Shown here: one piece after another, positions 1 to 64,000 of the stretch
Numbering within the stretch: position 1 is the stretch's first letter
Layout of the letters: every line of letters begins with the position of its first letter
Source: Balanoglossus misakiensis
Lineage: Eukaryota; Animalia; Hemichordata
NCBI GenBank assembly: GCA_040954595.2
Contig: CM082595.2
Coordinates: 1-64,000, forward strand
DNA: 64,000 nucleotides
Direction of reading: 5' to 3'
The notes under the pieces: model-generated
Databases searched by the model: none
What the model was told of the DNA's origin: nothing
The model's input: the letters and a program-made list of their open reading frames with translations, nothing else
Translations under genes and position numbers: made by a program

Positions 1-1765
1 ACCCTAACCCTAACCCTAACCCTAACCCTAACCCTAACCCTAACCCTAACCCTAACCCTAACCCTAACCCTAACCCTAACCCTAACCCTAACCCTAACCC
101 TAACCCTAACCCTAACCCTAACCCTAACCCTAACCCTAACCCTAACCCTAACCCTAACCCTAACCCTAACCCTAACCCTAACCCTAACCCTAACCCTAAC
201 CCTAACCCTAACCCTAACCCTAACCCTAACCCTAACCCTAACCCTAACCCTAACCCTAACCCTAACCCTAACCCTAACCCTAACCCTAACCCTAACCCTA
301 ACCCTAACCCTAACCCTAACCCTAACCCTAACCCTAACCCTAACCCTAACCCTAACCCTAACCCTAACCCTAACCCTAACCCTAACCCTAACCCTAACCC
401 TAACCCTAACCCTAACCCTAACCCTAACCCTAACCCTAACCCTAACCCTAACCCTAACCCTAACCCTAACCCTAACCCTAACCCTAACCCTAACCCTAAC
501 CCTAACCCTAACCCTAACCCTAACCCTAACCCTAACCCTAACCCTAACCCTAACCCTAACCCTAACCCCCCTAACCCTAACCCTAACCCTAACCCTAACC
601 CTAACCCTAACCCTAACCCTAACCCTAACCCTAACCCTAACCCTAACCCTAACCCTAACCCTAACCCTAACCCTAACCCTAACCCTAACCCTAACCCTAA
701 CCCTAACCCTAACCCTAACCCTAACCCTAACCCTAACCCTAACCCTAACCCTAACCCTAACCCTAACCCTAACCCTAACCCTAACCCTAACCCTAACCCT
801 AACCCTAACCCTAACCCTAACCCTAACCCTAACCCTAACCCTAACCCTAACCCTAACCCTAACCCTAACCCTAACCCTAACCCTAACCCTAACCCTAACC
901 CTAACCCTAACCCTAACCCTAACCCTAACCCTAACCCTAACCCTAACCCTAACCCTAACCCTAACCCTAACCCTAACCCTAACCCTAACCCTAACCCTAA
1001 CCCTAACCCTAACCCTAACCCTAACCCTAACCCTAACCCTAACCCTAACCCTAACCCTAACCCTAACCCTAACCCTAACCCTAACCCTAACCCTAACCCT
1101 AACCCTAACCCTAACCCTAACCCTAACCCTAACCCTAACCCAACCCAACCCAACCCCAACCCCAACCCCAACCCCAACCCCAACCCCAACCCTAACCCTA
1201 ACCCTAACCCTAACCCTAACCCTAACCCTAACCCTAACCCTAACCCTAACCCTAACCCTAACCCTAACCCTAACCCTAACCCTAACCCTAACCCTAACCC
1301 TAACCCTAACCCTAACCCTAACCCTAACCCTAACCCTAACCCTAACCCTAACCCTAACCCTAACCCTAACCCTAACCCTAACCCTAACCCTAACCCTAAC
1401 CCTAACCCTAACCCTAACCCTAACCCTAACCCTAACCCTAACCCTAACCCTAACCCTAACCCTAACCCTAACCCCAACCCCAACCCCAACCCCAACCCCA
1501 ACCCCAACCCCAACCCCAACCCCAACCCTAACCCTAACCCTAACCCTAACCCTAACCCTAACCCTAACCCTAACCCTAACCCTAACCCTAACCCTAACCC
1601 TAACCCTAACCCTAACCCTAACCCTAACCCTAACCCTAACCCTAACCCTAACCCTAACCCTAACCCTAACCCTAACCCTAACCCTAACCCTAACCCTAAC
1701 CCTAACCCTAACCCTAACCCTAACCCTAACCCTAACCCTAACCCTAACCCTAACCCTAACCCTAA
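1..1765 (-). repeat. Terminal telomere array (CCCTAA)n, i.e. TTAGGG on the minus strand
   Basis: Continuous CCCTAA hexamers from base 1; CCCCAA variant blocks at about 1139-1190 and 1473-1525; one C-run irregularity near 566. Confidence 0.98.
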
Positions 1766-2887
1766 TTAGGGTCCGACGGGCATTAGGGGACCTGAGATTT
1801 CGGGCTCTGACCCTACTGCCTTGCCAATGTTTTTTTTACCCCTCCTTTTGATACAATGTAGGTAAACGTGTAAACAACAACAACAAAAAATATCAACAAA
1901 AACAAGTTGACCCTTCCATGTTTTTTTAAGGTCAAGTCCCCCAATGCCCAACTTATGTCTGGTTTGGCCAAAAAAAGAGGGTTAGAGAAAATTGTTTGGA
2001 TTTATTTTGTTATCTTTTAGGTTGTTGTTATTGATTTTGGTCCCCTGTCTAACCCCAGCCTTTAAAAAAACCATTTTTAGAAAGGCCAAAAAAATGCCTT
2101 GGTGGGTATATGCAAGTTGCTCCAGACGGCAAGTCCAAATTGTGCATGGACGGATTTCTTGGTAGGTACTTTTAAATTTTACATAAACCATAACAAACTA
2201 TATATTTTCAGAAAGGTCTCGGCGAGTTCTATAACATACTAAAATTTGACCAACTTTGAACTTGACCTTGAAAAGTTATTGCGGAAAAACCTATTGAAAA
2301 AAACATACTTTTTAGGGTACGCGGTGTCACCCCCTTAATATAGTTGGAAACCACTGAAAATTACAGGATAGATTGATAATGAGTTGTTTTAACGTGGTGT
2401 GGTGAAAAAAAATTGAAATTCGAAGGTCAAGGTCAACTTCGCCATTGCTTATAGTTGTTGGTTTACCTATGTCGGATTTCATTATCCTTTGACCTTTGAC
2501 CTCGAAATTTGGTACACAAGTAGAGTGTCTATCTATAAACTCTTGACAAAAGTTACATTTAAATATTTTAACATAAAAGCACTTTTTTGACCAAAAAGCA
2601 AACTTCTGTAAATTAGCTGTAAATTAGCTGTTTTTTAATATACACTTTGCTTTTTTAAGATTATTTTTTTATTTTAAGCATTTCAAAGATGAAACTTTCC
2701 AGAAACCATCAGGAGATGTTCTAGAATATAAAAAAGTTGACACTTTTGAGATTGGACGCCATTAAGTATTCCAAATGTTGTTGCAAAATAGACTGATATA
2801 ATGCCCATAGACTTAACATGTATAAAAACAAAAGAATATTTTTTTTGGACACTTGGACATTAGAGACCCTATCCTAAAATGTAAAAT

Positions 2888-3732
2888 AAAGGAGCTTAAG
2901 AGCTAATTTTTCCAGGAATGATAGACATTTAAATTCTCTATTCTGGGGTACCTTAATATCTAAGAAATGTAGACAAGAAGTTATAAAAATATAATTATGA
3001 AACAAAATGTTTGTGCCCCATAGGCTTTACACTGTAGAAAACAGGGTGTCATAGGTAAAAAATTAGGAAAGTAAGAAAACATGTCATTTAAAGCTTGTAA
3101 TTTTCATAGACTGTTAAGAACATGTTGGCATACTACCTACATTTTTTTAAAGTTGTTACATGTACAGCAATGTCAGTAACTATGGATACAAACTAGGTAA
3201 TTCATAAACCTCATATAGAACTGTAACATCACTTTACTTTTGGCACACCTGTTTATTTATTATTAAAGATTTCACATTGAGTCTTCAATATGTTTTATAG
3301 GAATAGTTGGCAATCTCAAAACAGTTTACACTTTAAAGATAGACCCACTCCAAGTGTTACAGTAGTATTGCAAACATTGGCTAAAACTTACATATTTTCT
3401 GTGTGAAATTTATGAATTACCTAGTTTGTATCAATAGTTTACGGCATTACAGTACAGGTAACATTTTAGAAATAATGTAGGTAGTATCTCAACATGTTCT
3501 TAACAGTCTCTGAAAATTACAAGCTTTAAACAACATGTTTTCATACTTTACTAATTTTTTTACCTATGACACCCTGTTTTCTACAGTGTTAATCCTATGG
3601 GGCACAAACATATTGTTTCATAATTATATTTTTTATAACTTCCTGTTTGAATTTGAAAAACAACATTACCCCTACAGCAAAGAGAATAAAAAGGTGTATC
3701 TATTCTGAAAAAATTAGAACTTAAGCTTCTTT
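2888..3732. repeat. Internal long imperfect inverted repeat (arms about 2888-3208 and 3408-3732, ~200-bp spacer)
   Basis: e.g. GTTTGTGCCCCATAGG...ACACTGTAGAAAACAGGGTGTCATAGGTAAAAAATTAG in the left arm is mirrored by CTAATTTTTTTACCTATGACACCCTGTTTTCTACAGTGT...CCTATGGGGCACAAAC in the right arm. Confidence 0.85.
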
Positions 3733-6236
3733 TGAAAAGATTTTACAGCAATTTCTAAAACTTCAGTGATTCACCCTATACTTTAACATGCATGTAGACA
3801 TAAGATCCACTGTAACATCACTTTACTTTTGGCACACCTGTTTATTTATTCTTAAAGATTTCACATCGGGTCTTCAATATGTTTTAGAGTAATAATTGGC
3901 GATCTCAAAACAGCTTACACGTTAATGATAGACCCACTCCAAGTGTTACAGTAGTGTTGCAAACATTAGCTAAAACTAACATTTTCCCCAAAATCCCTAA
4001 GTAGCTAACCCTACACGCGAAAAAATACCATAACAAATTGTAATCGTTGGCTCTCTGATTTTATTTCTACAATTTTTGGAAAACGGTTTTCAGGGTTAAA
4101 GAGCCAAGATTCTAAGCTTTAAAACGATGTATTGGATTCCTAGATAATTTTTAGAATAAGCATCAAACGAAGCCTTTTATAAAATGTACTTGTCTGCCTT
4201 TTGCCGAAACCCGGAAGTGAGTGCAATTTACGATCGTAATAAATCGTAATCGTTGGCTCTCTGATTTCATTTCTACGATTTTTGGAAAACGGTTTTCATG
4301 GTTACTGAGACCAGAATCTTAGCTCTTGAACGATATATAACATGTGTATATATGTGCAAGATAATTCGTAGTACGAGACCAAGTTCGCATAGATGTCGTC
4401 GATCATTTTATATTTTCACTGTACAATGTCTATGGGCCCTTAGACCAATAAATAGGTATTTTGTTCATCCGCTCATAAAATTTAGAAAAAAGAAGCTACA
4501 ATCCTAGTTTTTTCAGAGTAAATAGATGAATATTATCGCTATCCTCCGGTATCTTCATATCAAATATATTCAAAGAGAAAGTCATAAAAAATATTTTTAG
4601 GATAAAACAGATCGATGCCCCATAGCTTAAACACAGGAAAAAAACATCAATTTACTTTTGGCACACCTATTAATTTATTCTTAAAGATTTCACATCGGGT
4701 CTTCAATATGTTTTAGAGTAATAGTTGGAGATCTCAAAACAGCTTACACTTTAAAGATGGACCCACTCAAAGTGTTACAGTATTCTTGCAAACATTACCT
4801 AGAAACAGTGATTCACCCTATACTTTAACATGCATGTAAACAAAGAATCATTGTATCACCAGATCGCCACGGATTTCGTGCGAGTGCTCCTTTAATTTCA
4901 GCATTTTTAGAGAAAGCTTATTACCGTTAGATAGCCTATATTATAAAGTATTGAACCATGTATAACATGTGTAGAAATGTGCGAGGAAATTCGTAGAATA
5001 CAACATGTTCGCCAGTTTGGCATGAAACCGGAAGTCAAATCGTAATAGCACAATTTTACGAGATCGGCAGCGATTTCGGGCGAGCGCTCGTTTAATTTCT
5101 GCAATCCGAGAAAACAATTATAGTGGTTAGAGACCCAATAATCTTAGCTCTTGAACGATGTATAACATGTGTATATATGTGCGAGATTATTCGTAGAACG
5201 AGAGCAAAATCGCATAGATGTCGTCGATCATTTTATATTTTCAATGTACAAGTCTATGCCCCATAGACATAACATGGCAATTTGTTCATCCACTCATAAA
5301 ATTTAGAAAAAAGAAGCTACAGTCCTAGTTTTTTCAGAGTAAATAGATAAAAATTATCTCTATCCTCTGGTATCTTCATATCAAATATATTCAAAGAGAA
5401 AGTCATAAAAAATGTTATTAGGATAAAACAGATCGGTGCCCCATAGCTTAAACACAGGAAAAAATATGTGTCATAGCTTTTTTTTAAAAAAAATATGAAA
5501 ACATAGGCTTTCATGCCTATTATTTTCAGAGCTTCTTAATGACATGACACAGGACTAGAAAAATAATTTTGAAACTTTTTCCTGCTCATTAATGTCAGAA
5601 ACTACAGGGTTGAAATAGGTCATTTATACCAGAATATTTCCTATACTTTAACATAGAAAACATCACTTTACTTTTGGCACACCTGTTAATTTATTCTTAA
5701 AGATTTCACATCGGGTCTTCAATATGTTTTAGAGTAATAGTTGGCGATATCAAAACAGGTTAAACTTTAAAGATAGACCCACTCAAAGTGTTACAGTAGT
5801 GTTGCAAACATTACCTAGAAACAGTGATTCACCCTATACTTTAACATGCATGTAAACAAAGAATCATTGTATCACCAGATCGCCACGGATTTCGTGCGAG
5901 TGCTCCTTTAATTTCAGCATTTTTAGAGAAAGCTTATTACCGTTAGATAGCCTATATTCTAAGGTATTGAACCATGTATAACATGTGTAGAAATGTGCGA
6001 GGAAATTCGTAGAATACAACATGTTCGCCAGTTTGGCATGAAACCGGAAGTCAAATCGTAATTGCACAATTTTACGAGATCGGCAGCGATTTCGGGCGAG
6101 CGCTCGTTTAATTTCTGCTTTTCGAGAAAACAATTATAGCGGTTAGAGACCCAATAATCTTAGCTCTTGAACGATGTATAACATGTGTATATATGTGCGA
6201 GATTATTCGTAGAACGAGAGCAAAATCGCATAGATG
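3220..6236 (+). repeat. Internal direct-repeat modules of the telomere-embedded element
   Basis: A ~165-bp module (ACATCACTTTACTTTTGGCACACC...AAGTGTTACAGTAGT...GCAAACATT) recurs at about 3220, 3809, 4644 and 5658; 4644-5220 is duplicated at 5658-6236; 4297-4643 is duplicated at 5123-5463. Confidence 0.85.
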
Positions 6237-6600
6237 AGGTGTGAAAAAAACAATTTTTAAAAAAGGTCATTTTCAACAAATTATATGTTTTGTTTGATAG
6301 CCTATAAAAAAATAAGTTGAGTGTGGTTGAGTATGATTTTTTAATTGTTGTAAAAGGAGAAGATTTGCTCTCTAAAACTGTTTTCAGAATGAAAATCGGA
6401 CATCATTAAGCAGTCAAAAAAAATTATTGAAAAAGTATGGAAAATAAATATTTTCAAATAAACTTTTTTGTATCAAAAAAAATAATAAACTAAAGTTAAC
6501 TAGCTAAAGGTATGTATTAATGATAGATGTATGAATTGAAACCAAATAAGGGACTTACCCACTTGACCTTGACCTAACCACGCCTAAAAAAAAAAAATTC

Positions 6601-6825
6601 GGGTCCCCTAATGCCCAACTTATGACGTAAGTTGGGCATTGTGAGACTTGATATTGGGCATTCGGGGACTTGAAGTTGGGCATTCGGGGACTTGAAGTTG
6701 GGCATTGAGGGACTTGAAGTTGGGCATTAGGGGACTCAGGTCCCTCAATGCCCAACTTCAGGTCCCCGAATGCCCAACTTCAGGTCCCTCAATGCCCAAC
6801 TTCAGGTCCCCGAATGCCCACCGGA
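6601..6825. repeat. Palindromic array of 21-22-bp subterminal motifs
   Basis: One reverse copy at ~6603, five forward copies of GTTGGGCATTNGGGGACTTGAA-like units (6630-6736), then four inverted CAGGTCCCNNAATGCCCAACTT units (6737-6820), the last forming the TIR. Confidence 0.9.
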
Positions 6826-6831
6826 CCCTAA

Positions 6832-7398
6832 CCCTAACCCTAACCCTAACCCTAACCCTAACCCTAACCCTAACCCTAACCCCTAACCCCTAACCCTAAC
6901 CCTAACCCTAACCCTAACCCTAACCCTAACCCTAACCCCTAACCCTAACCCTAACCCTAACCCTAACCCTAACCCCAACCCCAACCCCAACCCCAACCCC
7001 AACCCCAACCCTAACCCTAACCCTAACCCTAACCCTAACCCTAACCCTAACCCTAACCCTAACCCTAACCCTAACCCTAACCCCTAACCCTAACCCTAAC
7101 CCTAACCCTAACCCTAACCCTAACCCTAACCCTAACCCTAACCCTAACCCCTAACCCCTAACCCTAACCCTAACCCTAACCCTAACCCTAACCCTAACCC
7201 TAACCCTAACCCTAACCCCTAACCCTAACCCCTAACCCTAACCCTAACCCTAACCCTAACCCTAACCCTAACCCTAACCCTAACCCTAACCCTAACCCTA
7301 ACCCCTAACCCTAACCCTAACCCTAACCCTAACCCTAACCCTAACCCTAACCCTAACCCTAACCCTAACCCTAACCCTAACCCTAACCCTAACCCTAA
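6832..7398 (-). repeat. Inner (interstitial) telomere array, same orientation as the terminal one
   Basis: ~570 bp of CCCTAA with several CCCCTAA variants and a CCCCAA block at about 6974-7008. Confidence 0.97.
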
Positions 7399-10300
7399 CG
7401 GCGCGGTGAATCTGGGCCAAGTTGCCGGCGACTTCCTGTCGTAACGGCGCGGTGAATCTGGGCCAAGTTGCCGGCGACTTCCTGTCGTAACGGCGCGGTG
7501 AATCTGGGCCAAGTTGATGGCGACTTCCGGTCGTAACGGCGTGAATCTTGGCCAAGTTGCCGCCGACTTCCGGTCGTAACGGCGAGTTGAATCTTGGCCA
7601 AGTTGCCGGCGACTTCCGGTCGGAACGGCGCAGTGAATCCGGGCCAAGTTGCGGCGACTTCCGGTCGTAAAGGCGTGGTGAATCTGGGCCAAGTTGCCGG
7701 CGACTTCCTGTCATAACGGCGCGGTGAATCTGGGCCAAGTTGCCGGCGACTTCCTGTGGTAACGGCGCGGTGAATCTGGGCCAAGTTGATGGCGACTTCC
7801 GGTCGTAACGGCGCAGTGAATCCGGGCCAAGTTGCGGCGACTTCCTGTCGTAACGGCGTGGTGAATCCAGGCCAAGTTGCCGGCGACTTCCGGTCGTAAC
7901 GGCGCGGTGAATCTGGGCCAAGTTGCCGGAGACTTCCTGTGAATTCGGGCCAAGTTGCCGGCGACTTCCGGTCGTAACGGCGCGGTGAATCTGGGCCAAG
8001 TTGCCGGCGACTTCCGGTCGTAACGGCGCGGTGAATCTGGGCCTAGTTGCCGGCAACTTCCGGTCGTAACGGCGCAAGAATCTGGGCCAAGTTGCCGGAG
8101 ACTTCCTGTGAATCCAGGCCAAGTTGCCGGCGACTTCCGGTCGTAACGGCACGGTGAATCTGGGCCAAGTTGCCGGCGACTTCCGGTCGTAACGGCGCGG
8201 TGAATCTGGGCCAAGTTGCCGGCGACTTCCGGTCGTAAAGGCGCAAGAATCTGGGCCAAGTTGCCGGAGACTTCCTGTGAATCCGGGCCAAGTTGCGGCG
8301 ACTTCCGGTCGTAACGGTGCGGTAAATCAGGGCCAAGTTGCCGGCGACTTCCGGTGGTAACGGCGCGGTGATTCTGGGCCAAGTTGCCGGCGACTTCCGG
8401 TGGTAACGGCGCGGTGAATCTGGGCCAAGTTGCCGGCGACTTCCGGTCGTAACGGCGCAAGAATCTGGGCCAAGTTGCCGGAGACTTCCTGTGAATCCGG
8501 GCCAAGTTGCGGCGACTTCCGGTCGTAACGGCGCTGTGAATCTGGGCCAAGTTGCCGGCGACTTCCGGTCGTAACGGCGCAAGAATCTGGGCGAAGTTGC
8601 CGGCGACTTCCGGTGGTAACGGCGCGGTGAATCTGGGCCAAGTTGCCGGCGACTTCCGGTCGTAACGGCGCAAGAATCTGGGCCAAGTTGCCGGAGACTT
8701 CCTCTGAATCCGGGCCAAGTTGCGGCGACTTCCGGTCGTAACAGCGCGGTGAATCAGGGCCAAGTTGCCGGCGACTTCCGGTGGTAACGGCGCGGTGAAT
8801 CTGGGCCATTTTGCCGGCGACTTCCGGTCGTAACGGCGCAAGAATCTGGGCCAAGTTGCCGGGGACTTCCTGTGAATCCGGGCCAAGTTGCGGCAACTTC
8901 CGGTCGTAACGGCGCGGTGAATCAGGGCCAAGTTGCCGGCGACTTCCGGTGGTAACGGCGCGGTGAATCTGGGCCAAGTTGCCGGCGACTTCCTGTCGTA
9001 ACGGCGCGGTGAATCTGGGCCAAGTTGCCGGCGACTTCCTGTCGTAACGGCGCGGTGAATCTGGGCCAAGTTGATGGCGACTTCCGGTCGTAACGGCGTG
9101 AATCTTGGCCAAGTTGCCGCCGACTTCCGGTCGTAACGGCGAGTTGAATCTTGGCCAAGTTGCCGGCGACTTCCGGTCGGAACGGCGCAGTGAATCCGGG
9201 CCAAGTTGCGGCGACTTCCGGTCGTAAAGGCGTGGTGAATCTGGGCCAAGTTGCCGGCGACTTCCTGTCGTAACGGCGCGGTGAATCTGGGCCAAGTTGC
9301 CGGCGACTTCCTGTGGTAACGGCGCGGTGAATCTGGGCCAAGTTGATGGCGACTTCCGGTCGTAACGGCGCAGTGAATCCGGGCCAAGTTGCGGCGACTT
9401 CCTGTCGTAACGGCGTGGTGAATCCAGGCCAAGTTGCCGGCGACTTCCGGTCGTAACGGCGCGGTGAATCTGGGCCAAGTTGCCGGAGACTTCCTGTCGT
9501 AACGGCGCGGTGAATCTGGGCCAAGTTGCCGGCGACTTCCTGTGGTAACGGCGCGGTGAATCTGGGCCAAGTTGATGGCGACTTCCGGTCGTAACGGCGC
9601 AGTGAATCCGGGCCAAGTTGCGGCGACTTCCTGTCGTAACGGCGTGGTGAATCCAGGCCAAGTTGCCGGCGACTTCCGGTCGTAACGGCGCGGTGAATCT
9701 GGGCCAAGTTGCCGGAGACTTCCTTTGAACCCGGGCCAAGTTGCCGGCGACTTCCGGTCGTAACGGCGCGGTGAATCTGGGCCTAGTTGCCGGCAACTTC
9801 CGGTCGTAACGGCGCAAGAATCTGGGCCAAGTTGCCGGAGACTTCCTGTGAATCCAGGCCAAGTTGCCGGCGACTTCCGGTCGTAACGGCACGGTGAATC
9901 TGGGCCAAGTTGCCGGCGACTTCCGGTCGTAACGGCGCGGTGAATCTGGTCCAAGTTGCCGGCGACTTCCGGTCGTAAAGGCGCAAGAATCTGGGCCAAG
10001 TTGCCGGAGACTTCCTGTGAATCCGGGCCAAGTTGCGGCGACTTCCGGTCGTAACGGTGCGGTAAATCAGGGCCAAGTTGCCGGCGACTTCCGGTGGTAA
10101 CGGCGCGGTGATTCTGGGCCAAGTTGCCGGCGACTTCCGGTGGTAACGGCGCGGTGAATCTGGGCCAAGTTGCCGGCGACTTCCGGTCGTAACGGCGCGG
10201 TGAATCTGGGCCAAGTTGCCGGCGACTTCCGGTCGTAAAGGCGCAAGAATCTGGGCCAAGTTGCCGGAGACTTCCTGTGAATCCGGGCCAAGTTGCGGCG

Positions 10301-13300
10301 ACTTCCGGTCGTAACGGTGCTGTGAATCTGGGCCAAGTTGCCGGCGACTTCCGGTCGTAACGGCGCAAGAATCTGGGCCAAGTTGCCGGCGACTTCCTGT
10401 GGTAACGGCGCGGTGAATCTGGGCCAAGTTGATGGCGACTTCCGGTCGTAACGGCGTGAATCTGGGCCAAGTTGCCGGCGACTTCCGGTCGTAACGGTGC
10501 GGTGAATCTGGGCCAAGTTGCCGGCGACTTCCTGTCGTAACGGCGAGGTGAATCTTGGCCAAGTTGCCGGCGACTTCCGGTCGTAACGGCGTGAATCTGG
10601 GCCAAGTTGCCGGCGACTTCCGGTCGTAACGGCGCGGTGAATCTGGGCCAAGTTGCCGGCGACTTCCTGTCGTAACGGCGAGGTGAATCTTGGCCAAGTT
10701 GCCGGCGACTTCCGGTCGTAACGGCGTGAATCTGGGCCAAGTTGCCGGCGACTTCCGATCGTAACGGCGCGGTGAATCTGGGCCAAGTTGCCGGCGACTT
10801 CCGGTCGTAACGGCGAGGTGAATCTTGGCCATGTTGCCGGCGACTTCCGGTCGGAACGGCGCAGTGAATCCGGGCCAAGTTGCGGTGACTTCCGGTCGTA
10901 ACGGCGTGGTGAATCCAGGCCAAGTTGCCGGCGACTTCCGGTCGTAACGGCGCGGTGAATCTGGGCCAAGTTGCCGGAGACTTCCTGTGAATCCGGGCCA
11001 AGTTGCCGGCGACTTCCGGTCGTAACGGCGCGGTGAATCTGGGCCTAGTTGCCGGCAACTTCCGGTCGTAACGGCGCAAGAATCTGGGCCAAGTTGCCGG
11101 AGACTTCCTGTGAATCCAGGCCAAGTTGCCGGCGACTTCCGGTCGTAACGGCACGGTGAATCTGGGCCAAGTTGCCGGCGACTTCCGGTCGTAACGGCGC
11201 GGTGAATCTGGGCCAAGTTGCCGGCGACTTCCGGTCGTAACGGCGCAAGAATCTGGGCCAAGTTGCCGGAGACTTCCTGTGAATCCGGGCCAAGTTGCGG
11301 CGACTTCCGGTCGTAACGGTGCGGTAAATCAGGGCCAAGTTGCCGGCGACTTCCTGTCGTAACGGCGCGGTGAATCTGGGCCAAGTTGATGGCGACTTCC
11401 GGTCGTAACCGCGTGAATCTTGGCCAAGTTGCCGCCGACTTCCGGTCGTAACGGCGAGTTGAATCTTGGCCAAGTTGCCGGCGACTTCCGGTCGGAACGG
11501 CGCAGTGAATCCGGGCCAAGTTGCGGCGACTTCCGGTCGTAAAGGCGTGGTGAATCTGGGCCAAGTTGCCGGCGACTTCCTGTCGTAACGGCGCGGTGAA
11601 TCTGGGCCAAGTTGCCGGCGACTTCCTGTGGTAACGGCGCGGTGAATCTGGGCCAAGTTGATGGCGACTTCCGGTCGTAACGGCGCAGTGAATCCGGGCC
11701 AAGTTGCGGCGACTTCCTGTCGTAACGGCGTGGTGAATCCAGGCCAAGTTGCCGGCGACTTCCGGTCGTAACGGCGCGGTGAATCTGGGCCAAGTTGCCG
11801 GAGACTTCCTGTCGTAACGGCGCGGTGAATCTGGGCCAAGTTGCCGGCGACTTCCTGTGGTAACGGCGCGGTGAATCTGGGCCAAGTTGATGGCGACTTC
11901 CGGTCGTAACGGCGCAGTGAATCCGGGCCAAGTTGCGGCGACTTCCTGTCGTAACGGCGCGGTGAATCTGGGCCAAGTTGCCGGAGACTTCCTGTGAACC
12001 CGGGCCAAGTTGCCGGCGACTTCCGGTCGTAACGGCGCGGTGAATCTGGGCCTAGTTGCCGGCAACTTCCGGTCGTAACGGCGCAAGAATCTGGGCCAAG
12101 TTGCCGGAGACTTCCTGTGAATCCAGGCCAAGTTGCCGGCGACTTCCGGTCGTAACGGCACGGTGAATCTGGGCCAAGTTGCCGGCGACTTCCGGTCGTA
12201 ACGGCGCGGTGAATCTGGTCCAAGTTGCCGGCGACTTCCGGTCGTAAAGGCGCAAGAATCTGGGCCAAGTTGCCGGAGACTTCCTGTGAATCCGGGCCAA
12301 GTTGCGGCGACTTCCGGTCGTAACGGTGCGGTAAATCAGGGCCAAGTTGCCGGCGACTTCCGGTGGTAACGGCGCGGTGATTCTGGGCCAAGTTGCCGGC
12401 GACTTCCGGTGGTAACGGCGCGGTGAATCTGGGCCAAGTTGCCGGCGACTTCCGGTCGTAACGGCGCGGTGAATCTGGGCCAAGTTGCCGGCGACTTCCG
12501 GTCGTAAAGGCGCAAGAATCTGGGCCAAGTTGCCGGAGACTTCCTGTGAATCCGGGCCAAGTTGCGGCGACTTCCGGTCGTAACGGCGCTGTGAATCTGG
12601 GCCAAGTTGCCGGCGACTTCCGGTCGTAACGGCGCAAGAATCTGGGCCAAGTTGCCGGCGACTTCCTGTGGTAACGGCGCGGTGAATCTGGGCCAAGTTG
12701 ATGGCGACTTCCGGTCGTAACGGCGTGAATCTGGGCCAAGTTGCCGGCGACTTCCGGTCGTAACGGTGCGGTGAATCTGGGCCAAGTTGCCGGCGACTTC
12801 CTGTCGTAACGGCGAGGTGAATCTTGGCCAAGTTGCCGGCGACTTCCGGTCGTAACGGCGTGAATCTGGGCCAAGTTGCCGGCGACTTCCGGTCGTAACG
12901 GCGCGGTGAATCTGGGCCAAGTTGCCGGCGACTTCCTGTCGTAACGGCGAGGTGAATCTTGGCCAAGTTGCCGGCGACTTCCGGTCGTAACGGCGTGAAT
13001 CTGGGCCAAGTTGCCGGCGACTTCCGATCGTAACGGCGCGGTGAATCTGGGCCAAGTTGCCGGCGACTTCCGGTCGTAACGGCGAGGTGAATCTTGGCCA
13101 TGTTGCCGGCGACTTCCGGTCGGAACGGCGCAGTGAATCCGGGCCAAGTTGCGGTGACTTCCGGTCGTAACGGCGTGGTGAATCCAGGCCAAGTTGCCGG
13201 CGACTTCCGGTCGTAACGGCGCGGTGAATCTGGGCCAAGTTGCCGGAGACTTCCTGTGAATCCGGGCCAAGTTGCCGGCGACTTCCGGTCGTAACGGCGC

Positions 13301-16300
13301 GGTGAATCTGGGCCTAGTTGCCGGCAACTTCCGGTCGTAACGGCGCAAGAATCTGGGCCAAGTTGCCGGAGACTTCCTGTGAATCCAGGCCAAGTTGCCG
13401 GCGACTTCCGGTCGTAACGGCACGGTGAATCTGGGCCAAGTTGCCGGCGACTTCCGGTCGTAACGGCGCGGTGAATCTGGGCCAAGTTGCCGGCGACTTC
13501 CGGTCGTAACGGCGCAAGAATCTGGGCCAAGTTGCCGGAGACTTCCTGTGAATCCGGGCCAAGTTGCGGCGACTTCCGGTCGTAACGGTGCGGTAAATCA
13601 GGGCCAAGTTGCCGGCGACTTCCTGTCGTAACGGCGCGGTGAATCTGGGCCAAGTTGATGGCGACTTCCGGTCGTAACCGCGTGAATCTTGGCCAAGTTG
13701 CCGCCGACTTCCGGTCGTAACGGCGAGTTGAATCTTGGCCAAGTTGCCGGCGACTTCCGGTCGGAACGGCGCAGTGAATCCGGGCCAAGTTGCGGCGACT
13801 TCCGGTCGTAAAGGCGTGGTGAATCTGGGCCAAGTTGCCGGCGACTTCCTGTCGTAACGGCGCGGTGAATCTGGGCCAAGTTGCCGGCGACTTCCTGTGG
13901 TAACGGCGCGGTGAATCTGGGCCAAGTTGATGGCGACTTCCGGTCGTAACGGCGCAGTGAATCCGGGCCAAGTTGCGGCGACTTCCTGTCGTAACGGCGT
14001 GGTGAATCCAGGCCAAGTTGCCGGCGACTTCCGGTCGTAACGGCGCGGTGAATCTGGGCCAAGTTGCCGGAGACTTCCTGTCGTAACGGCGCGGTGAATC
14101 TGGGCCAAGTTGCCGGCGACTTCCTGTGGTAACGGCGCGGTGAATCTGGGCCAAGTTGATGGCGACTTCCGGTCGTAACGGCGCAGTGAATCCGGGCCAA
14201 GTTGCGGCGACTTCCTGTCGTAACGGCGCGGTGAATCTGGGCCAAGTTGCCGGAGACTTCCTGTGAACCCGGGCCAAGTTGCCGGCGACTTCCGGTCGTA
14301 ACGGCGCGGTGAATCTGGGCCTAGTTGCCGGCAACTTCCGGTCGTAACGGCGCAAGAATCTGGGCCAAGTTGCCGGAGACTTCCTGTGAATCCAGGCCAA
14401 GTTGCCGGCGACTTCCGGTCGTAACGGCACGGTGAATCTGGGCCAAGTTGCCGGCGACTTCCGGTCGTAACGGCGCGGTGAATCTGGTCCAAGTTGCCGG
14501 CGACTTCCGGTCGTAAAGGCGCAAGAATCTGGGCCAAGTTGCCGGAGACTTCCTGTGAATCCGGGCCAAGTTGCGGCGACTTCCGGTCGTAACGGTGCGG
14601 TAAATCAGGGCCAAGTTGCCGGCGACTTCCGGTGGTAACGGCGCGGTGATTCTGGGCCAAGTTGCCGGCGACTTCCGGTGGTAACGGCGCGGTGAATCTG
14701 GGCCAAGTTGCCGGCGACTTCCGGTCGTAACGGCGCGGTGAATCTGGGCCAAGTTGCCGGCGACTTCCGGTCGTAAAGGCGCAAGAATCTGGGCCAAGTT
14801 GCCGGAGACTTCCTGTGAATCCGGGCCAAGTTGCGGCGACTTCCGGTCGTAACGGCGCTGTGAATCTGGGCCAAGTTGCCGGCGACTTCCGGTCGTAACG
14901 GCGCAAGAATCTGGGCCAAGTTGCCGGCGACTTCCTGTGGTAACGGCGCGGTGAATCTGGGCCAAGTTGATGGCGACTTCCGGTCGTAACGGCGTGAATC
15001 TGGGCCAAGTTGCCGGCGACTTCCGGTCGTAACGGTGCGGTGAATCTGGGCCAAGTTGCCGGCGACTTCCTGTCGTAACGGCGAGGTGAATCTTGGCCAA
15101 GTTGCCGGCGACTTCCGGTCGTAACGGCGTGAATCTGGGCCAAGTTGCCGGCGACTTCCGGTCGTAACGGCGCGGTGAATCTGGGCCAAGTTGCCGGCGA
15201 CTTCCTGTCGTAACGGCGAGGTGAATCTTGGCCAAGTTGCCGGCGACTTCCGGTCGTAACGGCGTGAATCTGGGCCAAGTTGCCGGCGACTTCCGATCGT
15301 AACGGCGCGGTGAATCTGGGCCAAGTTGCCGGCGACTTCCGGTCGTAACGGCGAGGTGAATCTTGGCCATGTTGCCGGCGACTTCCGGTCGGAACGGCGC
15401 AGTGAATCCGGGCCAAGTTGCGGTGACTTCCGGTCGTAACGGCGTGGTGAATCCAGGCCAAGTTGCCGGCGACTTCCGGTCGTAACGGTGCGGTGAATCT
15501 GGGCCAAGTTGCCGGAGACTTCCTGTGAATCCGGGCCAAGTTGCCGGCGACTTCCGGTCGTAACGGCGCGGTGAATCTGGGCCTAGTTGCCGGCAACTTC
15601 CGGTCGTAACGGCGCAAGAATCTGGGCCAAGTTGCCGGAGACTTCCTGTGAATCCAGGCCAAGTTGCCGGCGACTTCCGGTCGTAACGGCACGGTGAATC
15701 TGGGCCAAGTTGCCGGCGACTTCCGGTCGTAACGGCGCGGTGAATCTGGGCCAAGTTGCCGGCGACTTCCGGTCGTAACGGCGCAAGAATCTGGGCCAAG
15801 TTGCCGGAGACTTCCTGTGAATCCGGGCCAAGTTGCGGCGACTTCCGGTCGTAACGGTGCGGTAAATCAGGGCCAAGTTGCCGGCGACTTCCGGTGGTAA
15901 CGGCGCGGTGATTCTGGGCCAAGTTGCCGGCGACTTCCGGTGGTAACGGCGCGGTGAATCTGGGCCAAGTTGCCGGCGACTTCCGGTCGTAACGGCGCAA
16001 GAATCTGGGCCAAGTTGCCGGAGACTTCCTGTGAATCCGGGCCAAGTTGCGGCGACTTCCGGTCGTAACGGCGCTGTGAATCTGGGCCAAGTTGCCGGCG
16101 ACTTCCGGTGGTAACGGCGCGGTGAATCTGGGCCAAGTTGCCGGCGACTTCCTGTCGTAACGGCGCGGTGAATCTGGGCCAAGTTGCCGGTGACTTCCGG
16201 TCGTAACGGCGTGGTGAATCCAGGCCAAGTTGCCGGCGACTTCCGGTCGTAACGGCGCGGTGAATCTGGGCCAAGTTGCCGGAGACTTCCTGTGAATCCG

Positions 16301-17020
16301 GGCCAAGTTGCCGGCGACTTCCGGTCGTAACGGCGCGGTGAATCTGGGCCTAGTTGCCGGCAACTTCCGGTCGTAACGGCGCAAGAATCTGGGCCAAGTT
16401 GCCGGAGACTTCCTGTGAATCCAGGCCAAGTTGCCGGCGACTTCCGGTCGTAACGGCACGGTGAATCTGGGCCAAGTTGCCGGCGACTTCCGGTCGTAAC
16501 GGCGCGGTGAATCTGGGCCAAGTTGCCGGCGACTTCCGGTCGTAACGGCGCAAGAATCTGTGCCAAGTTGCCGGAGACTTCCTGTGAATCCGGGCCAAGT
16601 TGCGGCGACTTCCGGTCGTAACGGTGCGGTAAATCAGGGCCAAGTTGCCGGCGACTTCCGGTGGTAACGGCGCGGTGATTCTGGGCCAAGTTGCCGGCGA
16701 CTTCCGGTGGTAACGGCGCGGTGAATCTGGGCCAAGTTGCCGGCGACTTCCGGTCGTAACGGCGCAAGAATCTGGGCCAAGTTGCCGGAGACTTCCTGTG
16801 AATCCGGGCCAAGTTGCGGCGACTTCCGGTCGTAACGGCGCTGTGAATCTGGGCCAAGTTGCCGGCGACTTCCGGTCGTAACGGCGCAAGAATCTGGGCC
16901 AAGTTGCCGGCGACTTCCGGTGGTAACGGCGCGGTGAATCTGGGCCAAGTTGCCGGCGATTTCCTGTGGTAACGGCGCGGTGAATCTGGGCCAAGTTGAT
17001 GGCGACTTCCTGTGAATCCG
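7396..17020. repeat. 46-bp GC/CpG-rich subtelomeric satellite with higher-order repeat
   Basis: Consensus TAACGGCGCGGTGAATCTGGGCCAAGTTGCCGGCGACTTCCGGTCG; 43-45-bp and 32-bp deletion variants; roughly 210-220 units; near-identical blocks recur every 2269 bp (ORF track 9783/12052/14321 and 11045/13314/15583). Confidence 0.97.
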
Positions 17021-20000
17021 AGCAGACTGGAGGGGGACTGGAGCAGGCTGGAGGGGGGACTGGAGCAGACTGGAGGGGCACTGGAGCCGACTGGAGGGGG
17101 ACTGGAGCAGACTGGAGGGGCCCTGGATCAGACTGGAGGGGGACTGGAGCAGACTGGAGGGGGACTGGAGGGGTACTGGAGCAGACTGGAGGGGCACTGG
17201 AGCAGACTGGAGGGGGACTGGAGCAGACTGGAGGGGCACTGGAGCAGACTGGAGGGGGAGTGGAGCATGCTGGAGGGGGAGTGGAGCAGACTGAAGGGGG
17301 AGTGGAGCAGACTTGAGGGGGACTGGAGCATGCTGGAGGGGGAGTGGAGCAGACTTGAGGGGGACTGGAGCATGCTGGAGGGGGAGTGGAGCAGACTTGA
17401 GGGGGACTGGAGCATGCTGGAGGGGGAGTGGAGCAGACTGGAGGGGGACTGGAGCATGCTGGAGGGTGAGTGGAGCAGACTGGAGGGGGACTGGAGCATG
17501 CTGGAGGGGGAGTGGAGCAGACTGGAGGGGGACTGGAGCAGACTGGAGGGGGAGTGGAGCAGACTGGAGGGGGACTGGAGCAGACTGGAGGGGGAGTGGA
17601 GCAGAGTGGAGGGGGACTGGAGCAGACTGGAGGGGGACTGGAGCAGACTGGAGGGGGACTGGAGCATGCTGGAGGGGACTGGAGCTTGCTGGAGGGGGAC
17701 TGGAGCATGCTGGAGGGGGACTGGAGCAGACTGGGGGGGGACTGGAGCATGCTGGAGGGGGACTGGAGCAGACTGGAGGGGGACTGGAGCAGACTGGAGG
17801 GGGAGTGGAGCATGCTGGAAGGGGATTGGAGCAGACTGGAGGGGGAGTGGAGCATGCTGGAAGGGGACTGGAGCAGACTGGAGGGGGAGTGGAGCATGCT
17901 GGAGGGGGACTGGAGCAGACTGGAGGTTGAGTGGAGCAGACTGTAGGGGGACTGGAGCAGGCTGGAGGGGGACTGGAGCATGCTGGAGGGTGAGTGGAGC
18001 AGACTGGAGGGGGACTGGAGCATGCTGGAGGGGGAGTGGAGCAGACTGGAGGGGGACTGGAGCATGCTGGAGGGGGAGTGGAGCAGACTGGAGGGGGACT
18101 GGAGCATGCTGGAGGGGGGCTGGAGCAGACTGGAGCATGCTGGATGGGGACTGGAGAAAACTGGAGGGGGACTGGAGCAGACTGGAGGGGGACTGGAGCA
18201 GACTGTAGGGGGACTGGAGCAGACTGGAGGGGGACTGGAGCAGACTATAGGGGAACTGGAGCAGACTGTAGGGGGACTGGAGCAGGCTGGAGGGGGACTG
18301 GAGCAGACTGGAGGGTGAGTGGAGCAGACTGGAGCAGACTGGAGGGGGGACTGGAGCAGACTGGAGGGGAACTGGAGCAGACTGTAGGGGGACTGGAGCA
18401 GGCTGGAGGGGGACTGGAGCAGACTGGAGGGTGAGTGGAGCAGACTGGAGGGGGACTGGAGCATGCTGGAGGGGGACTGGAGCAGACTGGAGGGGGACTG
18501 GAGCAGACTGGAGCAGACTGGAGGGGGGACTGGAGCAGACTGGAGGGGAACTGGAGCAGACTGTAGGGGCACTGGAGCAGACTGGAGCAGACTGGAGGGG
18601 GGACTGGAGCAGACTGGAGGGGGACTGGAGCATGCTGGAGGGGGACTGGAGCAGACTGGAGGGGGACTGGAGCAGACTGGAGCAGACTGGAGGGGGGACT
18701 GGAGCAGACTGGAGGGGAACTGGAGCAGACTGTAGGGGGACTGGAGCAGGCTGGAGGGGGACTGGAGCAGACTGGAGGGGGACTGGAGCATGCTGGAGGG
18801 TGAGTGGAGCAGACTGGAGGGGGACTGGAGCATGCTGGAGGGGGACTGGAGCAGACTGGAGGGGGACTGGAGCAGACTGGAGCAGACTGGAGGGGGACTG
18901 GAGCAGACTGGAGGGGGACTGGAGCAGACTGGAGGGGCACTGGAGCAGACTGGAGGGGCACTGGAGCAGACTGGAGGGGGACTGGAGCAGACTGGAGGGT
19001 GAGTGGAGCAGACTGGAGGGGGACTGGAGCAGACTGGAGGGGGACTGGAGCAGACTGGAGCAGACTGGAGGGGGACTGGAGCAGACTGGAGGGGGACTGG
19101 AGCAGACTGGAGGGGCACTGGAGCAGACTGGAGGGGCACTGGAGCAGACTGGAGGGGCACTGGAGCAGACTGGAGGGGCACTGGAGCAGGCTGGAGGGGG
19201 ACTGGAGCAGGCTGGAGCAGACTGGAGCATGCTGGATGGGGACTGGAGCAGACTCGAGGGGGACTGGAGCATGCTGGAGGGTGAGTGGAGCAGACTGGAG
19301 GGGGACTGGAGCATGCTGGAGGGGGACTGGAGCAGACTGGAGGGGGACTGGAGCAGACTGGAGCAGACTGGAGGGGGACTGGAGCAGACTGGAGGGGGAC
19401 TGGAGCAGACTGGAGGGGCACTGGAGCAGACTGGAGGGGCACTGGAGCAGACTGGAGGGGCACTGGAGCAGACTGGAGGGGAACTGGAGCAGACTGTAGG
19501 GGCACTGGAGCATGCTGGAGGGGGACTGGAGCAGACTGGAGGGGGACTGGAGCAGACTGGAGCAGACTGGAGGGGGGACTGGAGCAGACTGGAGGGGAAC
19601 TGGAGCAGACTGTATGGGGGACTGGAGCAGGCTGGAGGGGGACTGGAGCAGACTGGAGGGTGAGTGGAGCAGACTGGAGGGGGACTGGAGCATGCTGGAG
19701 GGGGACTGGAGCAGACTGGAGGGGGACTGGAGCAGACTGGAGCAGACTGGAGGGGGGACTGGAGCAGACTGGAGGGGAACTGGAGCAGACTGTATGGGGG
19801 ACTGGAGCAGGCTGGAGGGGGACTGGAGCAGACTGGAGGGTGAGTGGAGCAGACTGGAGGGGGACTGGAGCATGCTGGAGGGGGACTGGAGCAGACTGGA
19901 GGGGCACTGGAGCATGCTGGAGGGGGACTGGAGCAGACTGGAGGGGCACTGGAGCAGACTGGAGGGGCACTGGAGCAGACTGGAGGGGCACTGGAGCAGA

Positions 20001-20411
20001 CTGGAGGGGCACTGGAGCAGGCTGGAGGGGCACTGGAGCAGGCTGGAGGGGCACTGGAGCAGACTGGAGGGGCACTGGAGCAGACTGGAGGGGCACTGGA
20101 GCAGGCTGGAGGGGCACTGGAGCAGGCTGGAGGGGCACTGGAGCAGGCTGGAGGGGCTCTGGAGCAGGCTGGAGGGGCACTGGAGCAGGCTGGAGGGGCA
20201 CTGGAGCAGGCTGGAGGGGCACTGGAGCAGACTGGAGGCGGACTGGAGCAGACTGGAGGGGGACTGGAGCAGACTGGAGGGGGACTGGAGCAGACTGGAG
20301 GGGGACTGGAGCAGACTGGAGGGGGACTGGAGCAGACTGGAGGGGGACTGGAGCAGACTGGAGGGGGACTGGCGCAGACTGGAGGGGGACTGGAGCAGGC
20401 TGGAGGGGGAC
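17021..20411. repeat. 21-bp G-rich minisatellite
   Basis: Consensus ACTGGAGCAGACTGGAGGGGG (two related 10/11-bp half-units), about 160 units with CATG, CAGG, GGGGC and GGTGAG variants. Confidence 0.97.
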
Positions 20412-21290
20412 ATACATTACATACATTCATAAATGCATACATAGAGAACAATTTTGTACCCATACAATTCCATTTATTTAATTTTCCTGACCTTCACAAT
20501 CAGGTTTTGGGAATGACAGCTAATTTAAATTGAATTACAATACAATACTTTAACATATTTTCATCTGTGAACTTTTAACTGGTGAACAAATTGGAGACCA
20601 TTATTAAACAAAGTTTCCCCGAGCCTGTTTACCATTCCAGCCAAAGTATTAGTTGTTAGTGTTAGTGTTAGGGTTAGGGTTAGTGTTAGGGTTAGAGTTA
20701 GGGTTAGGGGTAGGGTTAGGTTTAGTGTTGAAATTAACAAATGGCTGAAATGGCACAAACAATTTCATAAATTGAATCAAATTCCTTTGACTGCAAAATT
20801 CACTGAACAAAGTTTGCTCTGTGCAAACTTGTTATTCTAAGAAATACTGTATCTATGGACATTTAGGCTACAGTTAAATAATTAATATTGTGTCCTAATC
20901 TGAATCAATCTTTATCATAACACATAACCAGTGAGCTAAAGGGAACATGTAAGGAAAGTCAATGTCATAGTCCCCACTGGATCAATAGATTAAACAGCAA
21001 CATTCTCTCTTTTTGATCTTTTAGAGATTAAATTCGTTTGATACAGAATGGTGATTTTAAAAATCATTATTTTTTATGCAAGTATTCAATGTATACTTGA
21101 CAACATTCAAAGCTCAAAAAGAGAGATTGTGTCACTTTATTAGAAAACTGGACGGAAGACAATCTATAAGTTTTCTCTTCATTCTCATTATAAACTCTTA
21201 AAATGCCGACTGAAAATCTATGTCTTCTCTTTATTTTGCATTCAGACTTCATCTGCCAAGATGCAAGTATTTTATTGGGTTGCTGGTAGA
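20412..21290 (+). repeat. Diverged segmental duplicate, copy A (copy B at about 25930-27080)
   Basis: Shared anchors in the same order: CATAGAGAACAATT, TTTTCCTGACCTTCAC..TCAGGTTTTGGGAA, TCCAGCCAAAGTATTAGTTGTTA, TGGCTGAAATGGCACAAACA, TATGGACATTTAGGCTACAGTTAAATAA, ATTCTCATTATAAACTCTTAAAATGC. Confidence 0.85.
20652..20730 (+). repeat. Degenerate interstitial TTAGGG tract, inverted relative to the terminal telomere
   Basis: TTAGTGTTAGTGTTAGGGTTAGGGTTAGTGTTAGGGTTAGAGTTAGGGTTAGGGGTAGGGTTAGG. Confidence 0.85.
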
Positions 21291-24200
21291 CCAAGTCCTT
21301 GTCCATTTCTACCATCATCATCATTTGGAAAATCACCAGTCTTCACACTTCAGCTTGAGCTAAGAAAGTAACAGAAAAAAAAATAGATTCGCTTTTAATT
21401 AATGAAATGATCACACGTTTTATAGCATTGATTCATTCGGCTTAAGTTAAATTTGGAAGTCTTCCAATACTATATACACTCATAAAATGTTGACTACAAA
21501 CCTTCATATTTTCTTCATTTGACAACCAGATATGTTAATCTGCCATCATGCAAATAATTTATGGGGTGAGTGCAATACCAAGTCCTTGTCCACTTCTACC
21601 ATTGGCAATATCTGGATAAAAACATCAGTCTGCACTCTTCGCCATATTCTAACAAAAAAACAGAAAAATTTTATCCATGATTAATGAACAAATTGGCGAA
21701 AGATTGTATAAATTGATTCAATGAGTTAAATTTGGATGTGTTCCAATACTATATACACTCTTAAAAGGTTGAGTACAAACCTTTATATTTTCTTCATTTG
21801 ACAACCAGATATGTTCATCTGCCCTTTATTTGACATCCAAATATCTCCATCTGCCATCATGCAAGTAGTTTATTGGGTGACTGGAAGACCATGTACTTGT
21901 CCACTTCTACCTATTTCAACATTCAGATACACAACATCAGCCTCCACTCTTCACCATATTCTAACAAAACAACAGAAAAAAAAATATTCATGATCAATGA
22001 ACAAAGTGGTGACATATTTTATGAAATTGATTCAATGAGTTAAGTTTGGATTTGTTTCAACACTATATACACTCTTAAAATGTTGACTGCAAACCTGTAT
22101 GTTTTCTTTATTTGACATCCAAATATCTTCATCTGCCATCATGCAAGTAGTTTATTGGGTGACTGGGAAACCAAGTCCTTGTCCACTTCTACCAATGGCA
22201 ACATTCAGATACACAACATCAGCCTGCACTCTTTGACATATTCTAACAAAACAACAGAAAAAAATGATTCATGATCAATGAACAAAGTGGTGACATATAT
22301 TATAAAATTGATTCAATGAGTTAAGTTTGAATTTGTTCCAATACTATATACACTTGTTGACTGCAAACCTGTACGTTTTCTTCATTTGACATCCATATAT
22401 CTTCATCTGCCATCATGCAAGTTGTTAATTGGCTGACTGCAAGACCGAGTCCTTGTCCACTTCTACCGTTGGCACCATTTAGAAATTAAACATCATTCTT
22501 CATGCTTGAACTTGCTTCATCTGCCATCATGCAAGTACTTTATTGGCTGACTGGAAGACCAAGTCCTTGTCCACTTCTACCATTGGCAACATTCAGATAC
22601 ACAACATCAGCCTGCACTCTTCGCCATATTCTAACAAAACAACAGAAAAAAAAATTATTCATGATCAATGAACAAAGTCAAGACATAGTTTATAAAATTG
22701 ATTCAATGCGTTAAGCTTGGATTTGTTCCAACACTATATACACTCTTAAAATTTTGACTGCATACCTGTATGTTTTCTTTATTTGACATCCAAATATCTT
22801 CATCTGCCATCATGCAAGTAGTTTATTGGGTGACTGGGAAACCATGTCCTTGTCCACTTCTACCAATGGCAACATTCAGATACACAACATCAGCCTGCAC
22901 TCTTCGCCATATTCTAACAAAACAACAGAAAAAAAATTATTCATGATCAATGAACAAAGTGGTGACATATATTATTAAATTGATTCAATGAGTTAAGCTT
23001 GGATTTGTTCCAATACTATATACACTCTTAAAATATTGACTGCAAACCTTTATGTTTTCTTAATTTGACATCCAAATATCTTCATCAACCATCATGCAAG
23101 TAGTTTATTGGGTGACTGGGAAACCAAGTCCTTGTCTACTTCTACCAATGGCAACATTCAGATACACAACATCAGCCTGCACTCTTCGACATATTCTAAC
23201 AAAACAACAGACAAAAAATGATTCATGATCAATGAACAAAGTGGTGACATATATTATAACATTGATTCAATGAGTTAAGTTTGAATTTGTTCCAATACTA
23301 TATACACTTGTTGACTGCAAACCTGTACGTTTTCTTCATTTGACATCCATATATCTTCATCTGCCATCATGCAAGTTGTTAATTGGCTGACTGCAAGACC
23401 AAGTCCTTGTCCACTTCTACCGTTGGCATCATTTAGAAATTAAACATCATTCTTCATGCTTGAACTTGCTTCATCTGCCATCATGCAAGTACTTTATTGG
23501 CTGACTGGAAGACCAAGTCCTTGTCCACTTCTACCATTGGCAACATTCAGATACACAACATCAGCCTGCACTCTTCGCCATATTCTAACAAAACAACAGA
23601 AAAAAAATTATTCATGATCAATGAACAAAGTGGTGACATATATTATTAAATTGATTCAATGAGTTAAGCTTGGATTTGTTCCAACACTATATACACTCTT
23701 AAAATATTGACTGCAAACCTTTATGTTTTCTTAATTTGACATCCAAATATCTTCATCAGCCATCATGCAAGTAGTTTATTGGGTGACTGGGAAACCAAGT
23801 CCTTGTCCACTTCTACCAATGGCAACATTCAGATACACAACATCAGCCTGCACTCTTCGACATATTCTAACAAAACAACAGACAAAAAATGATTCATGAT
23901 CAATGAACAAAGTGGTGACATATATTATAAAATTGATTCAATGAGTTAAGTTTGAATTTGTTCCAATACTATATACACTTGTTGACTGCAAACCTGTACG
24001 TTTTCTTCATTTGACATCCATATATCTTCATCTGCCATCATGCAAGTTGTTAATTGGCTGACTGCAAGACCAAGTCCTTGTCCACTTCTACCGTTGGCAC
24101 CATTTAGAAATTAAAGATCATTCTTCATGCTTGAACTTGCTTCATCTGCCATCATGCAAGTACTTTATTGGCTGACTGGAAGACCAAGTCCTTGTCCACT

Positions 24201-25290
24201 TCTACCATTGGCAACATTCAGATACACAACATCAGCCTGCACTCTTCGCCATATTCTAACAAAACAACAGAAAAAAAATTATTCATGATCAATGAACAAA
24301 GTCGTGACATAGTTTATAAAATTGATTCAATGAGTTAAGCTTGGATTTGTTCCAACACTATATACACTCTTAAAATGTTGACTGCAAACCTTTATGTTTT
24401 CTTAATTTGACATCCAAATATCTTCATCAGCCATCATGCAAGTAGTTTATTGGGTGACTGGGAAACCAAGTCCTTGTCCACTTCTACCAATGGCAACATT
24501 CAGATACACAACATCAGCCTGCACTCTTCGGCATATTCTAACAAAACAACAGAAAAAAATGATTCATGATCAATGAACAAAGTGGTGACATATTTTATAA
24601 AATTGATTCAATGAGTTAAGTTTGAATTTGTTCCAATATACACTTGTTGCCTGCAAACCTGTACGTTTTCTTCATTTGACATCCATATATCTTCATCTGC
24701 CATCATGCAAGTTTTTTATTGGCTGACTGCAAAACCAAGTCCTTGTCCACTTCTACCGTTGGCACCATTTAGAAATTAAACATCATTCTTCATGCTTGAA
24801 CTTGCTTCATCTGCCATCATGGAAGTACTTTATTGGGTGACTGGGAAACCAAGTCCTTGTCCACTTCTACCAATGGCAACATTCAGATACACAACATCAG
24901 CCTGCACTCTTCGGCATATTCTAACAAAACAACAGAAAAAAATTTATTCATGATCAATGAACAAAGTGGTGACATATTTTATAAAATTGATTCAATGAGT
25001 TAAGTTTGAATTTGTTCCAATATACACTTGTTGCCTGCAAACCTGTACGTTTTCTTCATTTGACATCCATATATCTTCATCTGCCATCATGCAAGTTTTT
25101 TATTGGCTGACTGCAAAACCAAGTCCTTGTCCACTTCTACCGTTGGCACCATTTAGAAATTAAACATCATTCTTCATGCTTGAACTTGCTTCATCTGCCA
25201 TCATGCAAGTACTCTATTGGCTGGCTGGAAAATCAAGTCCTTGTCCACTTCTACCATTGGCATCATTTGGAATTTTGTCGTCATCCTTCC
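21245..25290. repeat. AT-rich composite tandem array of ~275-285-bp (A) and ~114-bp (B) units
   Basis: Both unit types start TTCATCTGCCATCATGCAAGT...AAGTCCTTGTCCACTTCTACC; B units begin near 22402, 23355, 24027, 24692 and 25076, interspersed with one to three A units. Confidence 0.92.
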
Positions 25291-25744
25291 TGCTTAACTT
25301 AAAGCAATTATACTTCAATTGTTAGTTTCTGTTATATTATAGCACACAAGTAAACAATTACCAAAAATTTGCTAAACTTATCTACCATCACGGTTGGAAA
25401 GCTTCTCAACTATTGTAGACATTGGGAGAACTTCATGACAAGATAAAATTCGGACAAGGATACATTAGGGATTCACATACACATACATTACATAGATGCA
25501 TACATTACATACTAGACTTGCTCCAAGTCTATGGTCTGTGTAGGGAACGTGTCGAGCTTGGTCGACGCTACCCGAAACCACAAGCTCAGTCGCAAATTCG
25601 AAACTCGCCTCACTACCAAAAACACGCTTAAGGCAAGCATGCATGCAAAAAGTATTGAAATTATTTATTAAGACAAAAAACCACCGAAAACACAAAAAGT
25701 ATTGAGATTTAAAAATCACCAAGCGACTAGTGGGCTAGTCTAAT

Positions 25745-25904
25745 TACATACATGCATACATACATTACATACATTACATACATTACATACATTACATACA
25801 TTGCATACATAGCATACATACATACATACATACATACATACATACATACATACATACATACATACATACATACATACATACATACATTACATACATTACA
25901 TACA

Positions 25905-25935
<31 letters not shown>

Positions 25936-25975
25936 CATACATACATACATACATACATACATACATACATACATA
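25745..25975. repeat. (CATA)n microsatellite with CATTACATA variants
   Basis: Direct reading. Confidence 0.95.
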
Positions 25976-27080
25976 GAGAACAATTCTGTACCCTAAAATT
26001 TGAAATGAGTAATTTTCCTGACCTTCACTTTCAGGTTTTGGGAAATATAGCTATTTTAAATTGAATTAGAATACAATACTTAATTTCATCTGTATACTTC
26101 TAACTGGCTCATTATGAAAACTAGAAATAGTCACAAGAATAAAAGTTTCTTATAGCCTGCTTATACCACTCCAGCCAAAGTATTAGTTGTTATAGTTAGT
26201 TAATGGTGTGTTAGTACGTTAATATTGAAGTTAGAAAAAATGGCTGAAATGGCACAAACAGTTTTCTAGATTGAATCAATTTGATTTGACTGCACAATTC
26301 ACTAAACAAAATTTCCTCAATGCATACATGTAATTTTTAGAATTACTGAATCATATGGACATTTAGGCTACAGTTAAATAAGCATAGTTGAGTTAAATGG
26401 TTACAGACTTGTTCTCTCTGTAATATTGTTTTAACACACATTAAACACACATGTTCATGTATGTATGTATGTATGTATGTATGTATGTATGTATGTATGT
26501 ATGTATGTATGTATGTATGTATGTATGTATGTATGTATGTATGTATGTATGTATGTATGCATGCATGCATGCATGCATGCATGTATGCATGTATGCATGT
26601 ATGTCTATGAGAATTCATACTGTGTCCTAATCTGAATCCTTCTTGTCATGAAGTTTTCCCAATGGCTGCAACAATTGGGAAGCTCTCCAACTGTGATAGT
26701 AGACAAGTGTGCTAATTTACATAATTGCAATTCTGCGCACGTAACCAGTGAGATCAAGGGAACGCATACGAAAAGTCATTAATTTTCACTGGATCAACAG
26801 ATTAAGGAGCAAAATTCACTCATTTTGACCGTTTAGAGATTGCTTTTGTATGACAGAAAATGATGGTTACAAATCAACATCAATTTTTAACACAAACATA
26901 ATACGAGTAATCAATGTATACTTGATATCATTGAAAGGTCAAAAAGCGATTTTGCCGCTTTAAGAAAAAAACTGGACTGAACGCAATCCCTTCATTCTCA
27001 TTATAAACTCTTAAAATGCTGACTAAAAACCTGTGTCTTCTCTTCATTTAGCATCCAAATATCTTCATCTGCGATCATGG
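25930..27080 (+). repeat. Diverged segmental duplicate, copy B
   Basis: Colinear with 20412-21290; carries an extra (TATG)n-containing segment and lacks the TTAGGG tract. Confidence 0.8.
26456..26605. repeat. (TATG)n/(CATG)n microsatellite
   Basis: Direct reading. Confidence 0.95.
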
Positions 27081-27291
27081 ACGCTACATGGTCTATGATA
27101 AAACACACTCAAATTGAATAAGGATCTATAAAAACATGCATTAGTAGAATTGAAGTGTAAAGTTCATTACTGCAATGCCATGGAAATCTTAATGCCTGAA
27201 GCACAATTCATCAACAGCATCCACAATAAAGTTTTCCGCCTACACAATAACAATTCCCTCATGTTACAAACTGTCGACCACCTGCCAAAAA

Positions 27292-27452
27292 ATGCAACTT
27301 GAATTTAATGAAGCCCACGCTGGGTTCCGTAGAGGATATTTAACCATAGATAGCTTTTTTATATTACAATCTGGTGTTCAAAAGTATTTAACATGCAAAG
27401 GTGGCAACTTTTATTGTCCTTTTATAGGCTTTTCGAAAACTTTTGATACTGA
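27292..27452 (+). mobile_element. Non-LTR retrotransposon reverse transcriptase fragment (degenerate)
   Basis: Translation EAHAGFRRGYLTIDSFFILQSGVQKYL...FYCPFIGFSKTFDT resembles the LINE RT motif pair Q.GFR...ST.D..F.L and F.DF.KAFD. Confidence 0.75.
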
Positions 27453-27649
27453 CGCTCGTCTAGTTACTCGCACAAAATGCACCAACACATCCACCAGTGA
27501 AGAGAGAGCTTCATCGGTTGCCGATCCACGCTAGGATTAATTTCAAAATTCTTGTTTTTTTTATATAAAATTTTCCTCCATAAAGCATATGCTTATCTTT
27601 CTGATCTAATCACAGTTTACGTTCAAAAACGGTTTACACGCTCAGTATT

Positions 27650-27765
27650 CACACCAATTTTTTAATGCCGCACACACTTTATGGAATGCCTTACCAAAAG
27701 AAATTAGATTGTCACTATATGTTACATCTCTGAAAACATATCGCTTTAGAAAGTATTATTATTAA
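27650..27765 (+). mobile_element. L2/CR1-type LINE 3' end fragment
   Basis: Translation AAHTLWNALPKEIR...SLKTY resembles the conserved L2 ORF2 C-terminus (AP.LWN.LP..IR....F...LKT.LF), followed by a short (TAT)n tail. Confidence 0.6.
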
Positions 27766-28545
27766 ATGAAGCCTGGCACAAAACTAGAAAACGACTGGCA
27801 ATCGACAAGCGAACGCGAGACATCATAAAAACATTACGAAAACGCGCAGAAACTGATGACGTATCGCTATACCTTCCGTTCACGTATGCAAACATAATCT
27901 CTCAGTTTGATCAACATATCATAGGTAGAATGTAACGACAAGAACAACTAAAATAAACGGACCATTTCACAACGATAATAAAACTCTCTGCGCCTTTTAA
28001 TTACAATCGATAAACACATGACCGTCAATAATAAACGAAAGATATACCAGCATTGAAAATGAAGCCTGACACAAAACTAGGCAAAATTAAAACTGCTCAT
28101 GAAAACTAAAACGATTTCACGTTAAAAACGGCTGGCAAACGACAGGCGAACGCGTGACACTATCAAAACATGACCTTCAAGACAGCACGCAGAAACTGAT
28201 GACGTATCCCTATACTTTCCGTTCATGTATGCAATCTTTATCCCACAGTTTGATCAATATATCATAAGTAGAATGAAATGTCAATGACCAGAAGCGGACT
28301 ATTTCACAACGATAACAGAGCTCTCTGTACCTGTTTTTACACCTAAAATTTAGCAAAATCTGGTTGCAATCGATAATTACATGACCGCCAATAATAAATG
28401 AAAGAAATGCCAAAATTGAAAATGAGGCCGAAATAAAACTAGGCAAAAAATGCTCGCGGAAACGCACACGTGGAAACCACCGATTTCATGTTGAAAACGA
28501 CTGGCAAACGACAAGCGAACGCGTGACATCACGAAAACATAAGAG
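27764..28545. repeat. Diverged tandem repeat, ~295-360-bp unit, about 2.4 copies
   Basis: AAATGAAGCCTG.CACAAAACTAG and AAAACG.CTGGCAA.CGACA.GCGAACGCG.GACA recur at about 27764, 28057 and 28420. Confidence 0.75.
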
Positions 28546-30249
28546 CCCCGGACTTCAATAAATATTGCACGTTTTACCACAACAACTGGAGATTCGCTCC
28601 TTATTTTCTCTCGACTACCACTCCCCAACTCCCACCAGAAATCTCTAATTAATAGACGATTTATTTGGTGCAAGCGTACTTTTGCGTCCGCGCTAGGTTC
28701 TAAGCGGAAAACCATATCAAAACTTGGAACAATAGCGAGTACTCCGAAACGCGACAACTCTCACTTTAGAAAATTGGCTAAAATTACAAGCGGAGTTCTT
28801 CAACTTTTCCCCACTAAAGACAAGAAGTCGCAGCGCAAATTTTAGTAAATACAGGCTACTTATCTGTTTATTATCTTGGGTTCCAGGCTGTAGAAATTCA
28901 TTTAGCTTGTCAGATAAAATCACGTAGCTCTGCGGGCTGTTGCTCTCTTGATAGTCCGGGTCGTTCTGCGCTCGTTGCATTTGAAAACGTGGATGACCTC
29001 GTAGCACAGGTGCAGGGTATTCAGTTGACCCTCGCTAAGTCGCCGTTTAGCGGCACGCCACCACATGCATGAATAATAAATCAAATACACCTGGTCAAAA
29101 AAGAACAGTTCACTTTTCGTATCAAACAAAATTGACATGGGTTATAGCTCATACACCCTCAAAATGTAAAATTCTTGTCTAAGTGAAATTTGGTAATTTT
29201 CATGTTATATGCATGGACTGACAGACCTGCAACTGGAACTGCGCCTAAAACTATGTTAAATTTATAAAATTATAATTTCCAAAAACGGTTTCACACTCGA
29301 GCTGCCCCAAAATGATGTTAAACTTGAGAAATTAATGATTTCTAAGACAAGTCTCATCTAAACACGATGGGTATTAAACTTTCAGATTCTTGAGTACAAA
29401 ATTATGGCTAATATCATGAAAATGTATGCTACCTATGCTACATTATCCATGAGTTATATAGTTCATGAATAATGTCCACCACTTAAAAAAAGTCGCAAAA
29501 TGACCAATTCATGACTTTGTGTACATATGTTTTATATAATATGAGTACCTTTTCCCATTTATTGAAGATGTTTGAAAAATGTTGACTGGAATGTCGGCAT
29601 CACTGTCAACAAAAACATTGAATGGAATTGTCGACAGACACCGTGGTGCGCCCTCTTTAGCGACCTATATTTTTCTTTCGAAATTCTGTCATGGTAACAC
29701 TACTTTCAAGGGGATGAACCCGCAACGACACACTTTTCGTGTGGGATGACTACACCTGGAGATATGACAGTCAATGTATCATATCTATTCATATCGCGCA
29801 TCGTGATTATTCAAGATAAATAATGCTTCAAACACTTGTCAAATTTCTCACATAACATAAAAAATCGCCAACGTTTGAATTCATTATGACATAACGGACA
29901 CACCCTGACTTCAGACTGGTTATAGTTCTTCGTATTCCAGGTATGACTTTGTTTGGAATGATATGTCAACTGGCTGAGTATCACACATTGTTAAAAGAAA
30001 ATCGTTTTGAAAGCTAGGCAGTGCATATTTCGTATAAGCTTACAACAGCAATTTACTCTTTTCATCTGCATGAACCTGTAAATGAACACAGCCATTATAA
30101 TTGCGTCGGCACTACATTTTACTAATATGAAACTATAAGAAACTCGGTTGTCATTTGGCAATTGTTCCATATTCATATGTAACAAACCGGTTTTGAAATT
30201 GTTAGGTGTTTGTTTTCGCTCTTATGTCCAACAGAAAATCTCGTGTGGA

Positions 30250-33200
30250 ATGAAAATGAAGGCACTGTTGTTGAGCATGGTCTTGGTGGTAGTGGCGTCT
30301 GCTGTAATCATCCCACATAACATGAAAAAACAGTTGAAGGAACGACAGATTGTTGTGCTGAAGGTACCCAATTTTGTAATATTGGGCGCGCACTGGAGAA
30401 TTGTTTTTGATATGGTTACTTGTCCTTTGGTCTTACTCTGGTAAAAAAATTAAGGTTTTCACACATGTATTCTGGCCGTATTCGTATCAATTAAGTTGTA
30501 CATAATTAAAACCATGGAAAATTATGAATGTTCTAATTATATCATCAAACCCATCCATATCTCACTCGAATATTATTTCCCAAATCTAGGATCGCCATAA
30601 TGAATTTATACGTGAGGGGGTAATCAAGAGAATTCAAGAGAGATTTGGTGACGTCCACGTTTTCCACCGTTACAGCAATGTCGTCAACGGATTTTCGGCG
30701 GCCATCACAGAAGATCTTGCAGAACAGGTTGAACACTGCATACTTGTCTTTCTTTGCTTGATTCTTTCCTCAATTTTAAGTGTATGGCTAGCTATGGCTA
30801 AATATGTACGTATGTATGTGTATACATGGTTCTATGTACCCCAGTATGTTTTCATGGGCGTACTCATCACATATTAATTTATATCACGTTTGAGATCATC
30901 TTTGCAGTAAAACAGACATTGTCTTTCCATCACAAATAGATTCGTCACTTTCAAGAAGTGGCTTATGTTGAACAAAACAAGCTGTATCAAAAGGAATATA
31001 GTGTGGACAGTTGGGGCATTGATCGAATTGACCAAACGGCTCTACCACTAGACAGCGCTTTCTATCCAGAAGGTGGGTCAGTAGAAATCGATCAAAGGTA
31101 TTGCTGTGGTAAAATTGCAGTTTTGAATGCAAATTAATCATTAAAGGGTGTGTGTCGCCCTATTTGCAATAGTGGGTAAGGGTCCCATATGAATAATGTG
31201 CAAGCAAGTCAAAGGGTTGACATCGGGGTTTTTTCCAGTAAGGTGGGTATTTATCTACATAAGCTTATGTCATGTCTTCTTTCATTTCAAATTCTGTTCT
31301 GGTAGGTTAATGTAGCTGGGAATATGCACAACACTCGTAACACTACTACAATCTAATTGAACTATCACATTTTAATTAAATGGACCATCTCTAACAGGTG
31401 ATGCATCCGGGGTTAATGCTTACGTCATCGACACTGGAATACGATTCGACCATGTTGATTTTGAAGGCAGGGCACGACTTTTCCTTGATGTTGTTGCTGA
31501 ACCGGTGAGAAACGCTTTTTATCTATTTAGTTAAAATTGTTCTTCTCTCGACTAAAACAGTTGTGTTCAGTTTTGAAGAGTTACCTTAACTGTAAGGTGA
31601 TTACTGATCGAACAATTATGATGGCTGTCCATTGCGACCATGGTTAAAAATCTACAATATGTTTCTTCAGTTTACTATAATTGTATTCTCAACCAGGCCC
31701 CGGATGGAGATTGCGATGGTCATGGCACTCACTGTGCTGGCATCCTGGGAGGCGCCCTCTACGGAGTTGCTAAGCAGGTTTCTCTGTGGAGTGTACGCGT
31801 ACTTGACTGTCAGGGATATGGTATTCTTGATGACCTTATTTATGGTAGGTATGAACTTTACACAACGCGCGTCGTTCTTGTGTCTGTCTGTCTGTCTCTG
31901 TTTGTGAGTCTGTGTGTGTGTCTGTCTGTTTATGTGTGTGTTCATGTGTGTGTGTGTGTGTCTGTCTGTCTGTCAAAGTCAGAACTCAATCTCAATCTTT
32001 CCAGTTGAAACTGCCTATCTTTCTCTTTTTCTCTTTCTTGCATTTGCAGTTCGAGAATTTTCATTTCCTTTTCTTGTTCAAGCCGTCTAAGTGCTAACTC
32101 TAATTCCAATCTTTTCAACTCTGTTCCTTCTGTGGGCTTTGCTTGATATTGCTTTAATGTTTCTTCACTAAACACATCTTCTTCCGACATCATATTCAAT
32201 AATAATTTTCTTGAGTTCTGATTTACATCTTCAATTTGTAATTTCTGCACAATGGCTAGCAGCTCTATTTTCTTAAGTTCGTCTAAAACCCGAGTGGTGG
32301 GAGATGTTACGAATTCTTCAATATTACTCATTGTTGCTGGCTGTCTGGTAAGTTTTAGCAAAAATTTACCTGCTTCACAAACAAACTTATGAGGGTTAAC
32401 TCCCTCTCCAGAATTTGGTTTTGTAGCCACAAAATTCAGCTCCCGGACGAGCCCCCAATTATGTTACGAACCAAAACCTCGCAACACAAACACCCAGACA
32501 GCAACAACAATAATACACTGAACACCCAAAGTTGTACGTTTCACTGCGAATCTATTTGTCACAGGAAGAAAAATAATATCATAGTACAAGCACTGAAACT
32601 TAAATGTTACTAGGGTTCTTACTCACATATTGTAATGTCCTCAAGAAACTTGTATCAGTTCCGCGGTAATATTACACCCGTGGTGAGCGGACGTGATAAT
32701 TCAGTGTTCCGTGAGTTCTCTGCACCGACCCGACGATGGTTCACGATGGCGTGCTGCTTTCTCACACAGTTCTTTCCTGAAGTCCTCTCAGAAGAAAGTA
32801 ACAGGTTCACTTCACTTACAGTTGCTGGCGTAGACATGCATTTTAAGTCCGAGAGCAACGCTGAATTCAAACCAACAGGACATACCCAAAGTGCTGAACT
32901 TCAACACCGAGCTCCCACGTGGATTACAAGATTCCAGTCCCCGTCGCTCATGGCCGAGTACAACTTGTCTGTTTTCTGGTCGGCTCACGTCACTTGACTG
33001 CTGTTGCCGAGATTCAAAAATATCAAAAACCCTTACGTAATATTCAAAATACCCAGCTGTACGGCTACTACAGCTAACGCTATGTTAATGACGTACACCC
33101 TTATTGTTCATCCACCACTGATATTTAAATTATATGCATTCGTAGTACAATCGTAACAGTGTTTGTCTGCCTCTTGTTACCAGGCTTTGTAACTCGTCAC

Positions 33201-34064
33201 TTATCTTTACAGCTATGGATTACGTTGTCTCAAATGGAACAAGGCCTGCTGTTGTATCGATGTCACTTGGTGGAGACAAAAGTCAAGTCATTGATGACGC
33301 GGTCGGCCGCATTGTAGATGCTGGGTTCTTCTATGTCACTTCCGGTGGAAACTTGAATGATGATGCCTGCTTGCAATCTCCCCAAGGTGCACCTAAGGTC
33401 TATAATTTATTTATTTATTTATTTTGCTTACTGTACATACGTACATACATACATTGATTCCATTTTCATCTTTTTTCAGGCATTCTCCGCTGCTTCGTCC
33501 ACGATCGGGGATGAAAGGTCAAGTTTCTCCAACTATGGTTCCTGTATCGATTTGTTTGCGCCAGGGTCGTCAATTAAGAGTGCATATTATCGCAGTCCAA
33601 CTGACACGGCTGTCTTGAGTGGAACCTCGATGGCTTGCCCCCATATTGCTGGTGAGTATGTAACGGACAAAGAATCAGACACTGTCTTGGGTCTCGCGAC
33701 ATTAACCTGTTTTGTAAGTCTGAAGGTTGTTTTACTAAACAGACAGAGGGTGTGTAGAAGGTAATGGGAAGCACCATGAAAGCTAGAATGTTTTAATGTA
33801 ACGTAGCTAAACAAGGTATTTAACCGTGCATCATAAGCAGCTAAAAAGAAATGGCGGTTGATACACAGAATACTAATGTTGAAAATATATTTTCATGTGA
33901 CAGGTGTTGGTGCTGTTATGCTTGGCATCAAAAATGACGCCACCCCTGAAGAGATCGGCCTCAGAATTCAACAAGACGCCACGCCGGACGTCATACTAGA
34001 TGCAAAGGAAGAATTCGGTACTCCAAATCTACTGCTTTATACCAGAGACGCAGCAATGCCATGA
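30250..34064 (+). CDS. Secreted subtilisin, proteinase K subfamily (S8A) with I9 propeptide, copy 1 (~385 aa, 8 coding exons)
   Basis: Exons 30250-30363, 30590-30727, 30940-31072, 31398-31504, 31697-31844, 33213-33397, 33480-33651, 33904-34064, all GT-AG and in frame; signal peptide; [41 protein letters not shown]; AATAAA at 34119. Confidence 0.93.
31975..33158 (-). mobile_element. Truncated Gypsy-type LTR retrotransposon (5' LTR, tRNA-Pro PBS, start of gag) in intron 5 of protease 1
   Basis: LTR TGTTACGA...TCGTAACA at 32462-33158; minus-strand TGGGGGCTCGTCCGGGAG at 32440-32457 (17/18 to the canonical tRNA-Pro PBS); downstream ORF with coiled-coil gag-like N-terminus (IEEFVTSPT...[15 protein letters not shown]) broken at a TG/TC microsatellite. 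Confidence 0.85.
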
Positions 34065-34983
34065 ATGGTCTGACTGCAAACGAACGATTCACCTCTGTTG
34101 TGTTTCCAGTATTCATGAAATAAAGCGTTTTAATGTAACCAGTTTACTAGTCCCAGTTTGTGGTTAATTGACATACACTAAACCACTTGTCACAAGTTTC
34201 AAGACATCCGTCCAACTACATCCTAGTTCCATATTTATCTCTTTCCAATCATAGCTGTATATCCGAGGACGGACGAATACATACTAGACAGACAGACAGA
34301 CAGAAGAGCAAACAGTGACGTGCTGACAGTCATAGTATGGAGATAGGCAGACAGGGACATGGAGAGATAAACACTGTCAGATAGACAAACAGATAGCCAG
34401 ACAGCACATCTGGCTAATTTGGAGCCTTCAAGTCAGAAGCATATGGAGTTTAATTTTGTCCTCATCAAGTGTCCTACATAAATTCACGTGATCACTCATA
34501 ATCGCGAATCTAAACTATACATCTGGGTTGACGAAATTTATCAAAATTATCAGCTCGTGTCTTCCAGATAAGGTGTGAATATAAAATATGTTGACGATAT
34601 TATCTCAGGTTTATTTTGTACTGACGGCAGGAAAGGTGAGCATAGTAGTTGTCTATTCCTAATTTAGTAAAATTTATGCAATGTCGGTGTTGCAGTATCT
34701 GAGAAATGTATAATGTCTTCCAGCTTCCATTATTTCAACGTATTGCTCCACGTGTGATATCTCTAATTTATAGTGCTTTTCTCATGATTCAGTTCGCTTG
34801 AGTTTTATCTCAACTGCCCCCGTAGCCTCTTGTCCCATTCGGAGATAGGCCTATTTCTAGAATATGCGCCTAACTCATCACCTCTTCTCTCTGTTATTTC
34901 CGTTCACTATGAAAATATTTCGAATTGACTGCTACATCATCCGATGCTGTGGTTGTTTTTGTTTTCTTTCCCTCATCAGCAAA

Positions 34984-37949
34984 ATGAAGAGTATATTGTT
35001 GCTCGCCGCCCTAGCTGTCTGCAGCGTGTCTGCTATGGTACCATTAAAGGTGTCCCCGCGATACGGAATCGCGAACAGATACATTGTGTCGATTGAGGTA
35101 TGACCATACTTTTAACGCTAGGGTGCTTTCACTTCTGTCGCCATCTTGTGAAAGGGTTGAGAGCGCCATACTAGTATTCAATACGGTGTGGAAATCACCA
35201 GCGATCACCATCGATCTTCAGCGGGAATAATACTAGCAATTTTTATCAGTACGTCACAAAGTGATATGTTACTATGAAGAAATCCAGTACAAACACCTCT
35301 CTGTTTTTCAATACAGTGAAACTGGCTGTAGACGAAATACTGGGCCTGTTATTATTGTTATACAAAATCGCTTATCTGACTGCCATCGTAGCTAGTAATG
35401 ACATTTCTTGCATTTCAGTGTGCATTAAATTTCAAATACTAACCATGTTTTCCCCTTTTTAGTATTTATGTGTAGTCTGCTACTATGAATTATACTCAAA
35501 CACTCATCCATGTTAAACTGGTTGTATAAAATGTGAACATATGAACACTGATAATAAGTCTGACGACATAAGGTGAAAACATGTAAATTGTATTAATTAT
35601 ATACTGTCTACCTGTTGGCAATGTTATGGGAGCAAATTCTAAACGCACAGTAACCAACACTTGCAGAAGGATGGCAACAGGCGTGCCGTCATGGATGCTG
35701 TCAAAGCTTACAGCGTTGATGCACAATTTGGCCACGAGTTTAAAGGGCTTAACGCCTTCGTCGTGATTATTAACTACGACGGAATTCAATACGTGAGTAA
35801 AACCCATCTTTGCGCAATTTTAAAAGAAACTATAACTTTGACTTGGTTTATCATATGACTCTATTATTAAAGTGGAAAGATTTTTTGTAGAAAACAATGA
35901 TCTATAATTCCCTATATTTACAGATTCGTACGCTTCCTGGTGTTTCCCATATTGAACAAGACACAATCGGACACATTGATCAAAACATCGCCAGCTGGGG
36001 ATTGGACCGTACAGATCAAAGGGATCTTCCATTGAATGACTTGTTTTACCCCGAATGTGAGTGTTTTCCTACAGTCCGTGTCCCACTTGTTTCCTGCACT
36101 ATATCATCGTTATAGTTTGTTTAATTGTAATTTTAGGACAAAAGAACTTCCGACACAACTTTGCAGAATAATCTATTCAGATATATTATCTGAAACTTTG
36201 GCCTTCTTTGAGATATAGGTCTACATGTTCTACTTAGAAAGTACATAAACGTGCCAAAATACCAAACTTAAAATTCGATGTAAACAGAAATGAAGCTTTT
36301 TGTCGATAATGTCATTTCAAAGTTCATGTTTCATTACTGACGTTTTCTTTGGCGTCAACCGTTTTGCTTTCCAAACAGCGGACGGTGCTGGTGCCAATGT
36401 GTACGTTGTTGATACTGGCATTTACTACGCTCACAATGATTATCAGGGACGAGCTGAGGAATTCGACGATAGGGTCGGTGGTAATAATCCTGTAAGTACG
36501 GTGAATTCAAATAACCGATTTTTGTCTGTTGGAATTTTACTATTTATCCTTGAAGAATTGGATTTCCGACACAGCATCGTGTATAACATGCATATGGGAC
36601 AATTAAATTTAAGTCCGGACTTAAAATGATAATACTCGCCAGGCATAAACCAAGTCTGTCGTGACACTTCTATAATATACGTATTTCATTTCCACAACAA
36701 TCTCTATTTTTCTGGAAACATCCAGATCTTTCGAAGATGCCCCTTTGATAGTCAACACGCTCCTTTTTATTTTGTAGGGTGGTGACTGTAACGGACACGG
36801 CTCTCACTGTGCGGGAACTGTTGGTGGCAACATGTACGGCGTTGCCAAGGCGGTTAAGCTGTGGGGAGTACGTACATTAAACTGTGCAGGAGGTGGGATT
36901 GCCTCTGAGACTGCGGCCGGTAAGCCAATCACAAATTGGATTCTCAGTGGTCTACGAACAGTCAGATATCCTATCATTGTCTTTTGCAAACACAATTCAC
37001 TCATCTCAGAAGTAATCCGATCGTTGTTCCGCCTGTATCTGTCTGACCTTTCGTCCGAATGTCAGTACAACTATCATATCGTTTTCATTTTTCAGCCATG
37101 GAGAACATCGGTGACAATGGAACTTTACCAGGTGTGCTGTCAATGTCACTCAGTTTCACCGACTCCACCATAATCGATGAAGCGGCCGATTATGTGATTG
37201 ATCGTGGATATGTTGTCGTGACATCATCAAGTAACGACAACGCCGATGCCTGTGCCAAATCACCACAAAGAAACCGAAGGGTAAGCATAAATGCAAGATT
37301 GTAGTAAGAATTATATTTCTCAAAGAGATATTATTTTTCTTTAATTCATACATGTACTGTTGTTACACTTATAACAGTCTGGCTGATGCGGTTTTCGATA
37401 TTTTCTTAACTAAAAACCTGCCATCTGTTTATCATTCACATAGACAATTTCCGTCGGTTCAACCGATAACACAGACACCCGCTCTTCATTCTCCAATTAC
37501 GGCACCTGTCAGGACATCTGGGCTCCAGGGGAGGACATCATCAGCTGTGGCAACTCAGATCCTGATTCGTGGACTGTCAAGAGCGGAACTTCTATGTCCT
37601 GCCCACATGTCGCTGGTGAGTTAAAAAGGTCACTCGAATACTGTCAACAAACATCCATACTTTCTGACAGCTGCTAACCTCCATCGGAAACGTCCTCAGG
37701 CGATTGCTGTGCCGGAGCCACAGTTAACCATGTAAGAAACGCATTGATATTCGATACATTCCAAGAAGTGATGATTTGAAGTTTCTTTTTATTTCAGGTG
37801 TTGCGGCGATAAAAGTTGGTTTGAAGCCATCGCTAACCCCGGATGAAGTGAAGACGGCCATTTTGAATGATGCCACTGTGGACAGAGTTCTTGACGGCAA
37901 AGAGGCTGAAGGAACACCGAACTTATTGCTTTTCAGCCGTCTGCCCTAG
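34984..37949 (+). CDS. Secreted subtilisin, proteinase K subfamily (S8A), copy 2 (~378 aa, 8 coding exons)
   Basis: Exons 34984-35097, 35667-35792, 35924-36056, 36379-36491, 36778-36919, 37096-37280, 37444-37615, 37798-37949; motifs [35 protein letters not shown]. Confidence 0.93.
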
Positions 37950-39651
37950 GACCATAACCAGGTATACACGTGTATATTACTGCGCACCAGCACTACTTTT
38001 ATTCGACGCCACATTATTAATCTAAGCCAGCGAGGGAACCCCAAGAAACCATGCATTTCATGAAGCCGAGAATCTGAAAAGCCCCAAACCTATTAAGTTC
38101 GTGTATTTAAAATTGCTCGCTAACTATCTTATATGTATGTCAGTATATAGGGCCCTGACATTGATTTTCCCAATGATAGTAAGTACGTTTGATAAAGTCG
38201 CACTCAATGGAAGTATTCCAATGTGTCAGCTATATCATAGTATAACTCTCTCCCATCTACATCAAATCAAAATAATAAACAGAGCATGTAATCCTTAAAC
38301 ATATAGTTCTAACAGTTAATTTTCTGTTTGTCTTCTAGATGACACTCTGATGGCACTGTTGATCCATTCCTTCAAGCCTGGTTAAATAAGCAACGTGTTA
38401 AACATAAACGTACTGCGGTTGGATCGGATAATTTTACCTTAAATAAACTATTCGAAATGTGTCTGGTCTCATGTGTCTCAATCTATTTACCCCTGTCTTT
38501 CCAATTTGTTATAGAATTATAAAACGTGTGAGTAATGAGTCTAAACTTGGTTCAGTTGATTCATGACAGTTATAGACAGTACTGTCTATGGTTGATTGGT
38601 TCAGTGGTGCTCTGAGTGTACTAAATGCCTTACATACGTTCAAAAAGTTTTATCATAAATTAAGAAAATAAAATGTGGGAGTTATAGTTAACCAGGTTGT
38701 CAGTTATCTTTCACTGTGTGAGTTAAGATTTCGTTTAGTATAAGCTCAATGGAAGCAAATTATTGGTATGAAAACACGTGTACAACGTCATCCGACCCAA
38801 TTTAAAGTTGGTGATAACCCGAACGGTGACGAAGTCATCCCGATTTAGGATTTATCGAGGACTGTGTCAACTCAACGATAAAATCAACAAGGCACACCCA
38901 AAAATTGATATAAAAAACCTACACGCCATGCTTCTGTGAGATTATATTTAGCATAGAATACATCGACGAATTATCTATCACAGGTGTTGCTGCTATTCTA
39001 TCGCATTTATCACATCTCGTGTTAGGTCGTGGCCGGCAGCAGGTGATATCACTTGACCTAGCAAATGCAACTCTTTATTTTAGAGACACAGTGGATCGTT
39101 AATACTAAATTGATATGTTCACAATAAGAATAATTCATGTAAGGGTATTCACAGATTAAAAACTAAAATATAACAACAAATAAAAACATCACATCTATTC
39201 TATTGGGAACTGTTTGGTCTATCTCAGAAGATATCACACTGTACTTGATAGATATATAGAGTGCAAGTGTCCATGATGCCAACAAGTATTCAATTCCATA
39301 TACCCAAAAAGAGGTGTCATGTTGTCGAGCCTAATTCGACCGACGGCATGGCGAATAACATATTTAAAAAAATGTATATATGAATGTGCAATTTTTTAGG
39401 CAGTAAATATATGAAAAAAAACCAAAGCTACTCTCGTCAGATCACTTAGACGTTAATGCATTTGCATTTTCTGCCTACAAGCATACACTATTCTCATCTC
39501 AGTCACTGACATCAATTGGAATTAATATCAGCAAGATAGTTGTATCGTGACTCACATCCTGTAATCACATATCAACATTTTTATCGTTAGTTACATATCT
39601 CACAAATTTGGCTAAATCGAAGATGAAGCAGTCGGTACGGTGACCCGCACT

Positions 39652-39712
39652 GCTATATATAATTCTGTTGAAATTTATCATAATCATTTGTCCCTCTATT
39701 CGGTTAAGGTAA
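39652..39712 (+). promoter_or_regulatory. Possible TATA box and short 5' UTR exon of protease 3
   Basis: GCTATATATAA followed ~50 bp later by AAG/GTAAG donor; an AG acceptor lies just before the ATG at 39972. Confidence 0.4.
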
Positions 39713-39971
39713 GGACACACATTTTAGACTTTGTTATGTGAAATCCTTAAAATAATTTAGAGCTTCTAAGAATGAACGACACAGATTTGATTGGGACACC
39801 ATGTACAGAAGACTTTGTGAACGAAGAAAAATTTCAAATAGTTTAAGAAATATAGACTGAAAGAAGCTTACTGAATTGTGCTTATTATCTATTTGAAAGT
39901 TCATACGTTCATTTATATATGTTCAAAGTTTAATTCTGTCTTTGTTCTCCCCTTCTTCCTATACAAGAAAG

Positions 39972-42900
39972 ATGAGGGTGCTACTAATCTTGGCCTTTGC
40001 TGTGTACAGCACTTCTGCCTTAGCTCCAATTCACTTTGCAGAAAAGTCTGTGGCCATCCCCAACAAATATATCGTATCGGCCAAGGTAAGTGGAAAGCAG
40101 CAGACGGGGTCGTTCTCCTGTCGAGAAATACTAATATCCTCATTTATCATGCAATTCTCGATTAATTTCGGTTGTTTTATGGCTTTGTAAACAGTCATTT
40201 CAACTTCACACAAGATATATGATTAATTTTAGCGGTGCTACATTTTTGTTGGATGTACCCAATCTTTCCTGATAAATATATTTCTTTGTTGCCTACCTTG
40301 ATGTAAAATATACCCTTATTTGAATACATGCCTCACGATTATTGACTTATTGGCATTTGACACCACTAATGTGATTAGTTTTGATGCCACGATGCTTGCA
40401 TTGCCGCTACCCTTTGCTTTATTCTGATTATGTGACAATTTCTCCAGAAATATGCTAATGTTGAAGACGTGATTCAGAAGATCAAAGATTTTTCCGTCGA
40501 TGCAGAATTTGGTTGGGTGATGAAAGGCTTGAATGCTGTTGTAGTTACCGTCAACCGTGTCACTCTGGAATTTGTAAGTGACGTTCTTTCTTCACCAATA
40601 TCCTAAAGATCATTTATCTATTATTTCTGAACCTTTCATGAATTTCTTCTCCATATCAAGATCAGCTGATTTTTTGTCTACTCGCTCAAGCTTTTCGAAT
40701 CTATATAGCAAATCAATTTAGCGCACACGTGCACAGTCGGGTTATCTCAAGTAGTGGCTGTAAACGGAGAACAACCATTGTATATGAAGAGTGACGCTTT
40801 TCTTTCGTCTTGTGCGAGACAGATTCGTTCTCTGGATGGAGTTTCACACATCGAGCAAGACTCCATTGGCTCTATCGACCAGGCCATAGCTAGTTGGGGA
40901 CTTGACCGCACTGACCAGAGGGACCTTCCGTTGGACGATGCTTTTGTCCCAGAAGGTCTGTTACGTTCACTTCCTTCAACCAGATCTGTAAATCAGTTTA
41001 ATCTCCTCATGAGTGAGTCCAGTGACTCACAAAACAACGTTGTAGAGATTACCCCGCCTATCGTTTCTCCAGCTATCCTTAGTATGTATGTATGTATGTA
41101 TGTATGTATGTATGTATGTATGTATGTATGTATGTATGTATGTATGTATGTATGTATGTATGTATGTATGTATGCATGCATGCATGCATGTATGCATGTA
41201 TGCATGCACGCACGTACGTTTGTGTGTCACTCTCTTGCTGTCTCATACGCTGTAATTTTCACAACAATCTTATTACGTTCATAAGGAACTGGTATTGGTA
41301 CCAACATATACGTTGTCGATACCGGTATCTTTTATGATCACAACGATTTCGGAGGACGGGCTCAGCTTTTCATCGATGTGGTCGGAGGTGTCAATCCAGT
41401 GAGTGTTTCCTGATACGACGATTATAATAAAGTCAAGACTACCTCATTATCTCAAAGTCATTCTTTCTAAAACGGACAGCAACACCACCAGACACTCATA
41501 ACTCCTTTCTGAAATACTGGGCGGCGAACAACACTGAAGGACATGTATCTAAAATGCACAAAAATCCACTGAAGTGTGGAATGTTTTCCCTGTTTGATGT
41601 ATAACTTTTCTTGTTTCCAGAACGGCGATTGTCACGGACATGGCAGTCACTGTGCAGGAACCGTGGGCGGTGCATCCTACGGTATTGCCAAAGATACTAG
41701 TCTGTGGTCAGTGCGTGTTTTTGACTGTGGTGGAAGCGGTACTGCCTCTGATACCGCCTACGGTAAGACAACGTCATAAATATCTGTGGGCAGACAAATA
41801 TTTGATATTTCCTATGCTTACACACTGTTACGACCCGCAGGCCGTCCGAGCCAAAAATATGCGCATAATAGAGAGAACAATTTACCTGACCGGGTGGCTT
41901 GTTTACACCCGAACCGACCAACAGGCCGCAGCAAAAGAAATGGTCAAAGACAGCACACGTACAACAAACCAGTCTATTTACAGTGTTAATTTAATTGCAG
42001 ATACCAGTAATATTCACAATAGGTTAACTAATATTTACAATAAACTACCAACTAAACTCGAGCGTGACCAGGTGACCAAACAAAAATCCCTAACAAGTTC
42101 AAAGTCTCACAAACAGTTCGGTGACTCGACGCACGACGATACTGGCCTTTCACTCGACGCACAACAATTCTGGCCTCTCTGTCCGTTTTACGCCAGTGTA
42201 CAATTAAAGACAGCCACGTACCTCAAATGCAGTTCCGCCGTGTAGTCCACAGACAGCCACGTATTACCTCAAATGCAGTTCCACAGTGACACGGAGACGC
42301 GCTCCCTCAGGACGGCTCCCAAATTCCACGCGGCATCCTCGAAAACATCCACCACGGCTTCACCAAGTCCCTTCGGCAGTGTCAATCCTCAGCTACCACA
42401 GTAGACAGGCACTCCATACGGTGGGCTCCAAAAACTCCTCGACAAGGCGAAAGGACAGCTACCAGACCAGAATCAAAATAAGCCACACGACAACGTGGCA
42501 CTGGGTGGCTTTCATACGACCAAAACTAACACCTGGTCAAGCTAATATGTTAAATAAAGAAATTAACATAGGTGCACCTGGCCACGAAACAAAACAAATA
42601 AGAAACTTCATCACAACACCATTACATATAGTGTATATCTACCAGTCTACCCTGAAAGCAGCAATATCGCTGAGCTGCCATCGGGGCAGACAGACCTATG
42701 TTTTCAGTGCAGTCGTAGAGTATATTTACCAAACTGCCATAAGAGAGGCAATATCCTTTAATTAATTATAACGATTCGAATTCATGACAATCTCCTATGA
42801 GTTAATTACAGCCATCGAATACATCGGTGACAATGGATACAAACCCGGCGCCCTGTCGATGTCTGCCAGCTTTGTCAATTCCCAAATTATTGATGATGCC

Positions 42901-44342
42901 GCTGATTACGTCATAGATAGGGGATATGCATTTGCCACATCATCCGGTAACGACGACAGGGATGCATGCTTCAAGTCGCCACAGAGGAACCGTAGGGTAT
43001 AGTATTTATTTATTTCCTTGGCTGTGTCAAGATGTATGTCTGATTACAAAACATTGCTTCGGGAATGGAATGCTGTAGTAAGTAGAAACAAATCATTTGA
43101 TTTCATTGTGAAAGTTTGAGTCAATGGGTTAGTTTTAGCAAATGTAGGTGAATGTGTGAGTAAGTGGGAGAGTGTGCCAGCAACAAACAAACGATACATT
43201 AAAGCCCCGTGAGCTACAAATTTTGGGACATTATCATGAAATATATTTTCAAACTGTTCTAATATTAACCCATACAGATGTATGCACTGAAGTATATACA
43301 ATTAAAAGCAGACCCGATTATCATTTAAAGCTTAATATTTTAAAAAGTTGCAGCTCATTGGGCTTTAAGTAAATGAGTGATTTGGTTTACTGGTTTTAAT
43401 TAGTCGGTTGATAATGGTGGCAGGATGTCGGTCATTGTGCGTTGATTAATTTTGTTGATGGGTTATGCGTTTTGTTTTCTGTCTTGTACGCCACTTTGAT
43501 TAGATCAATAAACTGATACACCTCGCATTTATGTAAATGAAATACCACTTTGTAGACTATTTCAGTTGGTGCTACCGATAATACGGACACGCGAGCGTAT
43601 TTTTCCAACTTTGGAACTTGCCAAGATATTTGGGCTCCCGGTGTTGACATCATCAGCTGTGATAACAACGACCCCAATGGCTCTGCTGTCAAGAGTGGTA
43701 CATCCATGGCCTGTCCTCACGTTGGAGGTAAGTTAAGTTAAAGTTAAATCTATGTTAGTTGACGTGGACATTTCTAACATACAAACAATGCACTTTTAGT
43801 CTGTGCACAGAAATGTTTATTGAGTAACAAAAAGGAAACTAAAGATCAATTGTGCATAGCATATGCCCCTTTCAGATGTATGAGAAAGTACCCCATACAT
43901 TGACGACTTCGATTCCGCTGTATCGCTTTTAATGCTAGAGATGTAATGTTGTTACCAACATTGGCGCATGATGCATTGAACGAATGTAGTAGAATGCAAA
44001 TAGAGATGTAAACAATGAAGTCTTAAGATGCTTTGTTACTTGTTTGCTCTTACCCTGGAGGGAAACATTATTGGAAATTATACTTATAGATAAGCACCCA
44101 TACTCTTAGCTTTTATTACTGACATCTCCTCTCCCTCTGTGATGGTAGTGTATGGACACAGTTTGAACAGAACGCTGTGCTATCTTGTTTCAGGTGTCGC
44201 AGCCGTCAAACTTGGTATAAAGCCGGACATGACAGCGGACGAAGTCAAGAATGCAATTCTGGCAGACGCCACTCCAGACAAGGTTCAAGACGGCAAAGAA
44301 TTAGAAGGCACGCCAAACCTGCTGTTATATAACAGCGTTTAG
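39972..44342 (+). CDS. Secreted subtilisin, proteinase K subfamily (S8A), copy 3 (~377 aa, 8 coding exons)
   Basis: Exons 39972-40085, 40448-40573, 40823-40955, 41286-41398, 41621-41762, 42812-42996, 43556-43727, 44194-44342; motifs [26 protein letters not shown]; AATAAA at ~44393; exon sizes nearly identical to copy 2. Confidence 0.93.
41082..41215. repeat. (TATG)n/(CATG)n microsatellite in intron 3 of protease 3
   Basis: Direct reading. Confidence 0.95.
41826..42615. mobile_element. Solo LTR (790 bp) in intron 5 of protease 3
   Basis: TGTTACG...CATCACA termini flanked by a 4-bp duplication ACAC (41822-41825, 42616-42619); internal ~28-bp direct repeat GACAGCCACGTA(TTA)CCTCAAATGCAGTTCC. 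Confidence 0.7.
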
Positions 44343-46079
44343 ATGCTAAAGTATGTTTAATTTTTATCCCAAAGCCTGTGTCTTTATGTTGAAATAAACG
44401 GGGCTGATGACGAATATACAACTCAGATTGTAACGAATCAATACTGCAATTTTGCACTTGCAAGCTATTTTATCTATTCCGTAAGCGACACTGGCGATCG
44501 AGTACACAAAACCCTTCACAAAATCAAGATGGCGTCACCATTCATCTTTTCCATTTTGATGACATTGCAACTCTTTGAGAAACTGCGCATGTGACGTTCT
44601 CATTTTCAGCTGAGTGGAAACGTTTTTCCTGTTATCTTCCGAAGTGATGGCGTCTGCATGTCAAAATACTTTAACTGATAATAACATAGTGTGGATATTT
44701 TCGTTTACAGACATGCAGCTACCCATGGACTCAAGAAAATCGTGCCCACTGTCGAATTTCAAAGTAGTTCTGAACTCATATAAACATGATAGTGTTGCAC
44801 AGTGCTTTAATTTATTTTTGAAATTGTAGCGAATTTGAACGATCATTAAAGATTGGAATAAAGAATACACTTCGTGCGTAGATGTGTTATCTATTAACTT
44901 AAATACACGTTGTTAGAATTTATCTCGTGGCGATAATTTGTGATGACATATTTGAATGTCCCCTATTGAGGTCACATCTGTCTTTGGGACGAAATTTCAG
45001 GCTCTGGGTGTCAGCTCTTTCATGGGAAAATAACAGATTGCTGTAGAGCGAGCAAGTTATTATCACGATCCATATAGATACATCATTGATACTCTAGCTC
45101 TTCGGTATTAATTTTTGACCCAATTTTCGAAATACCGGCGAGTACTATAGTTTAAATGTGAGAGCTTATTATGTTCTCTTTTCAAGCCAATCTGCATTTA
45201 CATCACAGTATCAAAATCCAGAGATTAAAAATTATCCCTTTAAAACGGAGATGTAACATTAACTATGTCTAATTTCGACCTTTCACGTCACGTGACTCGT
45301 GATTGGCACGGGGTAAGCAAATACATTTACATCCGTTTGCTACGAATAGACGACGGTGGCGCTCTTTAATTCGGGGCCATAGGTCTTAACTTGCAAAGCA
45401 TCTACTTGAGTGTGATTGTTATGCTTCAAAGCCTTGATATGTGCGGCATTTTACAGAAATAGGGGTAAATTTACCTATGCATGTTCCCTCTATGAAGACA
45501 GTTATTAGAAAATTGTTTAAATTACACGCTCATATGAATGTTGAGTCCGTGTGAATATTTTTGAATGGCACAGAAGTAAGTTACGGCAACATTATGTGTC
45601 CCTCAACTGTGTCCCTCAAACGGCAGGTCTCTCTGAAATGTCGATAATCATGAATTTGTAACAACCTCAGAGTAATTTAGTTGTGGATTATCTCAAGGTT
45701 ATCTGGTGTGAAAGCGATGAATAACAGATGGATATCTAGTTCTTTTTCTTCGAACTTCAGGACAGCTGCAATCATTTTGAACGATCTTTTAAACGGCAGC
45801 AGCAGCTGCAGTATGTCGTTTACAATAACGACACGCAATATTAGCGTTGTAAGACATTATCTACAGACTATACCTGGAATATCGATCTGTGTGGTTGTTC
45901 ACGTACTAAACATGCGACTGCGAGTCTCCGCCGCTCCATATGGCGTTCCGGTAAACAGAAATACATATGTTCGCCATGTTTTTGAGTTGCTATATGCATT
46001 GTTCTTCTTTTCCATTTAGTCAGCGACATTATTCTACTGGGTAACTCCTGTTTTCAGAACGCCATCTGCGGCTATTTAG

Positions 46080-46182
46080 AGAATGATATACGCCCTGAAG
46101 ACCCATAATGGGCGAAAGCACACGTTGTGCGACATAATGTGTGCTTGAGTCCATTATGGGTCTTTGGGGCGTACATTATTCT
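46080..46182. other. ~100-nt imperfect hairpin
   Basis: GAATGATATACGCCCTGAAGACCCATAATGGGCGAAGCACAC pairs with GTGTGCTTGAGTCCATTATGGGTCTTTGGGGCGTACATTATTC. Confidence 0.8.
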
Positions 46183-46190
46183 TATTATTT

Positions 46191-46946
46191 TATAGTTTTG
46201 TCAATGCCAGTGAATTTGCAGACTTCAAAAATCGTTCAAATACCATATAGGTGCGAAAAATTCATTTTCTGAAACGGAGATCGAGGGCGGAGCAATGGCT
46301 TACGCGTAATCAAGAGGTCAGCTGATCGCGCTGTATCAGTGTTCTGTGCATTTCTAGTATCATATTCAAACATCAGGAAATAAATAATGAAGGTTTAATG
46401 TGAAAATTCATTTAAGGGTTTTGCTGAAATATATCTGAAAGTTTCGATTTATGTGAAATATTGGAGAAGTCTCGGGGAATAGTTGCATTCGTTTGTGTTC
46501 TCAGGAAAGGTCACGTATACGCGCGCTCGGAAGGTTGCAATACATAAACAAACTCGCCCTCCTCCGTAACACGTAAGCAACATGACAGTGACACTTGTGG
46601 CAAAACTTTTTTACGAATAGCTTCGTTGACATGCTGGCTTGGTACATGGTACACGGTATGTATGGTCAACGAATGTCAAATCCAGCATCATCGAGAGGTT
46701 TGCTTTACGTGCGTGAGCGAGCCATGTTGAAAACTGCGCGTGATTCAAGAGCAGACGACATGTACCGCCGCGGTAGGAAGAAAAAAATATGTTCGTATTG
46801 TTTGAAAATCTCCGTTATTCAGCCAGGAATTGTACACGGCCACTGGTTTTTGGGTGCGTCGCGCGTCCATGCATTATCACTTTACATTATCAGTAATAAT
46901 GTTCAGCAATGACGTCACAAAATTCACTGGTATTGATTAAGCTATA
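46191..46946. mobile_element. Putative non-autonomous DNA element with ~28-bp imperfect inverted ends
   Basis: TATAGTTTTGTCAATGCCAGTGAATTTG versus CAAAATTCACTGGTATTGATTAAGCTATA. Confidence 0.55.
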
Positions 46947-47215
46947 ATATAATATTAAATAATCTAAGTAAATGGACAAGTGTCTTTTTACTGGTATCAA
47001 TTTGCTGATGGCTTGCAGCGTTGTTTTAATGACCAAGTATCAATAAACATCATAGTCACTGAACGAAATATATATTACACATACAACATACTAAACCACT
47101 TGTTGCTTTCTGTCAGAGTAGACATTTAAATAGATTTATCATAGTTAAAACCCAAAACAAGTTGATAGATCATGTGTTGTTCATTTCAACGGCTGCAATT
47201 TTAAGCTTTAACTTT

Positions 47216-47294
47216 TATGTATGTATGTATGTATGTATGTATGTATGTATGTATGTATGTATGTATGTATGTATGTATGTATGTATGTATGTAT
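47216..47294. repeat. (TATG)n microsatellite
   Basis: Direct reading. Confidence 0.95.
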
Positions 47295-49058
47295 TATAAT
47301 TTACGATTATTTCCTAAAAATGTTTGCTAACAACCACCCACACTTCTTGGAAATATGAAATATGTCGAATGTCGTGATGTAGTGTACTCTAAAAGTTCTC
47401 CCTGCCGTGTTTCTGATAATGCACCGATCAATAAAAGATGATTGCGGAGACTGCTTGTATTTAAAATTCAATTTTCAATTTTTATGCCCTTCATAAAATG
47501 TTAAACGCACATCAAATACAAACAGGTCACGCGATGTACTACATACATTCTAATCACCCTGCACTGCCTATTGTGGCAAATCCTGAATTATAATCCGAGG
47601 GAGATGTGATAGTTTGTTTCCCTTTGATTTCCATATAAACAGATCCGTACACAGACAAAGGGGTCTACTGTTTTTCTCTCTAAAAATGCCCTCGTCGACA
47701 GAAAGGGGCCTTTGAAAAGTGCAGTGTCGTCAAAAGCTACGGAAATGACGACAGTGTATTGACAGACGACATTTTCTCCGTGCGTCATACTCTCCTATGA
47801 GGAACCGAGGTCATGATGACATCACATTCATACGAGTACGATAAATCTCGACTCAAAACGATCCTTCACTCTTTTTGTTCCTGGCTAATTGGGATCTGAC
47901 AATCGCCAAGTTTTACGATTTTTTGTGCTCTTTTTATCGGTGATCCATGTTGTACAGCATTTAGATGGTATCGCTAAACGATTATCGGGCAGACCTACAC
48001 GCGATGGACTCCGTATGCTCTTCCAAGATTGCGACACTCTCCCTCTGTGGCAAGCCTTGTTAACACAGAGGTTTACACGCTTAGTATGTCATTCATAACC
48101 TGGGACCCACTTTTCCGGTAGATGGATGCGCTATAATAAAGTCGCTCACATTGATAAAATTTTGCACATTCGCCGATACACCTCTCGAGACGCCTTTCTT
48201 TGGTAAGTAAAGTCCGAAATTATTCTCAAGTGCATTGTTTTGTTTTGTCGTTATTTATATATCACAACTGGCACCTTTTTCCAGTATGGATTTAAGCGAA
48301 TTTATTATTAGTGCTTGTGAGCAATAATTTCTATTTATTTTAAAGATTCTTTAAAAGATATCCAATGATGTCCTTAAATTTTACTCAAAAAGGTATTTTA
48401 CGGAAAGGTCCATTAATTTTGTATTTTTGACATTCATCGGCCTTTGCGTATATCGCAAAGACTTTTACCTGAATATTTGAAGATTATTTACACAAATATG
48501 AAAGGTTGGTATTCGAAATAATGATTTTCCTCGTGATAACTTCGAAACGATAATAACTACGAAACGAAACAAAATGTGGCTAAGCACCAGCACTTCCACC
48601 GGTGAACAGTGTAGAACATCTTTGTTACTTTACAATAGATTTATGATAAGTTTCATTTCACAAAATTTGGTTTGACAAAAACAGAGATGCCGTGTTTTCG
48701 GAGAATTTGGTTTCACACATAAAAGGGACTCACAATTTAAACAGAATAAACCATTGCAATTTGTTATTGCAAGCGCTCGATTTGGCACTGATGATAATTG
48801 CGCCAATGCGCATGAAAAGCTGTAATGATTCTCAGTAGCTGACACGCTTCATATATCGATACTTGCATAATATGCATTGTCATGAATTTTTACGCCTTTC
48901 AGACAATTATTAAGATGCGCGAGAACATTTGACTAGTTTTTATCCGAACACTGTACCAGAAACTACAGATGATGTGTTCATCTTTTATTTTGAACCTACC
49001 ATTGTCATCTCATATTTCTTTCCTTCTCATTAGCCAACTCGCCTCACGAACCGACGAA

Positions 49059-52000
49059 ATGAAGATTTTTATTTTTTGCCTCTTGCTGTGTCTATGCGTT
49101 GACCTTATATGGTGTGGAAATGAAAAATATATCAAGGCGCCAAAGAACAAGATACCTGGGTCTTACATTGTTGTGATGAAGGTGAGATTTTTACCCCAGA
49201 GTGCTTCTTTTTCATTTCATAATAGCACTTATCCCTTCAGGTCACAATTATCCTCTCAGATCATGTAAAATTTCTGCTAATTAACAAAATGTGTTAGCAT
49301 TTGTAACGCTGCGCTTCCAGCGATTGGCCTGACTGGGCGATGGGGATGATGACGTCATGAAAAGAAATTAAATGTACTAGGACTGGCTCTGTTGCATTTT
49401 AATGGCGGCAACTCGTAAATTGCCAACAGGGCATGACAAATATTGGCCAGCAGTACCTGTCAATCTTACATCACGTGATACACTGCACATTTCTCGTCAC
49501 ACGCAATTTGATGAACAATCGGGCGGAGTTTCGAGACGATGTGGGCGTTCTTAGAACCTTAATGTTTGATAGAAGGAGAGAATTAAATACACTTCCTATA
49601 AGCAGCAGGCCCTAAGTGTTGATTTTAATTCGACCGGTCATTTGAAATCGAGTTTTACAAAGTACATCATCAACTTTCTTTCAATAGCTGCCAGCATAAA
49701 CTAATTTTAAAGCTCCCGTGTCAAACTATCCAAGTACCACAAGAATGATGGGCTGGCAATTTTCAGTATGTAGGTGTGACTTAGCAATTGATTCACCACT
49801 GCTATGAATTGGCCCTAAATAATCTCTATGCGATCTCCAGTGAATCATGTTTCTAGATTTAAATTATTGAATTCGTCTTTACTGAATTATTAAAGACTTC
49901 TCGCCCCCTTTCCATCCTAGGATAACAGTGATGTCGATGAAATCGTGTCGCAAGTGAACTCACATTTCGACAAAAATGCTGAGATCAAACAAAAATTTAA
50001 GGGTAGAATGAAAGGTATTGTTATCAACTTACCAGAAAACGATCACCAAGACTTGGATGAGGTAAGTTATTACAAAAGGATGTTTGACTTTGTTGGTTTG
50101 TCAAGTAAAGTTCAACTTTTCAAATCATCTCTGGTAGCGCCAGTATAATACAATAATGTTTATTTGAATTAAGAGAGATTATAAATCGCACAGATATCAA
50201 AATTATTTCTCAAGGCTCCTCATTAAAACAAATGTATTGACGGTGGGTTTTTTTCAAACACAGCTTCTGGCTGACCCACGTGTTGACTACGTTGAAGAAG
50301 ACGCGATGGTGAGCGTTTCCTCCACCGCCGATTCATGGGGATTGGACCGCATAGATCAGGTCGACCTGCCATTGGATGGCAAGTATTTTGCACCGGGTAA
50401 GCGAGAGGTGCTTGCGCGCACCTAGCCAATAAATTCGTAGAAATATAAGCTTAGAAATATATGCAAATTTTCATTTAAATACGCTGTCGACATTGGCTAG
50501 TTTATTTATTCTGCATATCACCAATAAAATACCAGTTTCCCGACAATTACAAATTGATCGACGGTATATATTCAGTATAGTGTTATAGCTTTGTTATTTT
50601 ATTTTATTGTCTACCAGGTGATGGCACTGGTATTGATGTGTATGTGGTCGATTCTGGAATACAATATAACCAGGTGGACTTCGCCATTAAGCCAATCAGT
50701 TTTGTAGATGTCACGGGCAAAAAGGTGAGAGAAAACGATGAACTTCATTTATATGCATAGGAGTGTACAATGTACTTTGTGTGCCAGTACGTATACGTAC
50801 CACCATTTGGGTCGGGTTCTTAGCGGCATAAATTATATTTGGGTTCAAATTGACCGTTTTGGTAAAATATCAATCCCACTTTCCTCTCTCTTTCCTACTT
50901 TTAAAGAAAGATACAGATTGCAACGGCCATGGAACTCACGTTGCGGGCACGATCGGCAGCACTACCTATGGCGTGGCCAAGAATGTCCAACTTCACTCCG
51001 TCCGTGTGTTCGGATGCACCGGAAGTGCCCCTTGGAGTACAATTATAGCAGGTACTCACCGTTTGTGTGATGAGATGACAACCTTACCGTGGCCGAAATC
51101 GACACACTGTGTAGGTTTCAAACCTACACTGTCCCTTTGCTACAAAATGCGCGCGTACGGTGTAGGTTTCAAACCTACACTGCCCTTTGCTACACAATGC
51201 GCGCGTACGGTGTAGGTTTCAAACCTACACTGTCTCTTTGCTACAAAATGCGCGCGTACGGTGTAGGTTTCAAACCTACACTGTCCCTTTGCAACAGAAA
51301 AATATTCACACAAATGTCTACATATAACACGCAAAATCATCACTCACCTCCTTGTTTATCTACCTAACGACCCAGGCGAGACTCAGTTTACCTGCAGTAC
51401 AGATGAGAAAAAGCGGGCGGCTGTTCGTTTGTTCGCAAAATCTCATACTCCAGTACTGTACTTCCGGTGGACACTACTTGAAACCCAGGGGGAAACCTAC
51501 ACTTGCTTTTTTCGTTTCACCAAAGGGACAGTGTAGGTTTGAAACCTACACCATGTGTCGATTTCGGCCACGGTACAACCTAGCTATTTACAGAAATAAC
51601 AAACCGTTCTACAGCCGTAGTTTATGGATGTACCGGTAAACAGATGTAATTGTATCCGATGCTTTGAATAAGCCCTGCAGAGAAGCCACGTCACCAAGAC
51701 TATCTGTCCGAATCCCATTGTCGCCATAATCCAGTCCTCTTTACGGCAGTTTTAGCAATAAAAGAACAGTCATATCCTTACACACAAACGCAAAGTTTAA
51801 TTCCCGGTAGTCTGGAGTATAATTATTGAATGCATTATTCGTTTTGTTACTCAACAGGTATCAACGAAATAACCGAAAAGGGGACAGCGCCCGCTGTGGT
51901 CAATCTGTCGCTGTCGGGCTTTAGCAATCAAGCGGCCAACGACGCAGTGCAGTATCTCAAAGAGGCAGGGTTTCTGCCAATCGCTGCTGCCGGCAACATG

Positions 52001-53083
52001 GCCGATGACGCCTGTTTATATACACCGAGCGTTAGTCCGCATGTATGTGGTTCACTTTCCGTTTCATGTTCATAGAAACATACAGCGGAATCAGCTTGAG
52101 TTGTACAAAAGGAATGTACTATCAATTTTGTCATCATTCCAGTTGATAAAAAAAGAGACTTTTCGTCGGTTATTTTCAGAGACCCTTTATGTTAAAGAGC
52201 GATCGGTTGTAAATGTCACACGTACATATACAATGTATACGAGTCATGCAGACTGATACTTGTTACACTAGCAACAAGTCCGAGAGTGAAAAACAGACAG
52301 ACAGGATTCATCAGCATTGTAATTAAGACACTCAACTTATTTTGTGGTCTTTCTCTTCAGGCTCTCACCGTTGGTGCCACTGATATCGATGACAGTAGGT
52401 ACCTCGGTTCAAATTACGGGCCCTGTACAGACATTTATGCTCCTGGTGTTAATATTATCAGCCTCGTGAACAGCAGGAAAGGCACAGCCGTGAAAACCGG
52501 TACTTCCATGGCGGCTCCACACGTGGCAGGTACAACAACTTTTGTTTTTGTTTTTTTTGGTTTTGTAATCACTTTGGTCACGCTGCTTTCTGCGTGGTCA
52601 AATACAATGTCTGTCTCTACTCGTTACATTATTCTTACTACTCTACAGCTCTCCTCTGAGGCGGTACGATGAGACATTTTATTATATTTGATGACCTAAC
52701 TGACAAAATGTTCTGAATTATTTGGTATTCAAATCACGCACGTTTCATTTAATGCGGCGGTAACATATGTGAAGGAAAATGTTCACATTCATCTAAAAAG
52801 TAATAATCCCTCTCTCTCGCATTCTCCGTTCGACATGTTACATTCCCTCTCATTCTACCTGTCTGTCGGTCTATGTTTGTATTACCCTGTCTCTGTTCCC
52901 GAATGACTACGTGTGCCAACTGCCGCTCTCCATCTCTCTCCTCCAGGTATCGCCGCCCTTATATGGGCTGACAACCCGACCCTGTCTGTCGACCAAGTGT
53001 GGTCCCAAGTCCTAGCGCAAGCCACGCCCGGTAAAGTTACAGGCGACAACGTGGGACCGAACGACCTACTGGCTTACGTGTAG
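49059..53083 (+). CDS. Secreted subtilisin, proteinase K subfamily (S8A), copy 4 (~379 aa, 8 coding exons)
   Basis: Exons 49059-49181, 49921-50061, 50264-50396, 50618-50724, 50907-51051, 51858-52042, 52361-52529, 52947-53083; motifs [57 protein letters not shown]. Confidence 0.93.
51085..51575. mobile_element. MITE with long TIRs and internal 51-bp palindromic tandem repeats, in intron 5 of protease 4
   Basis: TACCGTGGCCGAAATCGACACA...TGTGTCGATTTCGGCCACGGTA; flanking CAACCT duplication (51079-51084, 51576-51581); GTGTAGGTTTCAAACCTACAC palindrome at 51109, 51160, 51210, 51261 and ~51531. Confidence 0.88.
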
Positions 53084-54272
53084 ATGTGGTTGCGTCTGCC
53101 CGAGGAAATTCACCGAATAGGATTGCAATTCAAATATTGTCTCTTCTGTGATTCTCTGCAGATAATCACACTTCACTGATATCAGGTAGCTGCGAAATCT
53201 ATCAGCAGAAATTTTACCAAAACTTGTAAAACCATACGTTTAGGGTTTTAATAAGATAGGGTTTTCTTTTGTTATCCCCGTCGTACGACAGCGCCAAAAC
53301 ATAGCTTTTTCCAATGAAAAGAGTTGGCATTATTCATGGCAGGTTTTCATTCGTTATCTGTAACTATTTCACCACGTTTTGCTGAACATATAAAAAAGCT
53401 GTGTTGGTAAAAATGCTGGATGTTTCACCGTGCTTAAAAAATTAAAATATTTATGACGAAAAATAGGTTATGTTTTTCTTTCTTTTGTCGGTCACTTAAC
53501 ACAAGTTTAAATCCCTGAATATGTAGGGAAGAAACAACGTGAAGTAAAGTGTGTTTTTTTCTGAAAGGTACAAAATGACGGCAGTATCCAACTCTCACAC
53601 AAAACTTTCTCCTATAGTTTGTCACGATACCAAGGTATTGGTTGAACTTGTTCACATGATGCAAGACAGATGAATCCATCGCAAGTTAAGTCAGGCCAAC
53701 CGTCAAATTATCCATGTACACACCATTTATCGTCTTGAATTAAAAAAAAAACATATTTTTTGTCAAAATGTTTAAAATAAAATGTACTGGCATCGGTAAC
53801 TTAGTTTATGTGTATAAATAAAAGTCTATAGTTGAAAGACATCTTTGGCAGTGGCGGCTTCATCTTTAATAATAAAATGAAAACTTAAAAATGTCCACAA
53901 ACGAGCATCCACGGATGATTTCCTGCTGAGGGTGGAACAAAGAAGGAAACTTTCACTTTCATTTCTATCGAACGCGCATTCAAGTTTAAGGCAATATTCA
54001 ATGTACCTGTAATTTACCTTTAATATAATATGTTAACCGTGTCATAGTGACTTGGCGCGCTGCAAGCAACGTTTGGTTGTTTGTTTGGTTGGTTATTTGC
54101 GTAAATGTTTGCTTTTATGTAACGAAACATTTGCATATTACGTATTCATAGCAGAGACATTATTTTATATAGAAATAATAAACTATAAACATTTGTAAAA
54201 ACCTTTACAATTCCCCTCCTTTCCAATGAAATTCCGAGTTAAACAGTAGCAGTCACGCCTAATTCATCGTAT

Positions 54273-57200
54273 TTAAACCTGAGAAATGCCTGTACTGATT
54301 TGAAAAATATGAACTGGCCGCGTTTTAGTGTTCATGATCATCTCCTCGGCGCCGTCATTGGACTTTCCGCTGCTGATTCGAACTTTCCTTCTTCTGTTTT
54401 TAACTTTTGGGGAATATCGCTTGAGCAGCTTAAACTCATTACCGTCACCCTCGTTCTCCTGTGTAAAAACTTCGTCATCTTCTATTTCGTTCTCGTAAGC
54501 GAACAGGGACTGTCGGACATCAGAGTGGCCGGACGTAAGGATGCCCTCTATGTCTGGATTTAATTTGTCTTTCCTGTTTTGCACTAGATGTTGGTTTGAA
54601 TGTCGGTTTCTGTTATCCAGGGCCTTGGCGTTCGATTTCAATTTTATTTTCACTTCGGATCGATAAAGTACCAATGGAGACTTTTCTAAACTTTTTGCCA
54701 GATCATTTTCATTCACATCCGGGTCTCTCTCTGGAAGCCATTCTCGCACTGCATCATGGCCATTTTCTGAGTCAACGTGATCCGACATGTCCGCGTTGAC
54801 TGCATGGTCACTTTTCTGGTGACACCCTGCTCCGGCCTTCCCTGTTTTATTCTCGTTGACATGGCAACCACATTTATTGCAAATGACATCTTCCTTTTTA
54901 CTCTCGGGGGTCTTCGATGAGCGCCTCTTCTTGGTTAGTTTCCTTGGTGACACAGCTGACCGCGCAGGCGTTTCGCTTACGTCGACGGTTGTAACCGCAT
55001 CCGAATCGCTGCCTGCGACGTAACCGGAGTTCACGTTGCCGAAGGTGCCGTTAGATTCGTGTGAGTATTTGCTCTTGGTTGGCAACGACGGATATTTCTT
55101 GTGCGCATGCGACACAGCGGTGACGTCGGAACACTCTGTAGACGAACCGATACCTGAACTGGTACTACTTCTAATGTGCGGCAATTGGTGACCTAGCGTG
55201 GACACTTTTTCCAGTTTAATCCCTCTATCCGTCTCTGATGAATTATCCGATCCGCGGTCACTTTGACTTATTCGCCTGACGTACTGGTTGTACGGAATCT
55301 CGTTTTCTGAAACGTCACCACTGCTTGGGTAGACATCGTGTGTGACGTCACTGGCACTGCTATCTCGCGCCGGCGCATCTCTCCTTGGAGTTGTTTGCGT
55401 GGCTTGCTCTTGGAGGACGGTCGTCCGAGATTGTAGATTGGTCGCCGCCTTTGACGGAGCTCCAACAACGCCATCTTCGGTGTTTTCCCTCGGGAGGCAA
55501 TGAAGGGCATTAATAGATGTCTCATGTGAGTCCCTGTTTGATTTTTCATTTTCACTATTTACCAAAGAAATGGGACCACTGTCTTCATTTTGAATCTGTA
55601 ATCTGTGCTTATTGTTTTTGTCGTAGATAATAACAGAGGGCCATAAATGTTGCGGTGGGTTACCTGTCATGCTATCTGACGGCAGAGATTTCGATTTTGC
55701 GTGTCTGTTGACAATATGACTTCTTTCCCTCTCGATGTACCCAGGTTCGAGTTCTTCTATATATTCGTCATTATAACCCCTTTGCGCAAGATCCCTTTTT
55801 AAATTATGACGAACATTCCTACTTCGCCGTCGCTCTTCATTTATTTCCGTTAAATCTCCAGAATTATCATCCAAAATCTCATTTTCGTTCCTGTATACTT
55901 TGCCTAATGTCCGCGCATTTTCTTGTGCTGGTGGCTCCGCTGCAAAGCTCCTTGAAGATGATTTTTCTCTCGACGTTTGCGTCTTGTTCGCCTCGTCGTG
56001 GCGCAGGTCCCGAATGACAGCTCTATCAGCATGCTTTCTTTGTTTCTCTGTACTCAGGACATGCTGGAAGACCAAATTGTAAAATTGCGGATTATCTCCA
56101 TGGAGACCCCGGACAACCACCTGTTGCTCGCGTGATCTCTCGCTGCTCTCGCTCTCCGTTTTCGACGAAGCCACCTTTCTCGCGATTGACTCCCTCCCGC
56201 CGGTATGGTGGCAACCGGAAAACATCCTTCCGTACATCGCCCGGCACGTAAAACACGGCCGATAACCGGAGTGGTTGTAAAGGCAAGTCTCTATCTTGAC
56301 TGGGATGTTTTCAGCGGATTTGCTGCGCCCTCTGCGTGGATAATTTCCGATTCTGTCGTCTCTGTACTGTGGTAATCCTCCGTCCCGGACCGTCGGTTCG
56401 GGACGTTTGTTTAGAATATTTTCGCTCTGACGACGCTCTCTCGTGTCTGGTGTTTCTTGTTGAGAGGGACGACTCTCCCGAACACCGGTCTTGACAACAA
56501 TTTGTCCATGGTTACCGCCCCTCGCTTCGTTTCTGTACGAACGGAAGTCCTCGGTGCTTCGAGTTCTTTTCGGTCTTTCAACCCTCGTGACGTTGCTATA
56601 GAGATCATCAAATATTTCATCGCATGACTCGCAGTAGTCTGCAAAGGAAAATACGAAAAGTAATGTTTCAATTGTGTTCCGCGCAAAAAATCCGGCCCAC
56701 TCTGGTGTCGCTATACTCCCCAAGGGATGGAAATCAGTAATCTCAATTAATCAACTGACCAGATGTACAAGAAGTATAATAATCGAAAGGCAGATATTTT
56801 GCCAAATTTATTTCCATGTACGTCACTATCGTCTCATTGAAGTTAACTGCGACTATGCTTTCCAAACACAACATACAAATTGTACTTGTACATCACGGTT
56901 CGCGCAATGACAAGGGTGGCCATAACTGTCCTTTGGTGTTCGACAATGTTTCACATACCAGAAAAAAAGCGACATTAGTAACCGATATGGAAAATTGTAA
57001 TTTTTTATATCGGTAATAATTTAAGGTTTTAAAGGCCGCTTCTTTGTTACAATGAGTCTGAGTCAGTCTTCAATCAGGCACATCTCAAATCATGCATTAC
57101 TTTGGGTTGGAAAAGATCCATTCAATTGAATGAAGTCATAATAAATTTGCGGATCTGGCTCGGGTGCCAAAGTGAACAATTGTATCCGTGGGAAACAATG

Positions 57201-58634
57201 TCAAAGGTCACCCCCATAAATCAATCACTCACCTTCGCTCCAGTCACTGCAGCTTTCGTCGCTATAGTAACTACCAGAACAGCTGCTGCAGGAATCCGAA
57301 TCGCTCCAGCTCCCTGTATCCGGGACATATTTCTCTAGCCTCGTCCGCGGTGTGTACCTCGAGTGTTGTTCTTCTTTCAGTGCATCGATAGAGACTACAC
57401 CGGGATATTCCCCGGCAACCGTCACCCGCTCATTCCATCTCACGCTGTATGACTTCCGGATGGCGGTCGACGGCCGCGAACGATTGGCCAGTATGGATTT
57501 GGAGCTAAATGATCTGACAAGAGGCTGATCCCGAGGCTGACTTTCTTCGCGTTGCTGACGTCTTGATGAGACGTCCCCCATACTAAGGCATCTGAAATAA
57601 AGCAAGACATTTCAATACGATGCTCTTGCTGCGGTGATGTACGTTAAATAAAGTCGGGTGTTTTTACCGAATTTTAGATAATACACCAAAACGCAACTTA
57701 AAGTAAGAAAAACTTTAGATTCGTGACTAAAATTCAATAGTAAAGAAATATATTCTGGCCATGATTGAGATTTATGTAGAATACTCTAATATTAAAGTCC
57801 GGTATTTCCTGCCAATTTTATGTCAAACGATGTCGACAGCTGCTTACGGGTTTTCAACATATTAGAAGTCGTAAATTTCCAAGGTCAGTAAAAATTTAAG
57901 TTTTGCATATGGTCATGTTGTATAAACGTTACGGTCTAGTTATTTTACGAGTAGCAATGTGTATTTTTCCGGGTTTTTTTTTCTTTAAATGTAGATTCTC
58001 TTTGTTGTAGTAGCTGGCCCATTTTGTTCTCAAATCAGTGCGTGATTCCACTCATGCCTACCTTCTGGGAGTCCCTAAATTGTTGTGATGTAACGTTGGC
58101 GTAGTTGGAGTTGACCTTGAACCAGACAGTCCCGCTGTTGTTGTTCGTCTCCTGTCATACCAAGGATCTGGAAAAAGGACAACAAAGGACACAGCATTGT
58201 ACTACTACTGTAATAGACATGTATTACCATGTATGCATGCAAGGTGAACTCTCAGACAACTGTCGGTAGAACATTTCAGCGCAATATTTTACTGGTCTTT
58301 TAATGGGAAATTTCGAATGTAAACTACTTGATAACAATAACAAGGTTATATACGCGCTTTGTATACGCCAACCAATATTTTATGTTGGTACATGTAACAT
58401 GTTGGCAGTCAATTCTGTCGACTCTTAAAGGAAACGGGGCTGCATGCTTTCAGGCCATATTCTGGATATAGCGACCCAATCAATCACGCCTCGAGCTTTC
58501 CAAATTCGCAATTCATCTTCTAAATGGGGTAATATTGTAAACGCTCGGCAATGCCCGATTATTAGTCGCGAATCTCGTCACATGTGCGTTCACGCACTGG
58601 ATGTTGACAATTTGCGAACTGCACTAGAAATCAT
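54273..58634 (-). CDS. Uncharacterised Ser/Arg/Glu-rich, probably disordered protein (~955 aa if independent; 5' end uncertain)
   Basis: In-frame GT-AG exons 58634-58598, 58167-58062, 57591-57233 and 56638-54273 (2.37-kb open exon); small Cys clusters (CESC, CFTC, CNKCGC); ends in -ISQV. Confidence 0.7.
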
Positions 58635-59046
58635 TAGTTCCACGAGACTTGTCGCGCTGTTGTTGGCTGTGGACAGAAATGTCACCGGGCTTCGCTGTCG
58701 GTCGGCGCCCACAGTCCGGTCACATTGAAATGCAAATTTTGAGAAAAAAAGTAATCACGATTTCAGCCGAAAATAAGACGTTGGATTTCAATCGAACACC
58801 TGTTGTGAGACTGTGCTGCTTGGTAGAATTGCCGCCACGGTCTTTGAGAGCATTCAGGGGATTCTTGTAACTACACTAAATTGAAGAGATGTCAACAAAG
58901 CGAAAGTGAGTGACTGCGTTGCGGGTAGATCTTAGTCACATTAGGCCGCGTTGCCCAAGCAGCAGCAATGTTTACTTTTCTTTCTCTCTCAAAATTTATT
59001 AACGTTTTATTCGATAACAAGATATGCCGTTTTATTTTCTCTACAT

Positions 59047-62000
59047 CTAAGCTACCCCTTTCAGCTCAGCGTCAACAATGGGCGCTGCGCCATCTGGTTT
59101 AAGAGCGCATGGGTCCCGGACTACAGAAGACAATGCATAGTAACCGGTCGTTGAAATGTTGTCGATCCATACTGAAAAAGAAATGTTCTCGAAAACTTAC
59201 TTGATGGTGGAGTGCGTTCCTTTTCCTTCTTCCGACACGGAGAGTAGATTCGAGTGATGATATACCAGTATCCTTTGCGGTATGGCTCGTACAAACACAG
59301 GATGATGAAGGGGTTGATGACTGAATTCAGAACAGCCAATCGCACAGCGATAAAATCGACGACAGGACTGATTTCCTGACCAACTTGGGCGGCAGTAATG
59401 ACCCCCTAGGGAGAGAAAAAAGTTGAAGAATTTTATTAAAGTTAGTGTTTATATATGAATATATTCTGGCCGTCAGCTTCCGTTTCCTGGGAAAATTTGC
59501 AGGAATATCACCAAATTTAAAAATGTATCCTTAATAACGCTGTGCGTTTGGCTTCTATCTCAAAACTATAGAAAGCGTCGCTTTAAACCCTGGCCAATCC
59601 GAATTGAGAGAACTAAACGCCATTTAAGATTATACAAAGTAGATGCAGTGTTCCTTAAGGGACCAAACATAAGACATACAAGAAAGATCTTCAATAGACG
59701 AACCGCCCCCACCAACAAAAGCCAGCGTTCTCGTGCTACTCATGCAGCAGGGTTAGTATTTCACCAGTCGCCATAACAGATCACTGAGCCGACCTTCTGC
59801 CTTTTCAGATGACGTGAACCTTGACACAGGCAGAAGGTCAGAGGTCACACAGTGATGAAAAGAGTCCCTTCTAATCTTTAAATTTAAGATGGCTGTAGTG
59901 TTTTAGTCTTTAAGAGTGCATGTTTGTGTGACAGAGCAGTGACCCTGTTTTATTGAGTGCATTAGCGCTAGAGGGTCCGGCCCCTGGGACAACCTGAAGT
60001 ACTACCGTTTTGTTCTGTTTTTCTAAATGTACAATCATGACTAGTGAGTCTTTACGAAGCATCAGGAGGGAGGCAGACAGGGAGGGGGAGCGGGAGAGAG
60101 AGGGGAGGATGAGGGTTAGGGTTAGGGTTAGAGGGGAGGATGAGGCATGTTTGGCTCATGGGTGAGTGGAGATATTGGAAATCTTTGGCTTTTTTCACTT
60201 TTTCCATTTCTGGACTTTCATAGACAAAAAACGCTGCATAAAGGTCATTCTAGGTTGGTCCATGATTGTTACCCGACACCGGTGCATGTGACCGCGAAAT
60301 CCCATCTTTTCGCCTTCAAATCAAACCGGTGGACTTTTCAGTCATCATTATATGCGCATGCGCGACTTGGTGTCGCCACATGATGCTGTAATCGTCATCG
60401 TTCTGGCCAGTCTCTTTTGATCGATAATAGCGTCACAGTATGCTGCCGTTAGTGTCATGAAGGTTAGGGAAGCGAAGGTGGTCCAATATGTAATGATCTA
60501 ATTATGGGGATAATCACCAGTTGAAAATAAAAGTTTTAGATGTAAATACGTTAACATTCTTCTTATATTTCGTTTGAAAAGGTTACTATTATTGTTTGGA
60601 TTACTGAATAAGTAATAACGTGTTGCTACCAGAAATTCCAAAATCGTGTTTCTAGTTTTTCAATCATACCTTGTACGTCGAATTCACTAATTGATAACAT
60701 GGCATAGCTGATTGTTATTGTATCAATTTTTTTGTCTCTGAGACTGAGGAAACAATTAGAAACCAAGAAACGCCATTACTGCATTAATGTCAGTCACGAA
60801 CGATCAGTCTACTCTCATGTAATGATTACCTGAGCCTACAATGACGTCATTAATATTTAATGACGTACGCGGTTGGGGCATTGATTTTAGATTAATGCGG
60901 GTCTTGCCATTCTACTCAATGGCTCAAATGGTCACAATTAGTTCGTTTTGAATAAATCTGAGGCGAAAAGATTATACGTAGTCCTCAACTTTTTCTCCAT
61001 GGCGATTGTTTTCACCAATATTTTTCAATTTTTGGGTTTTTTTTACGCACCCACGTCAAGCTGTCAATGCTTTAGATGTAAACAATTGCAGTCGAGGAAG
61101 CAAGCAAATAAAAAACGCGGCTGCAGTAGCGGCGAAAATAATAAAGTCTAACACAAAGTACGTGCGCCCATTCACCCCTCTCTCCTTTCCGCCCCCCCCC
61201 CCCCTCTCTCTCTCTCTCTCTTGTTAAATGTTTCCACTTACTAGTAGTGGTGTCCATGTAATCCAGTAAACCATCAGCAGTACCCAGCTCATCCTCGTAA
61301 ACATAGCTTCCAATTTGAGACACGTCTCCTGCGATCCTGGTGACCCATGGTTACCATGGAAACCAGGACTCCGCGTCAATTCGGGCACCTCTTCGGAGAT
61401 CTCCGCGAGCCTCCGCGACATATGTTTCCTCCTTGTGATAAATTTCCGCAGAGTACAAATCACCGAGACGTAACAAAACAGAACTATAAACATAAAAAAG
61501 TAACCGATGAATAAAATGGTGATGGAGTAAGCGGTTGACATCGGAGTGGTCCGTCCGTAGTCAAAATGGCAGTAGGCATTGTGGGTACCGTATGGTTTCA
61601 TGTGTCCAGATCCCAAGACTGGAATGATGGCAATGACCGAGGCGGCTGCAAGACCGCCGAGGCAAAGAAACACGGTCCTTTTCACCGTGACCTTCGATTT
61701 GTAGAAGAACGGCCAACATATCGCCAGGTAGCGATCCACGGCCATCAAAGTCAGAACGAACATGGAGCCGCCGTTGGTGGCGAACGATAACCACCCGAAG
61801 ATGTCGCAGAGGGTGACGTCTTTGGAGAAATCCCACGGGCTGAGGTAGGCGTACACGGCAATGGGGACTGGAAGGATTCCCGTTAAGAGATCTGAGATAG
61901 CGAGAGCGGTCACCAGAACGTCGGGTACCGCTTTAGGCTTGAATCGGCTGATAACAACCAGTGTGAGGATGTTCCCAACAACCAACACCACATCCATACA

Positions 62001-62165
62001 GGCCAGAGAGACGCCCATCCCAGTCGGATCGACAACGTACTCCTCATCCTCGGTAGAATTCGTCTTGTTCGCGACACCTAAAATCTCGGACATGGCAGCC
62101 CATGGAGCCGCGACGTCTGTAGCATTCTCCACAAGGCCGTCGGCCATGTTTGGCAATGTCATCAT
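59047..62165 (-). CDS. Class A GPCR, prostanoid-receptor-like (~400 aa)
   Basis: Exons 62165-61242, 59405-59201, 59120-59047; GN (TM1), LAISD (TM2), MAVDRYLAICWPFFY (TM3), YCHFD (ECL2), WITWTPLL then a phase-0 intron at the end of TM6, DFIAVRLAVLNSVINPF (TM7 with Arg); three AATAAA follow the stop. The last exon is less certain. Confidence 0.85.
60099..60145 (+). repeat. Short interstitial TTAGGG insert flanked by a 16-bp direct repeat
   Basis: AGAGGGGAGGATGAGG-GTTAGGGTTAGGGTT-AGAGGGGAGGATGAGG inside GPCR intron 1. Confidence 0.75.
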
Positions 62166-64000
62166 AATTCAATGTCGCTGACAGCTTTAGGCGTCTGATC
62201 GTTGCGATGACGATTCACCGCTTTCTTCAGGACTCGACAACCCGTGTCGCTCTCGTAAAATTATTCCTCAGTGCGCCATCCTTCGTATTGTATCCTGAAA
62301 TGAAAAACGCACAATAAACTCATAAAGGGGCACATATAAGTGGTACGTTGTGACCCAGTAAAAATAGCGAATTTACGAGATAAACGGTCCATTAGAGATG
62401 TTCTTCAATATCTTTTTGTACACTGAAGCCTAATTTTGTTGTACTTGCCACAGAAGTTTCTGTTTGTGAAGCTTGCTTTTTCATTATTCCTTCAATCGCC
62501 TAGTGCTCTGGCCGAGATGTGAGGACGCATCGAAAGCGCCTATGATAAACCATTGCATTGTTGGATGGTACATTCACGACACGATGTTATTTAACTGCCA
62601 GGGTTACAGTATAATTGTTGCTTTTCGGAGTAATTGAACTATGTTTGCACGCGGTCTTTTTAAACACATTTCTCACACATCTTGGGTTTAGGGAGAGTTC
62701 AAAGGTCAGTCGCATTTCATTACATATTCAAGTATCAGGTTTTGAAAGCGAGGTGTTCTCGTACATAGTACAGGCACACTCTCTCAAAATTACAAAAATG
62801 AACTTTGACCCACCACCGATCACCTAGACGTTTTGAATTGCAGCAGTCTCGACTGAACTAATTTATGTTTCGCGCTAATACATTGAGATGCGTGAATATT
62901 CATGCACTCGGTTTCGAATGCAGACGCAGGATTTGAGTCTCAATCCGGTTATATTCACTGTTGATCGCGTGGTACCCGGAGTGTTGATTGTTTCTATTGT
63001 CACCTCAACGAACAGAACCAATGCGGCCTGAGGTCTTTCATTAACATGTCTTTGAATTCACTAAGCTCCGTACGCGTGCCAAGGTTTCGGCGCTAAAAAC
63101 CCAACTCGTCTTGCACCATGATAATTTTACCCTCTGCCATTTCAATAGCCCTCGCACATTTTAACCCTTACAGCATAGATGTGCCAATAAACACCTAGGT
63201 CTGTCCAAACCAAAAGTGTGGCAAAACGACTACTTAGAACCATAACTACTGTCTATGTTAGAACCTAGCTTTCTTTGTCCCGTTCATCTTTACATGCCGT
63301 TTTAGCACAAAGACGATCTTTAACAAAGAGGCCACTAGACCCCCGTTTACACGCGTACACCATGTAAAATATCCACTCCTGGAGTCATAAACATACCGTT
63401 GTTTCGATTATAGAAACGACAGGAGGAACCATTGAATGTTCTGTGGCTGTTTTACAATCTCCCTTTTTACATTCATGATGAAACGACGGAAGGGAATGTC
63501 GTGCGTTGACCAGACTGAATGGGGGACACATTCTAATTATGTTATGTCAGCTGCAAAGTGGCTTCAGTGTAATTCTTAAACCACATTTCCGACACGGACA
63601 CAAAATTCATATCTATTGGAAAGTCAATTGATTTTTTAAAGATGAAATGATGGAAAAACTGGGCGATTTAGTGCTCATTTGTTCGTTTATGAATTCGAAA
63701 CACGGATGGGTTTCCAGTGCACGACTCGTCAACCATACTGATTAGACATGGGCAATATGAAAGGTCGCGTGTGTCCCTATAAGTAGACATTAGTAAAGGA
63801 GCTTGTGGATATCTGCTAGGTTGGTCGCTTTTTGTCGGACCGCTACGCGAGCTGTCTCGATGTTGTGTATAAATTCGGGTTCTGTCGAGGCGATGGGTAA
63901 GAAATATACTCCCTTACCTGATGATCCGAGCGTTTGATTTAGAAGTTGCCGGACAGGGCGCATGCCATCACACTACTGTATAAACTCCGTGCAAATGCGG

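Follow-up and report, generated by a model that had tools for sequence, protein, structure and literature searches.

How did a stretch of DNA with transposon-like ends come to lie inside a telomere, and did it reach that site by targeting the telomere repeat? In the window, by which we mean the whole 64-kb stretch of DNA analyzed here, this question is raised by an AT-rich element of 5,066 bp (1766..6831) between two co-oriented CCCTAA arrays (Table 1). An earlier note on this DNA had described a non-coding segment that interrupts the telomere, carries terminal inverted repeats (TIRs) identical at 27 of 30 positions, and meets the flanking repeats in exact register at both junctions. The coordinates proved to be exact, and the sequence bears out the register of both junctions. 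The TIR alignment gave the same 27/30 identity, with the first 10 bases perfect and the repeat ending at 30 bp. When the telomere hexamer is removed, 21 of 24 positions are identical, a level reached by 3 of 200,000 random pairs of 24-mers from the element. The segment also has the content of non-coding DNA: its longest stop-to-stop frame is 98 amino acids versus a shuffle mean of 91.6, and 30.5% of 200 shuffles reach 98. A Pfam scan of 13 of the element's 29 frames of at least 50 amino acids returned nothing above the cut-off, and there was no transposase within the element among the frames scanned. An Rfam search of the element found nothing at the gathering score. Its only matches were sub-threshold hairpins, and the miRNA families among them reflect the motif hairpin described below. 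Variant telomere units account for 15 of 93 units in the proximal array versus 19 of 294 distally.

Table 1. Features of the element and its telomeric surroundings (positions in the window)
Feature	Position	Strand	Remarks
Distal (CCCTAA)n telomere array	1..1765	+	pure for ~240 bp beside the element; CCCCAA runs at 1139-1189 and 1472-1525
Candidate left copy of 8-bp target duplication (hAT parse)	1759..1766	+	mismatch is the base touching the element
Left TIR, 30 bp	1766..1795	+	positions 13-30 are a copy of the 22-bp motif
Unique left arm	1796..2871	.	one inner copy of the 22-bp motif, 1932-1953, minus strand
Modular non-coding interior	2872..6236	.	inverted and direct duplications
Unique right arm	6237..6609	.	
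Right subterminal array, ten 22-bp motifs	6599..6823	.	one minus, five plus, four minus
Right TIR, 30 bp	6802..6831	-	
Candidate right copy of 8-bp target duplication (hAT parse)	6831..6838	+	
Proximal (CCCTAA)n array	6832..7399	+	followed by 46-bp satellite

The two ends of the element share a 22-bp motif. The 64-kb window contains 12 copies versus an expectation of 0.15, and none of them lies away from the element's ends. Two are on the left, of which one belongs to the TIR, and the other ten are on the right, in both orientations. The motif lies at the same offset in both TIRs, where 18 TIR bases are a copy of it, and folding of the right array gives a long hairpin (z = -16.4). Internally, 68% of the element is repeated, in modules that are 67-97% alike. 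These include inverted arms of ~350 bp (2880-3226/3388-3747; 82% identical over the blastn piece), a direct duplication of 580 bp (4641-5220/5657-6236; 97%), a second direct duplication (4285-4643/5110-5464; 89%), and a ~160-bp module present in four copies. TIRs combined with asymmetric subterminal motif arrays are the layout of transposase-bound ends (PMC3260210 and PMC10368747, each in part), and the anatomy of a non-autonomous TIR element is supported. No second copy of the element was present elsewhere in the 64-kb window. The tandem-motif pattern had no matches in prokaryote genomes and none in viral contigs. We attribute to chance the 17 matches to the TIR pattern in metagenome contigs, none of which had a telomere tract or the motif, and also a single motif match in viral contigs, one copy inside a phage gene. 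Near the element, the window also contains a rhodopsin-family G-protein-coupled receptor (GPCR) and exon-split S8 proteases, which point to an animal host; the GPCR had no homologue at E<=0.001 among 4,906 candidates.

The position of the element's ends could be read in several ways, and we enumerated end parses with a flank mismatch of at most one. If the ends are taken literally as TTAGGG..CCCTAA, a duplication of 0, 6, or 12 bp fits without mutation, in agreement with the claim that any target-site duplication (TSD) must be 0 or a multiple of 6 bp. A one-base shift (1767/6830) yields ends TAGGG..CCCTA flanked by an 8-bp pair that matches at 7 of 8 positions, and for this parse the claim does not hold. 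A three-base shift gives GGG..CCC flanked by TTA/TAA, and GGG..CCC can also be read with TA/TA. The periodic flank leaves TSD length nearly uninformative. As for the rules of known superfamilies, Harbinger TSDs follow TWA, Academ has a 3-4-bp TSD, and Polintons have AG-type ends and 6-bp TSDs. IS3EU has TA..TA termini and a 6-bp TSD, and Zator has a 3-bp TSD (PMC10045372, in part); Dada is among the groups with a 6-bp TSD, as far as the source available for it goes; and Cryptons are without TIRs and have 4-6-bp terminal direct repeats (PMC3212892, in part). Because the TTA and TAA that flank GGG..CCC are not a duplication, the suggested resemblance to PIF/Harbinger fails, and PIF/Harbinger and Zator are both unsupported, there being no 3-bp direct TSD beside GG..CC ends. 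IS3EU is unsupported for lack of a matching 6-bp flank pair for TA..TA ends, and Crypton in view of the 30-bp TIRs, the 6-bp direct repeat being trivial here. Academ is unsupported on the end parses and the rule given above, no 3-4-bp TSD being found.

In the hAT superfamily, Ac has ends (C/T)AGGGATGAAA, 8-bp TSDs, and subterminal repeats (PMC3260210, in part), and Hermes has asymmetric subterminal repeats (PMC10368747, in part); in the available parts of both sources, hAT subterminal repeats are 4-6 bp long. Our element has (C/T)AGGG-like termini under the TAGGG..CCCTA parse only. Its candidate TSD agrees at 7 of 8 positions in a periodic flank, with the mismatch at the junction base. Hermes prefers nTnnnnAn, and the 8-mer here agrees with that pattern at only one of its two fixed positions. 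Subterminal repeats are found within ~200 bp of both ends, built on a motif longer than the repeats of Ac and Hermes. Telomerase healing at the left end was rejected as an account of the mismatch, which persists regardless. We modestly favor the hAT parse on these features, without assigning the element to hAT. In the literal parse the ends are telomere units without mutation, but they need not be, and telomere-unit ends may be a coincidence of hAT-type TAGGG termini. In every parse, the 3' ends of the element are C-rich (CCCTAA when literal), whereas addition by telomerase would leave G-rich 3' ends (PMC13085455, in part). Telomerase thus did not make these ends. The G-rich 3' ends of the telomere-tipped elements TBE1 and Tel-1 are not found here, and the analogy with these ciliate elements drawn in the earlier note fails on polarity.

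If the element had been placed in the telomere by an assembly error, a dispersed transposon could have been stitched in through its TTAGGG-like ends. We consider this very unlikely. The read data consist of three runs from one sample, possibly the assembly's own source, in which the fraction of element words present in contigs was 0.50 and 0.40 in two runs and 0.03 in the third. Run X3 was uninformative, and X2 was very uneven and had no left-junction contig, an absence that proves nothing. In X1, a 172-nt contig crosses the left junction at a depth of 468 versus 507-545 for the adjoining body. It comprises 38 nt beyond the queried stretch (1754-2050), all 12 flank bases, and the element up to 1887. 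Of its three differences, one falls at 1809, and the other two are unlisted and close to the contig's ends. The probability that a random flank agrees at 10 of the 12 bases is 8e-5. None of the four loose ends in X1 lies at 1766, and no non-telomeric left flank is among those listed. Read support covers the left junction only, and no X1 contig spans the whole element. However, a left-junction contig at ~0.9 of body depth, with no alternative flank listed, makes a misjoin unlikely at that junction, and the two arrays are co-oriented and both contain CCCCAA variant runs.

The same contigs bear on copy number. The words that touch the flank average 0.6-0.8 of body depth for a body of 507-545 and 0.38 for one of 600. 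Left ends would number ~4-11 if a depth of 47-110 corresponds to one copy, with the proviso that depth is not copy number. Over 1742-4640, X1 has a depth of 755 on a unique-arm contig (2176-2662; 5 differences in 487 nt), 507 at 1922-2044, and 245-271 on the inverted module, together with several variant contigs at ~94-112. Given this spread of depths and variants, the copies appear to be numerous, 1-2.5% diverged, and structurally variable. A contig joint from 3213 to 3819 was rejected as a deletion, as both of its sides are copies of one module. Most left ends in this one sample appear to abut CCCTAA in the same register and orientation. The element is real and apparently multi-copy and telomere-associated.

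A depth that climbs inward (468, 507, 755) would also be expected under 5' truncation, as in a non-autonomous terminal retro-addition like that of Athena, in which reverse transcription of an RNA with CCCUAA at its end, annealed to the G-overhang, extends the chromosome end before telomerase caps it. The polarity fits this mechanism, with the 3' CCCTAA toward the centromere; a TSD is not needed, and the single orientation is explained. Retro-addition is nevertheless improbable here. It leaves the 30-bp TIR, the motif at the same offset, and the precise shared left end unexplained, and distal erosion yields the same depth gradient. In addition, no ribozyme family was found at E<=1 in Rfam, and there was no reverse-transcriptase remnant.

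Did the copies arise by repeated insertion or by copying together with their flank? The contigs follow the pattern of unbranched 31-mer paths (record 2 begins 30 bases before the end of record 1). The junction contig holds 50 nt of flank, for which 20 distinct 31-mers are needed, and pure repeat has 6; therefore, this flank departs from pure repeat. Since the left flank in the window is pure, there are at least two left contexts. The depth of the non-pure flank is at least 245 at a body depth of 507 and possibly only ~26 at 545 (hand arithmetic), which suggests that it is shared by several copies, although at 545 it could belong to a single copy. If the flank is shared, either it was copied along with the element or the copies lie in tandem arrays, as with TALT1 of Caenorhabditis elegans. 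A simple head-to-tail tandem junction was rejected, as it predicts 47 or 53 nt of flank rather than 50. Junctions in pure repeat may have been lost to graph cleaning or a human filter, so the evidence for a shared flank is modest.

Repeated insertion is a serious possibility, although one to which we give distinctly less than even credence. A transposase acting in trans would insert the element repeatedly into (TTAGGG)n, always in one phase and orientation; its ends would be either literal (6-bp or no duplication) or hAT-type. Both junctions are mutation-free and in exact register, most left ends appear telomere-flanked with no other flank listed, and the pure and non-pure flanks represent two contexts in one register. 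Internal modules have diverged down to 71% identity, but the terminal 10 bp are perfect, which suggests that functional ends were kept. Junctions in pure telomere could be invisible for the reasons given above. There are also precedents in Pokey, CryptonV, and Dada (PMC8869645, in part) and in telomere-inserted Helitrons (PMC13085455, in part). Against repeated insertion, no transposase was seen among the scanned frames of the element and no autonomous copy came to light, and the sole visible junction contig has a non-pure, probably shared flank. Among the superfamilies covered by the available parts of our sources, none was found with TT..AA ends, TIRs, and a 6-bp TSD, and common descent predicts a fixed register and orientation equally well. 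The idea of a telomere-targeting DNA transposon is partly supported, by the TIR anatomy, the apparently multiple copies, and left ends most of which appear to be telomere-flanked, but the visible flank hints at sharing.

A diverged relative is relevant here. An 884-nt contig (depth 156.9 in X2 and 46.8 in X1) has just two motif blocks in common with the element, in the layout of the inverted pair at 6599-6650. The sequence at its loose end agrees with minus-strand 6569-6583 at 13 of 15 positions. Because 15 of 100 shuffles match somewhere in the window, the support for this contig is the position of the match, not its score. The contig suggests a second, low-copy family that uses the same candidate binding motif, and the shared subterminal layout in a low-depth relative would fit repeated targeting. 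With distinctly less than even probability, a cut-and-paste TIR family of an animal, with telomere-unit ends, homes to (TTAGGG)n in a single phase and orientation as a DNA-transposon counterpart of TRAS/SART, its telomere-recognizing transposase perhaps lying behind this relative.

We lean, at slightly below even confidence, toward a non-autonomous hAT-like element that inserted once into a telomere and was then spread by telomere recombination. The starting point, a non-coding element with TIRs and asymmetric arrays of subterminal motifs, is observed. A transposase made elsewhere would bind the TIRs and 22-bp motifs and insert the element, bounded by TAGGG..CCCTA, at a site in the inner telomere that lies ~570 bp from the subtelomere, making an 8-bp duplication. 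A single later mutation of the base adjoining the left end would make the ends mimic whole telomere units. The flanking telomere tracts would then serve as homology for copying along or between telomeres, so that the copies inherit one junction; the ~4-11 left ends estimated from contig depth, most in the same register and orientation, could have arisen in this way. Unequal exchange would vary the internal modules. This sequence of events is supported by the TIRs (27/30), the 8-bp flank pair (7/8), the Ac-like ends, and the subterminal motifs, and the depth of the non-pure flank (at least 245, body 507) together with the TALT1 precedent suggests the recombination step.

Several observations weigh against single insertion followed by recombination. 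The 8-bp TSD is imperfect, and literal ends with a 0- or 6-bp duplication are mutation-free. If insertion were random, a right junction in register would be a ~1-in-6 coincidence. Dispersed copies would be expected from an ordinary donor family, and there is no sign of them at the left TIR. The shared flank is fragile evidence, as it depends on a body depth of 507 versus 545; the 22-bp motif compares with 4-6 bp in known hAT elements; and all runs come from one sample, possibly the assembly source. Insertion of a hAT-like element followed by recombination and repeated targeting can both be partly true.

Either outcome would be of interest. To our knowledge, the telomere-specific elements known from animals are retroelements, and there are few target-specific DNA transposons. 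Repeated independent telomere insertion, if true, would represent an apparently undescribed kind of telomere-homing TIR element in animals, and if a TIR family does home to TTAGGG, the known targets would gain a new class, and its transposase would be one with safe-harbor specificity. Recombination, if true, would have built a natural Y'/TALT-like block from a transposon in an animal telomere and would show how inner telomere DNA swaps between ends. In the open literature, to the extent of its available text, we found no description of a telomere-inserted TIR element in an animal; Repbase and most subscription journals lie outside that scope, so a catalogued relative could exist.

Among known systems, maize Ds and Ds-like elements and Hermes (hAT) resemble the element in their TAGGG-type termini, 8-bp flank pair (7/8 here), and imperfect TIRs and, in the available parts of the sources, their asymmetric subterminal repeats and filler interior. 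The element differs in its 22-bp motif (4-6 bp in hAT), its imperfect TSD, the lack of a transposase among the sequences seen, and its apparent confinement to the telomere repeat. The ciliate elements TBE1 and Tel-1 likewise have TIRs and are tipped with telomere sequence. However, their repeats are element-owned or thought to be telomerase-added (PMC13085455, in part), whereas here a single unit of opposite polarity tips an element inside a true telomere. Pokey, CryptonV, and Dada, the target-specific DNA transposons named in a 2022 overview, are similarly confined to multicopy targets (PMC8869645, in part). Their targets are rDNA, microsatellites, and small-RNA genes, with none listed for telomere repeats in the available part of that overview, and Cryptons differ further in being without TIRs (PMC3212892, in part). 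Telomere-inserted Helitrons, reported in Paramecium in 2026, share same-polarity telomere flanks and duplication-rich non-coding interiors with the element, and their absolute orientation bias and ORF-less derivatives are likewise comparable (PMC13085455, in part). They are rolling-circle elements of a ciliate germline with distinct left and right termini, unlike the symmetric TIRs found here in an animal.

The yeast Y' element, which encodes a helicase, and TALT1 offer parallels for recombination. Y' forms tandem arrays in survivors (PMC4700185, in part), and tandem copies of TALT1 were duplicated through telomere-repeat homology (PMC9066243). Like the element, both are kilobase-scale blocks between co-oriented telomere tracts, multiplied via telomere-repeat homology. 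Neither is described as TIR-bounded in PMC9066243 or PMC4700185, as far as their available text goes, whereas the block described here has transposon-type ends and motif arrays.

Contigs assembled from two sequencing runs of one sample (X1 and X2) included an 884-nt diverged relative that had the same layout of the 22-bp subterminal motif as the element, the 5,066-bp segment lying within the telomere repeats. This contig matched the element at window positions 1778-1795 and 1932-1955. It is a candidate terminus for a sister family or for an autonomous one. The element itself contains a fold-back, in which arms of ~350 bp flank a module of ~160 bp. In the read-derived contigs, this fold-back had roughly a third to a half of the depth of the left arm, a unique stretch of the element (1796-2871). 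The fold-back may be a nested MITE or an inverted duplication.

Beyond the telomere, a GC-rich subtelomeric satellite with a 46-bp unit occupies 9.6 kb. It includes 32-bp variant units and higher-order structure, and its TRF row pattern recurs at a spacing of ~2,270 bp. Directly abutting it is a 21-bp satellite, G-rich on the + strand, whose strand skew is opposite to that of the telomere. Other tandem and inverted repeats are listed below.

Repeats and coding features, by window position
Feature	Position	Strand	Pfam match
Fold-back in element	2880-3747		
46-bp satellite	7396-17020		
21-bp satellite, strand-skewed	17020-20411		
Short degenerate GTTAGG tract, 12.5 units, reversed relative to terminal array	20655-20729		
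Related 282/114/384-bp units in tandem	21513-25300		
Microsatellite inverted repeat, (TACA)n facing (ATGT)n, ~480 bp between tracts	25745-26604		
S8 (subtilisin/proteinase K-like) protease genes, several, exon-split, tandem	31622-52672	+	
173-aa frame	31942-32463	-	none
825-aa low-complexity exon	54273-56750	-	none
Rhodopsin-family GPCR exon	61224-62168	-	7tm_1, E 3.5e-35

The 173-aa frame, which lies among the S8 protease exons, has what we take, by eye, to be a resemblance to the N terminus of a retroelement gag.
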